Shown: positions 1-64,000 of the stretch, piece by piece | Position numbering within the stretch: the stretch's first letter is position 1 | Layout of the letters: every line of letters begins with the position of its first letter | Sequence record: NZ_CP135254.1 | Source of the DNA: a plasmid | Length of the DNA: 64,000 nucleotides | Direction: 5' to 3' (one strand) | Notes under the pieces: model-generated | Told to the model about the DNA's origin: nothing | The model's input: only the letters and a program-made list of their open reading frames with translations | The model's database searches: none | Position numbers and translations under genes: made by a program

Positions 1-1020
1 GTGACTGAACAGCACAATCCGCAACACTGGAGTCAGCTGGATACGGAAGAACAGATCCGTTTCTGGCAGGGCGTTGAAGATGGCCACGTTGAATCTTTTC
101 TGGTTTCCCCGGAAAAGAAGCGTACCCGTCGTCGTCGTGGTGAGCACTCCACCAAACCCAAATGCGAAAACCCGTCCTGGTTCCGGCCATCTCACTATAA
201 GGCGCTCGGTGGCCAGCTTGGCCACGCCTATAACCGTCTGGTGAAGAAAGATCCGCTCACGGGGCAACACAGCCTGCGCATGCATATGTCCCTGCACCCA
301 TTCTATGTCCGGGAACGTCAGCGCGCCGGGCGAAAATATGCTTTCCGTCCTGAAAAACAGCGTCTCCTCGATGCGCTGTGGCCGGTGCTGGTCAGCTTCT
401 GTGATGCCGGTAAACACACGGTAGGGATGTGCGTGTCCAGGCTGGCCAGAGAGCTCAGTCCGAAAGACGGCAAAGGTAAAGTCATTCCGGAAACTGAAGT
501 GACCATTCGCCGGGTTTCGGCGCTGATAGCCGAGCAGGTCCGCTTTGGTGTCCTGGGGGTGTCAGAAGAAACCGCCTGGGATCGGGAGTCCCGTAAACGT
601 CTGCCAAAGTACGTGTGGATCACCGCCGCCGGCTTCAGGATGCTGGGCGTTGATTTGATGAAGCTGCAGGAGCAGCAGCAGAAGAAACTGCGCGAAAGCG
701 AGGAACGTCAGGCACTCATTAAAGAGGGCATGTTAGGCGAGCATGAGGATATTTCTGTCCATAAGGCGCGTAAGCGCTGGTATGAGCAGCGTAGTCGTGA
801 GGCCCTGCAGTATCGTCGTGCACAAGGCGCGGCACGCAAACGCGCCAACCGCCTGGCCAGAATGCCCCGGGACCGCCAGGTCTATGAGATGACCTGCTGG
901 CTGAAGAAGACGCTGCCGGCAGACGAGCTCTATGGCTATTCTGAGAACAAGCTTGAGCAGCTGGCGGTACAGCATCTCTATCAGCTGGAACTCTCGCTGA
1001 GCCATCCAGCGCCGCATTAG
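1..1020 (+). CDS. repA: IncFII-family plasmid replication initiator RepA (RepA1-like); the 5' end may be cut by the window edge
   Basis: 339-aa ORF beginning with GTG at base 1. The central block ...EKQRLLDALWPVLVSFCDAGKHTVGMCVSRLAREL... follows the conserved IncFII RepA1 core pattern (RRRAIDALLQGLCFHYDP...CSITTLA). A terminator hairpin and a DnaA-box origin-like region lie downstream. Confidence 0.6.
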   Translation: MTEQHNPQHWSQLDTEEQIRFWQGVEDGHVESFLVSPEKKRTRRRRGEHSTKPKCENPSWFRPSHYKALGGQLGHAYNRLVKKDPLTGQHSLRMHMSLHPFYVRERQRAGRKYAFRPEKQRLLDALWPVLVSFCDAGKHTVGMCVSRLARELSPKDGKGKVIPETEVTIRRVSALIAEQVRFGVLGVSEETAWDRESRKRLPKYVWITAAGFRMLGVDLMKLQEQQQKKLRESEERQALIKEGMLGEHEDISVHKARKRWYEQRSREALQYRRAQGAARKRANRLARMPRDRQVYEMTCWLKKTLPADELYGYSENKLEQLAVQHLYQLELSLSHPAPH

Positions 1021-1048
1021 TCCGGCCAGCCAAAATTTGTAAAAAAAT

Positions 1049-1070
1049 AGCCCCTCCGGGGCTTTTTGTG
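1049..1070 (+). terminator. Rho-independent terminator downstream of repA
   Basis: Hairpin agcccctccggggct followed by a T run. Confidence 0.5.
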
Positions 1071-1099
1071 CTGGTATTTTTTGGCCATTTTTGTCTTTC

Positions 1100-1400
1100 C
1101 TTCCTTTTCCCGCCTGAGTTTTTCTCTTTCCCTGATGATTTCGCCGGCATGCTGGCCATCAAACGCCCCCACGTGATCAGTTATCCACAAAAATCCGCAA
1201 ATAGATAAATGAGAGAATCTGCAAATAAATAACAGGAAACCCGCAATACAGTCTTAACCCAGTATTTTTATCCCCTGCATTGCAAGCAGCAGGGAGATCT
1301 TTTGTCTCTGAACACCATTGTGAATAAATCAAAAAGGCCTTCGCTTACAGCGGCCGCAAGCGTCCACGTCGCTCAGAACCAGAAGTGCCTCCCGCCGCTA
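1100..1400. promoter_or_regulatory. Probable IncFII-type origin (oriR) region
   Basis: DnaA box TTATCCACA at 1181-1189 inside an AT-rich stretch immediately downstream of repA, which is the usual IncFII layout. The coordinates are approximate. Confidence 0.4.
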
Positions 1401-2004
1401 TGCGGCGGGCATAGGCACAACACATAATTTAGTTACATCATCCGGTTAGATTCCCCGTGAACCGCACCAGCGCAATCCTCAGCACCGCACATACCACTCA
1501 GAACACCGCAGAAACCTCGCCTCCCACCACCGGAGAACGCTGACGCTTCAACAACATATGTGCCCCCTCCCCACCACTGAAAAGCGCCGCCGCCCCCGGC
1601 CAAAGGCCGGGGAAGACATCGCTTTTAATGATGGGTGTTGTAACTACTCTTTTCATCGCTGTGGGTGGAGCTGCGGTCAGTTGTCTGGTACACGCTCGTA
1701 AGCGGCCCTCCGGCCCGCTAACGCGGAGATACGCCCCGACTGCGGCTGTCGCCTTGTCGTGACCACTCCGACCGCGTACAGAGGCGTCTGTGATGTTTTA
1801 AGCGGGTATGGCTTATCAGGGCGGGGGAAGGGATTGGCAGAACCTGTCAAAACAGCAGCCGGCTGCGCCGGGCTACGGCGCCATTTGCCCTCGGTACTCC
1901 ATTCAACTACTGCTGGCGCCTCTATGCCGCTGAAGCGGCATCCTGACTCCAGATCCACATCGATCACATCTTCTATACTTTCAGTCTGGCCACTGGAGGT
2001 AACC

Positions 2005-2226
2005 ATGTGCGGACGTTTTTCTCAGTCATTAACGCGGGAAGAGTATCTTTCTCTCTTCGCCAATAAAGCCGATCGAAATATTGCCTACGACCCGGAACCC
2101 ATCGGTCGCTATAACGTCGCCCCGGGTACCAGGGTGTTACTTCTGAGCGAACGCGACGAACAGCTGCAGCTCGATCCGGTTCACTTGTATACGAGTAATA
2201 AAGTTGGATACCTGATCCGCCTCTAA
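2005..2226 (+). pseudogene. SRAP (SOS-response-associated peptidase, YedK/HMCES-like) gene fragment, 3'-truncated
   Basis: Begins MCGRFSQSLTREEYL...YDPEPIGRYNVAPGTRVLLLSERDEQLQLDPV, the hallmark N-terminus of YedK-family proteins. Similarity stops after about 63 codons, where the reading frame runs into the AAAGTTGGATACC repeat region. Full-length SRAP proteins are about 220 aa. Confidence 0.6.
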
Positions 2227-2336
2227 GCCGCATTCTACGACATGAAAAACAGCATTATAAAAATAAAGTTGGATACCAAACTGCAAATCCAGCACCGATA
2301 ACGAGAAAGCATAGAGTAAAAAAGTGGGATACCAAT
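2196..2336 (+). repeat. Three direct repeats A(A)TAAAGTTGGATACC spaced 56-65 bp apart
   Basis: Copies at 2200-2212, 2265-2277 and 2321-2333 (the third reads AAAGTGGGATACC). They sit exactly where homology to the SRAP gene is lost. Confidence 0.5.
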
Positions 2337-2513
2337 TCAGTAAGCCATGCCTAGATGTGACGATTAAACACTTCATGCGCTCTCAGGTCTGCTCTCGGAT
2401 TTATCTCCAACACACGAGAACGAAGCTCGCGATGATCTATGTGAGCCGAACGGCGCTCCCACGTCTGACCATTTTGTTCAATGCCTTGAGTTAATTCGAT
2501 GCAGTCATCCAGA

Positions 2514-5321
2514 TCAAATTTCGGAAGCAAAGGCTGGACTGACCTGTGCCCCCTGGTTCATGATCTCGACATAGCCAATTAGCTCTGCAGAGTAACTACC
2601 ATCCCCATTGGCGGCCCCCTTATGTTTCAGTTCCCGCTGCAGAGTCGGCTCAATAACATGCGTGAATATTTCCTGCCGTTGTTCGAGCGCAAACTTCGAT
2701 AATGTTACCGGTGCCTGCAGATATTGCTCAACCTGCCGCTCAACCACCGGAACTCGTGTACCATCTTGCTTAACGGCAATCGGCTGAACCACGACTCGAC
2801 GTTCACCATTGCCAGAAGAAGCTTCGACCATCCACAGAGAGAGCAGAACAGGGGTATCTAAGTCGCCAGAAACGGCAATGCCAATTTCCTCAGGCGGAAC
2901 ACTGCGCCAGCGGCCAAGCTCTTCCTGAACCAGAGGGTGATCCAAGCCCATCAACTCCAAGTTATCGCTGCTTGTCGCTAAATCTCGGTTCAATGTGAAT
3001 CGTTGTTGACTCGACCCATCAATAGTCACTAAGTCATAGGTCTCGTTGTCGATCTTGACCAAGCGTTGCTGACGATCTGCCACCGCTGCCGAAAGGAAGC
3101 GTACCAGCCGATCCAGACTAGATGAAACATCGGAAAATGGTTTGTAGTCATCAAGACTGAAACCATCAAGGTCTTGGAATAGGTCAAAAACAACCTGTCG
3201 AGCTTCCCGTGAATTTGAGAGCGCAGCCTCAAGTTCCACTTGTGTTCGTTTCAATTCAGGGTCTGACAAAGCTTCTTGGTAGAGTCGGTCATAATTTAGA
3301 CGCTCAGATAGCTGACCAAGAATCTGTGCACGCAGGTCTTCAGCTACGTTACCTTGATCGTCAACCTTACCGACTGTCTTGGCTATTTCCGTCAGCTTTT
3401 CATCAAGCATCAAGAAAATTCGCCCTTCGATGGTATCGGAGAGAACGAGGTTGTAGACCTGCGCCGTGTGGTTTTGACCATAGCGATGAATACGCCCGAT
3501 ACGCTGTTCCACATCCATCGGGTTCCATGGCAGATCGAAATTGAACAGGATGCGCGCAAATTGCAGATTCAAACCTTCACGGCCAGCTGCAGTACAAACC
3601 AGAACACGCGGCCCATTCTTCAAGCGGAATTTCCGTTCTGCCGCCAGCTTGGCTCCATGATCGCCACCACGCAAAACCACCACTCCCTGTCCTGGATACG
3701 CCTGTTCAATCTCGCGAGCAATTAGATCGACAGTCCCAAGATAGGTGGCGAAGATAACGATCTTCTCGCTGGCATTTTGCCGCCATAAATAACCCAGACC
3801 ATCAAGCAGCTTCTGCGCCTTAGTTTCACGCTGCTGCGGAAACACATTGAGAAGATCGCCAATTCGCAAACGCTCTTCTGGCAAGTGAAGCTCCACAACA
3901 GCCGACGCAGCTTCTTCGGCATTGGTTGCCAAGTATTCACTGCCATAAGGATCGGAGGCCATCTCAAGCGCCTCTGCATCAAGCTTTTTGACCAAACGGA
4001 ACTTGAGATCGGCCAACACTCGATCCACTTCGCTACGCCCAATGCTGTCGTAAGGCAGAGCATATTCTTCATGAATCAAAACTCGAGCTTCTTCAGTCAG
4101 ACGTTCACGCCCTTCAATATCAAGATCTTTATCGCGCAGTAATGCCTCGTGGAGGGTCAACATAAGCAGACGACGCTTGAGCGTTCGGCGTACAGCCGCG
4201 AAGCTTGATGCTGCTATCTTCTGGAAAATGGCCATCAAAAAGCCCAGCGCGCGCCCCTGGTTTCCTTGACGACGAGCCAAGTCAAAACCATCCTCCAGAT
4301 ACTCGCGCAACCTCTCGTAAAACAGCCGCTCATCCTCATTCATAAGGAACGACTCGGTATGAACCCAGCGACGAGCAAACAGTGGTGAACCATCTGGTTG
4401 GCAAGCATCCGCCTTGGTCCGGCGAAACATCACAGTATTGAGACGGTGGCGGTTCTCCAGCATTTCCTCTGGGCTACCAAACAAAGTGGGGTTCAGGAGC
4501 TGCGCCAGCATCCAGAACTGAAAGTGATTGCCCTGATGCGGCGTGGCCGATAACAACATCAGGTCACGAGAGTGATCTTTCAGCGCCTCGGCGAGCTTGT
4601 AATTCTCCGTCTTCCGGACCTTACCACCCGTTCGAGAAGCCGTCAGATGATGAGCCTCATCAAAAACCACCAGATCCCACCGAGGAGCATCCAGCAAGCG
4701 TTTAATACGCGCCGGACGTTTGAGTGTATCGATGCTCGCAATCAATCGATCGTGCTTGGCAAATGCATTGGTTTTACGGTCAGTTATGTCGCCCTCAGAA
4801 CCGAACACTTCAAAATCGAGGTTGAATACCTCGTTCAGCTCCCGGTGCCAGTTATTCACTAACCCTGCAGGTACCACCATCAGTGCGCGATTCAGCTCCC
4901 CTCTGCTGGCCAACTCACGCAAAATCAAAGCTGTTTCAATGGTTTTGCCCAACCCCACCTCATCAGCGATCAGATAGCGTCGGGGGGATGCTGTCGCAAT
5001 CCGGTGCGTCAGCACCACCTGGTGCGGCAGCAGGTCAATCTTTGCGGAAGTCAGTGCCGATGCACTTTCCATGACGGGCAACGCATGGGCCTCATAGGAC
5101 AACCACGCTTTGCGCGCCCGATCTGCGCCGCCATCAACGGCACGCAGGATGCGCTCGGTGCGTGAGAGCTGGCGCCGCACAGCGCCAACAGGTACGCGGC
5201 GTTCACCAACCCCAAAGAAAGCGCGCAGGTAACCATCTCGCACAGGATCAAGCACCACCCCCTGCCCGAACTCATGGTGAATAATCCGCTCACCTGGTTG
5301 AAACAATGCATCCGCTTCCAC
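2514..5321 (-). CDS. SNF2-family (SWI2/SNF2) helicase, candidate BrxHII-like component of the defence operon
   Basis: 935 aa with an ATP-binding motif DEVGLGKT, a DEAHH box, LLSATP, and a helicase C region (QRIGRIHRYGQ). It is the last gene of an eight-gene co-directional operon. Confidence 0.75.
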   Translation of the reverse strand: MEADALFQPGERIIHHEFGQGVVLDPVRDGYLRAFFGVGERRVPVGAVRRQLSRTERILRAVDGGADRARKAWLSYEAHALPVMESASALTSAKIDLLPHQVVLTHRIATASPRRYLIADEVGLGKTIETALILRELASRGELNRALMVVPAGLVNNWHRELNEVFNLDFEVFGSEGDITDRKTNAFAKHDRLIASIDTLKRPARIKRLLDAPRWDLVVFDEAHHLTASRTGGKVRKTENYKLAEALKDHSRDLMLLSATPHQGNHFQFWMLAQLLNPTLFGSPEEMLENRHRLNTVMFRRTKADACQPDGSPLFARRWVHTESFLMNEDERLFYERLREYLEDGFDLARRQGNQGRALGFLMAIFQKIAASSFAAVRRTLKRRLLMLTLHEALLRDKDLDIEGRERLTEEARVLIHEEYALPYDSIGRSEVDRVLADLKFRLVKKLDAEALEMASDPYGSEYLATNAEEAASAVVELHLPEERLRIGDLLNVFPQQRETKAQKLLDGLGYLWRQNASEKIVIFATYLGTVDLIAREIEQAYPGQGVVVLRGGDHGAKLAAERKFRLKNGPRVLVCTAAGREGLNLQFARILFNFDLPWNPMDVEQRIGRIHRYGQNHTAQVYNLVLSDTIEGRIFLMLDEKLTEIAKTVGKVDDQGNVAEDLRAQILGQLSERLNYDRLYQEALSDPELKRTQVELEAALSNSREARQVVFDLFQDLDGFSLDDYKPFSDVSSSLDRLVRFLSAAVADRQQRLVKIDNETYDLVTIDGSSQQRFTLNRDLATSSDNLELMGLDHPLVQEELGRWRSVPPEEIGIAVSGDLDTPVLLSLWMVEASSGNGERRVVVQPIAVKQDGTRVPVVERQVEQYLQAPVTLSKFALEQRQEIFTHVIEPTLQRELKHKGAANGDGSYSAELIGYVEIMNQGAQVSPAFASEI

Positions 5322-5330
5322 TCGTCGACC

Positions 5331-5840
5331 TCAGGTAATTCGTAAATGAAACAGTCCAGCTACTTTGGCGCCTTCACGCAGCAAAATTTCCTGTGGATAC
5401 TCATTAGCCTCCCCCCATAGCAGGCGACCAAAATCAATCTGATTCTCACGATAAGGCGCCTCGCATAACCATAAAACAGCATCATTAGTAACCAGTTGTT
5501 TAAGTCGACTGTGACCTTGAGGTAACCAGAAGATCAACGCAGCTTCACCACCGTAATAATCCTGAAACGAGAGAATGGCGCTTTTAATCGTTTCTCCCAG
5601 CCAGATTTCTCCCTGTTCAGGAGCTAACAGATCGAGACAACCATCAAGCCCGGCGACAACTAATGTCTGGTTGTCATTGCTAGGGAGATCATCGGGCCAA
5701 CGTCCTTGCGATTGTAGAAACTGCCGCAAACTCCAGACCTCACTTGCGACACAGACTTGATTGCGAGCCTCTTCGTCCCACAACCAACTGGTGCCTCGTC
5801 GTTGCCACACGGTATCTACAGTCTGTCGCATTATGCCCAC
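5331..5840 (-). CDS. Hypothetical protein (169 aa), operon member between the methyltransferase and the helicase
   Basis: ORF with 9-10 bp overlaps or gaps to both neighbours and no recognisable motif. It could be a BrxA- or DUF3780-like accessory, but that is speculative. Confidence 0.35.
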   Translation of the reverse strand: MGIMRQTVDTVWQRRGTSWLWDEEARNQVCVASEVWSLRQFLQSQGRWPDDLPSNDNQTLVVAGLDGCLDLLAPEQGEIWLGETIKSAILSFQDYYGGEAALIFWLPQGHSRLKQLVTNDAVLWLCEAPYRENQIDFGRLLWGEANEYPQEILLREGAKVAGLFHLRIT

Positions 5841-8800
5841 TCCTCATCATCGTCAAATAAGGAGCCCTGCACCGGTAATGGTGCCAAACTTGCCTGCCAA
5901 TTTCGGTAAATATGGACTGCGAGGGACGCTGCATTGCGGGTAGCTTGATCCGGACCATTACGGTGCAACCATTCCAGCAGTGAACGCAGCGCAACATGCG
6001 GCTTGAAATTATCGTTATTCAGCGTATCCGAGGCACTAATTCCACTGCCATCAAAGCACGCTCCGATCAATACCAGCGCTTGGTCGAGATCGGAGGTTAG
6101 CTTACGTCGATGTTTTCGTTGCCAATCACGGGAAAAATCGAGTGGATTAGTCCGAGTGAAAACCTTCTTCGCCTCCGAACACCAGTTACGCTGAACAAAA
6201 TCATCTGGGGTAGTCACAGTTCCACGCAAATACTTTTGCAATTGATCGCGCTTCATCTCGTTAACCGAACCAAAAGTGCGCAAAAATTGTCGGGTCATGG
6301 GCTCAGCGTTCACTGGTGGTGCTTCGTTGCCTTTATCTGCATCCTCATCAATCAGTTGGTTAATACCAACCAGAGCCTCCCTAACTGAAATCGTACGCCC
6401 TTCATCAACGTACACTTTGCCGTAATGGCGAGAGAAGTATTCCAATGCTTTACCACGGCGAATAACCTGAATATCTGCAGCGGGCAAACCTGATTGAGCA
6501 TGATTCTCCAACATTCCTTGCAATTGACGCACATCAGCCATCACCTCACGACGCATCCGCCCCCAACTCACCGGCTTTGGCTCTTCCGTGCGCTTGCGGC
6601 AGACATGGATGATGTCGTATTCGATAGTTTGAGAACCGAAGGTACCTGGCTTTGCTCCATCACCTTTTGTCTCATCCGAGCGAATTGGGTAAGTTGCTTC
6701 AAGGTAATACCCGGCATCGAACAGCGACTCCAATACCGCCACCCAAGGCTCATCCGCACTATGGTGGAAGGTGAAAGCCAAGATACCACCGGGCTTCAAG
6801 AGTCGATGCGCCTCACGCCAGCACTGGGTAAGCAGCCGCTGATAGAAACCATCTGGATCTTCCGGCTCGCGAGCCCGATTGGCTACTGCCTCCAGAGACT
6901 TTGGGGTGTACTCGGAGCCAAAGATTGCTGGGTATTTGTTCTTGAGCGCCAGGCGAAGCCATACGTAGAAGAAATCGGACAGCTCCGAATAGTGCAGTAA
7001 GCCACCGAACGGAGGATCGGTAATCACCAGATCTAGGCTACCGCTTTCAAGTTGTGACAGATCTGTAGACGAGCCCTGATGCACTTCCACGTCTACAACT
7101 GCATCACCGGGGAATACCTTTTCGCTACTTGATTTTTCAACACCATCACTGCGAACCCGAGATACAGATTGGGGACTGACAAGTTCGTAAGGATTCTTAC
7201 CCCATTCAATCCCTTCTATGACACCATCAGCACAAGATGACCAGCGCCCACTACCCATAATACCGAAGCAAGACCCTTCGACAACATTTGTCTTGGGGTG
7301 ATAGTTGTTATTACTCATGTGGGGCACCAACTTGTCATAATTGATATCCCAGAAACAGAACATATTTCTATAGCGAATACTCTGCTGGAAAGCACCTAGA
7401 AGAGCCTCTCTAACACTCCAAGGGTAATCGCCAATGGTGAGAATTCCTCTCAGCAGCTGGGCTTGTGCCAGCAACTGACGAGGGTTGAACATCGTCCACC
7501 AGTGCGTATAGCCGTGGTTTGGAATGCCGCCGTTATTCATGTGTGTCATGAAACCGAAAGGCACCTCTGAACGAGGCCAATAGTCTTTGAGATCGGTATC
7601 CTTTCGTGCTTCCCATTCAACGAGCGCGGCATCGTATTGGCATGCGTGAATTGCATCATATGCGGCGAAAAAACGCCCACTATAGGGTTTGCCTGCGGCA
7701 TCGCGCTTGGGGGCGTAACCATGTACCGCATAGGCAGCCATAGGCCCGGTCTTGCCTGTGGCTTTGATGGTGGTCAGTACGTCCTGAGTTGTGCCGCAGG
7801 CTGCGCAGACGTAATGGGATTTTTTCGGTACCGTGCCATTTTGCGGAGCAAAAATGACCTTTGTTTCTGGGCACGTCACTTCCTCCGGCAGCGCGCCGCG
7901 CACCTCCAGCAGCCGAATCTTGGATGCGCGTTCATTGTCCCACCGCGTGGTTGCAGCCACATCATCCTGCGCCGAGCCGCCGTAAGGCTGGCTATTCGTA
8001 TCCTGCTTAGGCGAACCCGCCAGCCATTGCGGATGCACCAGCAGGCTCAGTTCCACCTTCTTGTTCTTGCCCTTGCCGAGGTTAACCATCGCCGTATGGC
8101 CACAATGCGGGCAGATCACGCCCTTCCGGCGGTCGAGCACAGAAAACGGATGTTCGGAAGGTGCCACATACAGTGGCGCATCTGGGGCCATCCGCGCCAT
8201 ATCTTCCTCAACATGGAAGTCGCCGCCGCACTTACTGCACGAATGCTCCCAGTGTTTGACGCTGAGCGTTTTCACCGCCATCACCGGGCTTGTCATGATC
8301 GGCGTGCGGTGACCGCAGCCCGTTACCTGACAAGGGCCGTGCTTGGCCCAGAATGTGTAGATAATCTCCGGGCCTTCGTAACGGTAATCCTTGCGCTCGT
8401 CACGAGGGATGGTCAGCGGGTCGAAATCGGCGGGCATCACCTTCTTGGTCGGTAAGTGCGTCCACGAGCCTTTCTCACCTTCCGGGCCATCGCAGTAGTA
8501 GTACGGCATGATCTGCGGCTTGACCTCGGCCTCAATGTCGGCCAGCAGCTTTTTCACTTGCTCTAGATCGACATTGGCCAGTTCCTGCTTGACCACAAAC
8601 CACGCGACGGGATTCAGGTCGTTGCCGACCATCTGCATTCCAAGGCGCGAGCCTTCCACCAGTGTGGTGCCGCCGCCCATGAAGATGTCGGCCACCTTCA
8701 GGTCCTTGAACGCACCTTTTTTCTGGTGATTGGCATAGTAGTTGTCCCACACTAGCTTGGCTGCGTGCGATTTGTCTTCCGGGGCTTTGGTCGCCGCCGC

Positions 8801-9046
8801 GATCAACATTGAGCGGAACACGCTGGAGCGCCGCCGCGCCCACCACTTCGACATCTGGTAAATCGGCTTGCCCGCGTTGCCTTCGATGATCGCCACCTGA
8901 TTGACGGGCAGGATCGGGAAGTCCACCTCCAGGCAAGTCTTGGGACGATTCGGATCGTTGAAATCGACAGTTTCAAGCGCGACCGTCTTGCCTGCGCCGA
9001 CGGCTTTGGCGACTTCTTGCGCCAGTAGTTCTTTTTTGGTGGCCAT
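5831..9046 (-). CDS. Large N6-adenine DNA methyltransferase with Zn-ribbon motifs (DUF1156/COG1743-like; candidate PglXI-type BREX methylase)
   Basis: 1071 aa with the DPPFGG catalytic motif (a DPPY-type amino-MTase motif) and several CxxC pairs (CSKCGG, CPHCGH, CAACG) typical of COG1743 methylases. It is tightly coupled to the HerA gene upstream and the 169-aa ORF downstream. Confidence 0.6.
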   Translation of the reverse strand: MATKKELLAQEVAKAVGAGKTVALETVDFNDPNRPKTCLEVDFPILPVNQVAIIEGNAGKPIYQMSKWWARRRSSVFRSMLIAAATKAPEDKSHAAKLVWDNYYANHQKKGAFKDLKVADIFMGGGTTLVEGSRLGMQMVGNDLNPVAWFVVKQELANVDLEQVKKLLADIEAEVKPQIMPYYYCDGPEGEKGSWTHLPTKKVMPADFDPLTIPRDERKDYRYEGPEIIYTFWAKHGPCQVTGCGHRTPIMTSPVMAVKTLSVKHWEHSCSKCGGDFHVEEDMARMAPDAPLYVAPSEHPFSVLDRRKGVICPHCGHTAMVNLGKGKNKKVELSLLVHPQWLAGSPKQDTNSQPYGGSAQDDVAATTRWDNERASKIRLLEVRGALPEEVTCPETKVIFAPQNGTVPKKSHYVCAACGTTQDVLTTIKATGKTGPMAAYAVHGYAPKRDAAGKPYSGRFFAAYDAIHACQYDAALVEWEARKDTDLKDYWPRSEVPFGFMTHMNNGGIPNHGYTHWWTMFNPRQLLAQAQLLRGILTIGDYPWSVREALLGAFQQSIRYRNMFCFWDINYDKLVPHMSNNNYHPKTNVVEGSCFGIMGSGRWSSCADGVIEGIEWGKNPYELVSPQSVSRVRSDGVEKSSSEKVFPGDAVVDVEVHQGSSTDLSQLESGSLDLVITDPPFGGLLHYSELSDFFYVWLRLALKNKYPAIFGSEYTPKSLEAVANRAREPEDPDGFYQRLLTQCWREAHRLLKPGGILAFTFHHSADEPWVAVLESLFDAGYYLEATYPIRSDETKGDGAKPGTFGSQTIEYDIIHVCRKRTEEPKPVSWGRMRREVMADVRQLQGMLENHAQSGLPAADIQVIRRGKALEYFSRHYGKVYVDEGRTISVREALVGINQLIDEDADKGNEAPPVNAEPMTRQFLRTFGSVNEMKRDQLQKYLRGTVTTPDDFVQRNWCSEAKKVFTRTNPLDFSRDWQRKHRRKLTSDLDQALVLIGACFDGSGISASDTLNNDNFKPHVALRSLLEWLHRNGPDQATRNAASLAVHIYRNWQASLAPLPVQGSLFDDDEEWA

Positions 9047-9056
9047 TCAAGCTTCC

Positions 9057-10868
9057 TTAATCTTCTTGTGCGCGGGATTGGCGGCGCATGTTTTCTACGG
9101 CGGCAACCAAATCGACTTCGGCCTTGGGCGTGGCCCAGCGGGTCCAGAAGGGGATCGTTGCACTGCGCGGTTCATGTTTTGGCTTGGCCATCTTGATGCG
9201 GGTCGGCAGCAGGGTGGCGTCGCCAACCACTACAGCCTCGCCTACGTCCAGCGTCGGCAGCACCTCCATCAGCCCCTCCAGGCTTTCTGGCAAGAGCTGC
9301 TTGACCACCGCCTGGTCGGTCTTGTTGGCCAGGCGCAGGCTGATGATGTTGCTGCACTGGCTGAGAATGGTCGTGCTGACATCCGAGGGGCGCTGACTGA
9401 CCACCATCAGCCCAACTCCGTACTTGCGGCCCTCTTTGGCGATGCGCTCGTAGTTTTCCAAGGCGCGCTTTTCCAGCGGGCCAGTGGAGGCGGCGCTGCT
9501 TGGCAGGTAGAGATGCGCCTCATCGCAAACGATGACAATCGGGTGGCGCGCATCGCCGTCTTCGCCCGGGCTGCTCCAGAACTGGATTTGGTAGATCAGC
9601 CGCCCGACCAAGCCCACAACCACTGGCAAGATGTCCGAGGGCACCTCGGAAAAGTCGATGATTTTGATGCCCGGATTGACGCCATCGTTGACGTTGCCTG
9701 TACCGAGCAGTTTCTTGGCGAGATCGTGTAGTGCCTCGTAGGTCTCGTAGTCCTCCGGTGCCTGATACATGAACGCATAGCGGCGGTCGTTCATTTTGGT
9801 TTTCAAGCGAATGAGGAAGCGAGAGAGCTTGCCGTTCAACGGGCCTTTTTCGGTTTTGGGCTGTCCCTTCTTCGCACCGCTGACGTATTCCTCGCCTGTG
9901 GGAATGACCTCGTCGTTTTTTCGGTCGAGGGATTCCACCAAGTCATTCAACTTGTAGGGAACCGGTGTGTCGACCGTAAACCCTTCCAGCAACTCCGGCT
10001 TGCCTAGCGCATTGATGGCAGCGCGTTTCATTTCAACGACCGAATCCATCAGGGCAAGCGCCTGATTGGGCGCATTGTCACCGGAGCGATCCACAAAAAC
10101 GGATTGCATCTCGTCATATGTCAGCAGCCAGAAAGGCAGGAAGATCGCGCCGTCTTTCTTGGTCTTGATATCGCCAATGCCTGCGATGCGGTAATGCGAG
10201 GCGAATTTCATGCTCGAATACTCGCCATGCAAATCGAGCACGACGATATTCGCGTGAGGCAGTTGTGCGGACTGCTCAAGGATGGAGGCGACGGTGAAAG
10301 ATTTTCCCGAGCCCGTGCTGCCCAGCAGCGCGGCATGGCGCTGGAAAAGCTTGTCGCCATCGATGTAGGCACTGGCCTTGCCATCCAAGGTATAGGTACC
10401 GACCTTGAGTGGGGCTGCCGCATCCGCCTTGGATGAAGCGCTCAAAATCCCCATGAAGTCTTCGAGCGACTTTTCTTCAATGGGAAACACGGGCCGGTTG
10501 ATCTCCGGCAGGATGAAAACGGCACGTGTGAAGGTGTCCTTGCGCTGCCCATCCCGAGCACGATAGGTGCCGACCAAGCTGATCGACACGCCGTTTTCCT
10601 CTTGAGGCACGCCAGCCAGATCCGCTGGCGGATCAACTTCAGGTAGCGTCGGCAGCTCCACCGGATGCCGCCAAACTCGTTCGATGATGCCGATCAGCCA
10701 TTCATCGCCCATCGACTGGATGGCAACCAATCGACCGACGCGCGCCTTTTGCAGGCGTTGGCCATCCGTCACCCGCACGGTGATCCGCGAGGTTTCAACA
10801 CTGCGGACTTCGCCCAATGACTGCTCGTCGGTGAAATTGAAAATGCTCATCCTCGCCTCACTCCACAA
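9057..10868 (-). CDS. herA: HerA-like (DUF87/FtsK-HerA superfamily) ATPase, partner of the SIR2 protein
   Basis: 603 aa with Walker A GSTGSGKS and a Walker B/DEAH-like PIVIVCDEAH. It overlaps the upstream SIR2 gene by 11 bp, the canonical SIR2-HerA pair layout. Confidence 0.7.
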   Translation of the reverse strand: MWSEARMSIFNFTDEQSLGEVRSVETSRITVRVTDGQRLQKARVGRLVAIQSMGDEWLIGIIERVWRHPVELPTLPEVDPPADLAGVPQEENGVSISLVGTYRARDGQRKDTFTRAVFILPEINRPVFPIEEKSLEDFMGILSASSKADAAAPLKVGTYTLDGKASAYIDGDKLFQRHAALLGSTGSGKSFTVASILEQSAQLPHANIVVLDLHGEYSSMKFASHYRIAGIGDIKTKKDGAIFLPFWLLTYDEMQSVFVDRSGDNAPNQALALMDSVVEMKRAAINALGKPELLEGFTVDTPVPYKLNDLVESLDRKNDEVIPTGEEYVSGAKKGQPKTEKGPLNGKLSRFLIRLKTKMNDRRYAFMYQAPEDYETYEALHDLAKKLLGTGNVNDGVNPGIKIIDFSEVPSDILPVVVGLVGRLIYQIQFWSSPGEDGDARHPIVIVCDEAHLYLPSSAASTGPLEKRALENYERIAKEGRKYGVGLMVVSQRPSDVSTTILSQCSNIISLRLANKTDQAVVKQLLPESLEGLMEVLPTLDVGEAVVVGDATLLPTRIKMAKPKHEPRSATIPFWTRWATPKAEVDLVAAVENMRRQSRAQED

Positions 10869-11934
10869 ATTTTTTCAAAAAGTCATCTAGCTGCCAGAGC
10901 GGCTCTGGTGACCGCAGTGCATTCCCTTTCCAGCGACAAACGGCCCCGTCCCCATCTTTGAACACGGCAATCACGTGAGGGTGTTCGCCAAGTAGTTGTT
11001 CAATGTTCGGAGTCGGGTTGCGCGTGACAATGATTGCGGGCATGCCTGCGGCCAGGCGGCGCTTGATGACGCCTTGCAAATGATCGTCGTTGAAGCCAAA
11101 CCCGATACATAACAGCGCCTGAGCATCAGCAAGCGCCGCATTCATCGCTGTACGCATTTCGTCAAACAAGATATTGACCAATGCGTCTTGGTACTTCGAG
11201 GGGCCGGGCACAACGATGGCTCGTTCCGCGACGGAAACATCGTTGAGAACTTCCACTGGCCCCTCATCCGTTGTCAGCCAACTGATTGAGCCATGAGGCT
11301 TATACAGACGAACTGTTTTACAGATGCGGTGATCGACCTGCTGCTGGCGTTTCTCGGCCACCAGAACACGGCTGTATTGCGTCTGGAAGAGTGGCCGGGG
11401 GCGCGGCTTACGCCGACGGAACCCTGTGAATCCTGTGTCCAGAGGGATTTCCGCGAGATCGCAAAACAATTCCAACAACGTATCGTAGTTAGTCGTAATG
11501 ACATGGATGCTGTCCGTGTTCTGCGGTGAGCCACTAAACAAACGATTCAGGAGGCGTGACGGCGCATGACCACCGGCAACCTTTTCGCCAAGAATTTTTG
11601 CCTCTGCGGCGATGGCTCTATCAAGAATCAACTTCGCGGTTTCTCCGCGTAGGGCTGACACGATCTCTCCCCATTCCGCCATGCCAAGCGGAATGCCATT
11701 CAGCCCAGCTTCGAGATTTGCCTTGATTGCGTCGACTGATTGCGCCCAGGTATTCCTTGCCCCATCGGTGGACAGAGCATCGTGCACAGCGGTTGCCAAG
11801 TGCTCCGCCAAGGCACCCATGCCGGGAAGGCCATAGCCGCAGGAAAAGCCAGAGCCGACAAGCAGCACCGGGGTTTTGCGAAAAAACCCTTGGATATCTG
11901 CGAAAAAATCGTCTGGCAAGTCGGCGGCTGTCAT
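10858..11934 (-). CDS. SIR2-like (SIR2_2 family) NADase-type effector of a SIR2-HerA antiphage system
   Basis: 358 aa with the N-terminal PVLLVGSGFSCGYGLP motif (the Rossmann GxGxS of SIR2_2 family proteins) and an ITTNYDTLLE motif. It lies immediately upstream of herA on the same strand. Confidence 0.65.
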   Translation of the reverse strand: MTAADLPDDFFADIQGFFRKTPVLLVGSGFSCGYGLPGMGALAEHLATAVHDALSTDGARNTWAQSVDAIKANLEAGLNGIPLGMAEWGEIVSALRGETAKLILDRAIAAEAKILGEKVAGGHAPSRLLNRLFSGSPQNTDSIHVITTNYDTLLELFCDLAEIPLDTGFTGFRRRKPRPRPLFQTQYSRVLVAEKRQQQVDHRICKTVRLYKPHGSISWLTTDEGPVEVLNDVSVAERAIVVPGPSKYQDALVNILFDEMRTAMNAALADAQALLCIGFGFNDDHLQGVIKRRLAAGMPAIIVTRNPTPNIEQLLGEHPHVIAVFKDGDGAVCRWKGNALRSPEPLWQLDDFLKKFVE

Positions 11935-11940
11935 ATCTAC

Positions 11941-12960
11941 CTACTTCGATAGTTCAACGAAGGGCGACAGCACTTCCAGCAGCGAGAGGCCGCCGTGCGT
12001 CAATGTCGGGTAACCGCCCTGACTGCGCCACTTTCTGCGGCCCAGCGCCAACAGGTGCGCACCGTGCGGACTGTCAATTTGCAACGCAACGGGAGGCACA
12101 AAGGGGCCAGTGTCACCGTTACCAGCCTTGCTACGCCCGCTTGAGAACGTTTGCTTGAGGTGGGCGACAACCTCACCATCGGCATCGGGGAAGTAACCCG
12201 TGGCGGCGTAGCCGTGATCCGAGGTAATGACCAAGCGCCGCCCAGTGGCGAGGCGCTCAACAAAGGCCCAAAAGTCGTCACTAGAAAGTTGCTGCGCAGC
12301 ATCCTTGGTCAGCAGCTCCAGACCTTGGCCTGCGCCGTAGTCGTGCAGCTTGGCGTCTGGCCAGTGATGCCAGAACACCCAGTTCTTCGCGCCAGATGCA
12401 CTGCCCACCAAACCTTCGCAATCCTTCCACGGCAGATCGATGGTTTCGGTCTGCGCGGGTTGAAGTTTGTGTGCCAATCCACCGCCGTTGGCCTGCAACT
12501 GGCTTCGGCTGGACAAGCCCAGCGCTCGGGCAAACTCGTTGGTTTCGCCGGGTAATTCGGAGGCGGTCGCTGTGACGCCCTGCAGGGTGAATCCACGTTC
12601 TTTCGCTCCCTGCAGCAACCAAGGCAGTTCGCGCAGGCTCAGGGCATCCAGAACCAGCACGGCGCGGGCAGCACTGTTGCCATAACTCGGCTCGGCCCAC
12701 CAACGCGCAAGACGGTCTGAGGTGCGTTCCACGCCGCTGATCTCGGATTGTCCGAAGCATCGCCACAGATCCCAACCACTGGACGCAAGGAACAGATCGA
12801 GCTCGCCGATCTCGCGGTCGCGCTTTACGACCTCGCCCGGGGCATTGCCCTCGGCCAATGGTCGTGAGGCGATATCGAGCGTGCGTTCGATGATGAAACT
12901 CCACGCATCCGCTGCGGTGCCTTGAGTCAGACGCTGCAATATTCCTGCATCAAGCGCCAT
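11941..12960 (-). CDS. Short PglZ-like (alkaline-phosphatase-fold) protein
   Basis: 339 aa with RRLVITSDHGYAATGYFP, the TxDHG signature of the alkaline phosphatase superfamily to which PglZ belongs. Its start overlaps the stop of the upstream 718-aa gene (ATGA), and the SIR2 gene begins 6 bp after its stop. It is much shorter than BREX type-1 PglZ (about 850 aa). Confidence 0.45.
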   Translation of the reverse strand: MALDAGILQRLTQGTAADAWSFIIERTLDIASRPLAEGNAPGEVVKRDREIGELDLFLASSGWDLWRCFGQSEISGVERTSDRLARWWAEPSYGNSAARAVLVLDALSLRELPWLLQGAKERGFTLQGVTATASELPGETNEFARALGLSSRSQLQANGGGLAHKLQPAQTETIDLPWKDCEGLVGSASGAKNWVFWHHWPDAKLHDYGAGQGLELLTKDAAQQLSSDDFWAFVERLATGRRLVITSDHGYAATGYFPDADGEVVAHLKQTFSSGRSKAGNGDTGPFVPPVALQIDSPHGAHLLALGRRKWRSQGGYPTLTHGGLSLLEVLSPFVELSK

Positions 12961-15116
12961 CAGTTGTCCTCCTTCTCAAGACTCAGCTCGAAAGTCATGC
13001 CATCGGGCAGCTTCTTGAGCAGTTCCTTGAGCTGCGCGCCGGTGGCGGCAGACACCTTGATTGAGACTTCTGCCACAGGCGTGGCCGGGCCAATACCCCA
13101 GCCTTCGAGCTTGCCGATCAGGTTTAGCGGCGAGGTTGGCGGGTTAGAGAGCGGGATGCGCGGTTTGGTGGTGCTGCTTGTGCCGCCACCAAAAATGTCA
13201 CCTCCATTCTGCGACGTACCGGTGCCGGGAGTGTTATCGCCACCAACAGGTGCGGGTGGTGTGGTCGTGCCACCGCCAAAGATATCGCCGCCCGATCCAT
13301 TATTGGGGGTGCCTGCAGGTGGCTGCGGCACGGGTGGAGTAGTGCCGCCAGTGGCAGGCACAGCCGAGGGTTCCATAAGGAACACTTCATCAAGCTGACG
13401 CCCGGTATAGGAGAGTTTGGGCCGCAAGCGCCGCCACGCAGATTCCTCGTCCTCGCCTGCGTGGGTTTGCAGATGCTCCAGATTACGCAGGTTGATGGCG
13501 ATCTTGCCGCGCGCGCACAGACGGAGGATGCGCTCCTTCATCGCAGTTTCGCCCAGCCAAGGGATGCAATCCTGGCCTGCCGGGCGTGGCTCCTGCAGTT
13601 CGCGCAGCAGCTTGCCGAGGGATGCGTTCTCAGATGCCGCTTCGAGCACGAGCTCTTCGAAGTCTTCGGGCACGAAGAGATCGTTGGTCAGCGTTTCCTC
13701 GATGCCCTCGGGAATTTGTGCACCTTGCTTTTTCAAGTGCTCGACACTGAATAGAGATTGCTGCGGGTTTTGGTGATCGTAGCGGTGCAAGACAGCGAAA
13801 CGGTCAAAGCGCTTCTTCAGGTTGTCACGCAGGGTGCCTTCGAACTCTTTGTGGAGCTTTTTGTATTCCGCCGGATTTGTGGAATTATGGCCGCTCCATT
13901 CCTGCGCCTTCATTTCAGCGCGCGCGAGGATGAGCAGATCGCGATCCAGGAATGCATTGGTGGAACCAGATCGGGGCAACAGGAAGCGAACTGTATTGCG
14001 GCGCTTTTGCAGGTGATCTTTGAGCCAACGGCCCAGTGTCTGATCGATTTTTTCCGGTTCTTCCGGCAGTACCAGGACAGGCAAACGGTCATCCCAGCGC
14101 TCTGGCTGCTCGGCTTCATCTAGTGATGTCCATGGGTCTGTCTGCCAAGATCTAGGCAGTGCAATCACGCGGAAATTTTTTGCGACCTCATCGCTGCCGC
14201 CGATGACATAGCGAGCCTGTTTGGCCAACTGTGCCAGATCGGAGCCATCGGTAAATAGCTTGTCGTTACGGGCACAAACCATCAATTTGGCACGAGGGTT
14301 TTCTTCCTCACGAAAGACCATACGCGGGCCATCCTGATGGATGTTGAAGCTGTTCTCGACAATCGTTGCCAGCTCGACCTGGAAAGCATTGCCATCCACA
14401 GGCTTGTTTCGAGTGATGTCCACCTGCAGCGTGGCGGGATCGGCTCCCGCGAGGTTGCCGACGGCAATCGACCGCAGCCACAGTGCCCCCACGATCTCTT
14501 GCAGGTGTGGTGCAAGGTTGGCGTGGTTGTATACCGCCTCGGTCACCGAGATGATGTTGTGCTGCGCTTTTTCTCGCAGGGTGCGATGGTGCTCATTAGA
14601 AACCGAATCCAGCAGTGCGCCGATGCCCGATGCATCGTCATCCAGCCGGAAGTCGGCGGCGGTGAGCACAGGCACGGCTTCGCCACGGCTCTTGTAAAGA
14701 TTAGCCAAGATGCGAATCATGTCGCGCGTTTCCTGCGCGTCAGTGGCGATCAGCACCTGTTCCTCAAGCAGACGTAACAGGTGCGGTGCATAAGGCCAAG
14801 ACTCGGTGAACTCGCGACGCTTGCGATCCTGCTCGGCGGGCGGCACATCAAGCAGGCGGAAGTATTCTGAGACGTGCTGGGCAACTAGTGATTCAATGGT
14901 GCCATCGGCAATCTGCAAGCGGTTGTCGAACAGACGGTGCAACAACATCCGGCGCCGATCCTGCTGTATACGCTCGGCATTACCCCCCGCCTTGAAGTCG
15001 ATGGCCACCGGGTTGACGCGGTGAACCTGCTGGTAGGCATCGCTGCCGCCATTGCGCACGGATATCACGAGCACCAACAAATCAGGGGTCGTCTCAGAAT
15101 TCGGAAAATAAAGCAC
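12960..15116 (-). CDS. Large uncharacterised protein (718 aa), first gene of the defence operon; no P-loop; low-complexity Gly/Thr/Pro tail with repeated GGDIFGGG
   Basis: ORF translation shows no Walker A motif, and its C-terminal 120 aa is a G/T/P-rich linker plus a small terminal domain. It may be a 5'-truncated or divergent BrxC/DUF499-class component, or a novel protein. Confidence 0.35.
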   Translation of the reverse strand: MLYFPNSETTPDLLVLVISVRNGGSDAYQQVHRVNPVAIDFKAGGNAERIQQDRRRMLLHRLFDNRLQIADGTIESLVAQHVSEYFRLLDVPPAEQDRKRREFTESWPYAPHLLRLLEEQVLIATDAQETRDMIRILANLYKSRGEAVPVLTAADFRLDDDASGIGALLDSVSNEHHRTLREKAQHNIISVTEAVYNHANLAPHLQEIVGALWLRSIAVGNLAGADPATLQVDITRNKPVDGNAFQVELATIVENSFNIHQDGPRMVFREEENPRAKLMVCARNDKLFTDGSDLAQLAKQARYVIGGSDEVAKNFRVIALPRSWQTDPWTSLDEAEQPERWDDRLPVLVLPEEPEKIDQTLGRWLKDHLQKRRNTVRFLLPRSGSTNAFLDRDLLILARAEMKAQEWSGHNSTNPAEYKKLHKEFEGTLRDNLKKRFDRFAVLHRYDHQNPQQSLFSVEHLKKQGAQIPEGIEETLTNDLFVPEDFEELVLEAASENASLGKLLRELQEPRPAGQDCIPWLGETAMKERILRLCARGKIAINLRNLEHLQTHAGEDEESAWRRLRPKLSYTGRQLDEVFLMEPSAVPATGGTTPPVPQPPAGTPNNGSGGDIFGGGTTTPPAPVGGDNTPGTGTSQNGGDIFGGGTSSTTKPRIPLSNPPTSPLNLIGKLEGWGIGPATPVAEVSIKVSAATGAQLKELLKKLPDGMTFELSLEKEDN

Positions 15117-15300
15117 GCTAGCGGTTGATCTGTCAGGTTGAAGCCTGAGAGGCCGAGCGCAGATCGTCAGAAAAGGCGAAAAACGATCCTAATCTGACGC
15201 AACATAGGTGGGGTGCCTGACGCCCGGTTGAGGCATAGCCTAGATTGACATGCGCGATGCAACCCTTAACTTGCTTGCACCTATCGTTTCCATGCTAGCT

Positions 15301-15432
15301 TTATCGTAACGCTAAGGAAGCTCTGAAAAAGCCCATGTTTCGCGAAATCACCGCTCTGTAACCCGCATGGTTGCTGGGATGCATTTCTCGAGCGGGGGCT
15401 TTTTCAGACCTTCCTTAGCTTAGCGTACGATT
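15301..15432. repeat. Imperfect inverted repeat of about 33 bp (cgtaacgctaaggaagctctgaaaaagcc versus ggctttttcagaccttccttagcttagcgtacg) flanking an ~60-bp spacer
   Basis: Read directly. It lies in the promoter-proximal region upstream of the 718-aa gene, between the operon and the repB remnant. Confidence 0.4.
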
Positions 15433-15473
15433 TTTTCCGAATTCTGCGGTTCCCCCTGGAAGACCTACGCAAG

Positions 15474-16073
15474 TTGGGCCAGCTCAGAGGTGGAATCAAC
15501 GAAGGCGAGCGAATGAGGCATCTTTTCTGGCGTCTTAACTTTCTCCTTCTCTCCGGGGCAACAAACAGCGCCCAGATGTACCATGAGGCCGCCGCTCTTT
15601 CCTCCGAGCTGGATACTCGTTGGTCTTACCGCTCCAAAGAGCTTATGACGCTCTACAGCAAGGCGAAATCCTATGAGGCTGGGGAACGTGTCGAGTTCGG
15701 CGGAAAGTCGTTTGCACCGCTATACACGCCCAAAAACGACACGCTGATCAACCTATTCCAGATCTCACAGCAAGAACAAGAGCAACTGAAGACGATTATC
15801 AGCACTGACGAGGCTCAGAAGCGCCGCAGAGAGCGCGATAGACTGCGTGATGAAGAACGTCGCCGCGCCGCTGGCCAGCTTGAGCGTGAAGCCTATGAAG
15901 CCAACTCATTGAGCAGGCAAAAGCCCTGGGAAGCTATGGGCATGAGCCGGGCTAAATGGTATCGCCTGGGCAAGCCTTCACCTCAACAAAACAGTGAGAC
16001 AAGTCCCTCCCCTATTACTAATGGCGAAGCCTCAGCGGTTGCCCTTCAGGCGGCCAGGTGTAAAGCCGTTTAG
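15474..16073 (+). pseudogene. Truncated replication-protein remnant (position consistent with delta-repB of NTEKPC-I contexts)
   Basis: 199-aa ORF with a charged R/E-rich segment (KRRRERDRLRDEERRR) and no complete domain. Its position next to the klcA region matches the published delta-repB...klcA...korC...ISKpn6...blaKPC arrangement. The identity is inferred from context. Confidence 0.35.
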
Positions 16074-16221
16074 ATGGCTATTTCAAAGTGAGTGAGATTT
16101 CGTAACGGATGGCAGCCCTAGAGGCTGCTTTCTTTTGAGGGGTTAGCAGGCGTATAGCCATGCTGGATCTCAGTCTATCACTACCTGCTTAATATTCCAC
16201 CTTTAGATCCGGCAGCAGTTC

Positions 16222-16450
16222 GACCAGGTGGCCAACTTACCAGGCACCGGCAGCAGCTCGACCGGGTGGCCAAGTTCAGATCTGGACGCCAGAAGGAAAT
16301 CAACCAGGTGGCCAACTTACCAGGCACCGGCAGCAGCTCGACCAGGTGGCCAAGTTCAGATCTGGACGCCAGAAGGAAATCAACCAGGTGGCCAACTCAC
16401 CAGGCATCGGCAGCAGCTCGACCAGGTGGCCCATTTCGTACGTACGAAAT
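16222..16450 (+). repeat. Tandem array of about 80-bp units (about 2.7 copies), each with two CCAGGTGGCCAAC(T/G)T submotifs; possible iterons
   Basis: Units begin near 16222, 16305 and 16385 (the third is degenerate and ends in the palindrome cgtacgtacg). The ORFs called across it (16228-16623, 16266-16499) are probably repeat artefacts. Confidence 0.7.
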
Positions 16451-16535
16451 CAGGCGACGCTATGCGAAATCTTGGCGGCAATCCCCCGCGACTACGTGAT
16501 TTTTTTAACGTAGAGCGCGCTTTTTCTTGCCATAG

Positions 16536-16552
16536 TAGGCCATTTTGGCCTA
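16536..16552. promoter_or_regulatory. 17-bp palindrome TAGGCCATTTTGGCCTA, a KorC-operator-like site, upstream of the 92-aa ORF
   Basis: Perfect palindrome resembling the IncP KorC operator class (TAGGGCATAATGCCCTA). It is followed by the conserved leader gaagaccgggcacccgccacggtcaataccggagaactccgATG. Confidence 0.45.
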
Positions 16553-16606
16553 TAATCTTAATTAAGAAGACCGGGCACCCGCCACGGTCAATACCGGAGA
16601 ACTCCG

Positions 16607-16885
16607 ATGATCCACACAGCTAACCGCACCTTTCACCAACTCTATCGAGAATGGATACGCGAACGCCGCGAGCATATGCACAACGTTTTGACCTGGGAGC
16701 GTGATCGTTACGGTGCTCGCCTCGTCGGTCTGTTTTATCGTTACTGCAAGGTGGCCAACCCCTTTCCCCGTTGCACTCTGAATACTCGGATCAACTACCG
16801 CGCCCATGCGGTGAATCTGCCAGATTGGCCAGCCCGCAGCCTGGAGCTGAATAAAATGTGGCTCAGTTGGAGAGAAAAAAAGTAG
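16607..16885 (+). CDS. Hypothetical 92-aa protein sharing a duplicated leader with klcA (korC/orf6-region gene of KPC islands)
   Basis: ORF preceded by the same ~45-bp leader and RBS as klcA. No HTH is evident. Confidence 0.4.
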   Translation: MIHTANRTFHQLYREWIRERREHMHNVLTWERDRYGARLVGLFYRYCKVANPFPRCTLNTRINYRAHAVNLPDWPARSLELNKMWLSWREKK

Positions 16886-16899
16886 GCCGATTTGGCCTA
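16883..16899. promoter_or_regulatory. KorC-operator-like palindrome TAGGCCGATTTGGCCTA (imperfect)
   Basis: Second copy of the palindrome family, upstream of klcA. Confidence 0.4.
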
Positions 16900-16925
16900 T
16901 TTTTTATTGTACCCGCTTGACACAA

Positions 16926-16942
16926 TAGGCCAAAATGGCCTA
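16926..16942. promoter_or_regulatory. KorC-operator-like palindrome TAGGCCAAAATGGCCTA
   Basis: Third copy, followed by the duplicated leader and the klcA start. Confidence 0.45.
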
Positions 16943-16995
16943 TTATATATCTCAGAAGGCCGGGCACCCGCCACGGTCAATACCGGAGAACTCCG

Positions 16996-17421
16996 ATGAT
17001 GCAAACAGAACTTAATCCCCTGATCTGCTCCCTGGTCGCCACCCCTCGCCGTATGGCTGCAATGCCCCGCTATGTAGGCCGTTTCTATGTGGTTTTCGAG
17101 TCGATGCTTTACCAGCAAATGAAAGGGCTCTGCCGCGAGTATCGCGGGGCTTATTGGCTTATGTGGGAGCTGTCGAACGGCGGCTTTTATATGGCTCCTG
17201 GGCGTCGTGATGAAATGCTGAACATCGAGGCCATGAACTACTTTAGTGGCCAAATGAGCGCCGATGCTGCCGGGATTACCGCTTGCCTCTACCTCTATAG
17301 CCATCTGTCATTTCACACAGAAGGCGCTGACCAGGAGCGGTTTTCAAGGCTGTATCACAGCTTGCGGGATTGGGCTTGTGAGCATGACGAAAAAGAGGCC
17401 ATCTTGGCCGCAATAGACTAG
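16996..17421 (+). CDS. klcA: KlcA/ArdB-family antirestriction protein
   Basis: 141 aa (MMQTELNPLICSLVATPRRMAAMPRYVGRFYVVFESMLYQ...ILAAID) matching the KlcA family pattern. It sits at the typical position next to KPC islands. Confidence 0.65.
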   Translation: MMQTELNPLICSLVATPRRMAAMPRYVGRFYVVFESMLYQQMKGLCREYRGAYWLMWELSNGGFYMAPGRRDEMLNIEAMNYFSGQMSADAAGITACLYLYSHLSFHTEGADQERFSRLYHSLRDWACEHDEKEAILAAID

Positions 17422-17548
17422 CAACAGAAAGCCCCGGTGATGGCCGGGGCTCTTAAAGGAGGTGCATAGGTAGAAAAAGAAATGGTGCCCCTGGTATGGC
17501 TGCAACCAATCACAGGGGCTTTCACCGGTCAATTTGAGGATAAACGCG

Positions 17549-17704
17549 ATGAATACGGATATTGTATCACTTGCAAAACACATTGGCGACGCTCTGACGG
17601 CCCGCCGCCCCGTTCATATGCCGCGCATGAAGATGCGGGAGCTTGGCTTGCTCTTGATTGAACTGAAGGCGTATCGGGAGGCCGCCGCGACCGTTACCCA
17701 TTGA
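17549..17704 (+). CDS. Small 51-aa ORF (MNTDIVSLAKHIGDALTARRPVHMPRMKMRELGLLLIELKAYREAAATVTH)
   Basis: Not in the ORF track because it is under 60 aa. It has an ATG start and lies between klcA and the ISKpn6-like fragment. Function is unknown. Confidence 0.2.
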   Translation: MNTDIVSLAKHIGDALTARRPVHMPRMKMRELGLLLIELKAYREAAATVTH

Positions 17705-17734
17705 TAAAAAAGCCCCGGCATTGACCGGGGCTAT

Positions 17735-19031
17735 TTGAGGATTTATCGCATGATTAGACCTGAAACGCTTAGGCCGTTCGCTGAAGATTGGCAGGCTCCA
17801 ACCGCCGATGAAATCAAAGAGGTGTTGGAGCTGATTAGGCAACGAAAAGGGCTTAGTAAGCCTCTCAGTGGCGTTGATGTCGCTGATCTCGTTGGTTTGC
17901 CTGGTGAGAGAGGCAGCGGAAAGGGAACCCGAACCTTCAGGCGTTGGGTGAGCAAAACCAACCCTAGCCCTATTGCTTATGGTGCCTGGTCTATCTTGGC
18001 CCACCTGGCAGGTTTCGGGGCTATATGGGACGCTGACCGGGATTGAAACCATGACCGAACATAAGGCCGAACGTGCTCCCTGGGGAGACTTCCCGGCAGT
18101 AGTGAGGAACGGCGATCTAAAGGATCTCTCTAAAGAACCTGAATACGAAGCCGCCAAACATGGCGACCACAAGGCGATGAGCTATAAGCGCATGAAGCCG
18201 GCCGAGGACGAATTGCATTGCGAGATCAAGGCGCTGCTTGATCGCGCCAAGGCTACCGACGACCAGGAGCGTAACGAGCCGGAGCTGGACATTCCTGCCG
18301 AGATTTCTCGCCGCGAGAAGCGCCTGGAGGCGATCCAGGCGGCAAAGGCGCGCCTGGAAGCGCGCCAGCGTGAAGCGGACCAGGCCCGGGGGCGCAGCGA
18401 AGACGATGGCCGCCGGCCTCGCCATCCGGATGGCTCGGACAAGGGCGGTGGCTCGTACAAACGCGAGTTTGGTGTGCCGGATGACCGTGATCAGGAAAGC
18501 TTCACCGATCCGGACAGCCGGATCATGAAACACGCCGGTGGTGGCTCCGAGCAGAGCTACAACGGGTACACAGCGGTCGATGCCGAGCACCAGATCATCG
18601 TGGCGGCGGAGTTGACCAACTGCGCCGCGGACAGTCAGGCGCTGCTGGGCATGCTGGCAGCAGTTCAGGCCAACACCGGAGAAATGCCGGCCCAGACGCT
18701 GGCGGATGCGGGATTCCGTAGTGAGGCTGTTCTGGCAAAGGTCGCCGATCACCACGGCGATGTCATCGTTGCCCTCGGCCGCGAGGGACGTGAAGATGCC
18801 AAGGTCAATGCCAAGACCCATCCGCATACGGCGGCGATTGCGGCGAAATTGAAAACGGAGCAAGGCGATGCAGCTTACCGCCGGCGCAAGTCGATCGTGG
18901 AGGCTCCGAATGGTTGGATCAAGGCGGTGATGGGATTGCGTCAGTTCAGCATGAGGGGCCTGGACAAGGTGCAAGCCGAGTGGAAGCTCGTCTGCATGGC
19001 GCTAAATCTGAGGCGAATGGCGTATCTGTGA
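17735..19031 (+). mobile_element. tnpA: ISKpn6-like (IS1182-family) transposase region, split into two overlapping ORFs (17735-18046 and 17973-19031); a delta-ISKpn6 remnant
   Basis: The 352-aa ORF has IS1182-family features and converges on blaKPC as in Tn4401 and NTEKPC. The two ORFs together span about 427 codons against about 439 for intact ISKpn6 TnpA, which suggests a frameshift or truncation. The IS ends were not located. Confidence 0.5.
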
Positions 19032-19280
19032 GGGCGAAGGTTAAATGGGGCGGCTCAAATGCACCCCAGTCGTCATAACACGCCGCGCGCCGCAAGATTG
19101 GTATCCTTGGCGCCGACGCCTTGCCAATTGCAGAGAGCGCCGCCGCCATCGTCAGTGCTCTACAGAAAACCGGTCACACGGCTCTGCCGCGCAGACTCCT
19201 AGCCTAAATGTGACAGTGGTTGGTAATCCATGCCGCCCGCAAGGGCGGCGGTGGTGGGCCAATAGATGATTTTCAGAGCC

Positions 19281-20162
19281 TTACTGCCCGTTGACGCCCA
19301 ATCCCTCGAGCGCGAGTCTAGCCGCAGCGGCGATGACGGCCTCGCTGTGCTTGTCATCCTTGTTAGGCGCCCGGGTGTAGACGGCCAACACAATAGGTGC
19401 GCGCCCAGTGGGCCAGACGACGGCATAGTCATTTGCCGTGCCATACACTCCGCAGGTTCCGGTTTTGTCTCCGACTGCCCAGTCTGCCGGCACCGCCGCG
19501 CGGATGCGGTGGTTGCCGGTCGTGTTTCCCTTTAGCCAATCAACAAACTGCTGCCGCTGCGGCGCAGCCAGTGCAGAGCCCAGTGTCAGTTTTTGTAAGC
19601 TTTCCGTCACGGCGCGCGGCGATGAGGTATCGCGCGCATCGCCTGGGATGGCGGAGTTCAGCTCCAGCTCCCAGCGGTCCAGACGGAACGTGGTATCGCC
19701 GATAGAGCGCATGAAGGCCGTCAGCCCGGCCGGGCCGCCCAACTCCTTCAGCAACAAATTGGCGGCGGCGTTATCACTGTATTGCACGGCGGCCGCGGAC
19801 AGCTCCGCCACCGTCATGCCTGTTGTCAGATATTTTTCCGAGATGGGTGACCACGGAACCAGCGCATTTTTGCCGTAACGGATGGGTGTGTCCAGCAAGC
19901 CGGCCTGCTGCTGGCTGCGAGCCAGCACAGCGGCAGCAAGAAAGCCCTTGAATGAGCTGCACAGTGGGAAGCGCTCCTCAGCGCGGTAACTTACAGTTGC
20001 GCCTGAGCCGGTATCCATCGCGTACACACCGATGGAGCCGCCAAAGTCCTGTTCGAGTTTAGCGAATGGTTCCGCGACGAGGTTGGTCAGCGCGGTGGCA
20101 GAAAAGCCAGCCAGCGGCCATGAGAGACAAGACAGCAGAACTAGACGGCGATACAGTGACAT
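19281..20162 (-). CDS. blaKPC-2: Class A carbapenemase KPC, with a KPC-2-type residue at position 272 (His)
   Basis: The translation matches KPC along its full length ([33 protein letters not shown]...[27 protein letters not shown]). His272 excludes KPC-3. The listed ORF begins one ATG upstream; the true start is the second Met. Confidence 0.93.
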
Positions 20163-20236
20163 CAACGATATTCCTTGTTTGAAGGTGGAGCTAGGTGTAG
20201 CGGCCGGATGTAATCAGGCCGCTACAGCTGGGATTA

Positions 20237-20274
20237 GGGGTCTGACGCTCAGTGGAACGAAAACTCACGTTAAG
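20237..20274 (+). repeat. Tn3 38-bp terminal inverted repeat (bla-side end)
   Basis: Exact Tn3 IR sequence. Confidence 0.85.
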
Positions 20275-20436
20275 AAGTCATTTTTCAATATTATTGAAGC
20301 ATTTATCAGGGTTATTGTCTCATGAGCGGATACATATTTGAATGTATTTAGAAAAATAAACAAATAGGGGTTCCGCGCACATTTCCCCGAAAAGTGCCAC
20401 CTGACGTCTAAGAAACCATTATTATCATGACATTAA
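20275..20436 (-). other. Remnant of the blaTEM upstream/promoter region, with the bla coding sequence deleted
   Basis: The minus strand reads gacgtcaggtggcacttttcggggaaatgtgcgcggaacccctatttgtttatttttctaaatacattcaaatatgtatccgctcatgagacaataaccctgataaatgcttcaataatattgaaaaa (the Tn3/pBR322 bla promoter region) joined directly to the IR. Confidence 0.6.
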
Positions 20437-20437
20437 C

Positions 20438-21418
20438 CTATATGTCAAGACCCGGCTGGTTATACACGCGTTTCCTGAACAATTCAGGGCGTTTTTCATG
20501 CCATTCCTTGAGCGCCTGAACGGGTGTTTTGTGTTGGAGCGCGCGTTGCGGAATGCTGTGGTTGTAGATCTTGACGTAATTGCGCAGCGTCGATTCCAGT
20601 TCGGCAGCTGAACCAAAACGGGTCTGGTTGACGATGTCGCTGATACGACCGTTGAAGCGCTCCACCATGCCGTTGGTCTGCGGATGACGAGGCGGGATGA
20701 GCCGGTGCTCGATGCCGAGCTGCTTGCACAGGCGGTCGAACACGTGTGTGCCGCTGGGTTCCTTCTTCTTGCCGCCAGCCGTGAAGCGGTCGGTGAACTG
20801 GCTGCCGTTGTCGGTCAGAAGCTTGACGATCTTGACGGGACAGGCTTGCTGGACTTTGTTGAGGAAGTCGCCACTGCTGCCATCGGTCTGGTCGGCATAG
20901 AGCTCGATGAAGACCCAGCGCGTAGCACGGTCGATGGCAACGAAGAGATAGCGCCTTGCCGTCTCGTCGGGCATCTGCGGCAGGTACTTGATGTCGATGT
21001 GCACAAAGCCCGGCTCGTAGTCCTTGAAGGTCTTTTTCGTGGCGGGCGCAGTGCCTTCCTGCTCGACCAGGTTACGTAGATCCGAGACACCGTGGCGGCG
21101 CAGGCAACGTCCCAGGCCGGCACGCGAGACGGCTGGATTGATGAACTCGCGCGTGACCGCCAGCAGGTCGTCCGTGGGCAGCAGCAACGTCTTGCGCAGC
21201 TCCACCACGATGAGCTCCTGCTCGGGCGTGAGCGTCGTGTACATCTTGTTCGGCGCATGCGACTTGTCTTCAGGAGACTCGCGGTTTTGCCACTTTCGGA
21301 TGGTTTGGCGGGTGACGTTGTACATCCTGGCCAGTTCGGCCTGCGGGAGCGTCGAGTTCCTGATTTCCTCACGGATCAGGTGGGTAGTACGGGCTTGGCT
21401 GTGCAGTGCCTGGGTCAT
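20438..21418 (-). CDS. tnpA: IS481-family transposase (ISKpn27-like)
   Basis: 326-aa ORF containing a DDE integrase core. Its stop codon lies in the flanking target duplication. Confidence 0.7.
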   Translation of the reverse strand: MTQALHSQARTTHLIREEIRNSTLPQAELARMYNVTRQTIRKWQNRESPEDKSHAPNKMYTTLTPEQELIVVELRKTLLLPTDDLLAVTREFINPAVSRAGLGRCLRRHGVSDLRNLVEQEGTAPATKKTFKDYEPGFVHIDIKYLPQMPDETARRYLFVAIDRATRWVFIELYADQTDGSSGDFLNKVQQACPVKIVKLLTDNGSQFTDRFTAGGKKKEPSGTHVFDRLCKQLGIEHRLIPPRHPQTNGMVERFNGRISDIVNQTRFGSAAELESTLRNYVKIYNHSIPQRALQHKTPVQALKEWHEKRPELFRKRVYNQPGLDI

Positions 21419-21522
21419 CGAGTTGCCAGTGAAGAGTCGGATTGGAACAGTGTACGCAAAACGTGTCTGGCCTTGAAGAGCGGCCAGCTACGCATGGGTA
21501 CATGATCCCACGAGTCCAGACA
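20443..21522 (-). mobile_element. IS481-family insertion sequence (ISKpn27-like), 1080 bp, with a 6-bp target duplication CCTATA
   Basis: The ends TGTCAAGACCCGGCTGG and TGTCTGGACTCGTGGG read inward. CCTATA is duplicated at 20437-20442 and 21523-21528. The element is inserted just downstream of the tnpR stop, within Tn3. Confidence 0.75.
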
Positions 21523-21540
21523 CCTATAAAAATAGGCGTA

Positions 21541-22260
<720 letters not shown>

Positions 22261-25200
22261 ATGCCCGTTGACTTTCTGACCACTGAGCAGACTGAAAGCT
22301 ATGGCAGATTCACCGGTGAACCGGATGAGCTTCAGCTGGCACGATATTTTCACCTTGATGAAGCAGACAAGGAATTTATCGGAAAAAGCAGAGGTGATCA
22401 CAACCGTCTGGGCATTGCCCTGCAAATTGGATGTGTCCGTTTTCTGGGCACCTTCCTCACCGATATGAATCATATTCCTTCCGGCGTCCGGCATTTTACC
22501 GCCAGACAGCTCGGGATTCGTGATATCACCGTTCTTGCAGAATACGGTCAGAGGGAAAATACCCGCCGTGAGCATGCAGCGCTGATACGTCAGCACTATC
22601 AGTATCGTGAATTTGCCTGGCCCTGGACATTTCGCCTTACCCGTCTTTTATATACCCGGAGCTGGATAAGCAACGAACGTCCTGGCCTGCTTTTCGATCT
22701 GGCGACAGGGTGGCTTATGCAACATCGTATTATTCTCCCCGGAGCCACTACGCTGACCCGGTTGATTTCAGAGGTAAGGGAAAAGGCGACGTTGCGCCTG
22801 TGGAACAAACTGGCACTGATACCGTCAGCCGAACAGCGTTCACAGCTGGAGATGCTGCTGGGGCCAACTGATTGCAGCCGCCTGTCTTTACTGGAATCAC
22901 TGAAAAAGGGCCCTGTGACCATCAGTGGTCCGGCGTTTAATGAAGCAATTGAACGCTGGAAAACTCTGAACGATTTTGGCCTGCATGCTGAAAACCTGAG
23001 TACACTCCCGGCTGTGCGCCTGAAAAATCTCGCACGTTATGCTGGTATGACTTCGGTGTTCAATATTGCCAGGATGTCACCGCAGAAAAGGATGGCGGTT
23101 CTGGTTGCCTTTGTCCTTGCATGGGAAACGCTGGCGCTGGATGATGCATTGGACGTTCTGGACGCCATGCTGGCCGTTATCATCCGTGACGCCAGAAAGA
23201 TTGGGCAGAAAAAACGGCTCCGCTCGCTGAAGGATCTGGATAAATCTGCATTGGCGCTCGCCAGCGCATGTTCGTACCTGCTGAAAGAAGAAACACCGGA
23301 CGAATCGATTCGTGCTGAGGTGTTCAGCTACATCCCAAGGCAAAAGCTGGCTGAAATCATCACGCTTGTCCGTGAAATTGCCCGGCCCTCAGACGATAAT
23401 TTTCATGAAGAAATGGTGGAGCAGTACGGGCGCGTTCGTCGTTTCCTGCCCCATCTGCTGAATACCGTTAAATTTTCATCCGCACCTGCCGGGGTTACCA
23501 CTCTGAATGCCTGTGACTACCTCAGCCGGGAGTTCAGCTCACGGCGGCAGTTTTTTGACGACGCACCAACGGAAATTATCAGTCGGTCATGGAAACGGCT
23601 GGTGATTAACAAGGAAAAACATATCACCCGCAGGGGATACACGCTCTGCTTTCTCAGTAAACTGCAGGATAGTCTGAGGCGGAGGGATGTCTACGTTACC
23701 GGCAGTAACCGGTGGGGAGATCCTCGTGCAAGATTACTACAGGGTGCTGACTGGCAGGCAAACCGGATTAAGGTTTATCGTTCTTTGGGGCACCCGACAG
23801 ACCCGCAGGAAGCAATAAAATCTCTGGGTCATCAGCTTGATAGTCGTTACAGACAGGTTGCTGCACGTCTTTGCGAAAATGAGGCTGTCGAACTCGATGT
23901 TTCTGGCCCGAAGCCCCGGTTGACAATTTCTCCCCTCGCCAGTCTTGATGAGCCGGACAGTCTGAAACGACTGAGCAAAATGATCAGTGATCTACTCCCT
24001 CCGGTGGATTTAACGGAGTTGCTGCTCGAAATTAACGCCCATACCGGATTTGCTGATGAGTTTTTCCATGCTAGTGAAGCCAGTGCCAGAGTTGATGATC
24101 TGCCCGTCAGCATCAGCGCCGTGCTGATGGCTGAAGCCTGCAATATCGGTCTGGAACCACTGATCAGATCAAATGTTCCTGCACTGACCCGACACCGGCT
24201 GAACTGGACAAAAGCGAACTATCTGCGGGCTGAAACTATCACCAGCGCTAATGCCAGACTGGTTGATTTTCAGGCAACGCTGCCACTGGCACAGATATGG
24301 GGTGGAGGAGAAGTGGCATCTGCAGATGGAATGCGCTTTGTTACGCCAGTCAGAACAATCAATGCCGGACCGAACCGCAAATACTTTGGTAATAACAGAG
24401 GGATCACCTGGTACAACTTTGTGTCCGATCAGTATTCCGGCTTTCATGGCATCGTTATACCGGGGACGCTGAGGGACTCTATCTTTGTGCTGGAAGGTCT
24501 TCTGGAACAGGAGACCGGGCTGAATCCAACCGAAATTATGACCGATACAGCAGGTGCCAGCGAACTTGTCTTTGGCCTTTTCTGGCTGCTGGGATACCAG
24601 TTTTCTCCACGCCTGGCTGATGCCGGTGCTTCGGTTTTCTGGCGAATGGACCATGATGCCGACTATGGCGTGCTGAATGATATTGCCAGAGGGCAATCAG
24701 ATCCCCGAAAAATAGTCCTTCAGTGGGACGAAATGATCCGGACCGCTGGCTCCCTGAAGCTGGGCAAAGTACAGGTTTCAGTGCTGGTCCGTTCATTGCT
24801 GAAAAGTGAACGTCCTTCCGGACTGACTCAGGCAATCATTGAAGTGGGGCGCATCAACAAAACGCTGTATCTGCTTAATTATATTGATGATGAAGATTAC
24901 CGCCGGCGCATTCTGACCCAGCTTAATCGGGGAGAAAGTCGCCATGCCGTTGCCAGAGCCATCTGTCACGGTCAAAAAGGTGAGATAAGAAAACGATATA
25001 CCGACGGTCAGGAAGATCAACTGGGCACACTGGGGCTGGTCACTAACGCCGTCGTGTTATGGAACACTATTTATATGCAGGCAGCCCTGGATCATCTCCG
25101 GGCGCAGGGTGAAACACTGAATGATGAAGATATCGCACGCCTCTCCCCGCTTTGCCACGGACATATCAATATGCTCGGCCATTATTCCTTCACGCTGGCA

Positions 25201-25266
25201 GAACTGGTGACCAAAGGACATCTGAGACCATTAAAAGAGGCGTCAGAGGCAGAAAACGTTGCTTAA
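22261..25266 (+). CDS. tnpA: Tn3 transposase TnpA
   Basis: 1001-aa ORF starting MPVDFLTTEQTESYGRFTGEPDELQLARYFHLDEADKEF, the Tn3 TnpA N-terminus. The stop lies inside the terminal IR. Confidence 0.9.
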   Translation: MPVDFLTTEQTESYGRFTGEPDELQLARYFHLDEADKEFIGKSRGDHNRLGIALQIGCVRFLGTFLTDMNHIPSGVRHFTARQLGIRDITVLAEYGQRENTRREHAALIRQHYQYREFAWPWTFRLTRLLYTRSWISNERPGLLFDLATGWLMQHRIILPGATTLTRLISEVREKATLRLWNKLALIPSAEQRSQLEMLLGPTDCSRLSLLESLKKGPVTISGPAFNEAIERWKTLNDFGLHAENLSTLPAVRLKNLARYAGMTSVFNIARMSPQKRMAVLVAFVLAWETLALDDALDVLDAMLAVIIRDARKIGQKKRLRSLKDLDKSALALASACSYLLKEETPDESIRAEVFSYIPRQKLAEIITLVREIARPSDDNFHEEMVEQYGRVRRFLPHLLNTVKFSSAPAGVTTLNACDYLSREFSSRRQFFDDAPTEIISRSWKRLVINKEKHITRRGYTLCFLSKLQDSLRRRDVYVTGSNRWGDPRARLLQGADWQANRIKVYRSLGHPTDPQEAIKSLGHQLDSRYRQVAARLCENEAVELDVSGPKPRLTISPLASLDEPDSLKRLSKMISDLLPPVDLTELLLEINAHTGFADEFFHASEASARVDDLPVSISAVLMAEACNIGLEPLIRSNVPALTRHRLNWTKANYLRAETITSANARLVDFQATLPLAQIWGGGEVASADGMRFVTPVRTINAGPNRKYFGNNRGITWYNFVSDQYSGFHGIVIPGTLRDSIFVLEGLLEQETGLNPTEIMTDTAGASELVFGLFWLLGYQFSPRLADAGASVFWRMDHDADYGVLNDIARGQSDPRKIVLQWDEMIRTAGSLKLGKVQVSVLVRSLLKSERPSGLTQAIIEVGRINKTLYLLNYIDDEDYRRRILTQLNRGESRHAVARAICHGQKGEIRKRYTDGQEDQLGTLGLVTNAVVLWNTIYMQAALDHLRAQGETLNDEDIARLSPLCHGHINMLGHYSFTLAELVTKGHLRPLKEASEAENVA

Positions 25267-25299
25267 CGTGAGTTTTCGTTCCACTGAGCGTCAGACCCC
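25262..25299 (-). repeat. Tn3 38-bp terminal inverted repeat (tnpA-side end)
   Basis: Reverse complement of the Tn3 IR. Confidence 0.85.
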
Positions 25300-25305
25300 T
25301 TATCC

Positions 25306-25654
25306 CGAAGAGCTGTCCGTCGCCGGTAGCTATATTGAGGGCGCCACAAAATCCATCACCATCAACGCGTATGAACGCGACCCGGCCGCACGGCGGGCCT
25401 GTATCGCGTATCATGGTGCCGTCTGTCAGTGCTGCGGATTCGATTTTGAGAAAACCTGGGGTGAGCACGGGAAAGGATTTATCCACGTTCATCATATCCG
25501 GCCGCTGAGAACACTCGGACCTGACTATCAGATTGACCCGGTCAACGAGCTGGTCCCGTTGTGCCCGAACTGCCATGCCATGATTCATCGGGGCAATGAG
25601 GCAAAGCCGTTGTCCGTTGAGGAATTACGCGCCATGATGAGGCCCTCCGGCTGA
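25306..25654 (+). pseudogene. HNH endonuclease gene, 5'-truncated by the Tn3 insertion
   Basis: The reading frame continues out of the Tn3 IR into an HNH domain (CQCCGFDF...HVHHIRPL...LCPNCHAMIH). There is no independent start upstream, because the listed ORF begins inside the IR. Confidence 0.45.
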
Positions 25655-25691
25655 ATGCCGGCATTTGAAATACTGTTAACCGGAGCTCTGC

Positions 25692-25970
25692 ATGCGCGTT
25701 GCTGAACATATCATCCTCGATGCCCTCACTCGCGGAGGATGCATCAAAACCTTCTGGCGTATATCGTCACGACAGGCCGCTGAATCGTCAGCACGGATAC
25801 CCGAGGGGTATATTCTGGAGTCACCCGGGGAGCGGGAAGATATCGTGCTCAGTCATGCAGACTTTCATGCGCTGGAGAAGCAGCTGGAGCAGAAGGAAAC
25901 GTGGGAGCAGGTGGTCGGCGTGACCTGTTTTGGTGGGGTAACCTGGCAGCTGAGAGCCGGGTCCGTGTGA
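25692..25970 (+). CDS. Hypothetical 92-aa protein
   Basis: ORF only. A degenerate copy of its 3' end occurs at about 36560-36680. Confidence 0.3.
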   Translation: MRVAEHIILDALTRGGCIKTFWRISSRQAAESSARIPEGYILESPGEREDIVLSHADFHALEKQLEQKETWEQVVGVTCFGGVTWQLRAGSV

Positions 25971-26286
25971 TGAGTGGCTGAATTGCTGAAATAATTCTTT
26001 TATTTCAGCAGTGGCATTCCTGCAGTCCACGACTACAGTCTTCTCACCGGATGCATTGTGTCTGTCCCACACTCCGGGGATTTGCTCCCTTTGACGAACC
26101 ACAATTGTGTCCGGCCAGCCTTTCACGCTGGCTTTTTTTATGCAATCAGGCACGGTCCCTTCAGAACGCTGTATGGCGCGCCAGTCCCTCCCGTAATGAC
26201 AGTCAGGCCTGTCTTTTGAACAGGCTTACCTGTCATAATTGTCACTATATTGACTGACCACTATAAGACCAAAGGGAGTGAGTCCG

Positions 26287-26899
26287 CGTGGCGCTGACAC
26301 ACAAAACAGGGCATCTGGCATGGTGCGCACTTGTCGCGCTGGCACTGGCCAGAAAGGAGCAGGGAGAGCTGTCTCCTGCACAGGAAAACCTTTTTCTCAC
26401 CCGCTGGCTGGCGACAGCGCTGAAACAGCGGCGATTTCCGCGCGATGTTACACCCGATATCGAATGGTTACTGAATCAGGGGCGTTTGCTGGGTGTGAGA
26501 GCAAAACTGGCCGACAAACTGGACTATGTCTGGCGCTCCTGCAGCGGCGAGCTGACTGAACAGAACGACATGTTCCGGCTGACGTATGCGCTGGAAACAG
26601 CGAAAGACATGGGCTGGAATTACCGCGTAATGAGCGACAGAGAATGGGCCGGGCGATATGCCTTGGTACTCAATCCTGGAGTAAACGGCGTTTATCTCTT
26701 ACGGACAAACCTCGATGCCGCTTTTGACGACAATGGCCAGCAGACAAATCCGCTGACAGCACGTCTGACAGGGAGCGTAGCAGGGGTAATGAAGCTGTTA
26801 AATCGCTGTGGCTGGCAGGCAGAGCCTGAGTCTGGTGCCTCCCTGCCCCACCAGTATTCACTGATGGCCGGACAGGGAGTGCCAGGAAAGGGGGATTAG
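26287..26899 (+). CDS. Hypothetical protein (about 204 aa, GTG start)
   Basis: An RBS-like aagggag lies 8 nt before the GTG. No recognisable domain. Confidence 0.35.
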
Positions 26900-27849
26900 T
26901 GGCGGATCTGCGCCAGGTCTTCTTCCGTCAGACCGGTCACTTTCATGACAGTATTGCGGTCAATGCCGTTCTGCAGCATGGTACGGGCAATTTTAAGAGT
27001 AGCTTCGCGCTCGCCTTTTTCAATACCACGTTGTTCACCCAGCTGGATGCCCTGCTCGATCCCCTGCTGGATACCCTTCTCAATACCTTTTTGCTCGAGC
27101 TGTTGTGCGATCGTCATGAGGGCGTCTCCGTGTTGCGGCACACGCTGTGCCAGTTCGCGTACAAAGGCTTCGGCGTCCGATGTTTCACCTGCCTGCACGA
27201 TATAGTGTACCAGCGATACTACCTGTGATGAAGACAGATATCCGGCCAGCAAAATGGGCGCCAGGCGGTCAACCAGTTCAGCGAGATCGCGCTGATGAAT
27301 ATGTTTCTGCAGCAAGGTCAGGGCAGCCATACTGCGATGCCCGGCGATTTCATCATCCGGAATGACCGTGACGTCTACCAGCGGGAAAGCGCTGCTGTAG
27401 AGTGTTCCGGCCAGAATCGGGTCGTCAAACTCATCCAGCCAGCGGGTGGAGTACGGATACGGGCTGCGTTTACCGGTATAGAAAAGGACCGGTATCACCA
27501 GTGGCAGCTTCTTATGGCCAGCTTCCAGGTGTCGCTGCATGGCGGCCACCGCATAGCGTATCAGGCGAAAAGCCATATGTTTGTCGGGTGAGGACTGATG
27601 CTCAATGAGCACGTGAACGTAGCCATCCCCGGCGGTAGTTTTCAGGCTGTAGAGAACGTCGCTGAAATACTGGCGGAGATCATCCTCAATAAACGAGCCG
27701 GATTCCAGTTTCAGTGTGCTGAGGTCGCAGATGGCCTGCAGCTCTGCCGGGAGGTGCAGCTCCATGAAATCCCGGGCAATATCCGGTTGCGTCAGAAACT
27801 GCCTGAACGTAGCATCGTGAGGAGTGGGTGTGCTGTTTTTCTTCTTCAT
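26896..27849 (-). CDS. rpn: Rpn-family (YhgA-like, PDDEXK_7/Transposase_31) recombination-promoting nuclease
   Basis: 317-aa protein from the MKKKNSTPTPHDATFRQF start, with the typical Rpn N-terminal nuclease region and a C-terminal repeat (GIEKGIQQGIEQGIQLGEQRGIEKGE). Confidence 0.6.
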   Translation of the reverse strand: MKKKNSTPTPHDATFRQFLTQPDIARDFMELHLPAELQAICDLSTLKLESGSFIEDDLRQYFSDVLYSLKTTAGDGYVHVLIEHQSSPDKHMAFRLIRYAVAAMQRHLEAGHKKLPLVIPVLFYTGKRSPYPYSTRWLDEFDDPILAGTLYSSAFPLVDVTVIPDDEIAGHRSMAALTLLQKHIHQRDLAELVDRLAPILLAGYLSSSQVVSLVHYIVQAGETSDAEAFVRELAQRVPQHGDALMTIAQQLEQKGIEKGIQQGIEQGIQLGEQRGIEKGEREATLKIARTMLQNGIDRNTVMKVTGLTEEDLAQIRH

Positions 27850-27973
27850 CAGCCCTGGCTCTGAAAATTGACCCGGATATGCTATCACAGGCACGAGCGG
27901 CACATAATGGCCTGGCGGATGATGATGTTTTTCTTTCCTGTAAGGCCGCTCAGTCAGTCTTCTCGCATATCAA

Positions 27974-28237
27974 TCATTCAGGGATGCCGGACAACTCACG
28001 TTTGCGAACAGAGCGATCATAATCTTCGGCTTTCACGAAAATCCTGATATTCGAACAAATTAATTCATTCATTCCATCTTTACTGTCCGTTTTCACACAC
28101 AATCCAGCCCAGAAGGGACCATTTGCAATGGCAGGATCTGTTGTGTCCGAAACGGAGTCGTAGAGTCGCGTTCCCAGAATAGTGAGTCCTGCAACGATTA
28201 CCGTATAAATTACCAGGGGTATCTTTTTTGTTTTCAT
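27974..28237 (-). CDS. Small secreted or membrane-anchored protein (87 aa) with a signal-peptide-like N-terminus
   Basis: MKTKKIPLVIYTVIVAGLTILG hydrophobic N-terminus. It is transcribed downstream of the resolvase gene. Confidence 0.3.
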   Translation of the reverse strand: MKTKKIPLVIYTVIVAGLTILGTRLYDSVSDTTDPAIANGPFWAGLCVKTDSKDGMNELICSNIRIFVKAEDYDRSVRKRELSGIPE

Positions 28238-28256
28238 CTTACTTCCTTTGTAAACG

Positions 28257-28877
28257 TTATTTATCAGCGCTGGAGCAGACCCGGATCACAGTCATTTTAG
28301 AAACGCCAGCCAGGCGAGCTGTTTCTCGCAGCGATTTTCCATTGACCAGGCGCAGAGTGCGAATCAGTTCGTGTTTCTGCGCATCGGCCACCCTGCCCCG
28401 GTATTTTCCTTCTGCTTTCGCCTTACTGATACCCTCTGACTGTCGACGTCGACGGTCTTCGTAATCTTTTCGGGCAATAGCGGCCAGCATATCCAGCATC
28501 ATGCCATTTACGGCCTTCAGCATGCTTCGGGTAAAGTCATCACTTACTGTGCTGGATAGCGCCAGATAGCTGGTCGGTAGATCAAGACTGACGATGGCCA
28601 GCTGCTTGTCTGTAATTTGCTTTCTGAGTGTCTCCCAGCCTGCATCATCCAGGCGAGTGAGCCTGTCGACCTGTTCAATGAGGATCACATCACCAGGTTC
28701 CGCATCACCAAGAAGCCTGATCAGTTCAGGGCGGTTCATTGTCGTACCGGAGACATTATCGATATACCAGCCAGCAATACGGTGGCCATGTTGGTTTGCA
28801 AACGCCTTCAGTACATTTTTTGCCCGGCTGGCATCCTGCTCTGAAGTGGATGCCCGGAGATACCCAAAAACGAACAT
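28257..28877 (-). CDS. Serine recombinase (resolvase/invertase family)
   Basis: Starts MFVFGYLRASTSEQ, with the catalytic Ser in YxRxSTxxQ. Length about 206 aa. Confidence 0.7.
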   Translation of the reverse strand: MFVFGYLRASTSEQDASRAKNVLKAFANQHGHRIAGWYIDNVSGTTMNRPELIRLLGDAEPGDVILIEQVDRLTRLDDAGWETLRKQITDKQLAIVSLDLPTSYLALSSTVSDDFTRSMLKAVNGMMLDMLAAIARKDYEDRRRRQSEGISKAKAEGKYRGRVADAQKHELIRTLRLVNGKSLRETARLAGVSKMTVIRVCSSADK

Positions 28878-29255
28878 TTTTTGTCCTGATGGTAACATTT
28901 AAGTGGTACTGCTCATCATGGTATCACTTAAGTAGTCACAATAAAATTACCCGGTATCTTTTTGGGTGGTACATATAAAGTATACTGGGCCGATTTTCTC
29001 CGCTTTATGCCATACCTGCCGAATTTTAAGCAGAATTCACGTAGCGTGATCGATTGTAAAGATCGCTTAACTCCCCTCTTAATAAATCTCATATCACTAT
29101 GTAAAGAAGCCATTTCCCGTTCCAAGCCTCACTTAAGGTGCTTTTTAGAAACAGCAGCTATCGATGGTTGGTACTGTTTAAATATCCAGATTAAACCTTT
29201 CCCTCTGGGTCAGATGAGTGATAAAGTTTCACCTATAAGACCCATTGGAGGCATT

Positions 29256-30689
29256 ATGTCTGAATTTGAATTACTGGCGCAGGATCTGCTTGAGAAAGCA
29301 GAGATAGACGAAAAGCTCCGGCAGGAAAATGATAAAAAGCTAATTGAGCAGGTGCTGGAAATCTATGATCAGAAGTACGTGGCCGAGTTACTTAGGAAAG
29401 TCGGCAAAAACGAGTGGACTCGCGAGACTCTTAATCGCTGGATTAATGGTAAGTGTTCACCTAAGTCGCTGACGTCAGCCGAAGAGGCTCTTCTGCGAAA
29501 AATGCTGCCGGAAGCGCCAGCGCATCACCCGGACTATGCTTTCCGGTTTATTGACCTGTTTGCCGGCATTGGCGGTATACGAAAAGGCTTTGAAGCCATC
29601 GGTGGCCAGTGCGTTTTTACCAGTGAATGGAATAAAGAGGCTGTGCGCACGTATAAAGCCAACTGGTTTAACGATGAGCAGGCACACACGTTTAATCTCG
29701 ATATCCGGGAAGTTACGCTCAGTGACAAACCTGAAGTACCAGAAACTGATGCCTATGCCTACATTGACGAGCATGTGCCGGATCATGATGTACTTCTGGC
29801 TGGTTTCCCTTGTCAGCCGTTCAGCCTTGCTGGCGTGAGTAAGAAAAACTCACTCGGCCGGGCGCACGGTTTCGAATGTGAAGCGCAGGGAACCCTTTTC
29901 TTTGATGTCGCGCGCATTATCCGCGCCAAAAAGCCGGCTGTCTTTGTGCTGGAAAACGTTAAAAACCTGAAGAGCCATGACAAGGGTAAAACCTTTAAAG
30001 TCATTATGGAGACCCTGGACGAGCTGGGTTATGAAGTGGCGGATGCGGCTGACATGGGCAAAAGCGATCCTAAAGTCATCGACGGAAAGCATTTCCTGCC
30101 TCAGCACCGTGAACGTATCGTGCTGGTTGGTTTCCGCCGCGATCTGAATATTCACCAGGGTTTTACCCTGCGGGATGTCAGTCGTTTTTATCCGGAACAG
30201 CGGCCGTCATTTGGCGAACTACTGGAGCCAGTGGTGGACAGCAAATATATCCTGACGCCAAAGCTCTGGGAGTACCTTTACAACTACGCCAAAAAGCACG
30301 CGGCTAAGGGGAACGGCTTCGGTTTTGGCCTGGTAAACCCTGAAAACAGGGAAAGCGTTGCCCGTACGCTTTCTGCCCGCTATCACAAAGACGGATCTGA
30401 AATTCTGATTGATCGTGGCTGGGATATGGCTACGGGTGAAACAGATTTCGCGAACGAAGAAAATCAGGCGCATCGGCCACGCAGGCTGACGCCGCGTGAG
30501 TGCGCGCGCCTCATGGGCTTCGAGAAGCCCGACGGCAGGCCTTTCCGTATTCCGGTGTCGGACACGCAGTCTTACCGTCAGTTCGGTAACTCCGTAGTGG
30601 TTCCTGTGTTTGAAGCGGTTGCGAGACTGCTGGAGCCTTACATTCTGAAAGCCGTTTCTGCCGGTGCTGGGAAGGTGGATAACATCTGA
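29256..30689 (+). CDS. ecoRIIM: DNA cytosine-5 methyltransferase, Dcm/M.EcoRII-like (CCWGG-type)
   Basis: 477 aa, collinear with E. coli Dcm and M.EcoRII ([38 protein letters not shown]..., [36 protein letters not shown]..., ENVKNL). An RBS ggagg precedes the ATG at 29256. The longer listed ORF from 28962 is an upstream extension. Confidence 0.8.
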
Positions 30690-30723
30690 GTGCACCTCCC
30701 GGCAGGGTATGCCGGGAGATTAT

Positions 30724-31932
30724 TTAAGCAAGATCGGCGTAAAGCCCTGTGAGCTCGGCAATAAAGGCGCCCAGCGTCATTAATTCTGCCCTTACCGCTT
30801 CCGGGTATTTTTTATGTATTGACGACGGCACGACCAGCCTGACCCCTTCCGCCTGCATTTCTCTGTACTGTGCCTGTGATACGCCCTCCTGCAGCGTAAA
30901 CAGATGAACCGGAGAAATTCTGTTGGCTTCATTCAGTATCTGGCGCCAGCGATCTTTGCAGGTGGTCTTAACTGCCAGCATACGCAGATTTTCTGCGGGA
31001 AATTCGGCGTCGTGGTAAGCCTCTGCGGAAGGGAAAAGGAAGTCAGGTTTTTTATTGCCCTCCGTAACTGCCTGCGTAGCAAAGTGCCGTAGCCCGTGCT
31101 CAATGAAGAGATGCTCCAGGTGCAGCTCCAGTGACTTTCCGGCCCGGGATTTACGACGATTACTGACAGAGTTGGCCAGCGCAATGAATTCATCCACGGA
31201 GCCAAATCCTTTCCGGATTATGTCCAGAACATGGAGTTCCTCAACCAACAGAAAAATGTCGTACTCGACGCGCCGACGGTCAATAAGCTGCTCATCCGGA
31301 TTAAGGGAATTTTTCACATAATGGCCGGCGGCATACTCAATAATTTCATTTCCGGACGGAAAGCGCTGCTGCCAGTCCTCCGGGATAGTGTATTTATGAT
31401 TAACGGGCATTTGCTGCAGAGACAGGCCGCCTAGGATTCGCCCGGCAGCCCCGGATATAAGCGTTCCGGGGATCACTTCACCAATAGCCGTCTCAATAAT
31501 GTCCTCTTCATCAGGGCTGACGCAGACCCAGATGTCGACAGCCGTACTGTCCCCGCCGTGCTCATTAAGCCTGAAAGCCAGAAGAGTCAGGGCTCCGGTA
31601 TTTTCAGGATCTTGAAGCGGGCTGCCTCTTCCCCAGCGTGTAATCCTCTTCTCGTTTCGGGTTTTACCAAAATGACGGCTGTTGTAATAAATTGCCCGGG
31701 CTTCGCTGTCCGGGCAGTCATGTGATGACACATGTGCTGTGATAAAGACTGAAGGGTTGAGCTCACGGGTATGGTTGATAGACGGAAATAGCTTCTCAAC
31801 GATACCAGAAGGGATATAAAGCCCGACCTGATGACCGCCTGTTGCGCCAGTGTCATTGGCGGAAAGGCGTTTAATGTAAACGAAGTAATTCCCGCCTGCG
31901 ATCTCAAGTAGCCAGTTATGAAAAGCCGACAT
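30724..31932 (-). CDS. ecoRIIR: EcoRII-like Type IIE restriction endonuclease
   Basis: 402-aa translation is near-collinear with R.EcoRII as recalled (MS.FHNWLLEIA..NYFVYIKRLSANDTGATGGHQVGLYIPSGIVEKLFPSINHTRELNPSVF...). It converges on the methylase gene, as in the EcoRII system. Confidence 0.8.
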   Translation of the reverse strand: MSAFHNWLLEIAGGNYFVYIKRLSANDTGATGGHQVGLYIPSGIVEKLFPSINHTRELNPSVFITAHVSSHDCPDSEARAIYYNSRHFGKTRNEKRITRWGRGSPLQDPENTGALTLLAFRLNEHGGDSTAVDIWVCVSPDEEDIIETAIGEVIPGTLISGAAGRILGGLSLQQMPVNHKYTIPEDWQQRFPSGNEIIEYAAGHYVKNSLNPDEQLIDRRRVEYDIFLLVEELHVLDIIRKGFGSVDEFIALANSVSNRRKSRAGKSLELHLEHLFIEHGLRHFATQAVTEGNKKPDFLFPSAEAYHDAEFPAENLRMLAVKTTCKDRWRQILNEANRISPVHLFTLQEGVSQAQYREMQAEGVRLVVPSSIHKKYPEAVRAELMTLGAFIAELTGLYADLA

Positions 31933-32245
31933 ACATATCCCTCTGTTGTCCTGAAATTCAACTCGTCATTTTTCCACAGTCAGACAGAAGCTGCTAGGAA
32001 GGCTTTTGTAGATGCTCTGCCTGCAGCTGAAACCGACTGTAATCAGAAAAAAGAAAAGTATCCTTCTGGGCTCCTACGGCTCGCCAGATTCTGATGGTGC
32101 AATGCAAGGTCAAATCCTGCAGCTGGCTAAAGTCCGCTATGAGCGAACAGCGGACGTTGGACTTCCCAACCTTACAAGGTAATCTAGTTTGCAAAGTTAG
32201 CGACCTCGCGCAGCCGCACTAATAAAAAGAATAGGAACGGTACAA

Positions 32246-34999
32246 ATGAACTGGATTGGTTCTCGGTGGTGGAAATTCGACTTCCATAATCACACTCCGG
32301 CATCGGACGATTATGGAAAAGGCCCTAATCAGGCCCAGTATATGCAGATCACTCATAAAGATTGGCTGCTCAACTACATGCGACAAGGCATCGATTGTGT
32401 CGCTGTCACGGACCATAATTCAGGCGCTTGGATTGATCCGCTCAAGCATGCACTCAAGGAACTGGCATCTGAGAGTCATGAAGATTATCGACCACTCTAC
32501 TTATTCCCTGGTGTTGAGCTTACTGTTCAGGGGAATATCCATATTCTGGCCATTTTCGGAGAAGACAAGACAACCTCTGATATCGACTCACTGCTTGGTG
32601 CGGTCAGGTATCGCGCCACCAAAGGAAAGAGCGACGGCTGCTCTGAATGCTCGGCAGTTGAGGTGATCGACGAAATTGCTAGGTCAGGAGGGCTTGCAAT
32701 ACCTGCTCATGTAGATCAGGTTAGCGGACTTTTTACGGTCTGTACGGGCAACACACTAGAGCAGGTGCTTGACAACAAATGTGTTTTTGCTATGGAGGTA
32801 ACGGACCTTGCTAAAGCAAAACCGCAGCTCTACATTAGCAAGAATTTGAATTGGGCAGAGATTCTTGGAACCGATTCCCATCATCCGTCCGGTACCGGAA
32901 ATCAACGCTATCCGGGTAGCCATTTCACTTGGGTAAAAATGTCGGAGCCATCTTATGACGGATTACGGCTGGCGCTCATTGATGGTGCTCTTTCACTGAA
33001 GCGGTCGGACAACTTCACTGGTGACCCCAATATCCATGGACAACTTGCCATCGAAAGTATCGTGGTTGATGATGCGAAGTACTTAGGGCGAGGGCAATCT
33101 TTATCTTGTCAACTGAACCCCTGGCTCAACACTATCATTGGTGGACGAGGCACTGGGAAATCGACATCGTTGGAATTCCTGCGGATTGCTCTTAAACGAA
33201 AGGGAGAAATCCCCAAGAGCCTTGAAAAGGAATTTACCAAATACAGTCAAACTTCGAAAGACCGCCAAGATGAAGGGCTGTTAAAAGATTCCACGAAAAT
33301 AACTGTAGGCTTTCGAAAAGACGGTGGCCGTTTCCGAATCACCTGGTCTAATACCGACGACATATACAGCATCGAGGAAGAGACCGCTCCCGGAGTCTGG
33401 TGTGCTTCCGAGGGAGACATAGCACAACGATTTCCTGTCAGGATTTACAGCCAGAAACAGATATTCGAATTGGCAAAGCATCCCCAAGCACTCTTGCAAG
33501 TTGTCGATGATGCCGCGGTGGTCAATCATCGTGATTGGCAGCTTAAGTGGGATGAACTGGTTTCCAAATATTTCTCGCTTCGCGCCCAAGAGCGTGAAGT
33601 TCAGACCGGGCTTCAGGAGGAATCGGTAACCAAAGGTCAGCTTGAAGACGTCAAACGCAAACTCGATGTTTTTGAAAAGGCGGGCCACGCGGATGTCCTT
33701 AAGGCTTACCAACTCAGACAGAACCAGAGTAAGGCTATGGACTCTTGGGTAACGACTTGGGAGGGTTCCGCCGAACAGGTCCGAGATATTTCTGGAAGAC
33801 TGCTGCCAGCAGAATTGGATCTACAATATTTCGACATTGGGAATGCGGATGACAAAGAACTCTTCGATACCATCAAGGGCATCCGTGCGACGTTTGAGAA
33901 GCTTCAGACAGAGATGAACTCGATCGCGCAGCGGATTGATGATGTAAAGAACTCATGGAATCAAACTCGGTCAGACTTGGGAATATCGAAAAGAATTACA
34001 GCGGCGAGCCATGAATACACCGGCCTCCTCGGTCAACTCAGCGCAGCAGACGCAGGTGATCCATCTGCATATGGTGTTCTGGTTAAGCAGCGACAAGATT
34101 TCGAAGATAAGCTCAAGGGATTCGACAAAAAGAGAGAAACTCTTGCGCAGCATCAGAAGAGCGCGGAAGAATACTTGGTCAAGCTCCATGAGCATCGAGC
34201 ATTGATAACCAAGCTCCGTGAGGACTTTCTCAAGGATACCCTCGTCGGCAATTCATATGTACAGATCAATGTCATTCCGTTTGGAAACAAGCTTACGGTT
34301 GAGGAAGAATTCCGTAACCTGATCGGCCGCAGTAGTGGCGGATTTGACCGCGACATTGGAGTTGTTGACGGGGATGAGGGCTTGCTGGCTTATTTAACGC
34401 AAGACCAATCCAATACTATGGATGATAAAATTGAGAAAATAAAATCATCGCTACTTGCAATCCATGAAAACGATACTGTGGCGGTGGATTCCTGCAAAGA
34501 TCGACGTTTTGTATCCCACATTCAGGGGCTAACTCCGGAACAGATAGATCGAATTCAGTGCTGGTTTCCTGGTGATTCTCTGGATATCAGATATAGCCTC
34601 AAGAACGGCGAGAGTTTCAAACCCGTAGAGCAAGGATCTCCGGGGCAAAAAACGGCGGCTCTCCTTGCATTTATCCTTTCATATGGCAATGAGCCTCTTA
34701 TACTTGATCAGCCTGAGGATGATCTTGATAACCACTTGATCTATGATCTGATCGTAACGCAATTGCGTGAGATCAAACAAAAACGGCAGGTTTTAGTAGT
34801 CACGCACAACGCTAACATCGTCGTGAATGGTGATGCGGAAAACGTCATTGCCCTTGATATTCGGTCTGGCCAAACCAGAATTGTGACGCAAGGGGGTCTT
34901 CAAGAACCTTCCATACGCGATGAGATATGCAGAGTGATGGAAGGTGGCAGAGAGGCCTTTACCCAAAGATATAAACGAATCAATGCAGCAATCACATAG
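32246..34999 (+). CDS. PHP-domain phosphoesterase fused to an SMC/ABC-type ATPase (Ppl-like single-gene defence candidate)
   Basis: 917 aa. The N-terminus carries PHP motifs (FDFHNHTPASDDYG, VAVTDHN, AHVD). The central part has Walker A GGRGTGKST and coiled-coil-like segments. The C-terminus has a signature/Walker B LILDQPEDDLD and VLVVTHNANIV. Confidence 0.65.
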   Translation: MNWIGSRWWKFDFHNHTPASDDYGKGPNQAQYMQITHKDWLLNYMRQGIDCVAVTDHNSGAWIDPLKHALKELASESHEDYRPLYLFPGVELTVQGNIHILAIFGEDKTTSDIDSLLGAVRYRATKGKSDGCSECSAVEVIDEIARSGGLAIPAHVDQVSGLFTVCTGNTLEQVLDNKCVFAMEVTDLAKAKPQLYISKNLNWAEILGTDSHHPSGTGNQRYPGSHFTWVKMSEPSYDGLRLALIDGALSLKRSDNFTGDPNIHGQLAIESIVVDDAKYLGRGQSLSCQLNPWLNTIIGGRGTGKSTSLEFLRIALKRKGEIPKSLEKEFTKYSQTSKDRQDEGLLKDSTKITVGFRKDGGRFRITWSNTDDIYSIEEETAPGVWCASEGDIAQRFPVRIYSQKQIFELAKHPQALLQVVDDAAVVNHRDWQLKWDELVSKYFSLRAQEREVQTGLQEESVTKGQLEDVKRKLDVFEKAGHADVLKAYQLRQNQSKAMDSWVTTWEGSAEQVRDISGRLLPAELDLQYFDIGNADDKELFDTIKGIRATFEKLQTEMNSIAQRIDDVKNSWNQTRSDLGISKRITAASHEYTGLLGQLSAADAGDPSAYGVLVKQRQDFEDKLKGFDKKRETLAQHQKSAEEYLVKLHEHRALITKLREDFLKDTLVGNSYVQINVIPFGNKLTVEEEFRNLIGRSSGGFDRDIGVVDGDEGLLAYLTQDQSNTMDDKIEKIKSSLLAIHENDTVAVDSCKDRRFVSHIQGLTPEQIDRIQCWFPGDSLDIRYSLKNGESFKPVEQGSPGQKTAALLAFILSYGNEPLILDQPEDDLDNHLIYDLIVTQLREIKQKRQVLVVTHNANIVVNGDAENVIALDIRSGQTRIVTQGGLQEPSIRDEICRVMEGGREAFTQRYKRINAAIT

Positions 35000-35104
35000 A
35001 ACGGAGTTGCACTTGAACGGCAATTGCGCTGAGCTCAATTGCCGCCAATGCTTGGTCGTTAATGTCTGCTCCTGGCACAAAGCAGACATACTCAGAAAAG
35101 CAAC

Positions 35105-35701
35105 TCATGAACGAGCATCAGCGTCCTCCATTATCGCTTTCACTCTTAAAATGGTCTGCCGTGTGGTGTCAAATTCGCGGGCGATCGCGCTGATACTCTT
35201 CCCTTCACTAAGACGCAAGAACACCGCTTTCTTTTGTTCGTCATCCAGAGCCGGCGGGCGGCCGAAACGCTTTCCGGATGCCTTAGCCCGCGCAATACCA
35301 GCATGTGTACGTTCAAGTAGCAGATCGCGCTCAAATTCAGCAACCGCCGAGATTACCTGCATTGTCATCTTTCCGGCCGGACTGGTGAGGTCTACCCCTC
35401 CCAGCGCCAGGCAGTGTACCCGTATTTCTGACGCAGAAAGTAGCTCAACGGTTTTTCTGATATCCATGGCGTTTCGCCCGAGGCGATCCAGCTTCGTTAC
35501 GATTAAAACGTCCCCGTTTTCCATTCGATCAAGGAGACGCATAAATCCAGGGCGTTCAGCAGCCGCGACTGAACCACTTATGTACTCTTCAATCAGTCGC
35601 TGGGGTCTGATGGAAAAGCCGGCCGCTTCGATCTCACGACGCTGGTTTTCAGTGTTCTGTTCGAGGGTCGATACCCTGCAGTAGGCAAAAACTCGTGACA
35701 T
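35105..35701 (-). CDS. Serine recombinase (resolvase)
   Basis: [15 protein letters not shown]...DRLGRN...; 198 aa with a C-terminal HTH. Confidence 0.75.
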
Positions 35702-35704
35702 ATA

Positions 35705-35830
35705 GTTATTTTATGTACGAAATGGATGTACTTATTATAGCGCATGTCCGAAACTAAAAACACTAACTTTCGGACATACTATATCTTACATGTACGAAAC
35801 CGGTCGGTTTTGTACATCCCATATTGTATG
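35705..35830. promoter_or_regulatory. Probable res/crossover site for the adjacent resolvase
   Basis: Repeated dyad elements (atgtacgaaa...tttgtacat; tgtccgaaa...tttcggaca) immediately upstream of the resolvase gene. Confidence 0.45.
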
Positions 35831-35953
35831 CTCTATGTGTTCCACTTAAAGTAATATTATTGTGACCACATAAGTTGTGGCTGGCTGGCAAAGTCAGCAC
35901 TGAATGCCTCCCTGCCCAACCAGTTTATATTGGTATCCGATTTTTCTACTTGC

Positions 35954-36472
35954 CTATTTTCTTTTGGCCGGAAACATCAGCATCAGGGTGTGAACACCGT
36001 TGATATCGATCGTATGGGCGCCTTCCGTGAAAGCCTCAAAAATCCCGACGTCTTTCAGACCGCCCAGTATCGCATCGACGTCAGTTTCTGACAGCTGACG
36101 CGCTGTTTTGTATTCCAACATGTTAGTGTTAGGGTTCGATGCGCGCTCAGACTCGACTTTCATTTTAATTTCGGCAATGACCGCAGGAATATTATCGGTG
36201 TTGAGCTCCAGTGCTCTAGCCTGAATACACGCGGCAAACTCCTTGGGGATTACAAACCACACGGGATATCCCCGCGACAGCGGCATACCTTTACTACCCT
36301 CATCCAGATTACCATTCCAGCGTATGCCGGTACATTCGCTGAAGGGCTGGTTCAGTTCGTCCCGGTAGTTAATGCGGGCGACGGACACGTCCCATTCGCC
36401 CGCATCGTAAAGCACATCTAGCACCTCTACATGGCCTCTGGGGGATAAAACATCTGTGGGTTTTACGTACAT
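35954..36472 (-). CDS. Hypothetical protein (172 aa)
   Basis: ORF with RBS aggaga 6 nt before the ATG (MYVKPTDV...). No recognisable domain. Confidence 0.35.
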   Translation of the reverse strand: MYVKPTDVLSPRGHVEVLDVLYDAGEWDVSVARINYRDELNQPFSECTGIRWNGNLDEGSKGMPLSRGYPVWFVIPKEFAACIQARALELNTDNIPAVIAEIKMKVESERASNPNTNMLEYKTARQLSETDVDAILGGLKDVGIFEAFTEGAHTIDINGVHTLMLMFPAKRK

Positions 36473-37179
36473 ATTCTCTCTCCTGTAAGCGTGGATGATA
36501 TACAAATTAGCTATGAATTATAGTTATATTACATAACTAGTTTTTTAGCTAGAATTAATCAGTTGAACGTGAAAAAATTGTCCTCAGCTATGCCAACTAC
36601 CATGCTCTGGAGAAGCAGAAGGGAGCCCGGGAGCAGGTTATCGGGGGAGCCAGTACTGGCTGCGCGACCTAGCAGCTCAGAATGGAGCGAGAACAGTAAA
36701 TAGGGGTCTATTTGGATATCGAAAATTATTCAGCCGAGATACGTCTGGTGAGCAGAGTCTCTTAAATGTAAAGCTAGAGCCTTTCAATAATATAAAGGTT
36801 CATTCATCAAAAAATTAGAAACAGTGCCGACAGTAATGCCTATACATAAGCCCGTAGATCGCGTCTGCCAGTCACTCTGGGATATACCCTAATGTGTCAG
36901 GCTAACGCGCCCTCCAGGCTTGTCCAGCCCCTCGCTTTTCCGAGCTGACTCGCGGTTTCGATTTAACACGGTGGTGGAATAGCCAAGCATGGTAGAGGTC
37001 GTGATCTAACGATTGATTGCACAAGGCACAGGATATCGGCTGAAATGTACCGCCTGGCAATTGATGCTTCATAGAACTATTCATCCGTAAACAGAGTCGC
37101 TAATGCGGCTTTTTTTTGGGGGGACGTTTAGTAGCGGAGGTTTCTATGTCAGGACAAGTCAGGTCGCCTTAGTTACTCA

Positions 37180-37360
37180 ATAAATGAAATCATGTTATAA
37201 TTAAATCATGATTTCATTTATTTTTATGCTATTGTAATTTAAGTCATTATTGTTTTGCATGTTTTACTGAAATCATTAAATCATGATTTAATGTTGTTCC
37301 TTTACCTCAGCTATGTCATAGTTAGCTTAGTTGTAGAACTTGATAATGAAATCATGATTT
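37180..37360. repeat. Centromere-like repeat array (AAATCATGATTTCAT / AAATCATGATTTAAT dyads) upstream of the ParA-like gene
   Basis: At least four copies of a palindromic ATCATGAT-core motif within 180 bp. Confidence 0.5.
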
Positions 37361-37376
37361 AATGAAGGGTGATACC

Positions 37377-38003
37377 ATGGGAAAGGTTATATCGATCGTT
37401 GGTCAGAAAGGCGGTGGTTCAAAAAGCACCGAAGCTAGAACGCTTGCTGTTGGATTTTCAGAAGCTGGATGGAAGACGCATCTGGCTGATATAGACACCA
37501 AACAACAAACCTCACTGAAGTGGACAGAACGACGCGAGAAAAGTGGGCTAAGCCCGATAGATTGTGCTCTTTACCGCCGGGTTGAAACTGCTGTCAGGAT
37601 GAAAGATAGCTGTCATTTGCTGATCATCGATGGGCGCCCTGCAGCAGAGACAACGTCACTGGATGTCGCAGATGAATCTGACCTCGTCATTATTACCACG
37701 GGGACTACTATTGATGATCTTGAACCCTCACTTGAACTGGCTCGTGAATTGATAAAGAAGGGGATTGATAAGAGCAAGATTGTCTTTATCGTTTCTAAAT
37801 CACCATCTCAATCGCAGGGCGAAAAAGCTCAGGAAACAATCAAAGCGTGGGGTTATAAAGTAATCAATACAGTCATCCCCTTCAAAACCAGTTACGGCGA
37901 AGCTCTTGATACTGGACGGGCATTACATGAAACGCCATTCAAATCGTTGAATGAGACTGCAAAACAAATGATTGAAGAGATTCATGATATAATTAATTCA
38001 TGA
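37377..38003 (+). CDS. parA: Small ParA/ParF-type partition ATPase
   Basis: Deviant Walker A GQKGGGSKST. About 208 aa. Confidence 0.7.
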   Translation: MGKVISIVGQKGGGSKSTEARTLAVGFSEAGWKTHLADIDTKQQTSLKWTERREKSGLSPIDCALYRRVETAVRMKDSCHLLIIDGRPAAETTSLDVADESDLVIITTGTTIDDLEPSLELARELIKKGIDKSKIVFIVSKSPSQSQGEKAQETIKAWGYKVINTVIPFKTSYGEALDTGRALHETPFKSLNETAKQMIEEIHDIINS

Positions 38004-38035
38004 TAGCATGATTTAACGATATCATTACCCTGAGC

Positions 38036-38275
38036 ATGAGGAAGTTTATGAAAGGCCCTGGTAAATCAATTAAAATTGAGCCCCCGAAAGAGGACGAACC
38101 GACACTGGATGTTACCGGAAAAGGGGCTGTTCCGGATTCGGCTGTCAAACCTATCCAAATCAAAGTTCCGGTGTCGAAACATAAAGAAATGAAGGCATAT
38201 GCAGCAGAGCAGGGGATCTCGATGACCGATATGCTCCTTGCCGGGTATGACATGTACAGAAATAAAATGAAATAA
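38036..38275 (+). CDS. ParG-like small partition DNA-binding protein (candidate)
   Basis: 79-aa basic protein immediately downstream of parA. Its C-terminus (MKAYAAEQGISMTDMLLAGYDMY) suggests a ribbon-helix-helix fold. Confidence 0.4.
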   Translation: MRKFMKGPGKSIKIEPPKEDEPTLDVTGKGAVPDSAVKPIQIKVPVSKHKEMKAYAAEQGISMTDMLLAGYDMYRNKMK

Positions 38276-38289
38276 TGTTAGCATGACAT

Positions 38290-38450
38290 CATGAAAGTGG
38301 TTTTTCATGATGTCATTCTTTCATGCGATTTTTTAAGCCTGTCTCTAGCTCCAGAAACCCTCGGTTTTGCACTTCATCGATAATGACACATATGTTTGAG
38401 CGAACCTGAAAAAACATGACTTCATGACTTCATGACTTCATGCTGTTTTT
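38290..38450. repeat. Second repeat cluster (catgacatcatga...tcatgatgtcat dyad; catgacttcatgacttcatgacttcatg tandem heptamers)
   Basis: Read directly. It flanks the par module on the far side. Confidence 0.4.
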
Positions 38451-39724
38451 TAACAGAGCCTTGCTGACGGAATGTCCGCCCATCTTGTGGTATATGCTGG
38501 CGACAGTAAATCTCGCTTCATCTGCCAGTCAGGAGCGATGCCTCGTCCCGCAAACCAGACTTTCCCAAGTCCTGAATGATTAATCCCGTCCACAACGTTC
38601 ATCAGGGCTTCGCTGTTTGCCCGGGGCTGAACATCATCAAACAGACTCAACTGAGAAACCCCCGCAGGCGTGAAATCGTTCAGCATCACGCCGGCTTTGG
38701 CATAACGGTGCTCGGGGACCCAGATGCGTCCGAGGGCTCTGACGGCAGCGGCGATGATATCCCGCGAGTCTCTGCTCGGGAACGGCAGACTCTCGCTGGC
38801 CATGTTTCCGTAGTAAGGCTCCTTCACGGCAAACGGCGACGTTTTCACAAAGACCGCGATGTGTCTGCAGTACTGCCGCTCACTGCGTAGTTTCTCCGCA
38901 GCACGCTCCGCGTACTGGCAGACAGCCTGGCGCATTGCGTCATATTCCGTGATGCGTTCACCAAAACTCCGGCTGCAGACTATCTGCTGTTTTGGCGGAG
39001 GCGCTTCTTCCAGCGAAATACAGCTTTCTCCGTTGAGTTCCCGGACGGTTCTCTCCAGCACCACGTTGAAATTCTTCCTGATGAATGCTGGATTCGCGCG
39101 CGCCAGCTGCAGTGCTGTGGTGATCCCCATTGTGTTCAGCTTCTTCGAGATCCGGCGCCCAACACCCCATATTTCTTCCACCGGCTGCAGTGAAAGCAGT
39201 TTCTCTGTCCGGCGGGGATTATCCGGGGTCAAAGCCAGTACGCCGCCAAACTGCGGCCACTCTTTGGAAGCCCACTGGGCTGATTTTGCCAGCGTTTTGC
39301 TGGGTCCCATACCGACGCCGATGGTCAGCGCGGTGTGGCGGTGCACATACTCTCGCAACTGGCGCCCAAAATCCTCAAAATCCACGCAGTTGTCGATGCC
39401 GGCGACGTCGAGGAACATCTCATCGATACTGTACTGCTCCACGCGCGGCGCCAGCGCCTCAAGGCAACGCATGACCCGTTCTGACATACTGTGGTACAGC
39501 GAATAATTGCTGGAGAACACGGCCACGTTATGCTTTTCCGCCAGTCCCTTCACCTTAAACCAGGGGGCGCCCATCGGAATACCGATGGCGCGGGCTTCGC
39601 GGCTGCGTGCGATTACGCAGCCGTCATTGTTGCTGAGGACTATCACCGGCCTGTCGCGCAGGTCCGGGCGAAAGACCTTCTCGCAGCTGGCATAGAAGCT
39701 GTTGACGTCAGCCAGGGCAAACAT
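38450..39724 (-). CDS. impB: Error-prone DNA polymerase V catalytic subunit (UmuC/ImpB/MucB family)
   Basis: 424 aa with MFALADVNSFYASCEKVFRPDLR, a typical UmuC-family N-terminus. Confidence 0.85.
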   Translation of the reverse strand: MFALADVNSFYASCEKVFRPDLRDRPVIVLSNNDGCVIARSREARAIGIPMGAPWFKVKGLAEKHNVAVFSSNYSLYHSMSERVMRCLEALAPRVEQYSIDEMFLDVAGIDNCVDFEDFGRQLREYVHRHTALTIGVGMGPSKTLAKSAQWASKEWPQFGGVLALTPDNPRRTEKLLSLQPVEEIWGVGRRISKKLNTMGITTALQLARANPAFIRKNFNVVLERTVRELNGESCISLEEAPPPKQQIVCSRSFGERITEYDAMRQAVCQYAERAAEKLRSERQYCRHIAVFVKTSPFAVKEPYYGNMASESLPFPSRDSRDIIAAAVRALGRIWVPEHRYAKAGVMLNDFTPAGVSQLSLFDDVQPRANSEALMNVVDGINHSGLGKVWFAGRGIAPDWQMKRDLLSPAYTTRWADIPSARLC

Positions 39725-39735
39725 ACCGGTACTCC

Positions 39736-40197
39736 TTACAGGCGGGCGCGGGTACGATGAATGAAGTGCATCACCACGCCGAACAGCGTGAGTTCTTCCG
39801 GCCAGAGCGTCGGATAAGCCGGATTCATCGGCTCCAGGGCAGGGCGGGGATGCAGACGCAGCCGCTTTACCGTAAACCCGCCGTCCACTTCCGCAATCAC
39901 CACATCGCCGTCCACGGCGGTCTCCGACCGGTCCACGACCAGAATGTCGCCGTCATACAGACCGAGGTCTTTCATACTCTCTCCGCTGGCGCGCAGGAAA
40001 TAAGTGGCTGCCGGATGGCGGATACACAGGCTGTTTAAATCCAGCTCCTGCTCAACATAATCCCCGGCAGGGCTCGGAAAACCCGCCGCACAGGCATCCG
40101 CAAACAGGGGCAGCTGCAGGGAAGATGGCGTGGCCGGAAGAGTGAACACCGCCTCCGGGTCAAACAGGGGCTCCCTGCGACTCATTCCGGCAGCCAT
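39736..40197 (-). CDS. impA: UmuD/ImpA-like LexA-type self-cleaving protein
   Basis: Contains the S24 peptidase motif GESMKDLGLYDGDILVVDR. Confidence 0.8.
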   Translation of the reverse strand: MAAGMSRREPLFDPEAVFTLPATPSSLQLPLFADACAAGFPSPAGDYVEQELDLNSLCIRHPAATYFLRASGESMKDLGLYDGDILVVDRSETAVDGDVVIAEVDGGFTVKRLRLHPRPALEPMNPAYPTLWPEELTLFGVVMHFIHRTRARL

Positions 40198-40427
40198 GTG
40201 TCGTCCTGCCAGATGGCTTCAAGTGTGTTCATGATGTCCGACTTTTCCTTGTCGCTGCGCGCGCCGCTGACATCCAGCGCGGTCTGCGAACTTTTTCCGA
40301 TGTTCAGCCAGAGTTGAGGGTATCGTGGGGTGAGGCGGCGCTCAATTTCCTGCTGCAGTGCGGCAAAGGTGCCGCTGCGCATGGCCTTCACCTGCTCCGG
40401 GGAAAAACGGACGGAAATCTGCAACAT
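40182..40427 (-). CDS. impC: ImpC (DinI-like) small SOS protein
   Basis: 81 aa, collinear with ImpC of impCAB (…LTPRYPQLWLNI…GARSDKEK…LEAIWQDDTWLP). Confidence 0.7.
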   Translation of the reverse strand: MLQISVRFSPEQVKAMRSGTFAALQQEIERRLTPRYPQLWLNIGKSSQTALDVSGARSDKEKSDIMNTLEAIWQDDTWLPE

Positions 40428-40441
40428 GGCGCACCTCTTTA

Positions 40442-40457
40442 CTGTATGGATGTACAG
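40442..40457. promoter_or_regulatory. LexA box (CTGT-N8-ACAG) in the imp operon promoter
   Basis: CTGTATGGATGTACAG, about 15 bp upstream of the impC start. Confidence 0.55.
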
Positions 40458-40630
40458 TTATTATTTTCCCGGTTGTCAGAATTTGCAAGCCTCTTTATGC
40501 CGTTCCGGGCTAAAACATTGCTGTGGTTGCGAAAAAATGAGTGACCTGAAAAAACGTATATCGGGGCTACACAGGTAGCGGTATCCTGTAATATACAGAT
40601 AACCAATGAATTTTTATCCAGGAGGTCTTT

Positions 40631-40861
40631 ATGTCCCCCGTCTTCAGAAATGCTCTCCGCTTTGCCGGCGTACCCGTCGACAGCAGCGAACCGGTACGCA
40701 GACAGTACGGCAGCCGCATGATTGGTATCGTGACGGTATGCCTGCTCCCGCTCCTGGTGTTCGACGTCCCGCTGTGGGTTTTCGTGCTCTCCCAGGTTAT
40801 CTGGGGCGCGGGCGTGTATATCGGCCTCTCCGTGGCCGGAGATAAATCCCGGAACCGCTGA
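40631..40861 (+). CDS. Small hydrophobic protein (76 aa)
   Basis: An RBS aggagg precedes the ATG. Two predicted TM segments. Confidence 0.3.
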   Translation: MSPVFRNALRFAGVPVDSSEPVRRQYGSRMIGIVTVCLLPLLVFDVPLWVFVLSQVIWGAGVYIGLSVAGDKSRNR

Positions 40862-41295
40862 TGCTTTGTCGCTGATTGTATAAAAAAAACACAGGCGTGA
40901 TGACGCCTGTCCCACCGCGCTTCTCCGCTGTCTGCCTTCAGGTTATCCACAATCTTAAACCCCGTGTTTGTGGACAGGTATGCCGATACTCCTCTTTCCC
41001 TGATGTCGCTGAAGGCCTGCCACCCGCTGCCAGTGTCTCGCGTCCGGTCGGGTACGGGACGGGCGGCTTTTCCGCTCAGGCCCGGCGTCGTTGAGAGTGT
41101 ACGCCAGTCCCTCGCCCTTTTAAGGAACGCCCTTCAAGCCGCTTTCGCGGCATATCCTTGCCGTCGAAAAGACTGACGGCTGCGGTATTCCACGGTCGGC
41201 CTGACCCGTGACCGGACGCGATGAACAGGCAGCGTGCGGCAGGGAACGGTATCGCGGTGATGCCTCCTGCCCCCTCTGACTACAGGAGTGCTGTC

Positions 41296-41892
41296 ATGTC
41301 CAGATTCATTCTCGGGAACTGTATTGATGTGATGCGCGGATTCCCCGACCGTGCCGTGGACCTTATCGTGACTGACCCACCTTATTTAGTAGGGTTTAAG
41401 GACCGTTCCGGGCGCAGTATTGCCGGCGATAAAACCGATGAATGGCTGGCGCCTGCCACCCTTGAGATGTACCGCGTGCTGAAAAAAGACGCGCTGATGG
41501 TCAGTTTCTACGGCTGGAACCGGGTGGACCGCTTTATGGCCGCGTGGAAGGCGGCGGGGTTCTATGCCGTGGGCCAGCTTGTGTTCACCAAAACCTATGC
41601 TTCCAACCGCCGTAATGCGAAAGACCGTCGCGGATTCGTGGACTACCGCCATGAAGGGGCTTATGTCCTTGCCAAAGGCCGCCCGGTGCCGCCCCTCAGA
41701 CCGCTGCCGGATGTGATGCCTTTTCCGTATACCGGCAACCCACTGCACCCGAACCAGAAACCGGTGGAGGCGCTACAGCCGCTGATTGAGTCATTCAGCG
41801 CCCCGGGCGCGATTGTCCTCGACCCGTTCGCAGGGAGTGCCTCGACCTGCGTCGCCGCATACCGCGCCGGACGCCGCTATATGGGGTCGGTT
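41296..41892 (+). CDS. Orphan N6-adenine (DPPY-motif) DNA methyltransferase, with its 3' end replaced by the Tn3-family IR
   Basis: MSRFILGNCIDVMRGFPDRAVDLIVTDPPY...; RBS caggag. The reading frame runs into the transposon IR, giving an altered or truncated C-terminus. Confidence 0.6.
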
Positions 41893-41915
41893 CCGGCTGA
41901 GGGCGAAATGACACC

Positions 41916-44813
41916 CTAAGCTTTCGGTTCCTTGGGCCAAAGATATTCGCCAGTCAGTAGAATGTGCGCCCAGCCCAATGGGGATATGTGGGGAAGAAAT
42001 TCAGGGGGAACATCCAACCCTTCGTTCCGCCGCTCCGTGACGGCATGACCAAGATGGACGGTATTCCAGTAAATGATCACCGCAGTCAATAAATTGAGCC
42101 CAGCGATTCGGTAGTGCTGCCCCTCTGTCGTGCGATCGCGAATTTCCCCCTGCCTCCCGATACGGAGCGCATTTTTGAGCGCATGGTGGGCCTCTCCCTT
42201 GTTAAGACCGATCTGAGCACGCCGCTGCATGTCCGTATCCAGGATCCACTCAATAATGAAAAGGGTCCGTTCAATACGACCAACTTCACGAAGCGCAACT
42301 GCAAGGTTGTTTTGTCGTGGGTAAGAAGCGAGCTTGCGCAGGAGTTGGCTGGGCCTGATTTTGCCAGCGGTCATCGTCGCGGCACAACGGAAAATATCAG
42401 GCCAGTTCGCAACGATAAGATCCTCCCGGGCTTTTCCACCTACCAACTTGCGTAACTCCCTGGGGGTCGTATCGGGATTAAATACGTACAACCGCTTCGA
42501 TGGCAGATCCCTGATTCGCAGAACGAGATTGTAGCCGAGCAGGCTACTGGCTCCGAACAAATGGTCGGTGAATCCTGCTGTATCGGCATACTGTTCGCGA
42601 ACATGGCGACCGACCTCGTTCATCAGTAGTCCATCGAGAATATACGGTGCCTCGCTCACGGTCGCCGGGATCGACTGACAAGCGAATGGCGCGAACTGGT
42701 CGCTTACGTGAGTATACGCTTTGAGGCCGGGAACAGAACCATATTTGGCATTGACCATGTTCATGGCTTCGCCATGCCGCGCTGTCGGGAAAAACTGACC
42801 ATCGCTCGATGCTGACGTGCCCATCCCCCAGACGCGTGACATCGGCAGTTTACCCTGCGCGGCCACCACAATTGCCAATGCCTGGTTCATGGCTTCGCTT
42901 TCAACATGCCAGCGGGCAAGGCGTGAGAGCTGCCAGTAATCATGCGTGTTTGTAGCTTCCGCCATCTTACGCAGGCCCAGATTGAGCCCTTCAGCGAGCA
43001 GGACGTTGAGCAGACCGATCCGGTCGCGACATGGAGCCCCGGTTCTCAGATGGGTAAACGCATCTGTGAAACCAAGGGCTGCATCAACTTCAAGCAGCAT
43101 GTCGGTAATCCGAACGGACGGCATTCGGCGATACAGATCCAGTATGAGTGCCTCGGCACCATCCGGCACGTCTGCTGTCAACCTGTCGATCCGCAACGTT
43201 CCATCTTCTATGCTACCGTGCGGAATAGTGCCGTTACGGGCAGCCCGGGCCAGCCGCTTAAGAGCGATCGTGAGTCGCGCCTTTCTGTCTGCCAGCCAAT
43301 CCTGTGGGTTGGAAGGCACGGCCAGTTTTGCATTTTCCTGCGCCGCGATCATCGGCACCAGTACCTGCTTGAGGTCACCATAGCGGCGCGAATGAGCGAG
43401 CCAGACATCTCCGGAACGAAAAGCATCCCGGAGGTGAAAGAGTACAGCCACTTCCCAAAGACGGGTATCTCCTTTTTCCTGAGCTCGTAAATGACGGTTC
43501 CATTTGGAGCTGGGCCGCAGGAAACGCCTTTCTGGCGATGCAACACCTTTCATCTCTCCGATCGACAAAGCTGCTGCTACCAATGGTCCGGCGACCGGCG
43601 CGGCTTCGAGCTTCAGACAGCGCAACATGCGGGGCGCATAACGACGAAAGCGATGGTATCCCTGCCCGACATATGCAAGAGGCTCATCGGCTAGCGTGTT
43701 GCTGAGTTGAGTCCCTGTCGCTACCAGTTGAGCGAGCCGGTCCCATGCAACCGAACTGGCGACAGCCATCTCCAGCGGGGTTCCGTCACTGCGGGCCTCA
43801 AGCAACGAAGCTCCCAGCGCGGTGAAGGTACGGATCGTATCCGTGAGTGTGGCTTTAGAGCCGGAAATTGTTTCGTCATGCTGGCGCTTCGCTTCCCGCC
43901 AGGTTTTTCCTACGATCCTGTCATGGGTTTCGACTATGGCATCAGCAATCGCCGCTTCCCACTCCACAACACAGACGGCAAGGATCGCCCAGCGGCGGTC
44001 CGAAGTGATGTCACGCAAACCGTCGGTGAAGTAGCGTTCACCCTGCCGACGCAGCCGGGCAATGCGATGGGCAGGTATGCTGGCCAAAGCACTATGATTG
44101 ATATTCAGGGTACGCAGAAATTCGAGCCTGTCGAGCAAACGGTTAGCAGCAGCCGAGTTGTTACCAACCTCGAAGTTGCGAAGCCAGATGAAACGACTGA
44201 TATTGCCGGCGAGCATTTCACTCAGAAGTTTGTCCAGGTGATCGCGAACATCCGCTGTTAAATTTTCCGCAATCCGCGTTTCAATCCGCCGCTCAGCGGC
44301 GACCAGAGCATCCGCGCACAAGCGCTCGATTGTCGATACTGCGGGCAGAATGGTGGAAGTTTCCCGACACCGCACAATAAAACGATGAGCAAGATCCTCG
44401 TTTGATCTGGCATCTTCGGCCTGGCCGAAAGTCCACTCCCGCAGATCACGGGCACCACGGCCCGTGAAGGTCTTGTAGCCGTAAATTTCGCGCAGCGTGT
44501 CCATGTGCTGCTGACGGGTTTGGCGCCGTGTGGCATAAGTGAGAAGCGCATCAGCCGGAACTCCAAGCTGAGCACCGACGAAGGAAAGGACTTCACGCGG
44601 GATCATCTCACCAGGAGCCAGTGCACGGCCCGGATATCGTAAGGCACAAAGTTGCAGGGCAAAGCCAATCCTGTTTTCCGGTCTGCGGCGCTGCCTAATG
44701 TTTTCCAGGTCATCATCGCCCAGCGTGTAGAACTTCAGTAGCGACAGTTCGTCCGTGGGCAGATCGAACAGCGCTGCTCGCTGCCGTTCGGTGAAAATAT
44801 GGCGTCGTGACAT
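41916..44813 (-). CDS. tnpA: Tn3-family transposase
   Basis: 965 aa, with the DDE Tn3-family architecture. Its stop lies in the IR. Confidence 0.8.
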   Translation of the reverse strand: MSRRHIFTERQRAALFDLPTDELSLLKFYTLGDDDLENIRQRRRPENRIGFALQLCALRYPGRALAPGEMIPREVLSFVGAQLGVPADALLTYATRRQTRQQHMDTLREIYGYKTFTGRGARDLREWTFGQAEDARSNEDLAHRFIVRCRETSTILPAVSTIERLCADALVAAERRIETRIAENLTADVRDHLDKLLSEMLAGNISRFIWLRNFEVGNNSAAANRLLDRLEFLRTLNINHSALASIPAHRIARLRRQGERYFTDGLRDITSDRRWAILAVCVVEWEAAIADAIVETHDRIVGKTWREAKRQHDETISGSKATLTDTIRTFTALGASLLEARSDGTPLEMAVASSVAWDRLAQLVATGTQLSNTLADEPLAYVGQGYHRFRRYAPRMLRCLKLEAAPVAGPLVAAALSIGEMKGVASPERRFLRPSSKWNRHLRAQEKGDTRLWEVAVLFHLRDAFRSGDVWLAHSRRYGDLKQVLVPMIAAQENAKLAVPSNPQDWLADRKARLTIALKRLARAARNGTIPHGSIEDGTLRIDRLTADVPDGAEALILDLYRRMPSVRITDMLLEVDAALGFTDAFTHLRTGAPCRDRIGLLNVLLAEGLNLGLRKMAEATNTHDYWQLSRLARWHVESEAMNQALAIVVAAQGKLPMSRVWGMGTSASSDGQFFPTARHGEAMNMVNAKYGSVPGLKAYTHVSDQFAPFACQSIPATVSEAPYILDGLLMNEVGRHVREQYADTAGFTDHLFGASSLLGYNLVLRIRDLPSKRLYVFNPDTTPRELRKLVGGKAREDLIVANWPDIFRCAATMTAGKIRPSQLLRKLASYPRQNNLAVALREVGRIERTLFIIEWILDTDMQRRAQIGLNKGEAHHALKNALRIGRQGEIRDRTTEGQHYRIAGLNLLTAVIIYWNTVHLGHAVTERRNEGLDVPPEFLPHISPLGWAHILLTGEYLWPKEPKA

Positions 44814-44907
44814 ACAAATTCGTCCCTTTTGAAGTATAGTCTGTTTTGGACAACAGCCAGCCCATATAAATCAGGGCGTTCCGATACAAAAATCCAGGAG
44901 GGTTCAA

Positions 44908-45513
44908 TTGGGACATCGTGCCGCCATTTACTGCCGGGTTTCAACAGCGGATCAGTCTTGTGAACGCCAGGAATTTGATCTGCGAGCCTTCGCCGGCCGT
45001 GCCGGCTACGACGTGGTGGGAATATTTAAGGAAACAGGTTCAGGAACTAAACTCGACCGGGCCGAGCGAAAGAAAGTCCTGGCGCTTGCCCAGTCCAGAC
45101 AAATTGATGCAATCCTGGTCACTGAGCTTTCCCGGTGGGGGCGCTCGACGCTCGATCTGCTCAATACGCTACGTGAACTGGAGAACTGGAAGGTTTCCGT
45201 GATAGCCATGAATGGAATGGCGTTCGATCTTTCGTCGCCGTATGGACGAATGCTGGCGACGTTTCTTTCCGGCATTGCGGAGTTTGAGCGGGATCTCATC
45301 AGCGAGCGGGTCAAGTCAGGCCTTGCTGTTGCGAAGGCACGTGGTAAGAGGCTTGGTCGTCAGGCCGGAGTGCGACCAAAATCAGACCGACTTTTGCCTA
45401 AGGTGGTTGCGATGAGGGCCGAGGGACGCAGCTATCGCTGGATCGCACGCGAGCTCGGTATCAGCAAGAATACCGTCGCTGACATCGTGCAACGACACAG
45501 AGCTAACGCTTAG
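44908..45513 (+). CDS. tnpR: Serine resolvase of the Tn3-family element
   Basis: MGHRAAIYCRVSTADQ...; 201 aa. It ends inside the right IR. Confidence 0.75.
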   Translation: MGHRAAIYCRVSTADQSCERQEFDLRAFAGRAGYDVVGIFKETGSGTKLDRAERKKVLALAQSRQIDAILVTELSRWGRSTLDLLNTLRELENWKVSVIAMNGMAFDLSSPYGRMLATFLSGIAEFERDLISERVKSGLAVAKARGKRLGRQAGVRPKSDRLLPKVVAMRAEGRSYRWIARELGISKNTVADIVQRHRANA

Positions 45514-46172
45514 GGTGTCATTTCGCCCTCAGCCGGAACCGACCCCGGCCATAACCGGGTGAACCCGTCGGTCCGCGGAATGGCCGCCGCGTAAAAGATC
45601 TCACAGCATCCGGCAAGCAATAAATATATCCAGCCCAAAACTTCTGGCCTCAGTGTTAACGAAATGCGCCATTTTGACCTGTGGTATGTCTTTTCTGACA
45701 GCCATTCGTCACCGGCATGGACGGATAATTATCCATCAGCTGCTGTTCAGGCTTTTCAGGATAATGCGGCTCAGAGCAGCATCTGTCTGCAAACGGTGTC
45801 CTGTGTAATCATTTTCCATCACTACCCGTGTCAGTTTACGTTGCCAGCTCTTACTGACAGATACTATTTACTGACACGCGGCGGATAGTAAATTTCAGCC
45901 ATGTTCTGGAAACAGACTGAGCAAATTTCTCAGAATGGAAACGCACCCTAGCCCCGCCAAGGCTTCGCTTTACGATAATTTACCTGAAGGCGGCCATTTA
46001 CCTGACGGTGCATGATAAAATGTAACCACAGACCGACCGAATTTAACTTATTAATTTAATTATCTAAATTTCTTACATCAGTCAATCAGGCTGTGCATTG
46101 CATTTTTGGAGTGCACAGTCTCTGGGTTGCCTGATTCACAATTCGTAAGTCAACATCTCAGGGGGAGATTAA

Positions 46173-47354
46173 GTGACAGAAAACCCAATCGGATTAACCA
46201 GAAAAGTTATCAAGCCCGTTTCTAATTTTTTCAGTTCACCTGTAGCGGGCGGTATTGTGCTTATTATTGCTTCGGCAGCCGCTATCATCGTGGCCAATTC
46301 GCCCCTCAGGGAAGGTTATGAAACACTCCTGAAATACAAAACAGCAGGCCTGTCCGTTGAGCACTGGATAAACGATGCCCTGATGGCCGTATTCTTTATG
46401 ATGGTCGGGCTGGAAATCAAGCGTGAGCTTGTCACCGGCCAGTTAGCCACCTGGAGCCAGCGTGCGTTGCCGGGCTTTGCCGCACTGGGTGGTCTGGCCG
46501 TACCTGCCCTGATTTACGTGGGGTTTAATGCCGGTCATGACGAAACCCTTTCCGGCTGGGCCATCCCGGCGGCCACGGATATTGCTTTTGCGCTCGGTGT
46601 ACTCGCCTTACTGGGCAGTCGTGTGCCAGTCTCGCTAAAAATTTTCCTGTCGGCGCTGGCTATTCTGGATGACATGGGGGCGGTGGCTATCATCGCGCTC
46701 TTCTATACCAGCAACATTTCGCTTCTGATGCTGGGTGGTGCAGCGGCAATGGTTGCTCTGCTGTTTAGCCTGAACCGTGCCGGCGTGACGCGCCTGCTGC
46801 CCTATCTGCTGACGGGGGGAGTACTGTGGTTTTTCATGCTTCAGTCAGGCGTGCATGCCACCGTCGCGGGTATCCTGCTGGCGTTCTTTATCCCGCTGCG
46901 AACCAGGAATGCGGCTGATGAAGTGCCTCTGGACAGGCTTGAGCATGCCATCAACCCCTGGGTCACGTTTATGATACTGCCGCTGTTTGGCTTCGCCAAT
47001 GCGGGCGTCGCGTTGTCGGGCATGACGATGAATGACCTGTTGTCGCCGGTTCCGGTAGGCGTGGCGCTGGGCCTGTTTTTGGGTAAACAGGCAGGTATCT
47101 TTGGCCTGTCGCTACTGGCCGTCAGCCTGGGCCTGGCGAAACGACCAGAGAAAAGTACCTGGTTACAGGTTTATGGTGTCTCGGTACTGTGTGGGATTGG
47201 TTTTACCATGAGCCTGTTTATCGGCAATCTGGCCTTTACAGGCAGCCCTCTGCTCGTTGATGAGGTCAAGGTGGGGGTTCTGGCAGGGTCCATACTGGCC
47301 GCTCTGGCCGGTATTTTGATACTGCGCTTTGCGCCTTCTAAGCAAGTCAGGTAA
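46173..47354 (+). CDS. nhaA: Na+/H+ antiporter NhaA
   Basis: 393-aa polytopic membrane protein with the NhaA-family pattern ([14 protein letters not shown]..., ...[15 protein letters not shown]..., [12 protein letters not shown]). Confidence 0.8.
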
Positions 47355-47374
47355 CGTATTATCTACAGGAAAAT

Positions 47375-47397
47375 CCCCGTGATAACGGGGGTTTTTT
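47375..47397 (+). terminator. Rho-independent terminator after nhaA
   Basis: ccccgtgataacgggg followed by a T run. Confidence 0.55.
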
Positions 47398-47614
47398 CAC
47401 ACTGTCAGTGTATATTCTGAAGAGAAAATTGAAATTATTTAATTTTATTATAAATAATTACCTTTCTATCTTTCACATTTTACAGGCGGAGCCCTGTTCA
47501 GATAAGTCAGGATGAACGCTGGCATATCAGTTAAAATATTATGTTATTCAAATAAATAGTCGGCTAACGTGGTTTTTTACACGACTGGCCCTCTAACCCC
47601 GCTACTGAATACTG

Positions 47615-47636
47615 ACCGCCAAAAGGCGGTTTTTTT
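47615..47636 (+). terminator. Second terminator-like hairpin
   Basis: accgccaaaaggcggt followed by a T run. Confidence 0.45.
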
Positions 47637-47780
47637 GTTCAAAGAAACTGATCTCAGTATCGCGCCCGGGGCAGCTGGCCAACGTCGCCGGCATCGCGCC
47701 GGCAAAAATCGAAAAACAGAAATATCAGCAAGATAGCTTAAACAGGTGTCGGGAAATTTCGTTGAGATATTTTGAAGGAA

Positions 47781-48095
47781 TCACAGTGTAAGCAGGCGCT
47801 TTTTCAGGGAGGCGCGTTCTTGCGGGTTGCGTCCCTTGTGATTGGCGATGCGATCCGCCGTGGCGGCCTGGCGCTTGACGGGCCAGTAGGAGCGGCCATC
47901 CTTGCCCATCGACCAGACGCTGCTGGCCTGGTTTTCCAGCAGGGGCAGATGGGCGCTCAGGGCTTCGGGCGACGCGCTGGTCAGCGCCGTGCGCTCACGG
48001 GTGCGCCAGCGCTGATGCCAGAGCTTCTTGTCCTCGCGCTCGCTGCCGCAGGTCGTGTGCCCGACGATGGGTGTTTTGCGGCGGCTGCGGCTCAT
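47781..48095 (-). CDS. Hypothetical 104-aa basic protein
   Basis: ORF in the GC-rich transposon cargo (MSRSRRKTPIVGHTTCGSE...). Confidence 0.3.
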   Translation of the reverse strand: MSRSRRKTPIVGHTTCGSEREDKKLWHQRWRTRERTALTSASPEALSAHLPLLENQASSVWSMGKDGRSYWPVKRQAATADRIANHKGRNPQERASLKKRLLTL

Positions 48096-48349
48096 AACGT
48101 AGTGGTCTCCAAGAACATTCAGGACTGATCCCAGGCGTCGATGGTCAAGACCTGATCGGCAGGACAGGCGGCTACGCGGTCGGGAACTGGATGGTGTTCA
48201 GTCTCATGCCGACCCCATTCGATTGATCGCGTCGCTTGCGGCACGCTGCGACGCAAGGAGGTTTGCGACCTGGTTTAGCAGCCGTGTCCGCTGCATGTCT
48301 GTTACCTATCTCCCCGACCGCTCATTGGACCAACTCCAGAGATTGGGCT

Positions 48350-48706
48350 CTATCGCTCAGCCAATACGAAACCGGCATTGGCTGATGCCACAACCGAGAC
48401 TAACACAAATGGCTCGGTACCTGTATTTCGCGCCCCGTGCACTTGGCCCGGTCTTGCCACGGCTATCTCACCTTCCCTGAGGGCACGAACAATCCCATTG
48501 CCCTGAAAGTAATCAGCCATTCCCGACAAAACAGTCCACGTGTCTTGGCCGTGAGGATGAATGTGAGCCGCAATTTCCTGCCCGGGATGGACATGCCAAA
48601 CCACGATAATTGAGTCTCGGGTTTCAAGCACAACGGAACGAATAGGCTCGCCTTCGGACGGCTGAACATACTCGGCTACAGAAAATATTCTCGATTCAAC
48701 AGTCAT
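48350..48706 (-). CDS. Cupin-domain protein (about 118 aa; an alternative start at 48745 is possible)
   Basis: Two-His cupin motifs (HVHPGQEIAAHIHPHGQDTW...GQVHGARN). Confidence 0.45.
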   Translation of the reverse strand: MTVESRIFSVAEYVQPSEGEPIRSVVLETRDSIIVVWHVHPGQEIAAHIHPHGQDTWTVLSGMADYFQGNGIVRALREGEIAVARPGQVHGARNTGTEPFVLVSVVASANAGFVLAER

Positions 48707-49097
48707 CGGAGATCCCTCTTTCACAGTTGTCGTTACGGTCTTCATCGTCGGCATCCTGACGCACGGCGGGCAATTGCTGGAGCAACGCCGGCAGCCATTC
48801 CTGTACCGTCTCCCACACCACATCGAGGTTGATGTCGAAATAGCCGTGAGCCATGCGATTACGCATATTGCGCATGCTGCGCCACGGCACGTCGGCATGC
48901 GCCTGGGTGAACTCGACGTAGCCATCCATCACCTTTGTGGCCGCCTCGCCGATGACGATCAGGCTCATGATGACGGCCTGCTGGGTGCGCTTGTCGGCCA
49001 AGAAGTCGTCCTTGGCCATCCCTTCCACGAAGCTGCGCGCATCGGTTGCGGCCTGCTGAATGTGGTCGAGGTAATCGGGCAGGCGGTTCTCGCTCAT
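48696..49097 (-). CDS. hepT: HepT-like (DUF86, HEPN-family) toxin
   Basis: 133 aa ending in the HEPN Rx4-6H motif region (RNRMAHGY). It overlaps the upstream MNT gene by 4 bp. Confidence 0.6.
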   Translation of the reverse strand: MSENRLPDYLDHIQQAATDARSFVEGMAKDDFLADKRTQQAVIMSLIVIGEAATKVMDGYVEFTQAHADVPWRSMRNMRNRMAHGYFDINLDVVWETVQEWLPALLQQLPAVRQDADDEDRNDNCERGISDDC

Positions 49098-49390
49098 ATC
49101 GGTTGCGCCTCCGCGAGCACCTTGGCCCGGAACTTCGGCGGCAGGTCGCCGGGAGTCAGCAGATCGACGTCAACGCCGAGCAGCGATTTCAGTTCTTCTT
49201 CCAAATCGCCCAAGTCCAACAACGTGGCACCGGGCAGCGCATCGACCAACAGGTCGAGGTCGCTGCCATCCCGGTCGGTGCCATGCAGCACCGAGCCGAA
49301 GACGCGCGGGTTCGCGGCGCGAAAGCGGCCTACCGCTTCACGCACTGCGCTTCGCTTCATGTCAAGCACAACAGACGGTCGCATGCGCAT
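49094..49390 (-). CDS. mntA: MntA-like nucleotidyltransferase antitoxin
   Basis: Minimal NTase fold GS...DLDLLVD. It pairs with hepT, as in HEPN/MNT TA modules found next to Tn3-family transposition genes. Confidence 0.6.
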   Translation of the reverse strand: MRMRPSVVLDMKRSAVREAVGRFRAANPRVFGSVLHGTDRDGSDLDLLVDALPGATLLDLGDLEEELKSLLGVDVDLLTPGDLPPKFRAKVLAEAQPI

Positions 49391-49458
49391 CCTTTCTTAT
49401 CGAAACTCGTTGAGATGATATGCAATCAAGAATAGAATTTCAAGAAGAAGGAAACCGC

Positions 49459-52425
49459 ATGCCCCGCCGTTCGATCCTCTCCGCCGCCGAGCGCGAAAGC
49501 CTGCTGGCGTTGCCGGACACCAAGGATGAGTTGATCCGTCACTACACGTTCAGCGAAAGCGACCTCTCCATCATCCGGCAGCGGCGCGGCCCGGCCAATC
49601 GGCTGGGCTTCGCGGTGCAGCTCTGCTACCTGCGCTTTCCCGGCGTCATCCTTGGCGCTGATGAGCCACCGTTCCCGCCATTGCTGAGACTGGTCGCCAA
49701 CCAGCTCAAGGTCGGCATCGAAAGCTGGGACGAGTACGGGCAGCGTGAGCAGACCCGACGCGAGCACCTGGTCGAGCTGCAAACGGTGTTCGGCTTCCAG
49801 CCGTTCACGATTGGCCACTACCGGCAGGCTGTCCAGTTGCTGACCGAGCTGGCCATGCAAACCGACAAGGGCATCGTGCTGGCCAGAGCCTTGATCGAGC
49901 ACCTGCGGCGGCAGTCGGTCATTGTGCCCGCCCTCAACGCCGTCGAGCGGGCGAGCGCCGAAGCGATTACCCGCGCCAACCGGCGTCTCTACGACGCCTT
50001 GGCTGAGCCGCTGACGGACGTGCATCGCCGTCGCCTCGACGATCTGCTCAAGCGCCGCGACAACGGCAAGACGACGTGGCTGGCCTGGCTGCGGCAATCC
50101 CCGGTCAAACCGAACTCGCGGCACATGCTGGAACACATCGAACGCCTCAAGGCGTGGCAGGCGCTCGACCTGCCCTCCGGCATCGAGCGGCTGGTTCACC
50201 AGAACCGGCTGCTCAAGATCGCCCGCGAGGGCGGCCAGATGACGCCCGCCGACCTGGCGAAGTTCGAGCCGCAGCGGCGTTACGCGACCCTGGTGGCGCT
50301 CGCCATCGAGGGCATGGCCACCGTCACCGACGAAATCATCGACCTGCATGACCGCATCCTGGGCAAGCTGTTCAATGCCGCCAAGAACAAGCATCAGCAG
50401 CAGTTCCAGGCATCCGGCAAGGCGATCAATGCCAAGGTGCGGCTGTTCGGGCGCATCGGCCAGGCGCTGATCGAGGCCAAGCAAGCGGGCCGCGATCCGT
50501 TCGCCGCCATCGAGGCCGTCATGTCCTGGGATGCTTTCGCCGAGAGCGTCACCGAAGCGCAGCGGCTCGCGCAACCCGAGGACTTCGATTTCCTGCACCG
50601 CATCGGCGAGAGCTACGCCACGCTGCGCCGCTACGCGCCGGAATTTCTCGACGTGCTCAAGTTGCGGGCCGCGCCCGCCGCCAAGGACGTACTCGACGCC
50701 ATCGAGGTGCTGCGCAGCATGAACAGCGACAACGCCCGCAAGGTGCCCACCGACGCGCCGACCGAGTTCATCAAGCCGCGCTGGCAGAAGCTGGTGATGA
50801 CCGACACCGGCATCGACCGGCGCTACTACGAACTGTGCGCGCTGTCGGAGCTGAAGAACGCGCTGCGCTCCGGCGACATCTGGGTGCAAGGCTCGCGCCA
50901 GTTCAAGGACTTCGAGGACTACCTGGTGCCGCCCGCGAAATTCGCCAGCCTCAAGCAGGCCAGCGAATTGCCGCTGGCCGTGGCCACCGATTGCGACCAG
51001 TACCTGCATGACCGGCTGACGCTGCTGGAAACGCAGCTCGCCACCGTCAACCGCATGGCGCTGGCCAACGAGCTGCCGGACGCCATCATCACGGAGTCGG
51101 GCCTGAAGATCACGCCGCTCGATGCGGCGGTGCCCGATACCGCACAGGCCCTGATCGACCAGACGGCGATGATCCTACCGCACGTCAAGATCACCGAATT
51201 GCTGCTGGAGGTAGACGAATGGACGGGCTTCACCCGGCACTTCGCCCACCTGAAGTCAGGCGACCTGGCCAAGGACAAAAACCTGTTGCTGACCACGATC
51301 CTCGCCGACGCGATCAACCTGGGCCTGACCAAGATGGCGGAATCGTGCCCCGGCACGACCTACGCCAAGCTGGCCTGGCTGCAAGCCTGGCACATCCGCG
51401 ACGAAACCTACGGGGCGGCACTGGCCGAGCTGGTCAACGCGCAGTTCCGACATCCCTTCGCCGAGCATTGGGGCGACGGCACCACGTCATCGTCGGACGG
51501 CCAGAACTTCCGCACCGGCAGCAAGGCCGAGAGCACCGGCCACATCAATCCGAAATACGGCAGCAGCCCAGGGCGGACGTTCTACACCCATATCTCCGAC
51601 CAGTACGCGCCGTTCCACACCAAGGTCGTGAACGTCGGCGTGCGCGACTCGACCTACGTGCTCGACGGCCTGCTGTATCACGAATCCGACCTGCGGATCG
51701 AGGAGCACTACACCGACACGGCAGGGTTCACGGACCACGTCTTCGCGTTGATGCACCTGCTGGGCTTCCGCTTCGCCCCGCGCATTCGTGACCTGGGCGA
51801 CACCAAGCTCTACATCCCGAAGGGCGATGCCACCTACGAGGCGTTGAAACCGATGATCGGCGGCACGCTCAACATCAAGCACGTCCGCGCCCATTGGGAT
51901 GAAATCCTGCGGATGGCCACCTCGATCAAGCAGGGCACGGCGACGGCCTCGCTGATGCTCAGGAAGCTTGGCAGCTACCCGCGCCAGAACGGCCTGGCCG
52001 TCGCCCTGCGTGAGCTGGGACGCATCGAGCGCACACTGTTCATCCTGGACTGGCTGCAAAGCGTCGAGCTGCGCCGCCGCGTGCATGCCGGGCTGAACAA
52101 AGGCGAGGCGCGCAACGCGCTGGCCCGCGCCGTGTTCTTCAACCGCCTGGGGGAAATCCGCGACCGCAGCTTCGAGCAGCAGCGCTACCGGGCCAGCGGC
52201 CTCAACCTGGTGACGGCGGCCATCGTGCTATGGAACACGGTCTATCTGGAGCGGGCCGCGAACGCCTTGCGTGGCCACGGTCAAGCCGTCGATGACGGCC
52301 TGTTGCAGTACCTGTCGCCGCTCGGCTGGGAGCACATCAACCTGACCGGCGATTACCTCTGGCGCAGCAGCGCCAAGATCGGCGCGGGCAAGTTCAGGCC
52401 GCTACGGCCGCTGCAACCGGCTTAG
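49459..52425 (+). CDS. tnpA: Tn21-subfamily transposase TnpA
   Basis: From [31 protein letters not shown]..., collinear with Tn21/Tn1721 TnpA. The stop lies in the terminal IR. The listed ORF begins 13 codons further upstream. Confidence 0.85.
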
Positions 52426-52437
52426 CGTGCTTTATTT
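52421..52437 (+). repeat. Outer 17 bp of the Tn21-family 38-bp IR (CTTAGCGTGCTTTATTT)
   Basis: Matches the reverse complement of the Tn21 IR end. It is interrupted at the position IS5075 and IS4321 target. Confidence 0.7.
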
Positions 52438-53764
52438 AATGAGATGGTCACTCCCTCCTTCCCGGTATTATGCTGAGGACAGGCTTTCATTCGGAGAACT
52501 ATCATGGAAAACATTGCGCTCATTGGTATCGATCTGGGTAAAAACTCTTTCCATATTCATTGCCAGGATCGTCGCGGGAAGGCTGTTTACCGTAAAAAAT
52601 TTACCCGGCCAAAGTTGATCGAATTTTTGGCGACATGCCCCGCTACAACCATCGCAATGGAAGCCTGTGGCGGTTCTCACTTTATGGCACGCAAGTTGGA
52701 AGAGTTGGGGCATTCCCCAAAGCTGATATCACCACAATTTGTCCGCCCGTTCGTTAAAAGCAATAAAAACGACTTTGTCGACGCCGAAGCTATTTGTGAA
52801 GCTGCATCGCGTCCGTCTATGCGTTTTGTGCAGCCCAGAACGGAATCTCAGCAGGCAATGCGGGCTCTGCATCGTGTCCGTGAATCCCTGGTTCAGGATA
52901 AGGTAAAAACAACCAATCAAATGCATGCTTTTCTGCTGGAATTTGGCATTAGCGTTCCCCGAGGAGCTGCCGTTATTAGCCGACTGAGTACCATTCTTGA
53001 GGATAATAGTTTGCCTCTTTACCTCAGCCAGTTATTGCTGAAATTACAACAGCATTATCACTATCTTGTTGAGCAGATTAAAGATTTGGAATCCCAGTTG
53101 AAACGAAAGTTGGACGAAGATGAGGTTGGACAGCGCTTGCTGAGCATTCCCTGCGTCGGAACACTGACAGCGAGTACTATTTCAACTGAGATTGGCGACG
53201 GGAAGCAGTACGCCAGCAGCCGTGACTTTGCGGCGGCAACAGGGCTTGTACCTCGGCAGTACAGCACGGGAGGTAGGACGACATTGCTGGGAATTAGTAA
53301 GCGAGGTAATAAAAAGATCCGAACTTTGTTGGTTCAATGTGCCAGGGTATTCATACAAAAACTGGAACACCAGTCTGGCAAATTGGCCGATTGGGTCAGG
53401 GATTTACTGTGCCGGAAAAGCAACTTTGTCGTCACTTGTGCTCTGGCAAACAAGCTGGCCAGAATAGCCTGGGCCCTAACGGCACGACAGCAAACTTATG
53501 TAGCATAACGGCAGAAATACACCGGTTTAAAGAATTACTGATCTGGTTTTGCGAATACTGATATTGATGATACTAACGGCCCACCGGCCTGTTGAGGAAC
53601 CTGTAAAACGGAAAGGCTCATTGAAGCCGTATATTTTCTGGAGGTTCATCAGGCGCGGAACTCATCAAGGCGCGGGAATAAAATCCCATTCAGACGCCGG
53701 ATAGATTCAAGCAAGCCAACTTGTCGTCAAAATCGGTGTTGCAAAAACGGGAGTGACCATAGAT
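52438..53764 (+). mobile_element. IS110-family insertion sequence (IS5075/IS4321-like, 1327 bp) inserted site-specifically in the Tn21-family IR
   Basis: 1327 bp lie between the two IR parts. This IS group is known to target Tn21-family IRs at exactly this position. Confidence 0.75.
52504..53508 (+). CDS. tnpA: IS110-family transposase (IS5075-like)
   Basis: 334 aa (MENIALIGIDLGKNSFHIHC...), with the DEDD IS110 family N-terminus. Confidence 0.8.
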   Translation: MENIALIGIDLGKNSFHIHCQDRRGKAVYRKKFTRPKLIEFLATCPATTIAMEACGGSHFMARKLEELGHSPKLISPQFVRPFVKSNKNDFVDAEAICEAASRPSMRFVQPRTESQQAMRALHRVRESLVQDKVKTTNQMHAFLLEFGISVPRGAAVISRLSTILEDNSLPLYLSQLLLKLQQHYHYLVEQIKDLESQLKRKLDEDEVGQRLLSIPCVGTLTASTISTEIGDGKQYASSRDFAAATGLVPRQYSTGGRTTLLGISKRGNKKIRTLLVQCARVFIQKLEHQSGKLADWVRDLLCRKSNFVVTCALANKLARIAWALTARQQTYVA

Positions 53765-53785
53765 TCCGTTTTCTGAGGCGACCCC
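53765..53785 (+). repeat. Inner 21 bp of the Tn21-family IR (TCCGTTTTCTGAGGCGACCCC, one mismatch)
   Basis: Completes the 38-bp IR together with 52421-52437. Confidence 0.7.
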
Positions 53786-53906
53786 TATCTGGATAGCAAC
53801 CTGTTTTAGCTCAGGAGGGAGGTGTTCCAGATTGATATGATTATCACCCGAAATGTCATCATCCGGACTTTCGAAGAGCCAGCCGTAACTCATAAGGTCT
53901 CCTGTT

Positions 53907-54110
53907 CTATTTCACAAATTTCCAGACACCTGACGGTACCCGGTCATACAACTTTCCCATCGTCATCTCCGCCAGCCGGTGATCAACCGCGGCATTGAAA
54001 TGCTCAAGCTCATCATCTGACAGAGAATATTTATTTTTTTCTATAATCCTTTCCAGGGTTTCCTTCGATGTACAGCGCCGTAGTCGTAAAATCCATTCCT
54101 GTTTCGTCAT
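53907..54110 (-). CDS. Hypothetical 67-aa protein
   Basis: ORF. Last gene of a five-gene minus-strand cluster. Confidence 0.3.
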
Positions 54111-54143
54111 TGGTTTTTTATATCCTTAGGTGTCCCGGTAGTT

Positions 54144-54515
54144 TCATTTTGGAAGAAGCTTTCCTTTCAGCCAGTTATGAGTGAACCATTTTGCATATAT
54201 GATGTAACCCACAAAAGTTAAGAGTGCGGACAGACTATATATCCGGAGAACAGGTACCACGTGATGAAAACGTATCATCTGACCGGATTCATCTGCCAGA
54301 CTCATTAATACATTGCTGTATGTTTCAGTCTGAAAAAACTCGTAGTAAGGTACCATCACAACATGAAGAAAAAATAAATTAAGCAGATACGTCAGAGAAA
54401 ACGCGTGTTCCTGCCCGTTATAGGGCGCATACTGCGCAAAGGCGAACATCCATCCGGTGAAAAGCAGAAAACACATCGTTAAATACACCACCACCCATAT
54501 CGCTGTTTTCATCAC
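54144..54515 (-). CDS. Hypothetical membrane protein (123 aa, 3-4 TM segments)
   Basis: Hydrophobic segments in the ORF translation. Confidence 0.35.
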   Translation of the reverse strand: MMKTAIWVVVYLTMCFLLFTGWMFAFAQYAPYNGQEHAFSLTYLLNLFFLHVVMVPYYEFFQTETYSNVLMSLADESGQMIRFHHVVPVLRIYSLSALLTFVGYIIYAKWFTHNWLKGKLLPK

Positions 54516-54555
54516 TGCCCCTCAGTTATATAATTTTTCTGTAACGCAAATTTCT

Positions 54556-55050
54556 TCAGGCGTTATGGCCCGTGCCGTTCTGCTTCAGATAATCACTGAT
54601 GCTCAGGCCGGACAAGCGAATTTTATCAGAAATCTCCCTGAACTGCTCCTCCCAGCCGTCCTGCAGCTCCCTGATTGCCGCGATCTGGAAAGCAACACTG
54701 AAAGGCGTTCTGCCCAGTTTCTCGGAAAGCCAGAACAGATGCCTGCCAATCTCTTCGTCCGGTACCGAATCGAGCGCATCACTCAGTAAGGTTTTTTCGT
54801 CTTCCTGCCAGGGATGACCGGCTCGCGGAAAACGCGGATCAGGCTGGCGGTCTTTTTTCTCCCTTTTTTCCCGTCTGGCAACGGTCGGCGCATCGCCTTT
54901 TTTCAAGCCGACGCGCGCTTTCATGGCGCCGATAGCGGCGACGGCCAGTACCAGCGTTTCACGCTCCTGGCGCGTGAGCAGGCTGTCCTCGCAAATCAGG
55001 GTGTTCAGGTTATCGATCAGCTTATTCAGCCCGGGTTCAGTGACTTTCAT
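54556..55050 (-). CDS. Hypothetical 164-aa protein
   Basis: ORF only. Confidence 0.3.
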   Translation of the reverse strand: MKVTEPGLNKLIDNLNTLICEDSLLTRQERETLVLAVAAIGAMKARVGLKKGDAPTVARREKREKKDRQPDPRFPRAGHPWQEDEKTLLSDALDSVPDEEIGRHLFWLSEKLGRTPFSVAFQIAAIRELQDGWEEQFREISDKIRLSGLSISDYLKQNGTGHNA

Positions 55051-55080
55051 TTTATGCTCATATTCCTTGTGTGGTGGCGA

Positions 55081-55653
55081 TCAGTCCCGGCTCTCATTCA
55101 CCTGGACGGTGACCGGCAGGCCTGCATCAAAACAGGCCTGATACCAGCTGGCCACCTGCAGGGGATCGCCCTCTTTTATCCGGCGTATGCCGCCGGCATC
55201 CGTCAGCTGCAGGCAGGTGGTACCGTCCAGACGGATCACGTAGGCCGCTTCCCTGATCGTGTAATGGCCGTCATCCAGCTGCAGCTCCACCGCGTCACCG
55301 GCAGCCGTCTGGCGTAACGGCAGACGCCGGACGTCTGTCAGTCGTTTTCGTGCCGTTTCAGCCTCGCGTGCTTCCTGGAAGAGCGGTTCTGCAGTGCAGC
55401 GACCGGCCTCCGTCAGCTCGACGGCCAGCTGCAGGTTCGGGGCGCGCAGGGTGCGCAGCCAGCCCGCGGCTTCCATGCGCCGGCAGGAGGCGCGCAGGTT
55501 CGGCCCGTACACCGGGGCGTCCCCGCCCTGCTCCAGCACCCGCTCAATATCCCGCGTCGCCACCGGGCCCGGCCGTTTCGCATCAAGGGCGGCCAGCACA
55601 ATCAGCACCCGGCGCTGCAGCGGCGACGGACGTCGGGATTTTTCCCGCATCAT
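55081..55653 (-). CDS. Hypothetical 190-aa protein
   Basis: ORF. Overlaps the upstream gene by 4 bp. Confidence 0.3.
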   Translation of the reverse strand: MMREKSRRPSPLQRRVLIVLAALDAKRPGPVATRDIERVLEQGGDAPVYGPNLRASCRRMEAAGWLRTLRAPNLQLAVELTEAGRCTAEPLFQEAREAETARKRLTDVRRLPLRQTAAGDAVELQLDDGHYTIREAAYVIRLDGTTCLQLTDAGGIRRIKEGDPLQVASWYQACFDAGLPVTVQVNESRD

Positions 55654-55907
55654 TGTCCCTCATTCCTCTGGGAAATGAGCGTTTTAAGCCGTTTATAGTC
55701 TGCTTCGACCCGTGTTGTGGCCAGGCCAGTGTGTCCACGCAGCGCCAGGAGATACCAGAAGCGGAGGATGTCATGAGCCTTGTTCACTTCCCAGACATAA
55801 TGGGTGCCATCCCTGCGAAAATCGCATTGCTTTATTTCCTCTTCTGCCATCTGCGTCATCTGCTCATAGCTGAGCGAAAACAACATATCTTCATACATCC
55901 TGCACAC
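55650..55907 (-). CDS. Hypothetical 85-aa protein, first gene of the cluster
   Basis: ORF. An AT-rich region with palindromic repeats lies upstream. Confidence 0.3.
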   Translation of the reverse strand: MCRMYEDMLFSLSYEQMTQMAEEEIKQCDFRRDGTHYVWEVNKAHDILRFWYLLALRGHTGLATTRVEADYKRLKTLISQRNEGQ

Positions 55908-56322
55908 TCCGTCTGAACATGTCCGGTTTAATCAAAAATCATACTTCGTATAATTTACATCACATTTAGAAAACATCATATCAGATATGATTTTATAATT
56001 AATGAAAAATATCACATTCAGTATGATTTTATGTACTTGGCTTGATTATCATATCCTTTGCGCGTTTCCCGCCGTGCAGATCCGAAAATTGTCTTAAGCG
56101 GATCCGCACGTCTTCTTTTATGAATGGTAGTCCCCCTATACCGTAATTTTTCTGCCCCTCTGTGCATTACAAGCCGTTGTTTAACATTCTCAATCGTTTA
56201 TGCTTTGAGGGTCTGTCAGCACAGCGACAGATACATCGTCCAGCCGGGCATTCTGTCCGGGGGACAAAACATCAAAACGATGGAGATTAAGCCTATGGCT
56301 TATGTTAATCCTTATATGAAAG

Positions 56323-57024
56323 GTGGTGGAAAATATGAGTTCAAAATCAGGGGTAAACCCAAACGACGAAGTTAATCAGACTGTTGAAACTTCTCTAAAT
56401 GCAGGCATGAATGAACAGGACGTGGCATCTCTCGATAAAATCGGGAAGTTACAGGACGAACAGCTCCAGCGGTGCGGAATGACTGTGCCATCAGGAACTG
56501 AGGTGTTCCGGCTTCAGCTCGGTAGTCACGGCGGAAGCAGTGTCTTTTTCAATCGTAATGGCGAGGATTGCCGTTACAGTCTTAATGATGGTGAGAATGG
56601 CTCTATGTACGTGGCCAAAACTCCCGACACGGCAATGAAGGAAGTTTTTCAGCATAAAACAGGGCTCAGGGAATCAGATCTCGATAATTACATAATGGGT
56701 ACAGTAGTCATTGAGAAAGATATTCGGGTCCTTCAGGTCAGTAAGCTGATTAAATGCAGTGATTTAAGGTTGAATGATGTAACAACTTCAACACGTGCAG
56801 TGACTCATCAACTGGCTGAAAAAGTTCATTCAGCAGGGTTTGATGGAATGGAGTTTCCGTCAAATGTCACCAGTGACCCATGCCTTGTGCTATGGCATGA
56901 CGATCCGGCCGGAACCGGGATGGCCATAACCCGGAGCCAGACAAGTCTCAGTCAGTTTGAGTATCAGGGTAAGGAAGCGGCAGATATTCTTGTTTATGAC
57001 CTGGGAATTCCTGTTGAGGAATAA
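56323..57024 (+). CDS. RES-domain protein (candidate NAD+-targeting toxin)
   Basis: Pattern ...GGSSVFFNRNG...YVAKTPDTAMKEV...FDGMEFPS...CLVLW fits the RES domain's Arg/Glu/Ser signature blocks. A preceding RBS is present. Confidence 0.45.
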   Translation: MVENMSSKSGVNPNDEVNQTVETSLNAGMNEQDVASLDKIGKLQDEQLQRCGMTVPSGTEVFRLQLGSHGGSSVFFNRNGEDCRYSLNDGENGSMYVAKTPDTAMKEVFQHKTGLRESDLDNYIMGTVVIEKDIRVLQVSKLIKCSDLRLNDVTTSTRAVTHQLAEKVHSAGFDGMEFPSNVTSDPCLVLWHDDPAGTGMAITRSQTSLSQFEYQGKEAADILVYDLGIPVEE

Positions 57025-57055
57025 TTGATAAAGGGGGGGCAAGCACCCCCTTTCA

Positions 57056-57745
57056 TTAAACGGCGTTCTGTGTGCCATAGTTGCGAGCCAGCCGGCGTAA
57101 TTCATTCATCACTTTTTCATCCGGATTGCCTTTCAGAACCTCGGCGACGGTAAACGAACGCCCTGCAGGGTTCAGCCCATCCAGGACAGTATTTCTCTGT
57201 TCCATAAAGAAAGAATACTTCATTCGGTCACTGAAGCTGCTCAGCATAGTCAGCAGTTCGGCCACACCCCGGAGCACGCCTTTGTCCGAGATCCCTTCCT
57301 CATCAGTAAACTGAAACACCGGGTAGTAAAACTCACCGTCAATATCAAGAGCAAGTAACTGATCGGTATCTTTCCAGGTTTTAACTGTGGGTTTACTCTT
57401 GCCCACCATTTCTGCAGCTTTAGCTGAGGTGTAAACCCCGCCGTCATTTTCCAGTCTCTGAAGGAAAAGGGCCTTACTGTGTAAACGTCGCTGCTGACGT
57501 TTTTTTTCAGGCGTCAGGCTGTTAACTGCGCGATTTTCAAGTAACTTCAGGATGACATCCATGGTAAAAACCGCATCGGTATTCCCCATACTTTCAGGAG
57601 CAATCGGTGTTTTACCTGACCGAACTTCCTCTACCAGATCCTGAAAAAAATTCTCAAGACGCTCTGCAGCAATGCTGTTGTCCAAAAAATTATGCATAGT
57701 GGAGGAACGATCATTACCGTTTCGTTTTTGAGTTGATGTGTTCAT
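57056..57745 (-). CDS. Hypothetical HTH-containing protein (229 aa), convergent with the RES gene
   Basis: Probable HTH segment (GVYTSAKAAEMVGKSKPTVKTW) followed by a C-terminal domain. Could be an Xre-like RES antitoxin; see findings. Confidence 0.35.
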   Translation of the reverse strand: MNTSTQKRNGNDRSSTMHNFLDNSIAAERLENFFQDLVEEVRSGKTPIAPESMGNTDAVFTMDVILKLLENRAVNSLTPEKKRQQRRLHSKALFLQRLENDGGVYTSAKAAEMVGKSKPTVKTWKDTDQLLALDIDGEFYYPVFQFTDEEGISDKGVLRGVAELLTMLSSFSDRMKYSFFMEQRNTVLDGLNPAGRSFTVAEVLKGNPDEKVMNELRRLARNYGTQNAV

Positions 57746-58274
57746 AAAACCTCCTTTTCGATTTCATGCTTTATAGACTACGTTAAATCGTTAAGTTGTG
57801 CAAGTTTTGTTCTCACCCCACCTTTTATAGTTTTTAACTATTGATTATTGAATTTTCTTCGGTATTAATTATTTCGTCATTTGAGATCCGAAAAAAGGTT
57901 GTTCCGGATCTGCTTTCCGGCCTCCGGTGCGCAGCGGCCCGGAAACACAAGATGTAGCGTGTTTATCAGCTGACGTTGACGCTATATGTTGTGTCTCCCC
58001 TCTGCCCCGTGACCGCCCGCTCACCACCGGAAAACGCCGCTTTGCTTATTCCCTGACCGTGGTACACTTCCGGAAACTGTGAAATAACGGAAAAGTCGGA
58101 TCACCATAAAACGGGCTTCCGGTAATTTATTAGTGTGGTTATATGTCTGCTTACTATCACTCTTAAAATGATAATGAAATGGGATAATCATCCTGGTGAC
58201 AGACTCAGGGTTGCGCTCAGTAGATTGTGCTGCGCGTCATAATTACTCTGAGTGACTATTTAAGGAATGATGTG

Positions 58275-58592
58275 ATGGATGAAGAAGAACCGGTACCTCA
58301 AAAATTTGACAGCCTTAATGATCTTCTCAATGAACTGAACCGGGCTGGCCACCCAAATGACCAGATATGGTTTTATGGTGCCAACGGCGATTACAGTGAA
58401 CCGGTCGCATTTCTGGCAGTGGACTCGCGTTTAATCGCAGAACGCCGTGATGATGGCTCATGGTGGACCGTCGACGGATACGGGGATGCTAATGATCCGC
58501 GTATGCCTGAACCGGAGGATGCCTGGGATGTTGAATCGTATCGCGGTCAACTGGATATGTGGTTTGATAACGGAATCCGAGAAAATGAATGA
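58275..58592 (+). CDS. Hypothetical acidic protein (105 aa)
   Basis: ORF from MDEEEPVP. No recognisable domain. Confidence 0.3.
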   Translation: MDEEEPVPQKFDSLNDLLNELNRAGHPNDQIWFYGANGDYSEPVAFLAVDSRLIAERRDDGSWWTVDGYGDANDPRMPEPEDAWDVESYRGQLDMWFDNGIRENE

Positions 58593-58713
58593 TGGCTGGC
58601 GGGATTTCTAAACAACAATGGAATAAAGGTTTAGTCAGCTTACTCGCGAACTTCAGCTACCCCGATCTGACTGACTCATCCAGGGGCATTACAATAAAAT
58701 AAGGAATGTAGTT

Positions 58714-59049
58714 ATGAATGATATTCAGAACTCTGTGTCAGAACAAATGATTGCCCTGCTGACACGCTGCCTGCAGCTGCAGTCTGAAAAAGACGGTATT
58801 TCACGCCCGATGCCTGACAAAGCCCCGGTAGGTCTGTCTGATACCTTTGATGACTTTGCCCGCCAGATCCACCAGGCCTGCCTGTACGCGTCGATGACCG
58901 ACAGCCTGTTAGCACTTCAGAACCGCCTGGCAGATGCCGGCCGGCAGCTGGAACAGCGTGGTCAGCTCCACGTCGAATACGGTGATAGCTATGCCGCCGC
59001 CGCGCTTGCCTGGCTTGAACGAACCACGGGCACGGTGAAAAGCCAATGA
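58714..59049 (+). CDS. Hypothetical 111-aa protein, translationally coupled to the downstream recombinase
   Basis: An RBS-like ggaatg precedes it. Its stop overlaps the start of the next gene. Confidence 0.35.
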   Translation: MNDIQNSVSEQMIALLTRCLQLQSEKDGISRPMPDKAPVGLSDTFDDFARQIHQACLYASMTDSLLALQNRLADAGRQLEQRGQLHVEYGDSYAAAALAWLERTTGTVKSQ

Positions 59050-59840
59050 CCGTTCCGGCTATCCCTGCGTACCCCGGGACTCACTCCGGTTCTGCCCTCA
59101 TGCAGCTGCCGGTGGCGATCGACTACCCTGCGGCACTGGCGCTGCGCCAGATGGCTTTGGTACAGAATGAACTGCCGAAATATCTGCTGGCACCGGAAGT
59201 GAGCGCCCTGCTCCACTACGTGCCGGATCTTCACCGCAAGATGCTGCTGGCCACGCTGTGGAATACCGGCGCCCGCATTAACGAAGCGCTGGCGCTGACC
59301 CGGAGTGATTTTTCGCTGGCGCCGCCCTGGCCTTTCGTTCAACTGGCCACTCTGAAACAACGGGCCGAGAAAGCCGCCAGAACGGCCGGCCGTGCTCCGG
59401 CCGGTAATCAGGCTCATCGCCTGGTTCCGCTTTCCGATCACCAGTACGTCAGCCAGCTGCAGATGATGGTGGCCACCCTGAAAATTCCTCTGGAAAGACG
59501 AAACAAGCGCACCGGCAGAATGGAGAAGGCGCGTATCTGGGAGATCACAGACCGTACCGTCCGCACCTGGCTTAGCGAAGCGGTGGAGGCCGCGGCGGTC
59601 GACGGGGTTACGTTTTCAGTACCGGTGACACCCCATACGTTCCGTCACTCCTACGCGATGCACATGTTGTATGCCGGCATCCCCCTGAAAGTTTTGCAGA
59701 GCCTGATGGGCCACAAATCGATTAGCTCGACGGAAGTCTATACGAAGGTGTTTGCGCTCGATGTCGCGGCACGGCACCGGGTGCAGTTCCAGATGCCAGG
59801 CGATGAGGCGGTGGCGCTGCTGAAGGGAAATGGCAGGTGA
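59046..59840 (+). CDS. resD: Tyrosine site-specific recombinase (F-plasmid ResD-like multimer resolvase)
   Basis: 264 aa with the catalytic R...HxxR...Y pattern (TPHTFRHSYAMHML...SSTEVYTKV). It sits just upstream of the RepFIA replicon, as resD does in F. Confidence 0.65.
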   Translation: MTVPAIPAYPGTHSGSALMQLPVAIDYPAALALRQMALVQNELPKYLLAPEVSALLHYVPDLHRKMLLATLWNTGARINEALALTRSDFSLAPPWPFVQLATLKQRAEKAARTAGRAPAGNQAHRLVPLSDHQYVSQLQMMVATLKIPLERRNKRTGRMEKARIWEITDRTVRTWLSEAVEAAAVDGVTFSVPVTPHTFRHSYAMHMLYAGIPLKVLQSLMGHKSISSTEVYTKVFALDVAARHRVQFQMPGDEAVALLKGNGR

Positions 59841-60069
59841 CCTCTGTCAGTGTAGTCACCTCCCTGCACATGCTAGGGTATTGTCAGCCAGCAGAACTGG
59901 ACAGGATGATCAGTATGTCAAACTTCCGGCCACGGATATGATCGAGCCAGCAGTGCTCGCCGCAGCCGAGCGACAGGGCGAAGCCCGCGAGTGAGCGAGG
60001 AAGCACCATTGAACAGTACTCATATATTCTGCTTACGCTCAATACCTGAAAAATCTCCTCCTCTCGGGG

Positions 60070-60086
60070 TTATCCACTTATCCACG
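60070..60086 (+). promoter_or_regulatory. Two tandem DnaA boxes (TTATCCAC TTATCCAC) of the RepFIA origin
   Basis: Read directly. They lie about 100 bp upstream of the iterons. Confidence 0.6.
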
Positions 60087-60181
60087 GGGATATTTTTATA
60101 ACTACTTTTTTAATAGTTGTTAGATCTTCTTTTTTAGAATGCCTTGCAGGCCTTTATCCATGCGGGTTTCAGAGGAGGATC

Positions 60182-60273
60182 TGTGACAAACTGCCCTTTC
60201 AGTGTGACAAATCACCCTCACCCCCCCCCCCTTTCTGTGACAAATTGCCCTTAACCCTGTGACAAATTGCCCT
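60182..60273 (+). repeat. RepFIA ori2 iterons (four direct repeats TGTGACAAATTGCCCT)
   Basis: Four ~19-bp direct repeats upstream of repE. Confidence 0.85.
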
Positions 60274-60314
60274 CTGAAGATGTGGCTTTTCACAAAGTTA
60301 TCCCTACTTGTTGA

Positions 60315-61127
<813 letters not shown>

Positions 61128-61140
61128 TCCGAGGGTTATC

Positions 61141-61470
61141 TGTCACAGATTTGAGGGTGGTTCGTCACATTTGACCTGACCAGCTGAGGGTGATTTGTCA
61201 CAGTTTTGCGGTTCACTCCTGTCAGTTTTCGGCTTACTCATAGTTTTTTTGCCAGTAATTGCTAGTGAAGCCGAATCTGAGGGCAGTTTGTCACTTTCCC
61301 TGAGGGCAGTTTGTCACAGTTAAATGAGTGCAATTTGTCACACAGACCTTTGAATGCTGAGTGCCATTTGTCACAGTTAAACTCTTGCCCTCCCCCTTAT
61401 GAAGCGATTTAACAGCGTACCTGAGACCTAGTTTTATTCGTCATCATTGATGAGGGCAAATTGTCACAGT
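61141..61470 (-). repeat. RepFIA incC iterons (at least five copies of the same iteron in the opposite orientation)
   Basis: ttgtcacag / tgtcacaaa units at about 61141, 61192, 61295, 61318, 61345, 61385 and 61455. Confidence 0.8.
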
Positions 61471-61639
61471 TATTGCCCTGAATCGGCTGTCAACGTATGT
61501 GCATATACTCGGAGTGTTTCCCATAATGGACACATCTTTTTGCACAGAGCGTAAGTGCTACCTGCATGAACGGTTCCCCTGCGCTTCCTCGCCAGTTCGC
61601 TCGCTACTCTCGGTTACATGGCTGCGGCGAGCGCTGCCA

Positions 61640-62100
61640 GTTTTTAAGTAGCAATCTTTCAGCATGATAGCAGCAATCTTTAAGCATGATTGCTGCAATG
61701 ATGTTGATAACAGCAATCATGCTGCATGCTTTTTAAGCGCAATATTTTCACGACATATTTACCAGATAAAAGAATACAGATGCTACGCAAAGGCACACAG
61801 TTCCTGTAGTTTTACCTTTATGATTGCAGCTATCTTGCTGATAGATTGTTGTAAACCAGATAACACATTTTTGTATTGCAGCAAGATTGCATCAAGTTCC
61901 TTTTAACTGTTATTGCTTTCATAAATTTATGACAAGCAACCTGCTGACAGTATCTGCGGTATTCAGAATGGTAGATTTAATCTTGCTGCTAGATTTATGA
62001 TTATTGCAATCTTGCTGCAAGCTGCTATCTTGTTCTGGAATGATTTCTTTTCCTAACCTCAATCAGGTTTATACTAACGTTTGCTGCAAGATAGCAGCAA
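61640..62100. repeat. Centromere-like repeat cluster (GCAGCAATCTTGCTGC-family dyads) upstream of the second parA
   Basis: Multiple imperfect copies of tgctgcaagat/atcttgctgc. A similar cluster lies at 63125-63220, downstream of the ParG-like gene. Confidence 0.5.
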
Positions 62101-62114
62101 GTAAAGGGGGCTGA

Positions 62115-62747
62115 ATGGCCTGGATAGTTGGTTTTATTTCCCAGAAAGGTGGCGTAGGCAAAAGCACTAAAGCGAGAGCGTTAGCGCGTGAAGCATCCGC
62201 CGGTGGTATCAAAACAAAATTAGCTGACCTCGACTTAGAACAGGCAACGAGTGCAGAGTGGCACCGCAGACGTCTGTCGGCAGGTTTGCCACCGGTTGCT
62301 TCAGTTGAAGTATTTTCAACAGCAAAACAAGCGATAGAATCTGCCGGTGAGTTTGAACTTCTCATTCTTGATGGCCCAGCTCGTGCAAGCAAAGGGACTT
62401 CTGAAATTGCTAGGGTTGCCGATCTTATCGTTCAACCAACAGGGGCATCCCTTGACGATCTTGTCCCGGCCATTAAAGTTTTCAATGCGCTGGTAAAAGA
62501 AGGTGTACCACGTACAAAACTGGTATTTGCTTTAAGCCGGGTAGGTACAGAAGCCGAAGAGTTGGATGCTCGTGCGTATATCAGTGAAGCGGGTTATGAA
62601 ACATTAGCTGGATGTCTCTTTGAGAAGCCGGCATACAGAAAAGCGATGAACTCAGGACTCGCGGTTACAGAAACACGCTATAAGGGTTTAAACGAGAGAG
62701 CTGATGAACTCATACAGGCACTCATCGATAAGATTGGAGAAGAATAA
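62115..62747 (+). CDS. parA: Small ParA-type partition ATPase (type Ib)
   Basis: Walker A SQKGGVGKST. 210 aa. Confidence 0.75.
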   Translation: MAWIVGFISQKGGVGKSTKARALAREASAGGIKTKLADLDLEQATSAEWHRRRLSAGLPPVASVEVFSTAKQAIESAGEFELLILDGPARASKGTSEIARVADLIVQPTGASLDDLVPAIKVFNALVKEGVPRTKLVFALSRVGTEAEELDARAYISEAGYETLAGCLFEKPAYRKAMNSGLAVTETRYKGLNERADELIQALIDKIGEE

Positions 62748-63121
62748 TGGCTGATACATCAAAACTTAAAGCTAAAAGAGCCCGCGGTGGGCTGGGTGTA
62801 CCTCCTGGCCCCGACGAAGTGGCTACCAGCCTGAACGCACCTGAAATAGCTCCTGCAGTCGCTGCCACTGAAGTACAGATACAGCAGGCTGACTTATCGC
62901 CGGTGTACCATGAGCCTGTGGATACGCAAACAGTGACTGAGGGATATACACGCCGCGATGGTCGTTCTGCGAGAAAAACGAACAGGACGCTGGCATTTGC
63001 AACACGTGTCACACCTACTTTCGATCAAGAAATCCGGGATATAGCTGAACGTGAGGGATTGAAACTGGTAGAAGTCCTTGAGAAAGCCGTTGAGGCATAT
63101 AAGGAAAAACAGGGGTATTAA
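62747..63121 (+). CDS. ParG/ParB-like small centromere-binding protein (candidate)
   Basis: 124 aa, start overlapping the parA stop. The C-terminal 40 aa (FDQEIRDIAEREGLKLVEVLEKAVEAYKE) suggests a ribbon-helix-helix fold. Confidence 0.45.
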   Translation: MADTSKLKAKRARGGLGVPPGPDEVATSLNAPEIAPAVAATEVQIQQADLSPVYHEPVDTQTVTEGYTRRDGRSARKTNRTLAFATRVTPTFDQEIRDIAEREGLKLVEVLEKAVEAYKEKQGY

Positions 63122-63124
63122 GCT

Positions 63125-63350
63125 TGAATGCAGCAAGATTGCTGCATTCTTTATATAGATGATATCTTGCTGCAAGATATATGCTAGCTAAATGCTAGAT
63201 TGCTGCAAGATAAATGCTATAATACTCAAACTGAGTAACTAAAAGACTTAGTCAAGTACGCAAGTTGAGTAGTTACCTGTTGTTTAGAATCATAATTACT
63301 CAATTTGAGTAGTTAAAGCATGTGGATAAATACTCAAATTGAGTATCAAT
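63125..63350. repeat. Repeat region holding the second ParA/ParG-type site (tgctgcaagat copies) followed by parC-like TACTCAA(A/T)TTGAGTA dyads upstream of parM
   Basis: Read directly. At least four tactcaa...tgagta copies lie between 63225 and 63345. Confidence 0.55.
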
Positions 63351-63360
63351 GGAGATGGGT

Positions 63361-64000
63361 ATGAAGATTTTTTGCGATGATGGTTCTACAAACGTGAAAC
63401 TTGCCTGGTTTGAAGACAAGACACTGAAAAGTGCTGTGTCAGTGAATTCTTTTCGCCATAACTGGAAAGTCGAGGGCTTGGGCAGCAGCCGTACCTATAA
63501 CTACCTGCTCGATGGCCGAAAATATACCTATGACCCGGTCAGCGAAGCAGCGATCAACACGACGCACATTGAGTACCAGTACTCCGATACAAACGTGTTG
63601 GCTGTTCACCACGCATTACTGAACAGTGGGATTGAACCCCAGGATATTGATCTCACCGTTACGTTACCTATCAGCGAGTTTTACACAGCTGACTGCCAGA
63701 AAAACATGCTCAACATCGAGAGGAAAATTAGCAACCTGATGCGGGAAGTCACCCTGAACAAAGGGGGCACTTTTACCATCAAAAGCGTTGAAGTTATGCC
63801 TGAATCACTTCCAGCTGTCTTTACTCGCCTGGTTGCTGATAATGTTGGCCAGTACGAAAAATCATTGGTTATCGATCTCGGTGGTACGACCCTAGACGTC
63901 GGGGTTATTGTTGGTCAGTTTGAAGACGTATCGGCAGTACATGGTAATCCGGATATCGGTGTATCAATGGTCACGAAAGCCACGCTGACAGCGCTGAAAA
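63361..64000 (+). CDS. parM: Actin-like partition ATPase ParM/StbA (partial; runs off the window end)
   Basis: MKIFCDDGSTNVKLAWFEDKT...VLAVHHALLNSGIEPQDIDLTVTLP... is collinear with R1 ParM (MLVFIDDGSTNIKLQW...VVAVHHALLTSGL...). It is not in the ORF track because no stop codon falls within the window. Confidence 0.8.
   Translation, partial: MKIFCDDGSTNVKLAWFEDKTLKSAVSVNSFRHNWKVEGLGSSRTYNYLLDGRKYTYDPVSEAAINTTHIEYQYSDTNVLAVHHALLNSGIEPQDIDLTVTLPISEFYTADCQKNMLNIERKISNLMREVTLNKGGTFTIKSVEVMPESLPAVFTRLVADNVGQYEKSLVIDLGGTTLDVGVIVGQFEDVSAVHGNPDIGVSMVTKATLTALK

Follow-up and report, generated by a model that had tools for sequence, protein, structure and literature searches.

The segment at positions 2186-2336 of a 64,000-nucleotide stretch of plasmid DNA (record NZ_CP135254.1; the whole stretch is hereafter called the window) is very likely the left end of a Tn7-like TnsABCDE transposon, which carried a defence island as cargo into an SRAP gene and whose tns genes were later lost. 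The element that is left in the window is a dead remnant consisting of one end and cargo, and it is unable to transpose, since only one end and no tns gene remain. This is an ordinary and well-understood kind of mobile-element scar, a textbook example; defence-carrying Tn7-like transposons and the repeat arrays at their ends are well described (PMC8649781), and literature searches found no published name for this particular element or junction. The reading would explain the route by which the island entered clinically important blaKPC-2 Klebsiella plasmids (i.e., as cargo of a Tn7 relative encoding the plasmid-targeting protein TnsE), and it gives the inserted island DNA exact boundaries (2186 to 15086). 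Once the transposition module had been lost, the island was fixed in place and was no longer self-mobile.

The point of insertion can be placed to the base. The ORF at 2005-2226, which starts MCGRFSQS..., encodes a fused protein of 73 aa, residues 1-58 of which match the Pfam SRAP model with a score (26.1 bits) just under the curated cut-off (27.1 bits), and residues 1-60 of which are identical at 58 of 60 positions (97%) to the intact 223-aa SRAP protein of plasmid pKP15ZE495-1. A blastn search of 72,556 plasmids with window positions 1990-2400 as the query returned 964 records, and for the intact-SRAP plasmids among the matches listed, homology ends at query position 196, which corresponds to window position 2185. 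Alignment to one intact-SRAP locus (L001) gives exactly 2185 as the last homologous base: where the empty site has ...GGTTCACT/GGGGTTACG, the window has ...GGTTCACT/TGTATACG, with TGT at 2186 directly after the last SRAP-homologous base. The original prediction had held that an SRAP gene is interrupted here and had suggested aligning it with intact-SRAP plasmids; the alignments bear this out, defining both the empty site and the breakpoint (2185/2186). The intact homologues are 223 aa long and do not end in YTSNKVGYLIRL, and intact SRAP genes are without the repeats described below. The 73-aa SRAP ORF, together with the small ORFs predicted across the end, are annotation artefacts, the last part of the former being read through from the transposon end (Table 1). 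All SRAP-context junctions among the fetched loci that were compared are identical, which suggests that a single ancestral insertion decayed step by step.

Table 1. Coordinates of the element, its insertion boundary, and its cargo in the window
Feature	Positions	Strand	Basis
SRAP/YedK-like gene, 5' remnant (codons 1-60), IncFII-type backbone	2005-2185	+	Pfam, protein, and DNA comparison
TCACT, predicted target-site duplication beside the terminus	2181-2185		Deduced from the L001 empty site and the CCTGC duplication of the complete copy
Very likely left end of Tn7-like transposon: terminal TGTATACG, then three spaced predicted TnsB-type repeats	2186-2336	+	Boundary, homology, right-end match
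Read-through tail LYTSNKVGYLIRL plus stop, from the transposon end and not SRAP sequence	2186-2226	+	Fused 73-aa ORF
Repeat L1, GAGTAATAAAGTTGGATACC, terminal site, 7 bp from the tip	2193-2212	+	Repeat search, weight matrix
Repeat L2, TAAAAATAAAGTTGGATACC	2258-2277	+	Repeat search, weight matrix
Repeat L3, GAGTAAAAAAGTGGGATACC	2314-2333	+	Repeat search, weight matrix
Defence island, transposon cargo	2337-15086	-	PADLOC, annotation, identity to complete copies
SNF2 helicase	2514-5321	-	Annotation
Hypothetical gene	5331-5831	-	Annotation; without PADLOC match
DUF1156 N6-methyltransferase	5831-9046	-	Annotation
HerA	9057-10850	-	PADLOC, annotation
SIR2	10858-11934	-	PADLOC, annotation
Hypothetical gene	11941-12960	-	Annotation; without PADLOC match
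DUF499 ATPase without its first 213 codons	12960-15086	-	Comparison with complete copies
Tn3-family 38-bp terminal inverted repeat, edge of the blaKPC-2 platform	15083-15120	+	Partner at 15421-15458

Directly inside the breakpoint, a repeat search identified one repeat family of three direct 20-nt copies, which are 100, 85, and 90% identical to the first copy, are spaced 65 and 56 bp apart, and are set in 7, 72, and 128 bp from the 5'-TGT terminus. The three direct repeats that had been predicted are therefore real, apart from one detail: the 13-mer AAAGTTGGATACC occurs in two exact copies, and the third copy differs by one mismatch (AAAGTGGGATACC). Elsewhere in the 64 kb, AAAGTTGGATACC at up to two mismatches has a single match, a two-mismatch occurrence at 35932, compared with approximately 0.9 chance matches expected per whole window. 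This occurrence is a lone match of 18 bits, without neighbouring sites or a TGT terminus, and is at chance level. A weight matrix built from six sites (window and Citrobacter) and scanned over both strands of the window gave nothing comparable outside the left end.

Applied to other elements, the same matrix recovers the left-end site positions (+8, +73/74, and +129/130) in the window, the Salmonella IncC plasmid pYULZMPS10, and the Aeromonas plasmid pMCR5_045096, and it recovers a second layout, with sites at +8, +28, and +48, at the right ends of the Citrobacter, Kluyvera, and Moritella elements. A chance or low-complexity origin of the repeats in AT-rich spacer DNA is extremely improbable; although the surrounding sequence is indeed AT-rich and one copy, the third, is imperfect, three copies fall within 140 bp where about 0.9 would be expected per 64 kb, their positions are conserved in the diverged Salmonella and Aeromonas plasmid ends, and right ends carry the motif as well. 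Similarity between the window and the Salmonella IncC left end (85% identity) covers exactly 2186-2336 and goes no further, and this limit would delimit the functional end at about 151 bp. The end in the window is assigned as the left one because it adjoins the cargo and its sites are spaced, the right end being by convention that upstream of the tns genes (PMC11406308).

Since repA and the origin are approximately 1 kb away, and the repeats are direct and regularly spaced, the latter could also be read as a feature of the plasmid backbone downstream of the IncFII origin (e.g., iterons, a partition centromere, or an operator). This is highly improbable, as the repeats lie beyond 2185, where backbone homology ends, are absent from the intact L001 locus and from the listed intact-SRAP plasmids (in which homology stops at 2185), and accompany the island in an IncN plasmid and in chromosomal contigs.

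Relatives that retain tns genes connect this end to a transposon. The first 27 bp of the terminus (TGTATNCGAGTAATAAANNNNNATACC), scanned against a genome set with a single representative of each species, gave three matches. In Moritella sp. PE36, the motif starts 25 bp past the stop codon of glmS (identified by SIS and glutamine-amidotransferase domains) and is followed by two further abutting repeat copies and then by ORFs of 288, 692, and 553 aa; Pfam identifies the 288-aa and 553-aa ORFs as TnsA and TnsC, and the 692-aa ORF in the tnsB position has no Pfam match. In Kluyvera cryocrescens, the 27-bp terminus and three abutting repeats precede the gene series tnsA-tnsB-tnsC-tnsD-tnsE, the products of which match the Pfam families TnsA_N/C, Mu-transpos_C, TnsC_Int, TniQ plus TnsD, and TnsE_C. 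The remaining match, in a Eubacteriales MAG (L008), consists of a single motif without repeats and was treated as chance. Complete genomes of E. coli contain no match to the left end.

The Kluyvera TnsB, compared with plasmids by tblastn, has one close match (95.4% identity), on the C. freundii IncN plasmid pRHBSTW-00302_4, which also has the left end found in the window. On this plasmid, a SprT-like backbone gene is followed by the left end (at 73135) and by the genes of the island in the order SNF2, hypothetical, DUF1156 methyltransferase, HerA, SIR2, hypothetical, and full-length DUF499; these are succeeded by an HTH gene, tnsE, tnsD, a tnsC fragment, a large secondary insertion (ars genes, Tn3-family elements, IS elements, and a type I restriction-modification system), tnsB, tnsA, the right end (at 38824), and the backbone gene stbC. 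Read inward, the right end begins with TGTATTC and continues with GAGTAATAAAGTTGGATACC, AAGTAATATAGTTGGATACT, and AAGTAATAAAGTTGAATACC. The sequence CCTGC lies immediately outside both termini, constituting a 5-bp target-site duplication of the type characteristic of Tn7 and its relatives (PMC11406308). Exact-protein look-ups also led to contigs of GCA_040670815.1 (4.57 Mb) and GCA_046709165.1, in which the series tnsB-tnsC-tnsD-tnsE-HTH-island-left end is uninterrupted. Window positions 2186-15086 are 99.95% identical to the pRHBSTW-00302_4 copy and 99.98% identical to a chromosomal copy; over these 12.9 kb there are two mismatches to complete copy L028 and six to L014, and one mismatch falls in site L2 of the IncN copy (GGAAACC versus GGATACC).

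The features that distinguish Tn7-like elements are divided between the window and the complete copies. TnsA plus TnsB, TnsC, TnsD/TniQ, and TnsE are all encoded in the complete copies and not in the window, which therefore holds a remnant and no autonomous member; the alignment between TnsB from the complete copy and Tn7 TnsB (PDB 7PIK; E = 1.8e-214) runs from one end to the other. Termini of the form 5'-TGT...ACA-3' meet the flanking DNA at a precise boundary, and in the complete copy the right end, read inward, likewise starts with TGT. Subterminal arrays of ~20-bp sites are inverted between the ends, spaced on the left, and packed on the right, with each pattern present in three elements; three spaced left-end sites and packed right-end sites are published features of Tn7 (PMC8649781, PMC11406308). 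By far the most likely interpretation of the three repeats, judged from sequence comparison, is that they are predicted transposase-binding subsites at the terminus of the element. The original prediction had offered transposase-binding or att-like subsites at the terminus of an integrative element; the first of these is favoured by the occurrence of the same motif at right ends adjacent to tns genes, and the second falls away, as the complete copies contain no integrase.

A related proposal, in which the repeats would be arm-type or att subsites of an island moved by a tyrosine or serine recombinase with SRAP as its attachment site, is most unlikely. Direct repeats at the edge of an island in a conserved gene are superficially similar to such an arrangement, and recombinase genes occur elsewhere in the window, but these genes belong to Tn3-type modules distant from the junction, no integrase accompanies tnsABCDE in the complete copies, and the flanks of one complete copy show a 5-bp duplication in place of att repeats. 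Across all fetched loci, moreover, the same TGT terminus abuts four unrelated flanks (SRAP, the IncN backbone, and two sites right after terminator-like hairpins), and its presence at three sites other than SRAP means that SRAP is not a dedicated attachment site. The expected combination of a recombinase at the edge, att core repeats, and one target gene was thus not found.

Several observations concern the wider distribution of the end. In the chromosomal contigs (L019 7137-7190; L033 around 20782-20830), the left end directly adjoins a terminator-like GC hairpin, with a T run after it, where a convergent gene has its 3' end; a shared terminator, for example that of glmS, would fit as the site of insertion. 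Related left ends in which the three-site spacing is kept occur on Salmonella IncC plasmid pYULZMPS10 (L010 20001-20152), where the cargo comprises metal efflux genes, and on Aeromonas plasmid pMCR5_045096 (L002 12001-12160), where a sorbitol operon is flanked by IS elements; further Aeromonas plasmids also matched. No tns genes are annotated near the Salmonella IncC and Aeromonas ends, so that the same transposon lineage may have left additional orphan ends here. Plasmid pKL53-L, taken up as a possible canonical Tn7, turned out to carry another Tn7-like element with heat-resistance cargo and was not used.

The defence island lies between tnsE and the left end in the complete copies, and is therefore transposon cargo; the earlier proposal that the defence operon belongs to an inserted mobile element is in this respect correct. 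PADLOC matches within the island are to HmaA/BrxH, HmaB, HerA, and SIR2. The SIR2-HerA pair (9057-11934) is situated between the DUF499 ATPase and the methyltransferase, so that one defence system is nested in another (PADLOC; PMC12839542). In the full-length DUF499 protein, the 213 codons lost from the window hold the Walker A (GERGLGKS) and Walker B (LLLDEF) motifs, and the HTH gene upstream of DUF499 is also missing from the window, together with the promoter region. The DUF499/methyltransferase/SNF2 module (Hma, BREX-related) is probably crippled in this plasmid, and the nested SIR2-HerA pair is intact.

On the far side of the island, homology to the complete copies ends at 15086, within the DUF499 gene, and from 15085 or 15217 on, the sequence is common to thousands of plasmids with the klcA-korC-blaKPC-2 platform. 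The original prediction placed the far end of the island at 15117-15470. What lies there instead are two paired 38-bp inverted repeats of the Tn3 family (15083-15120 / 15421-15458), which mark the edge of the KPC platform; because the pair is part of that platform, the supposed far end is the edge of a different transposon. The two Tn3-family repeats (15083-15458) are 76% complementary and bracket ~300 bp, inside which there is a 24-nt near-perfect inverted repeat (15311-15334 / 15396-15419); the whole resembles either a miniature element derived from Tn3 or the end of a hybrid transposon. KPC plasmids differ in this region, some sharing the sequence from 15085 and others only from 15217.

The best-matching record, the 142-kb IncFII/IncU plasmid NZ_CP084988.1, is 100% identical to the window over two 4-kb queries and is not base-for-base identical to it across all 64 kb. 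Searches of the window and of the whole of NZ_CP084988.1 found no inverted copy of the motif, right end, 3' SRAP part, or tns gene; the motif has no additional copy in that record, and no cognate transposase of the kind sought elsewhere on the plasmid is annotated there for this element. A complete element inside SRAP was not found in the plasmid collection or by exact-protein look-ups, every SRAP-context copy examined being cut before tnsE. The cuts in the SRAP-context copies were made by IS26, IS903B, or a Tn3-family repeat, and the full DUF499 gene and the HTH gene are kept in pKPN-262 (cut by IS26) and pKp1792_1 (cut by IS903B). The left end outlives the island when the latter is deleted, with only 183 bp left in a Raoultella plasmid. 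Left ends without the defence island are located at 86828-87010 of NZ_CP154259.1 (183 bp, with the SRAP junction) and at 23635-23888 of NZ_AP022146.1 (254 bp), where the remnant has decayed further.

A plausible history can be proposed from these comparisons. The parent element would have been a cut-and-paste transposon, with an estimated size of about 22 kb, encoding TnsA, B, C, D, and E. TnsB would bind the three repeats, and the left end would be paired with the right end; by analogy with established Tn7 biology, TnsA and TnsB would then excise the element, and TnsC together with TnsD or TnsE would pick the target. A single insertion would have occurred at SRAP codon 61 of an ancestral conjugative IncFII-type plasmid, most likely through the TnsE pathway, which in Tn7 targets conjugating DNA (PMC11406308). 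Two facts make this route likely: tnsE is among the genes of the element, and the plasmids that it entered, IncFII (with MPF_F) and IncN (with MPF_T), are both conjugative. SRAP would have been an incidental target. The second copy of TCACT would sit at the lost right junction of this insertion, which would read ...ACA/TCACTGGGGTTACGCG, with the right end joined to the 3' part of SRAP. Later rearrangements would have removed tnsABCDE, the right end, and 3' SRAP, the order assigned to these deletions being presumptive, and in this window the cut would have been made by the Tn3-family element bearing the KPC-2 platform.

The ends of Tn7 confer target immunity, and the orphan left end, with its three intact predicted TnsB sites, could, in principle, act in cis as an immunity signal of this type against related Tn7-like insertions. 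Its sites differ by no more than a few bases from those of the complete copies, and the end persists where the island has been deleted (e.g., in the Raoultella plasmid); nevertheless, such a role is unlikely, since a recent origin accounts for the high identity, nothing indicates that the end is under selection, and immunity would matter only in hosts with an active relative. It is decidedly unlikely that the end is functionally retained as a domesticated fragment that gives target immunity to the widespread KPC-2 IncFII plasmids; if it were, the left end would block reinsertion of related Tn7-like elements and would not be a neutral scar. The preferred reading remains that of a decayed transposon end.

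Other parts of the window also contain repeats and defence-type genes. An iteron-like tandem array at 16209-16431 (80-bp unit, 2.6 copies, 97% identity, 38-bp sub-period) is found a short way downstream of a 199-aa ORF (15474-16073) within the klcA/blaKPC-2 region. A second defence-type cluster at 28962-34999 comprises, by annotation, a DNA cytosine methyltransferase, a type II restriction endonuclease, and a 917-aa TrlF-family AAA-like ATPase, and is flanked by genes annotated as serine recombinases.

Compared with known systems, the complete copies resemble prototypic Tn7 in gene set and order (tnsA, B, C, D, E, cargo, left end), in their 5'-TGT termini, 5-bp duplication, and contrast between spaced left-end and packed right-end sites, and in having a relative with the same end sequence 25 bp after glmS (Moritella). 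They differ from it in end sequence (TGTATACG...AATAAAGTTGGATACC) and in the layout of the right end, which in prototypic Tn7 has four overlapping 22-bp sites and in this element has three abutting 20-bp sites (only three score in 207 bp). The cargo of Tn7 is a class 2 integron, whereas that of this element is a defence island, and the window keeps only the left end and truncated cargo. The element was therefore not assigned to prototypic Tn7, given the different right-end layout and a TnsB that is homologous but clearly a different protein; it is a relative of Tn7. The Tn5053/Tn402 group (TniA-TniB-TniQ-TniR) is similar in having a related DDE transposase, an AAA+ regulator, and multiple subterminal repeats at both ends (PMC8649781), but is without TnsA, uses a resolvase (TniR), and targets res sites; membership in this group was rejected because the complete copies have tnsA, tnsD, and tnsE and no resolvase within the element. 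The defence-cargo Tn7-like transposons surveyed by Benler et al. 2021 (PMC8649781) likewise carry defence genes between the tns module and the left end, are delimited by arrays of TnsB-site repeats, and in many cases reside on plasmids; that survey deals with complete two-ended elements, whereas the element in the window has decayed to one end.

What the first reader, a model, noticed from the sequence alone, without database searches (positions are those of the whole stretch)
9057..11934. A SIR2-HerA antiphage pair embedded inside the BREX-like operon
The SIR2_2-domain gene (GSGFS...GLP, TTNYD) and the HerA/DUF87 ATPase (GSTGSGKS, VCDEAH) form the known two-gene SIR2-HerA system. Here they are not a separate island. 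They are inserted in-frame in the operon between the PglZ-like gene (6-bp gap) and the DUF1156 MTase (10-bp gap). Embedded restriction modules are known in plasmid BREX loci, such as BrxU in pEFER, but I do not know of a described SIR2-HerA insert inside a BREX-like operon. Shared transcription implies co-regulation of an abortive-infection NADase with a methylation-based system.
Basis: partly seen in the sequence, partly recalled or inferred. Interest (0 to 1): 0.75.

Follow-up and report, generated by a model that had tools for sequence, protein, structure and literature searches.

The report
SIR2-HerA cassette inside BREX-related operon
A known two-gene phage-defence module (SIR2 NADase plus HerA ATPase) sits as swappable cargo between two genes of a BREX-related defence operon on a KPC-2 resistance plasmid; this kind of nesting is already described, and here the host operon has lost its front end.

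Summary
Window 10858-11934 (-) encodes a 358-aa SIR2 protein and 9057-10850 (-) a 597-aa HerA ATPase. Catalytic and Walker motifs are intact. The pair lies 6 bp after a standalone PglZ gene and 10 bp before a DUF1156 methyltransferase gene.

The host operon is not canonical BREX. Its gene content matches the "Type-3 BREX-Related" (DUF499-centred, Hma-like) system described in 2026.

Comparative loci show the pair is an insert. A 75%-identical Burkholderia operon lacks it exactly. Among 73 species-level loci, the PglZ-to-MTase junction is:
- empty in 37
- SIR2-HerA in 12, plus 2 decayed remnants
- IetAS in 10
- Ppl in 3
- unknown genes in 9

Close relatives of this pair also follow type I, III, IIL and C5 methylase restriction-modification genes, or stand alone in islands. 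It therefore looks autonomous.

Embedding of defence systems in Hma, BREX, DISARM and RM loci is already published (Payne et al. 2024).

In this plasmid a Tn3-family transposon end at 15085 removed the operon's regulator, promoter region and the DUF499 P-loop. The claimed co-regulation is therefore unsupported for this copy.

Verdict: a new member of a known kind, of modest interest.

The parts
15085..15122 (.). Tn3-family-like 38-bp terminal inverted repeat (GGGGTCGTCTCAGAATTCGGAAAATAAAGCACGCTAGC). It marks the point where homology to the intact operon stops.
   Evidence: The window is 99.8% identical to pKPN-262 (L002) over 1560-15086, with one difference across 2400-15086, and unrelated beyond 15086. 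This is the only copy of the repeat in the window, and the missing 5' part of the operon is absent from all 64 kb. Assignment to the Tn3 family rests on my own knowledge of such repeats.
12960..15086 (-). 3' fragment of the DUF499 AAA+ ATPase gene (BrxC-like). It starts at about residue 214 of a 921-aa protein, so Walker A (67-74) and Walker B (174-179) are lost. Probably a dead gene.
   Evidence: The full-length homologue in pKPN-262 hits Pfam DUF499 (E=6.7e-7, 27.9 bits against a cut-off of 23) and weakly PADLOC HmaC.
11941..12960 (-). Standalone PglZ-domain protein (339 aa, alkaline-phosphatase superfamily). It is the upstream flank of the cargo slot.
   Evidence: The family profile hits PDB 9nv3_C 'PglZ domain-containing protein' at E=1.9e-7 and PorX at E~6e-3. 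The AF2 model has pLDDT 93.4. Foldseek top hits are PorX (5e-11) and BREX PglZ 9zn5_B (3e-7). D105, S108, D248 and G250 are invariant; T140, H249 and H322 are nearly so.
11935..11940 (-). Upstream cassette junction: 6 bp between the PglZ stop and the SIR2 start.
   Evidence: In the Burkholderia operon without cargo, the PglZ stop is followed by 13 nt and then the MTase ATG.
10858..11934 (-). SIR2 NADase-type effector (358 aa).
   Evidence: N149 and H214 align with the catalytic N226 and H287 of S. aureus Sir2. They are invariant in 11 embedded homologues.
9057..10850 (-). HerA-type hexameric ATPase/translocase (597 aa).
   Evidence: PDB HerA chains of defence complexes match at E=2.9e-75 to 2.8e-21. 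Walker A and B are intact.
9047..9056 (-). Downstream cassette junction: 10 bp (GGAAGCTTGA) that retain a ribosome-binding-like GGAAG ahead of the MTase ATG.
5831..9046 (-). DUF1156-type N6-adenine DNA methyltransferase (1071 aa). It is the downstream flank of the cargo slot.
   Evidence: Pfam N6_N4_Mtase 29.4 bits (cut-off 26.7). PADLOC HmaB E=7.8e-35, PglXI E=4.2e-24, DUF1156_MTase E=1.2e-17. RefSeq names it DUF1156.
5331..5831 (-). 166-aa conserved small protein in the position of the 'iSTAND' component of Type-3 BR systems.
   Evidence: Conserved in position in nearly all related loci. No Pfam, PADLOC or PDB sequence hit. The assignment rests on position and size against the published description.
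2514..5321 (-). SNF2-family helicase without a nuclease fusion (935 aa, BrxH-like).
   Evidence: Pfam SNF2-rel_dom E=2.3e-21 and Helicase_C E=1.3e-16. PADLOC BrxHI|BrxHII E=1.9e-102, HmaA E=7.7e-91, DrmD E=2.4e-73.

Best explanation
Window 9057-11934 is an intact, self-contained SIR2-HerA defence cassette. It occupies a recurrent cargo slot, the PglZ-to-methyltransferase intergenic junction, of a Type-3 BREX-Related (DUF499 / Hma-like) defence operon.

By homology to solved systems (inferred, not shown here), HerA would form a hexameric ATPase that binds and activates a ring of SIR2 subunits. On phage infection the complex would hydrolyse NAD+ and stop growth of the infected cell.

The cassette does not appear to need the host operon. 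The same clade also sits behind unrelated restriction-modification systems and stands alone in genomic islands. The same slot in sister operons holds unrelated systems.

In intact copies the 6-bp and 10-bp spacings would make it part of the operon transcript (inferred). In this plasmid the operon's regulator, upstream region and ATPase P-loop were removed at a transposon end. The host system is therefore probably disabled, and whether SIR2-HerA is expressed is unknown.
For: Identity.

The pair is an insert:
- The Burkholderia sp. YI23 plasmid carries the same five-gene operon at 75% nucleotide identity, with the PglZ stop followed by 13 nt and then the MTase start, and no SIR2-HerA.
- pKPN-262 carries the intact eight-gene version with the pair.

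The slot is recurrent. Of 73 species-level loci with the junction on the contig: 37 empty, 12 intact SIR2-HerA, 2 remnants, 10 IetAS (IetA E=2.1e-144, IetS E=0), 3 Ppl (E=2.1e-137), 9 with unknown genes.

Autonomy:
- SIR2-HerA pairs at 80-86% SIR2 identity lie directly after hsdM-hsdS-hsdR, a type III mod-res pair, hsdM/hsdS and a C5 methylase. More distant pairs (53-66% SIR2 identity) lie after an MmeI-like enzyme, next to an Mrr nuclease and next to an integrase. An 81% pair lies beside guaBA.
- In a SIR2+HerA tree, the non-BR copies are nested among the embedded ones.
- Some non-BR copies keep about 45 nt of the PglZ 3' end.

No consensus promoter or terminator lies on the minus strand between 9000 and 12000.

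Truncation.

Mechanism of solved homologues.

The embedding phenomenon is published.
Against: No functional data exist for this clade. Its SIR2 is only distantly similar to the solved ones (E=2.2e-10 to 3.4e-4). Its HerA is closer to the HerA of a DUF4297-HerA complex (9c1m, E=2.9e-75) than to the HerA of solved SIR2-HerA complexes.

The frequent position directly behind methylation-based systems could reflect a functional link rather than hitch-hiking.

The promoter scan is a crude sigma-70 consensus search, so it cannot exclude an internal promoter inside the PglZ gene.

The 80 genome loci were chosen by PglZ similarity (>=71% identity). The slot frequencies therefore describe only this sub-clade.
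Confidence: 0.8

Rival explanations
1. SIR2-HerA is functionally wired to the host modification system as a second-layer guard. It would be held inactive by, or take its signal from, the BR or RM machinery and fire when a phage disables that machinery. The model is PrrC with the EcoprrI type I system.
For: The coupling to flanking genes is tight (6 and 10 bp). Close relatives of the clade are found again and again immediately downstream of DNA methylase/restriction genes of four different kinds, as well as in the BR operon. PrrC is described as almost exclusively embedded in type I RM. The 2026 BREX paper proposes that auxiliary effectors may need system-encoded inputs.
Against: The partners are mechanistically unrelated: type I, III, IIL, a C5 methylase and BR. 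A specific protein-protein guard interaction with all of them is unlikely. Copies also occur with no modification system nearby, next to guaBA, an integrase or metabolic genes. The same slot carries IetAS, Ppl and unknown genes. SIR2-HerA systems from other species work as isolated two-gene constructs.
Confidence: 0.12
2. In this plasmid the pair is a silent passenger. With the operon's 5' end removed it is no longer transcribed at useful levels, and it persists only because the truncation is recent.
For: The HTH gene, the upstream region and about 213 codons of DUF499 are missing. No consensus minus-strand promoter lies between 15087 and about 16900. The retained 12.7 kb differs from the intact pKPN-262 copy at one base, so there has been no time for decay. 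19 PLSDB plasmids share this exact truncated junction.
Against: All six downstream ORFs are intact. Transposon ends and internal sequences often supply promoters that a consensus scan misses. Decayed SIR2-HerA remnants do exist elsewhere (L010, L020), but not here.
Confidence: 0.3
3. The pair is a housekeeping or plasmid-maintenance module (for example DNA repair by HerA with a protein deacetylase), not a defence system.
For: HerA and sirtuins have non-defence roles in other contexts (general knowledge).
Against: The best matches are defence-specific PADLOC models at E=9.6e-88 and 1.8e-225. All strong PDB hits are antiphage complexes. Many of the contexts examined are defence or restriction genes, though a few copies lie next to guaBA or other metabolic genes.
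Confidence: 0.02

Closest known systems
SIR2-HerA (Nezha) two-gene antiphage system (Gao et al. 2020; structures from E. coli, S. aureus and Paenibacillus sp. 453MF)
   Same: Gene order is SIR2 then HerA. The SIR2_2 domain has the catalytic Asn/His dyad. The HerA has DUF87 and HerA_C domains with Walker A and B. Sizes are similar. PDB chains of all three solved SIR2-HerA complexes are hit by both proteins.
   Different: The SIR2 is only distantly related to the solved ones (E=2.2e-10 to 3.4e-4). The HerA is closer to the HerA of a DUF4297-HerA complex (9c1m, E=2.9e-75) than to the HerA of SIR2-HerA complexes (E=1.2e-61 to 2.8e-21). This copy lies inside another system's operon with no intergenic room for its own promoter.
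Type-3 BREX-Related (BR) system, DUF499-centred (NAR 2026, gkag035); overlaps the 'Hma' system of PADLOC
   Same: The host operon has the described parts: DUF499 ATPase, standalone PglZ, DUF1156 N6-methyltransferase, a small protein in the iSTAND position, and a nuclease-less SNF2 helicase.
   Different: That paper says Type-3 BR loci lack, or only rarely carry, auxiliary nucleases, and its text and held supplements never mention SIR2. Here, and in about half of the 73 close relatives examined, the operon carries embedded cargo. In the window the ATPase gene is truncated.
[quoted passage not shown] 2024 preprint)
   Same: A known defence system is nested between genes of a methylation-based multi-gene system. 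Embedded cassettes vary between related loci. HEC-01, defined there as an Hma-embedded candidate, occupies a second slot (iSTAND to SNF2) in sister loci.
   Different: The text held does not name SIR2-HerA, IetAS or Ppl as embedded cargo, nor this PglZ-to-MTase slot. Figures are not held, so I cannot exclude that they show it.
BrxU/GmrSD embedded in the pEFER plasmid BREX locus, and PrrC embedded in EcoprrI
   Same: A second, mechanistically different defence is encoded inside a modification-based locus on a mobile element (own knowledge; PrrC embedding).
   Different: BrxU is a type IV nuclease and PrrC an anticodon nuclease that is physically regulated by its host RM enzyme. Nothing here shows such coupling for SIR2-HerA.

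Membership tests
SIR2-HerA antiphage system | Two adjacent co-directional genes, SIR2 then HerA | tested here: met
   SIR2 10858-11934 (-) and HerA 9057-10850 (-), 7 nt apart with GAGG before the HerA ATG.
SIR2-HerA antiphage system | SIR2-family Rossmann domain with the catalytic Asn and His | tested here: met
   Pfam SIR2_2 E=7.5e-13; PADLOC SIR2 E=9.6e-88. N149 and H214 align with SaSir2 N226 and H287 and are invariant in 11 homologues.
SIR2-HerA antiphage system | HerA/FtsK-type ATPase with Walker A/B and the HerA C-terminal domain | tested here: met
   DUF87 E=4.3e-29, HerA_C E=8e-9, PADLOC HerA E=1.8e-225. GSTGSGKS at 177 and VIVCDE at 439.
SIR2-HerA antiphage system | SIR2 and HerA assemble into a complex with NADase activity and protect against phage | not testable with these tools
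   Needs biochemistry and plaque assays. Shown only for homologues from other species.
Type-3 BREX-Related (DUF499-centred) system | DUF499 AAA+ ATPase | tested here: inconclusive
   Met in the intact copy pKPN-262 (Pfam DUF499 27.9 bits against cut-off 23; Walker A at 67, Walker B at 174). In the window only residues from about 214 to 921 remain.
Type-3 BREX-Related (DUF499-centred) system | N6-adenine methyltransferase of the DUF1156 / BrxXI-like type | tested here: met
   N6_N4_Mtase is above its cut-off. PADLOC HmaB E=7.8e-35, PglXI E=4.2e-24, DUF1156_MTase E=1.2e-17. The Pfam DUF1156 domain itself is below its cut-off (16.6 against 24 bits). RefSeq names it DUF1156.
Type-3 BREX-Related (DUF499-centred) system | Standalone PglZ as a separate gene | tested here: met
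   The family profile hits a PDB PglZ-domain chain at E=1.9e-7. The AF2 model (pLDDT 93.4) matches PorX and BREX PglZ best. The protein is 339 aa with no extra domains.
Type-3 BREX-Related (DUF499-centred) system | Swi2/Snf2 helicase without a nuclease fusion (BrxHII-like) | tested here: met
   SNF2-rel_dom and Helicase_C are present with no nuclease domain in Pfam. PADLOC BrxHI|BrxHII E=1.9e-102.
Type-3 BREX-Related (DUF499-centred) system | Inactive STAND (iSTAND) small protein | tested here: inconclusive
   A conserved 166-aa gene is in the expected place, but it has no Pfam, PADLOC or PDB sequence hit.
Canonical BREX (types 1-6) | BrxA, BrxB/BrxF, BrxC, PglX-type methyltransferase and a large multi-domain PglZ | tested here: not met
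   The seven window proteins and the full-length DUF499 and HTH proteins of pKPN-262 gave no BrxA, BrxB, BrxF or BrxC model hit. PglZ is a 339-aa standalone domain, and the only PADLOC PglZ hit has E=0.08. Only the PglXI-like and BrxH-like similarities are shared.
Embedded defence cassette (Payne et al. 2024 sense) | Encoded between genes of a multi-gene defence system, present in some and absent from other homologous host loci, and also found outside that host | tested here: met
   Absent from L001 and 37 further loci, present in 12. Found outside BR operons in about 30 metagenome loci.

The most novel reading that the evidence does not exclude
The PglZ-to-methyltransferase junction of Type-3 BR operons is a dedicated exchange slot for abortive-infection modules (SIR2-HerA, IetAS, Ppl and at least one uncharacterised ~310-aa gene). 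This SIR2-HerA clade, which repeatedly sits right behind DNA-modification systems of five kinds, would act as a guard that fires when the modification-based first layer is neutralised by a phage. That would be a generalised PrrC-like logic for an NADase system.
Probability: 0.1. Interest if true: 0.7.

Novelty: new member of a known kind. Interest (0 to 1): 0.3.

Why it matters
This shows that carbapenem-resistance plasmids of Klebsiella carry a layered phage-defence locus alongside blaKPC-2. The exact SIR2 protein is on 980 public contigs.

For defence biology, the useful result is comparative. One precise intergenic slot in a BREX-related operon is filled by at least four different cargo types. 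Another ~310-aa gene of unknown function occurs there in five species and is a ready candidate for a new defence gene.

The slot also offers natural with/without pairs for testing whether embedded abortive-infection modules act independently of, or in concert with, a methylation-based system.

None of this overturns current understanding.

Tried and rejected
- **PglZ by single-sequence searches.** Pfam and PADLOC gave no usable hit for the 339-aa protein (PglZ E=0.08 only). Single-sequence phmmer against PDB gave nothing.
- **First structure model.** The first AF2 model used a shallow alignment (22 sequences, at least 77% identical). It reached only pLDDT 50 and was discarded. A deeper alignment from the representatives search fixed this.
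- **iSTAND.** No sequence-level support was found.
- **Mobile-element signature.** I looked for conserved flanks or repeats around the cassette. None exist; the boundaries coincide with the SIR2 start and the HerA stop.
- **Composition.** GC and GC3 of the pair are not distinct from the flanking genes.
- **Missing 5' part.** I searched the whole window for the missing front of the operon and for a second copy of the inverted repeat. Neither is present. IS26 ends are also absent.
- **Literature.** No paper names SIR2-HerA inside BREX, BR or Hma, or on KPC plasmids.
- **DISARM as host.** Rejected. DrmD-like similarity of the helicase exists, but there is no DrmA, DrmB or DrmC, while a PglZ and a DUF499 ATPase are present.
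Full report
**1. What is in the window**

The minus strand of window 2514-15116 carries a run of tightly spaced co-directional ORFs. Profile searches identify them as follows:
- 12960-15116: an ORF with no Pfam or PADLOC hit, annotated in RefSeq as DUF499
- 11941-12960: 339 aa, no hit
- 10858-11934: SIR2 (Pfam SIR2_2 E=7.5e-13; PADLOC SIR2 E=9.6e-88, full length)
- 9057-10868: HerA (DUF87 E=4.3e-29, HerA_C E=8e-9; PADLOC HerA E=1.8e-225)
- 5831-9046: a large N6-adenine methyltransferase (PADLOC HmaB E=7.8e-35, PglXI E=4.2e-24, DUF1156_MTase E=1.2e-17)
- 5331-5840: a small protein, no hit
- 2514-5321: an SNF2 helicase (BrxHI|BrxHII E=1.9e-102, HmaA E=7.7e-91, DrmD E=2.4e-73)

There are 6 bp between the 339-aa gene's TAG and the SIR2 ATG. 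There are 10 bp between the HerA TAA and the methyltransferase ATG.

One correction concerns the HerA start. The ATG at 10850, preceded by GAGG, gives 597 aa and matches RefSeq. It is more plausible than the overlapping TTG at 10868.

**2. The pair is a bona fide SIR2-HerA system by sequence**

The SIR2 protein hits the SIR2 chains of all three solved SIR2-HerA complexes (8yhx, 8j4u, 8w9l), though only at E=2.2e-10 to 3.4e-4. Its N149 (in TTNYD) and H214 (in KPHGS) align with N226 and H287 of S. aureus Sir2. Zhen et al. identified that pair as the catalytic dyad, and H287 mutation abolishes NADase activity. Both residues and the GSGFS loop are invariant in 11 embedded homologues of 62-92% identity.

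HerA has Walker A (GSTGSGKS, 177) and Walker B (VIVCDE, 439). It hits HerA chains of defence complexes at these E-values:
- 2.9e-75 for 9c1m, a HerA-DUF4297 complex
- 1.2e-61 for 8wiv, Paenibacillus SIR2-HerA
- 1.2e-32 for 8j4u

In the solved systems HerA binding activates the SIR2 NADase within a large HerA-hexamer/SIR2-ring complex. The Paenibacillus system also shows nuclease, ATPase and helicase activities. That mechanism is inferred for this pair, not shown.

**3. The host operon**

The window is the start of a KPC-2 plasmid identical to NZ_CP084988.1 (K. pneumoniae, 142 kb, IncFII/IncU typing).

K. pneumoniae plasmid pKPN-262 carries the intact operon. Its order is: HTH_17 regulator (82 aa), DUF499 ATPase (921 aa; Pfam DUF499 above its cut-off; Walker A at 67, Walker B at 174), the 339-aa gene, SIR2, HerA, the DUF1156 methyltransferase, the 166-aa gene and the SNF2 helicase.

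The 339-aa protein is a standalone PglZ domain:
- A profile of 41 family members down to 29% identity hits PDB 9nv3_C 'PglZ domain-containing protein' at E=1.9e-7 and PorX at about 6e-3.
- An AlphaFold2 model built on that alignment has mean pLDDT 93.4.
- Its best Foldseek matches are PorX (5e-11) and a BREX PglZ (9zn5_B, 3e-7), followed by other alkaline-phosphatase-superfamily enzymes.

This gene set is what Type-3 'BREX-Related' (DUF499-centred) systems are described as having: DUF499 ATPase, standalone PglZ, DUF1156 methyltransferase, a small protein, and a nuclease-less Snf2 helicase. The description is in NAR 2026 gkag035, which also equates the DUF499-centred systems with PADLOC's 'Hma'.

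The 166-aa gene sits where the iSTAND component is expected, but I could not confirm its fold.

It is not canonical BREX: no BrxA, BrxB, BrxF or BrxC model matches.

**4. The pair is an insert in a recurrent cargo slot**

A Burkholderia sp. YI23 plasmid has the same operon at 75% nucleotide identity. There the PglZ stop is followed by 13 nt and then the methyltransferase ATG, with no SIR2-HerA.

A scan of one genome per species with the PglZ protein returned 80 loci. I mapped the operon proteins onto them. Of the 73 loci with the PglZ-to-MTase junction on the contig:

| Content of the junction | Loci |
|---|---|
| Empty (80 nt or less, mostly 15) | 37 |
| Intact SIR2-HerA (one with an extra ~310-aa gene) | 12 |
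| SIR2-HerA deletion remnants | 2 |
| IetAS (IetA E=2.1e-144, IetS E=0) | 10 |
| Ppl (E=2.1e-137) | 3 |
| An unknown ~310-aa gene | 4 |
| Other small unknown inserts | 5 |

Two more slots exist. The iSTAND-to-SNF2 junction carries HEC-01 (ABC ATPase plus DUF4276; E=5.5e-141 and 1.7e-71) in six loci. The MTase-to-iSTAND junction carries small unknown genes.

The cassette boundaries coincide with the SIR2 start codon and the HerA stop codon. I found no repeats or conserved flanks.

**5. The cassette looks autonomous**

A metagenome scan with the SIR2 alignment found about 25 further BR-embedded copies. It also found about 30 copies of the same clade with no BR gene within 6 kb. Their neighbours fall into two groups.

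Close relatives (80-86% SIR2 identity) directly follow modification genes:
- hsdM-hsdS-hsdR (L086, L087)
- a type III mod-res pair (L089)
- hsdM and hsdS (L090)
- a C5 methylase (L107)

Other copies have varied neighbours:
- an MmeI-like enzyme upstream (L121, 64%)
- an Mrr nuclease (L116, 66%)
- an integrase (L129, 53%)
- guaBA (L136, 81%)
- metabolic genes (L118, 61%)

In a neighbour-joining tree of SIR2+HerA, the non-BR copies are nested among BR-embedded ones. Five non-BR copies (L091-L094, L096) still carry about 45 nt of the PglZ 3' end. This implies escape from a BR operon.

Repeated movement between mechanistically unrelated hosts, together with unrelated cargo in the same slot, argues that the pair works on its own. 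The position directly behind DNA-modification systems is striking, however. It keeps a guard-type coupling, like PrrC with EcoprrI, alive as a minority reading.

**6. This copy sits in a broken operon**

Homology to the intact operon ends at window 15086. There is one base difference over the 12.7 kb from 2400 to 15086, which gives HerA H199 in place of Q.

Homology stops exactly at a 38-bp sequence, GGGGTCGTCTCAGAATTCGGAAAATAAAGCACGCTAGC (15085-15122). I recognise this as a Tn3-family terminal inverted repeat (own knowledge). Beyond it lies the blaKPC-2 platform: a rep-like ORF, the klcA antirestriction gene, KPC-2, ISKpn27 and Tn3 genes.

The HTH gene, the upstream region and DUF499 residues 1 to about 213, including both Walker motifs, are absent from the whole 64-kb window. 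Nineteen PLSDB plasmids share this junction.

It cannot be assumed here. The host system probably lacks ATPase function, and expression of everything downstream is uncertain.

**7. Novelty**

Payne et al. (bioRxiv 2024.01.29.577857) report that 62.7% of 1,485 Hma systems contain embedded genes, and that about 23% of those genes belong to known defence systems. [quoted passage not shown] Their HEC models are 'Hma-embedded candidates'.

The held text of that preprint and of the 2026 BREX paper never names SIR2-HerA as cargo, and neither do the supplements held. Figures are not held. Further literature searches found nothing specific.

The finding is thus a specific, apparently unreported instance of a described phenomenon, involving two described systems. 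It is a new member of a known kind.

The comparative by-products may be the more useful outcome. These are the defined slot with at least four cargo types, the uncharacterised ~310-aa slot gene, and the association of this SIR2-HerA clade with modification systems.

Noticed in passing
window 15085-15122 and 15123-22200: A Tn3-family-like 38-bp inverted repeat abuts the truncated DUF499 gene. Beyond it lies the blaKPC-2 platform: a rep-like ORF at 15474-16073, the klcA antirestriction gene at 16996-17421, KPC-2 at 19281-20162, ISKpn27 at 20438-21418, a resolvase and a Tn3 transposase. The resistance platform's arrival apparently broke the defence operon.
   Followed up: partly
L008:11020-11985, L018:11019-11948, L039:11008-11928, L076:11000-11923, L017:4125-5072: A conserved gene of about 310 aa with no Pfam or PADLOC hit occupies the same PglZ-to-MTase slot in five species. 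In L017 it sits together with SIR2-HerA. By 'guilt by embedding' it is a candidate new defence gene.
   Followed up: partly
L027, L037, L063, L066, L080, L082 (iSTAND-to-SNF2 junction, for example L037:17584-19316): A second cargo slot in the same operon carries HEC-01 (ABC ATPase plus DUF4276). L037 and L063 carry both SIR2-HerA and HEC-01; L082 carries IetAS and HEC-01. These are three-layer operons.
   Followed up: partly
L029:14230-14817, L035, L052; L072:9586-12235; L062:14786-15513: A third slot (MTase to iSTAND) holds a 195-aa unknown gene in three loci. In L072 it holds a 398-aa protein with weak similarity to the non-SIR2 N-terminal part of SIR2-associated prokaryotic Argonaute models (E=1.6e-13) plus a 333-aa protein. 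In L062 it holds a PDC-S09 candidate (E=3.6e-46).
   Followed up: partly
L010:11027-11937 and L020:8527-8775: Deletion remnants of SIR2-HerA sit at the slot (a partial SIR2 fused to the HerA tail; an 82-aa SIR2 stub). The cargo is therefore lost as well as gained.
   Followed up: no
L091-L094, L096 (about 50 nt upstream of SIR2); L136:5940-5985: SIR2-HerA copies outside any BR operon retain about 45 nt of the PglZ 3' end. In L136 a 'FVELTK*' coding remnant lies next to guaA. These are scars of excision from a BR operon.
   Followed up: partly
alignment A2: Within embedded pairs SIR2 diverges much faster than HerA (for example L040: SIR2 62% against HerA 87% identity to the window proteins). 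The methyltransferase (64-86%) also diverges faster than its flanking helicase, consistent with variation in specificity domains.
   Followed up: no
L001:16099-17555: In the Burkholderia plasmid the operon is preceded by an integrase gene and an excisionase-like HTH gene. The HTH_17 gene is conserved upstream of many loci. The whole BR operon may travel as, or be regulated like, a small integrative element.
   Followed up: no
window 10254: The only base difference from pKPN-262 across 12.7 kb changes HerA residue 199 (H here, Q there). The H199 form is on 71 public contigs, while the SIR2 protein is on 980.
   Followed up: partly

What the first reader, a model, noticed from the sequence alone, without database searches (positions are those of the whole stretch)
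12960..15116. Operon-leading 718-aa protein lacks any P-loop and ends in a G/T/P-rich linker with duplicated GGDIFGGG, while the expected BrxC-class ATPase is absent
BREX-family loci always encode a large P-loop ATPase (BrxC/PglY, DUF499). The only candidate here has no Walker A in its translation. It could be (i) a divergent or novel component, or (ii) the C-terminal two-thirds of a brxC-like gene whose 5' ATPase half was lost. The resistance-island remnant (delta-repB, 15474-16073) begins just upstream, which is compatible with truncation by the rearrangement that brought in the KPC module. The C-terminal tail (TGGTTPPVPQPPAGTPNNGSGGDIFGGGTTTPPAPVGGDNTPGTGTSQNGGDIFGGGTSST) followed by a small terminal domain is unusual for cytoplasmic defence proteins.
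Basis: inference. Interest (0 to 1): 0.6.

Follow-up and report, generated by a model that had tools for sequence, protein, structure and literature searches.

The report
Transposon-truncated defence ATPase gene remnant
The P-loop-less 718-aa ORF is what remains of a 921-aa DUF499 ATPase gene from a BREX-related phage-defence operon, cut off at the end of a transposon repeat beside the KPC resistance module, so it is an ordinary broken gene and not a new kind of protein.

Summary
The ORF, its lack of a Walker A motif and the G/T/P-rich tail with two GGDIFGGG copies are all real. It is not a novel component.

The window is Klebsiella plasmid NZ_CP084988.1. Eight other PLSDB plasmids carry the same operon intact: an HTH gene, then a 921-aa DUF499 AAA+ ATPase with Walker A GERGLGKS at residue 67 and Walker B LLLDEF at residue 175. 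The window matches that gene exactly from codon 214 onward (window 15086 downward).

Immediately upstream of 15086 lies the outer end of a 38-bp Tn3-family inverted repeat. It belongs to a 372-bp repeat-bounded element sitting between delta-repB and the remnant. The ORF's first 10 codons are read out of that repeat. The missing 5' 639 bp and the HTH gene are absent from the whole plasmid.

Full length is the norm: 118 of 120 close homologues, 30 distant ones and 79 of 80 genomic loci are about 875-1025 aa with a P-loop. All share the linker-plus-small-domain tail, so the tail is a family trait.

The locus fits the published "Type-3 BREX-related" (Hma-like) system, with SIR2-HerA embedded in a known cargo slot. 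Interest is low.

The parts
12960..15086 (-). 3' remnant (codons 214-921 plus stop) of a DUF499 AAA+ ATPase gene. It lacks Walker A and Walker B.
   Evidence: 100% identical to L001:14001-16127 of the intact 921-aa gene in pKPN-262. The intact protein hits PF04465 at 27.9 bits against a cut-off of 23; the remnant hits nothing.
15087..15116 (-). Ten fortuitous in-frame codons (GTG-LYFPNSETT) read out of the transposon inverted repeat. Not original coding sequence.
   Evidence: Sequence comparison of the window with the intact gene at the junction.
15085..15456 (.). 372-bp element bounded by two 38-bp Tn3-family-type inverted repeats (15085-15122, GGGGTCGTCTCAGAATTCGGAAAATAAAGCACGCTAGC; 15419-15456, reverse complement GGGGGAACCGCAGAATTCGGAAAAAATCGTACGCTAAG). 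It forms the junction between delta-repB and the truncated gene. No 5-bp target duplication.
   Evidence: The same 372-bp unit is found at 100% identity in other plasmid contexts, also without target duplications.
13167..13370 (-). G/T/P-rich linker, predicted disordered (ORF residues 583-650), with two GGDIFGGG motifs at 13269-13292 and 13182-13205.
   Evidence: No secondary structure in the AF2 model. A linker is present in all homologues; a [DG][IL]FGG-type motif is found in about a third of distant ones.
12963..13166 (-). Conserved C-terminal domain of about 68 aa (KPRIPLSNPPTSPLNLIGKLEGWGI...GAQLKELLKKLPDGMTFELSLEKEDN).
   Evidence: Nearly invariant in 65 close homologues and recognisable in 30 distant ones. 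AF2 gives beta-alpha-beta at pLDDT 62-81. Fold not assigned.
11941..12960 (-). 339-aa PglZ-like (alkaline-phosphatase superfamily) protein. Its start overlaps the remnant's stop.
   Evidence: Weak hits to BREX-3 PglZ (E = 0.0027) and PADLOC PglZ (E = 0.012). Invariant TSDHGY and HGGLSLLE motifs. Some sources name it 'alkaline phosphatase'. hhalign to E. coli PglZ aligns only the HGG..E motif.
9057..11934 (-). Embedded SIR2 (10858-11934) and HerA (9057-10850) defence pair.
   Evidence: PADLOC SIR2 9.6e-88 and HerA 1.8e-225. Absent from the same slot in the Burkholderia and Methylococcus loci.
2514..9046 (-). DUF1156-type N6-adenine methyltransferase (5831-9046), a 166-aa protein in the position of the published iSTAND (5331-5831), and a nuclease-less Swi2/Snf2 helicase (2514-5321).
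   Evidence: Identical in sequence to the intact pKPN-262 locus.

Best explanation
The ORF is a 5'-truncated, almost certainly non-functional remnant of the DUF499 AAA+ ATPase gene of a plasmid-borne BREX-related (Type-3 BR, Hma-like) defence operon. In the ancestral plasmid the operon read HTH regulator, DUF499 ATPase (921 aa), PglZ-like, [SIR2-HerA cargo], DUF1156 methyltransferase, 166-aa protein, Snf2 helicase. A Tn3-family element associated with the Tn6296-type KPC-2 platform landed in codon 213/214 of the ATPase gene. Later recombination or deletion removed everything on the 5' side: the first 213 codons with Walker A and B, the HTH gene and the operon's upstream region. This left delta-repB, the 372-bp IR-bounded element and the ATPase 3' part joined together (mechanism inferred). 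What remains cannot bind or hydrolyse ATP and has lost its translational coupling and its native promoter region. By analogy with BREX, the modification and restriction functions of the BR system are therefore expected to be off (inferred). The G/T/P linker and small terminal domain are normal, conserved features of this ATPase family.
For: (1) Identity: the window is NZ_CP084988.1. It equals the intact pKPN-262 locus from L001 14001 = window 15086 down to 1560, with a single nucleotide difference inside the defence genes. (2) The intact gene is 921 aa with Walker A at residues 67-74 and Walker B at 175-180, and it passes the PF04465 cut-off. PDLLVLV, where the window copy begins, is residue 214. 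(3) The junction is the GGGG outer end of a 38-bp Tn3-family inverted repeat. A second repeat 300 bp away abuts delta-repB, and there is no target duplication. (4) The 5' 1,051 bp (HTH gene plus gene start) occurs in only 9 PLSDB records, and this plasmid is not one of them. (5) 118 of 120 close homologues are 904-944 aa with GERGLGKS; the two shortest (801 and 812 aa) lack it. 30 distant homologues (32-56% identity) are 875-1025 aa with Walker A and B. 79 of 80 loci, each from a different species' genome, match residue 1 to about 920. (6) Intact operons in Burkholderia, Methylococcus and Delftia all start HTH_17 then the roughly 915-aa ATPase. (7) No sigma-70-like promoter was found upstream of the remnant or inside the operon. 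(8) The locus architecture matches the published Type-3 BR description (PMC12839542).
Against: No expression or function data exist. The remnant and all six downstream genes are intact ORFs identical to the functional-looking allele, so residual activity of downstream genes from read-through transcription cannot be excluded. The order of events (insertion then deletion, versus recombination between two copies of the 372-bp element) is inferred. The element was not matched to a named reference transposon.
Confidence: 0.95

Rival explanations
1. The 718-aa protein is a genuine, divergent P-loop-less component that natively leads the operon.
For: The ORF is long, uninterrupted and annotated as a normal CDS by PGAP. 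It gives no Pfam, PADLOC or NCBIfam hit on its own.
Against: It is 100% identical to residues 214-921 of a 921-aa P-loop protein. Its first 10 codons are transposon repeat sequence. All homologues and all intact loci are full length.
Confidence: 0.02
2. The remnant is still made and does something, for example as a scaffold or sensor fragment or a dominant-negative that silences related BR systems. On this view it is retained by selection in KPC plasmids.
For: The identical truncated allele is present in 19 PLSDB plasmids from five genera. The same gene is independently split by IS26 in a Raoultella plasmid. The sensor-like C-terminal regions are intact.
Against: Zero sequence decay is equally explained by very recent clonal spread of one plasmid lineage. 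No promoter-like site or obvious ribosome-binding site precedes either candidate start. Truncation splits the AAA+ core, so misfolding is likely (inference).
Confidence: 0.05
3. The junction is an assembly artefact, a mis-join at a repeated transposon end.
For: The junction lies at a repeat element present in thousands of plasmid records.
Against: Nineteen independently assembled complete plasmids share the same junction at 99.8-100% identity over 2.8 kb. The 5' part is absent from the entire record.
Confidence: 0.01

Closest known systems
DUF499 ATPase of Type-3 BREX-Related (BR) systems (Rakesh & Krishnan, NAR 2026, PMC12839542)
   Same: The gene set and order match the description. There is a DUF499 AAA+ ATPase, a separate small PglZ-like gene, a DUF1156-type N6-methyltransferase with zinc-ribbon hits, and a short protein where the iSTAND is described. 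The Swi2/Snf2 helicase has no nuclease fusion. The ATPase ends in a small alpha+beta domain.
   Different: This copy has lost residues 1-213 and the upstream HTH gene. PglZ and iSTAND identity rest on weak or no sequence signal here. The paper's RRM fold for the terminal domain could not be confirmed. The family's accessions were not found in the paper's held supplements.
Hma system (HmaA helicase, HmaB methylase, HmaC DUF499 ATPase; PADLOC; PMC8565338, PMC11232893)
   Same: Among DUF499-centred systems Hma gives the closest PADLOC models. HmaB is the best hit for the methylase (7.8e-35). HmaC is the best hit for the intact ATPase (2.1e-4). HmaA scores 7.7e-91 for the helicase, second to BrxHI at 1.9e-102. 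Defence genes are embedded inside the operon, as reported for Hma.
   Different: The characterised HmaA carries a C-terminal nuclease that is essential for defence. The helicase here has none and is BrxH-like. The HmaC match is marginal.
BrxC/PglY of canonical BREX
   Same: A large N-terminal AAA+ ATPase in a methylase, PglZ and helicase context. Loss of the ATPase is expected to disable the system (inference from BREX genetics).
   Different: A profile of 30 diverse family members aligns with E. coli HS BrxC over only 30 columns around the P-loop (probability 6%). The C-terminal architecture differs (PMC12839542).
Tn6296-type blaKPC-2 platform
   Same: The gene content next to the break is as published: Tn3 tnpA-tnpR, ISKpn27, blaKPC-2, korC/klcA region, delta-repB.
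   Different: The literature describes delta-repB followed by delta-mcp-IRR of Tn1722. Here it is followed by a 372-bp unit with an inverted repeat at both ends. Its identity with the Tn1722 3' end was not tested.

Membership tests
DUF499 (PF04465) AAA+ ATPase | Match to PF04465 above Pfam's gathering score | tested here: met
   The intact allele scores 27.9 bits against a cut-off of 23, E = 6.7e-7. 17 of 30 distant relatives match, best 1.4e-10. The window remnant alone gives no hit because half of the matched segment (residues 157-340) is deleted.
DUF499 (PF04465) AAA+ ATPase | Walker A and Walker B motifs in the N-terminal domain | tested here: not met
   Not met by the window copy: no [AG]xxxxGK[ST] motif. 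Met by the intact allele (GERGLGKS at 67, LLLDEF at 175) and by the homologues. The window copy is therefore a broken member, not a non-member.
DUF499 (PF04465) AAA+ ATPase | C-terminal RRM/ferredoxin-like domain (as described in PMC12839542) | tested here: inconclusive
   The AF2 model of the last 146 aa has mean pLDDT 57 and shows only a beta-alpha-beta unit at moderate confidence. Foldseek against PDB gave no hit with E below 3.7.
Type-3 BREX-Related (BR) system | Tripartite core: DUF499 ATPase, DUF1156-type N6-MTase, and Swi2/Snf2 helicase without nuclease fusion | tested here: met
   N6_N4_Mtase 29.4 bits against 26.7. HmaB 7.8e-35. DUF1156_antiphage 2.9e-22. SNF2-rel_dom plus Helicase_C. 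BrxHI|BrxHII 1.9e-102 over residues 94-890 of 935. No nuclease domain hit.
Type-3 BREX-Related (BR) system | Standalone active PglZ gene in the core locus | tested here: inconclusive
   Only weak hits: BREX_PglZ_3 E = 0.0027 and PADLOC PglZ E = 0.012. No Pfam PglZ hit in 39 members. hhalign to E. coli PglZ gave E = 0.011 over the HGG..E motif only. TSDHGY and HGGLSLLE are invariant. Some sources name it 'alkaline phosphatase'.
Type-3 BREX-Related (BR) system | Inactive STAND (iSTAND) gene | tested here: inconclusive
   The 166-aa gene sits in the expected position and is conserved in all loci. It has no hit in Pfam, PADLOC or NCBIfam. No structure was predicted.
Canonical BREX BrxC | Homology to BrxC beyond the P-loop | tested here: not met
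   hhalign of a 30-sequence family profile against E. coli HS BrxC aligned 30 columns around Walker A, probability 6.4%. No BrxC model appears among the PADLOC or NCBIfam hits.
Hma (PADLOC) | HmaA helicase with C-terminal PD-(D/E)xK nuclease, plus HmaB and HmaC | tested here: not met
   The helicase matches HmaA only over profile positions 92-652 of 1176 and is better matched by BrxHI. No nuclease domain was detected. HmaC matches the intact ATPase at only 2.1e-4.

The most novel reading that the evidence does not exclude
The ATPase gene of this plasmid-borne BREX-related system may be a recurrent target of inactivation in clinical resistance plasmids. Two independent events were seen: the Tn3-family junction shared by 19 PLSDB plasmids and an IS26 split in a Raoultella plasmid, against 8 intact copies. 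That could reflect selection against an active BR system on conjugative KPC plasmids. Separately, the conserved disordered linker with repeated [DG][IL]FGG motifs plus the roughly 60-aa terminal domain could be an uncharacterised partner-docking module of Type-3 BR ATPases.
Probability: 0.15. Interest if true: 0.4.

Novelty: already known. Interest (0 to 1): 0.15.

Why it matters
The value is mainly in annotation and interpretation. RefSeq lists this remnant as an ordinary 'DUF499 domain-containing protein'. Defence-system finders would score the locus as incomplete or odd, when it is a transposon-killed copy of a described system. For KPC-plasmid biology, it means a widespread Chinese KPC-2 plasmid lineage carries a BREX-related operon that has lost its ATPase, regulator and upstream region. 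Its modification and restriction functions, and possibly the embedded SIR2-HerA, may therefore be silent. No new mechanism is implied.

Tried and rejected
(1) AlphaFold2 of the 708-aa remnant with 65 homologues failed (mean pLDDT 36.6). The retrievable homologues are 84-100% identical, so the alignment was too shallow and no fold search was run on it.

(2) AF2 of the last 146 aa was only moderately confident (pLDDT 57). Foldseek against PDB found nothing significant.

(3) Profile searches of PDB sequences with the ATPase and PglZ-like alignments gave nothing useful.

(4) hhalign against E. coli HS BrxC and PglZ aligned only the P-loop and the HGG..E motif.

(5) I looked for the family's accessions in the supplements of PMC12839542 and found none.

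(6) I looked for 5-bp target duplications around the 372-bp element in three contexts and found none. Simple one-step transposition of that unit is therefore not supported.

(7) Promoter scans found nothing upstream of the remnant or within the operon. The one hit in the intact locus lies inside the HTH gene and is at chance level.

(8) I rejected the idea that hits covering only 81% of the query had a different C-terminus. Their tails are the same; the BLAST alignment simply broke in the low-complexity linker.
Full report
**Observation.** The minus-strand ORF at 12960-15116 is real (718 aa, GTG start). Its translation contains no Walker A motif. GGDIFGGG occurs twice, at residues 609 and 638, inside a 70-residue stretch that is 18 G, 13 T and 12 P. 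On its own the protein hits nothing in Pfam, PADLOC or NCBIfam.

**Identity of the window and the intact allele.**
- A megablast of 12700-15500 shows the window is Klebsiella pneumoniae plasmid pKP18-2110-2-2 (NZ_CP084988.1, 142 kb, IncFII, KPC-2), positions 1-64000.
- PGAP annotates the ORF as a 705-aa 'DUF499 domain-containing protein' starting at 15077.
- Nineteen PLSDB plasmids share the whole 2.8-kb query. They come from Klebsiella (four species labels), Raoultella and Enterobacter.
- Nine others match only from query position 415 onward, which corresponds to window 15086 and below.
- In one of these, pKPN-262 (locus L001), the gene is 921 aa. An 82-aa HTH gene precedes it, and the HTH stop overlaps its start.
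- The 921-aa protein has Walker A GERGLGKS at residues 67-74 and Walker B LLLDEF at 175-180. It passes the Pfam DUF499 gathering score (27.9 against 23 bits) and also hits AAA_16 and AAA_22.
- The window copy begins at P214 (PDLLVLV).

**The junction.**
- BLAST of L001 against the window gives one collinear block, L001 14001-27527 = window 15086-1560. Nothing upstream of L001 14001 is found in the window.
- At the junction the window reads ...CGTGCTTTATTTTCCGAATTCTGAGACGACCCC|TGATTTG. The intact gene reads ...GCCAAAGAACGGCC|TGATTTG.
- The foreign sequence is the terminus of a 38-bp Tn3-family-type inverted repeat at 15085-15122, with its GGGG outer end next to the gene.
- A partner repeat lies at 15419-15456.
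- The 372-bp repeat-bounded unit recurs at 100% identity in other plasmids, including next to blaKPC-2 in an IncN plasmid. In none of three contexts, including this one, is it flanked by a target duplication.
- Codons 1-10 of the 718-aa ORF are therefore repeat sequence that happens to be in frame.
- The missing 1,051 bp (HTH gene plus the first 639 bp of the ATPase gene) is present in only nine PLSDB records, and this plasmid is not among them.
- The neighbouring genes (Tn3 tnpA/tnpR, ISKpn27, blaKPC-2, klcA region) are the published Tn6296-type platform.
- Inference: a Tn3-family element inserted in codon 213/214. The 5' side was then lost by recombination or deletion. The exact path was not determined.

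**Is full length the norm?** Yes, on several lines of evidence.
- Of the 120 best database homologues (81-100% identity), 118 are 904-944 aa and carry GERGLGKS near residue 67. The other two (801 and 812 aa) lack it.
- An exhaustive HMMER search of 1.84 billion representatives found 951 relatives.
- The 30 full-length distant ones I inspected (32-56% identity) are 875-1025 aa. All have an N-terminal P-loop and most have an LxLDE Walker B.
- In a scan covering one genome per species, 79 of the 80 retained loci match residue 1 to about 920.
- Intact operons in Burkholderia sp. YI23, Methylococcus capsulatus Bath and Delftia all begin HTH_17 then the roughly 915-aa ATPase.
Alternative (i) is rejected.

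**The tail.**
- The linker and terminal domain are conserved. In 65 close homologues the terminal roughly 68 residues are almost invariant, and two GGxIFGGG-like motifs sit in a compositionally conserved linker.
- In the distant set every protein ends with a low-complexity P/T/G/S linker of variable length. This is followed by a recognisable domain of about 60 aa (S.LNLLG..E.WG...V..V.L....G.QL..L.KKLP....L.L..E). A [DG][IL]F[GA]-type motif recurs in about a third of them.
- The tail is a family trait, not an oddity of this copy.
- The recent survey of BREX-related systems describes DUF499 ATPases as an AAA+ core, then wHTH/alpha+beta/wHTH modules, then a hypervariable C-terminal RRM-like domain (PMC12839542).
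- I could not confirm the RRM fold. The full-length AF2 model failed (pLDDT 36.6). The 146-aa C-terminal model shows a disordered linker and a beta-alpha-beta unit at pLDDT 62-81. Foldseek found nothing significant.

**What the locus is.**
- Downstream of the remnant lie, in order: a 339-aa protein, SIR2 and HerA, a 1071-aa methyltransferase, a 166-aa protein with no hits, and a 935-aa Snf2 helicase.
- The 339-aa protein has weak hits to the C-terminus of PglZ models and invariant TSDHGY and HGGLSLLE motifs.
- SIR2 and HerA score 9.6e-88 and 1.8e-225 against PADLOC.
- The methyltransferase hits N6_N4_Mtase and has best PADLOC hit HmaB, with weak DUF1156 signal.
- The helicase's best PADLOC hit is BrxHI|BrxHII at 1.9e-102, and it has no nuclease domain.
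- This is the architecture published as the Type-3 BREX-Related system. The family was also called Hma.
- The upstream HTH passes NCBIfam's MAD1 model (80.8 against 80 bits).
- Canonical BrxC is only a distant analogue. A 30-sequence profile aligns with E. coli HS BrxC only around the P-loop.
- PglZ and iSTAND assignments remain inconclusive by my tests.

**Consequence.**
- Between 2514 and 15086 the window differs from the intact pKPN-262 locus by a single nucleotide (10254, HerA H199Q). The truncation is therefore recent, or the lineage is clonal.
- The genes are tightly packed (overlaps or gaps of 6-10 bp), so they presumably depend on upstream transcription.
- The native upstream region is gone, and no sigma-70-like site was detected upstream of the remnant or inside the operon.
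- I infer that the ATPase is dead and the BR system is disabled. Whether SIR2-HerA is still expressed is unknown.

**Verdict.** The object is a transposon-truncated gene of an already described family, so interest is low.

Noticed in passing
window 9057-11934; loci L014-L093: The short gap between the PglZ-like gene and the methyltransferase gene is a cargo slot. Of 73 genomic loci, 39 are empty (13-71 bp). Another 11 hold IetA-IetS, 7 hold SIR2-HerA and 3 hold a Ppl-like gene. Three hold a 249-aa gene plus a PemK/MazF toxin, 6 hold an unknown gene of about 310 aa, and a few hold other inserts or deletion remnants. A second slot between the 166-aa gene and the helicase holds HEC-01A/B (AAA_21 + DUF4276) in several loci. 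Embedding of defence genes in Hma-type operons is already reported.
   Followed up: partly
AP022439.1 (L006 4704-7127; L007 4165-4679): In Raoultella planticola plasmid pSTW0522-56-1 the same ATPase gene is broken at a different place by IS26. The HTH gene plus the first ~240 bp sit next to one IS26 copy, and an 807-aa 3' ORF sits next to another copy about 180 kb away. This is a second, independent inactivation.
   Followed up: partly
window 10254: This is the only nucleotide difference from the intact pKPN-262 locus across 12.5 kb of defence genes. It changes HerA residue 199 (H here, Q in pKPN-262), about 20 residues after the P-loop-type hits.
   Followed up: no
window 15085-15456: The 372-bp unit with Tn3-family inverted repeats at both ends also contains an internal 24-bp, 96% complementary inverted repeat (15311-15334 and 15396-15419). 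It occurs at 100% identity in several other plasmid contexts, none of those examined with a target duplication. Whether it is a mobile miniature element or a fixed transposon remnant is unresolved.
   Followed up: partly
window 1560-1835: Twenty-seven of the 28 differences from pKPN-262 cluster in this roughly 280-bp stretch between the helicase gene and repA. It looks like the edge of a recombination patch where homology ends.
   Followed up: no
window 29256-34999 and 16996-17421: The annotation lists other defence and anti-defence genes on the same plasmid: a Dcm-type methyltransferase plus type II restriction endonuclease, a TrlF-family AAA-like ATPase, and the KlcA antirestriction gene inside the KPC platform.
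   Followed up: no
L001 13114-13362 (absent from window): The HTH gene that leads intact operons passes NCBIfam's model for MAD1, the HTH component of the MADS methylation-associated defence system (80.8 bits against a cut-off of 80). This suggests a regulator type shared between MADS and these BR operons.
   Followed up: no

Follow-up and report, generated by a model that had tools for sequence, protein, structure and literature searches.

The closest described relatives of the locus analysed here are the EcoRII restriction-modification (R-M) system of IncN and other enterobacterial plasmids, the anti-phage protein Ppl, and the small serine recombinases of the γδ/Tn3 and Sin/Bin3 types with their res sites. 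Ppl was reportedly introduced by Gao et al. in 2020 as a single-gene anti-phage system. The tested E. coli protein combines a PHP 3′-5′ exonuclease with an SMC-like NTPase and is activated by phage-induced nucleotide depletion and 3′-OH DNA ends (review PMC12904381). M.EcoRII binds its own promoter (cited in PMC3874152, ref. 169), and post-segregational killing by EcoRII is attenuated by chromosomal Dcm (PMC3874152).

The DNA under study (the window, 64 kb) covers the first 64 kb of an IncFII plasmid carrying KPC-2 and is 100% identical to pKP18-2110-2-2. In this carbapenem-resistance plasmid from Klebsiella, a block with an EcoRII-type R-M pair and a Ppl-like gene lies between two unrelated resolvase genes, res1 and res2 (Table 1). 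All five genes (res1, M, R, the 917-aa reading frame and res2) are intact. The initial annotation had located them correctly to within a few bases, and profile and sequence matches bear out the identities it gave them, with the R-M pair EcoRII-like, the PHP-ATPase Ppl-like and both resolvases serine recombinases. Comparison with empty-site relatives (related loci and plasmids compared with the window are labeled L003–L020) places the inserted DNA at 28986–36887, inside the res1 crossover site, which moves the right-hand edge of the block from the 35830 given earlier to 36887. The block is a defence and addiction islet of an ordinary sort, put together through recombination at res sites; its parts are all of known kinds, and automatic annotation already names the components. 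In its fuller form, our reading is that it is a composite maintenance/defence islet in the IncFII KPC-2 backbone, built by res-core recombination, and not a self-contained resolvase cassette, and we consider this likely. One point that weighs against it is the incomplete annotation of PLSDB.

Table 1. Features of the block and its flanks (positions in the window; a point marks features without assigned strand)
Feature	Position	Strand	Basis or remark
res1, small serine recombinase	28257-28877	-	Pfam Resolvase 4.4e-24
res1-type recombination site, proximal part	28884-28985	+	repeats; predicted from conservation and junctions
Accessory dyad of res1 site, TTAAGTGGTAC-N11-GTATCACTTAA	28899-28931	+	repeat search
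Left half of res1 crossover site and central GTATAC, after AT-rich spacer	28964-28985	+	junctions with empty-site plasmids
Left-end spacer of inserted DNA, starts TGGGCCGATTTTC	28986-29173	+	common to L003 and L007
Imperfect dyad directly upstream of M start codon	29206-29244	+	inverted repeat
M, C5-cytosine methyltransferase, M.EcoRII/Dcm family, 477 aa	29256-30689	+	DNA_methylase 1.2e-78 and DNA_meth_N
GC-rich hairpin between convergent M and R	30696-30718	.	9-bp stem, 7 G-C pairs
R, Type IIE restriction endonuclease, EcoRII family, 402 aa	30724-31932	-	EcoRII-N 2.8e-61 and EcoRII-C 1.8e-72
Ppl/TrlF unit	32129-35079	+	~2.95 kb, also found alone elsewhere
Gene for 917-aa protein	32246-34999	+	PADLOC Ppl 3.7e-156 over whole length
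res2, small serine recombinase with HTH_7	35105-35701	-	Pfam Resolvase 4.4e-38 and HTH_7 2.1e-11
res site of res2, γδ-like	35713-35817	+	dyads and ATGTMCGAAA repeats
Proximal half-site or possible site III of res2	35713-35737	+	repeat search
res2 site II, 34-bp dyad	35744-35777	+	repeat search
res2 site I, 28-bp dyad	35790-35817	+	repeat search
Segment Y	35826-36887	.	inverted relative to pKPC2-EC14653, p9_SCLZS62 and pBK30683-type backbone
Second res1-type site, inverted, partly deleted (left half, core, part of accessory region)	35828-35875	-	inverted repeat, 25 nt at 88%
orf183 in segment Y	35954-36505	-	no family match
Core and right half (ATAC-CCTAATGTGTCA) of split res1 crossover site	36883-36899	+	followed by flank adjoining the site in empty-site plasmids

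The R-M unit shares with EcoRII its size of ~2.8 kb, the convergence of M and R, both EcoRII domains of R at full length, and an M that joins a Dcm-type core to an N-terminal regulatory domain. M scored 934 bits against NCBIfam PRK10458 (cut-off 710), is 94% identical in amino acid sequence to an IncN plasmid M.EcoRII-type protein, and keeps a motif of 17 residues as well as QHRER; GFPCQPFS with an intact catalytic PCQ cysteine, together with DNA_meth_N, makes it a member of the M.EcoRII/Dcm C5-methyltransferases. A 575-aa reading frame from 28962 was rejected as the M gene because it is an over-extension. R is not truncated, as it contains both domains and aligned with R.EcoRII (1na6) over residues 1–401 (phmmer, 8e-248), with 89% amino acid identity to the IncN enzyme along its full length. 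The catalytic PD-(D/E)XK residues of R.EcoRII are E271, D299, K324 and E337 (R.EcoRII numbering), and when the two enzymes are aligned, the catalytic motifs KSLELH, KKPDFLF, AVKTT and ILNEA match without exception. The likelier start of R is the ATG at 31932, as opposed to the RefSeq start at 31938, which falls on an ATA codon. Judging from the 89% identity, R would cleave unmethylated CCWGG and require at least two sites; the window contains 170 CCWGG sites, without avoidance. The dyad upstream of M is possibly an operator through which M regulates its own expression via its N-terminal domain, and the hairpin between the two genes is likely a bidirectional terminator. The window allele is nevertheless distinct: the unit is found without the rest of the block in ~2000 plasmids, as near-identical IncN-type copies with 86% nucleotide identity to the window, and whereas these sit in an IncN backbone or integron, the window unit adjoins res1. 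The left-end spacer accompanies only the window variant (~55 records); IncN EcoRII loci lack it, as their homology begins at 29174. The initial annotation had expected the plasmid to impose Dcm-type methylation on its host and to restrict incoming Dcm-negative DNA. These effects have to be tempered, because each of the 14 K. pneumoniae strains surveyed carries chromosomal dcm (PMC9684165), so that the plasmid brings no new methylation pattern to its usual host.

The 917-aa protein resembles Ppl in joining, on one polypeptide, a PHP phosphoesterase at the N-terminus to an ABC/SMC-like ATPase, and it follows the PADLOC Ppl model end to end (residues 4–912 against model positions 3–892 of 894). 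Its CehA/McbA PHP-type domain spans residues 7–250, a long insert separates Walker A (GGRGTGKST) from Walker B (ILDQPEDD), and the HxH, E, H and DxH motifs are also legible. It differs from Ppl in family assignment: the protein passes the NCBIfam TrlF model (TrlF_fam_ATP, 641 bits, cut-off 350), but its 626 bits against Ppl_antiphage NF042955 fall below the cut-off of 1000, so it is not an equivalog of the tested Ppl and its activity is extrapolated. A literature search found no experimental phage-protection test for this Ppl/TrlF subfamily, and a distant blastn search recovered no other E. coli gene for the Ppl-like gene, which is too divergent. In Klebsiella, the protein may act against phages. 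The 2.95-kb Ppl unit occurs alone at a prophage end in 13 E. coli chromosomes (98% nucleotide identity) and in p4D31-5, and its slot in L007 is taken by four other genes. The R-M unit and the Ppl unit are separate units.

Like the γδ/Tn3 resolvases with a three-subsite res, res2 has a catalytic domain plus HTH_7, the region upstream of its gene contains site I (28 bp) and site II (34 bp), and its hybrid sites are joined at the site I centre. Its solved relatives are Gin (2.5e-27) and γδ/Tn3 resolvase (~1e-23). The dyad-rich, res-like site that had been noted beside res2 is real: along with the two dyads, ATGTMCGAAA is present in four copies in the 64-kb window, all clustered within 35713–35799 (0.3 expected; four copies were reached in 0 of 100 shuffles), and in the L020 and L005 relatives the half-sites are kept while the spacers have diverged. 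The differences from γδ/Tn3 are the spacer between sites I and II (12 bp in res2 and 22 bp in γδ), the position of the gene in the plasmid backbone beside par, and the lack of a linked Tn3-family transposase or terminal repeats. Neither tnpA nor an inverted repeat was found around res2, and the nearest tnpA (22261–25266) has its own tnpR at 21541–22098. A relative with ~74% nucleotide identity occupies the Rpn-to-par position of the IncFII(pBK30683) plasmid L020; pBK30683-type plasmids have res2 as the alternative resolvase at this point of the backbone, and its role is most likely the resolution of plasmid multimers.

The res1 protein has R8 and S10 in the γδ register and is only distantly related to its closest solved relative, Sin/Bin3 (2r0q, 2e-11). 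As in Sin/Bin3-type plasmid resolvases with a two-subsite res, its site appears, from conservation and junctions, to consist of one accessory and one crossover dyad with an AT-rich spacer between them. The site has its own AAGTGGTAC-type repeats, unlike those of res2, and its organization is kept in alleles that are 85–100% identical and in L008, L016, L017 and L018. The protein (WP_020314642.1) is also encoded in L004, L005, L006 and L014, the gene order DUF2913-Rpn-hyp-res1-parAB-umuCD is common to L006, L016 and L017, and ~1200 PLSDB records match the res1 region. res1 is the partition-adjacent backbone resolvase of >1000 IncF-type plasmids and is the host plasmid's own; with its gene outside the exchanged segment and in backbone synteny, it is not cargo.

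The junctions of the block lie at res cores. The L006 backbone is 99.97% identical to the window up to 28985, and past GTATAC it runs directly into its right-hand flank and then parA-umuCD, as an empty site. Homology with L006 and with the second empty-site plasmid, L008, stops exactly after GTATAC at 28985, and the empty-site flank reappears from 36883, where the window aligns with ...GTATAC-CCCAATGTGACA...GGCTGACGCGCCC...GGCTTGTCCAACCC of L006/L008. Independent junctions fall at this core as well. In L007, a divergent res1 and site (~73–87% nucleotide identity) lie to the left of the core, and M-R (99.5% identical) to the right; in L003 and L007, TATAC borders the unit at both ends within a canonical site; and ~430 Salmonella plasmids share with the window only sequence that begins at the core. 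At the other resolvase site, right-hand flanks switch at the centre of res2 site I in L003, L005 and L007, with identical sequence up to this point and differing right halves beyond it (TTTTGTACAT, TTTGGTACAG or TTTCGTACAC); on its far side, L005 carries a res in mirror image together with a second resolvase, and from res2 site I rightwards, L014 runs collinear with the backbone of the pBK30683 type. The order res1...M-R...res2 recurs on several different replicon backgrounds. The view that resolvase sites delimit the edges of the block is upheld by these comparisons, as the edges coincide with crossover sites. From 28986 on, the right half of the hybrid site shows no resemblance to a canonical half-site, so simple res × res exchange is not the explanation for every junction.

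According to the reading we favor, the islet consists of three independently circulating units, namely the EcoRII-family R-M pair, the Ppl/TrlF gene, and res2 with its putative three-part res, which sit in the res1 crossover site between res1 and the partition operon. M would methylate CCWGG, and binding of a second CCWGG copy by the N-terminal effector domain of R would allow its C-terminal PD-(D/E)XK domain to cut; the Ppl/TrlF protein, by extrapolation from E. coli Ppl, would provide single-gene defence through its PHP 3′-5′ exonuclease and SMC-like NTPase. Recombination at two points, GTATAC in the res1 core and the centre of res2 site I, probably brought the block here and passed it among IncFII, IncR and Rep_3 replicons, with contributions from ordinary deletion, inversion and IS events. 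The comparisons show directly what the genes are, that they are intact, where the units end and that the junctions lie at res cores; we infer both the enzymatic specificities of the block proteins and the recombinase that made each junction.

An alternative that we regard as unlikely is that a small circle of ~7–9 kb (RIGHT_E-M-R-cargo-res2-res) was integrated into the res1 crossover site by res1, in the manner of an integrase acting on an att site. In its favor, the unit in L003 and L007 lies precisely within a canonical site I and has the core at either end (TATAC at each flank), and all copies share an identical left end but differ in the cargo slot. The deduced circle junction, however, lacks good res1 half-sites, and the left-end spacer is confined to one R-M variant, so such elements form no wider family. 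In pKPC2-EC14653, the block lies between two res1-type sites in direct orientation, which would also suit the circle, but this arrangement is explained equally well if two backbone types were fused at res2 site I. Were the circle real, it would represent an integrative cassette specific for res sites by which defence genes are shuttled. It is similarly doubtful that the GTATAC core, positioned between resolvase and partition operon in >1000 IncF-type plasmids, serves as a dedicated capture point for res2-bearing defence/addiction circles; if it did, serine-resolvase res sites would constitute a cassette-acquisition system for plasmid defence cargo.

A transposon-like insertion into the res site, whether by a 'res hunter' or in a Tn3-family event, is very improbable. 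The insert has TATAC at either side and empty sites have it only once, so it could be a 5-bp target duplication, and the Tn5053/Tn402 family is known to target res sites. The flanking TATAC is the only feature of the block that fits such an element: there is no transposase gene within 28986–36887, no terminal inverted repeats were found, the left end stays the same across configurations but the right end does not, and the inversion endpoints use the same core. Nor does either resolvase belong to a neighbouring transposon, the finding that the initial annotation had named as counting against its own model. That model, in which the two flanking resolvases jointly delimit and mobilize a cassette that is excised or transferred via matching res sites at its ends, agrees with the crossover sites at both edges and with the recurring gene order, but it is largely refuted and scarcely credible, because res1 and res2 are 30% identical and use sites made of different repeats (those of res2 and its site I are confined to one place in 64 kb, next to res2), so that they are not a matched pair able to excise the cassette together, because res1 is a backbone gene outside the exchanged segment, and because the window's only other res1-type site is in inverted orientation and has lost part of its sequence, where two direct repeats of one specificity would be needed.

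The composite islet provides a concrete, testable case of res sites as seams at which maintenance and defence modules are swapped between plasmid backbones. This plasmid family spreads the KPC-2 carbapenemase in Klebsiella, Enterobacter and Raoultella, and the Ppl-like nuclease and EcoRII-type system could alter phage susceptibility, which bears on phage therapy and plasmid ecology, as well as DNA uptake from dcm-negative donors and plasmid stability.

At the right-hand end, the second res1-type site has a fuller copy in L014 (50 of 60 positions identical to 28926–28985), and L015 contains an inverted site that is complete. Both ends of segment Y lie at GTAT/ATAC cores. Segment Y is 99.5% identical to pVA32-105 and only 97.6% identical to L014; because of this 2.4% difference between the orientation classes, its apparent inversion may be a replacement from another plasmid.

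The genes and the res-like site described in the initial annotation were confirmed, and every gene that it names is intact (table below). The components of the locus are all of known kinds. One point is modestly new, namely the location of the cargo exactly in the crossover core of a backbone resolvase that is widespread, together with the exchange of its flanks at two separate res sites. The region 28000–36000 recurs with 100% identity and matching coordinates in K. pneumoniae pKP18-2110-2-2 (NZ_CP084988.1) and ∼20 further plasmids, and the source record itself is a 142-kb conjugative IncFII-type plasmid with KPC-2. The gene arrangement has been seen before, though without analysis, since serC (serine recombinase), ecoRII, pinE (the name given there to res2), parA, and umuCD are listed as ‘maintenance’ genes in one IncFII(pKPC2_EC14653)-group plasmid (PMC11783820).

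Coordinates of the genes, dyads and inverted segment of the block
Feature	Position	Strand	Description
res1, serine recombinase gene	28257-28877	-	resolvase catalytic domain; R8 and S10 in gamma-delta register
M, EcoRII-like methyltransferase gene	29256-30689	+	DNA cytosine methylase, NCBIfam 934 bits against a cut-off of 710
GC-rich hairpin	30696-30718		between M and R
R, EcoRII-like endonuclease gene	30724-31932	-	convergent with M; full-length alignment to R.EcoRII structure 1na6, 8e-248
917-aa PHP-ATPase ORF	32246-34999		PADLOC Ppl model matched end to end, 3.7e-156
res2, serine recombinase gene	35105-35701	-	resolvase domain and HTH_7
res2-adjacent dyads	35744-35777 (34 bp), 35790-35817 (28 bp)		formed by ATGTMCGAAA copies
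Segment Y	35826-36887		carries orf183 (no family match); inverted relative to plasmids L004, L014 (pKPC2-EC14653) and L020 (IncFII(pBK30683)-type)

The usual order in many IncF-type plasmids is DUF2913, Rpn, small ORF, res1, site, parAB, and umuCD (plasmids L006, L016, and L017), and ∼1200 PLSDB records match the res1 region, which identifies res1 as a backbone resolvase beside the partition operon. Among solved structures, Sin/Bin3 are closest to it. The repeats upstream of res1 are built on AAGTGGTAC and form a different set from those of res2. In an alignment of alleles that are 85–100% identical, the layout of the res1 site is conserved and comprises an accessory dyad (28899–28931), an AT-rich spacer, and a crossover dyad, TGGTACAT-N15-ATGTGACA, with the palindrome GTATAC at its centre. 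The backbone of L006, an empty-site plasmid, is 99.97% identical to that of the window up to 28985. Past this point L006 continues as GTATAC-CCCAATGTGACA, with GGCTGACGCGCCC further on, and then parA and umuCD, with R-M, Ppl, and res2 all absent, and this right-hand sequence resumes in the window from 36883 (ATAC-CCTAATGTGTCAGGCTAACGCGCCC). The intervening 7.9 kb (28986–36887) therefore sits inside the res1 crossover site. No terminal inverted repeats that could serve as transposon ends were found around the block. The res1 homologue of pKpQIL (pKpQIL-10, locus L019, 4009–7615) adjoins a Tn5403-family transposase gene, and the homology of its site extends only into the accessory dyad, as far as the equivalent of window position 28931.

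Independent junctions at the res1 core were also found in other plasmids. The IncR-typed plasmid L007 is divergent on the left side of the core, where res1 and its site lie (∼73–87% nt identity), and 99.5% identical directly to the right, in M-R. In L007 and in L003, which has a Rep_3 replicon, the unit is composed of TGGGCCGATTTTC, M-R, cargo, res2, and res with 95 bp beyond it, and TATAC is present at both flanks, within a canonical site. The only stretch shared with ∼430 Salmonella plasmids is sequence that starts at the core. The cargo is modular: the R-M and Ppl units occur apart, and the slot between R and res2 in L007 is occupied by four unrelated genes, betT among them.

At the other end of the block, the closest solved structures to res2 are Gin and gamma-delta/Tn3 resolvase. 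The res-like site reported beside res2 is not a chance feature, as the motif ATGTMCGAAA occurs four times in the 64-kb window (0.3 copies expected), always within 35713–35799, and forms two dyads, which have the sizes of gamma-delta res sites I (28 bp) and II (34 bp). The order in L020 is DUF2913, Rpn, res2-like gene, res, orf183, parA(MipZ), and umuCD, so a res2-type resolvase fills the backbone position that is held elsewhere by res1. L014 is collinear with the L020-type backbone rightwards from res2 site I (96.6%), and the res2 genes of these two plasmids are only ∼74% identical. Across plasmids, identity in the res2 region holds to the centre of site I, and the right halves and flanks then vary: the right half is TTTTGTACAT in the window, L014, and L020, TTTGGTACAG in L003 and L007, and TTTCGTACAC in L005 (pWLK-101716), where a mirror-image res and another resolvase follow. 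Resolvase-mediated exchange at site I would be expected to leave such a switch of flanks. Positions 12860–14244 of L005 contain two head-to-head resolvase genes with a common hybrid site I and mirror-image site II dyads on either side. With an apparently complete res, res2 would probably resolve multimers, and this may matter here because the crossover site of res1 itself is split.

The view that resolvase sites bound the block was thus borne out, since its flanks change at the res1 core and at res2 site I. The further proposal that the two recombinases act as a cassette-mobilising pair was not supported: they are 30% identical, their sites are unlike, and a search beside res1 for the same res-like repeats found none, the ATGTMCGAAA repeats and the 28-bp site I being present only beside res2 in the window.

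The endpoints of segment Y, the right-hand stretch of the inserted DNA, coincide with GTAT/ATAC cores, and at one end lies a second res1-type site, inverted and partly deleted (35828–35875). Among the first 30 records listed as matching 28000–36000, 21 have the orientation of the window and nine end at 35829; in L014, the sole examined member of these nine, the segment is inverted. The segment Y of the window is 99.5% identical to pVA32-105. An active switch flipped by res2 was considered and rejected, because the endpoints fall at res1-type cores, 22–25 bp beyond res2 site I, and because Y differs by 2.4% between the two orientation classes. Judged from these alignments, segment Y looks like a past exchange. 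Within it, 35876–35939 and 36565–36681 are diverged copies (71–89%) of the DUF2913 gene 3′ end (26807–26870) and of a small ORF (25830–25955), and look like what is left of a second backbone copy of the hyp-DUF2913 region.

M retains the catalytic GFPCQPFS motif and is 94% identical to an M.EcoRII-type protein from an IncN plasmid. R is 89% identical to the IncN enzyme, and residues E271, D299, K324, and E337, catalytic in R.EcoRII, are all conserved in its alignment with 1na6. An EcoRII system with 86% nt identity to the R-M unit (29174–31976) is carried by ∼2000 plasmids, where its contexts are unrelated. Given these identities, the pair would methylate and restrict CCWGG in the EcoRII manner. 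As the window contains 170 CCWGG sites, where 135–150 are expected, the plasmid would itself depend on methylation. The plasmid had been predicted to impose Dcm-type methylation on its host; however, chromosomal dcm and methylated CCWGG were present in 14/14 surveyed K. pneumoniae strains (PMC9684165), and on such a host it imposes nothing new. Restriction by R would touch only DNA from dcm-negative sources. Post-segregational killing by EcoRII is attenuated by chromosomal Dcm (PMC3874152).

The translation of the 917-aa ORF shows PHP-type metal-binding motifs and both Walker motifs, A and B. The protein passes the NCBIfam model ‘TrlF family AAA-like ATPase’ (641 bits, cut-off 350) but does not reach the equivalog cut-off set for the tested Ppl (626 against 1000 bits), and each of its best 120 protein homologues is either TrlF-named or without a name. 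A search of solved structures returned a weak ABC-F match and nothing else, a distant blastn search for an identity to the tested E. coli Ppl recovered only the gene's own TrlF lineage, and a literature search for the origin of the TrlF name turned up nothing but unrelated meanings of that string. A review describes the tested E. coli Ppl as a 3′-5′ ssDNA exonuclease whose inhibition by NTPs is lifted by phage-induced nucleotide depletion and which is triggered by 3′-OH ends (PMC12904381). By analogy, the TrlF-subfamily protein would act in the same way.

The plasmid's Ppl gene is present in only 41 PLSDB records. The Ppl unit (32129–35079) was found alone in 13 E. coli chromosomes (98% nt and 97% aa identity) and by itself in the E. 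coli plasmid record p4D31-5. In E. coli APEC O78 (locus L011, 9114–13861), the gene ends a tailed prophage, adjoins paoABCD, and lies 1.4 kb from a Pin-type invertase and tail-fibre genes. TrlF proteins from Acidithiobacillus, Dethiosulfovibrio, Sphaerochaeta, and Prosthecochloris (P0093, P0107, P0116, and P0120) are 83–85% identical to the plasmid protein over all ∼917 residues; so high an identity is unusual between phyla and suggests that horizontal transfer has been recent and wide. In pA1759-KPC (locus L018, 1–4740), a res1 homologue has a different TrlF-family gene and a GNAT/DUF1778 toxin–antitoxin pair a few kb away, and other plasmids too may accumulate defence and addiction genes around res1.

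Elsewhere in the window, a second, larger defence island (2514–15077, minus strand) encodes an SNF2 helicase that matches BrxH/HmaA/DrmD models, a DUF1156-type methyltransferase (HmaB/PglX-like), a HerA-SIR2 pair, a DUF499 protein, and two unassigned ORFs. The region 16996–25308 contains an antirestriction gene (16996–17421) near blaKPC-2 (19281–20162), ISKpn27, and Tn3-family tnpR/tnpA (21541–25266), and a Tn3-type terminal repeat at ∼25282–25308 truncates an HNH endonuclease gene to 387 bp (732 bp in L004, L006, and L014). Several direct and inverted copies of ATTAAATCATGATTTAAT at 37179–37366, just upstream of a small parA gene (37377–38003), are probably a partition site or operator.
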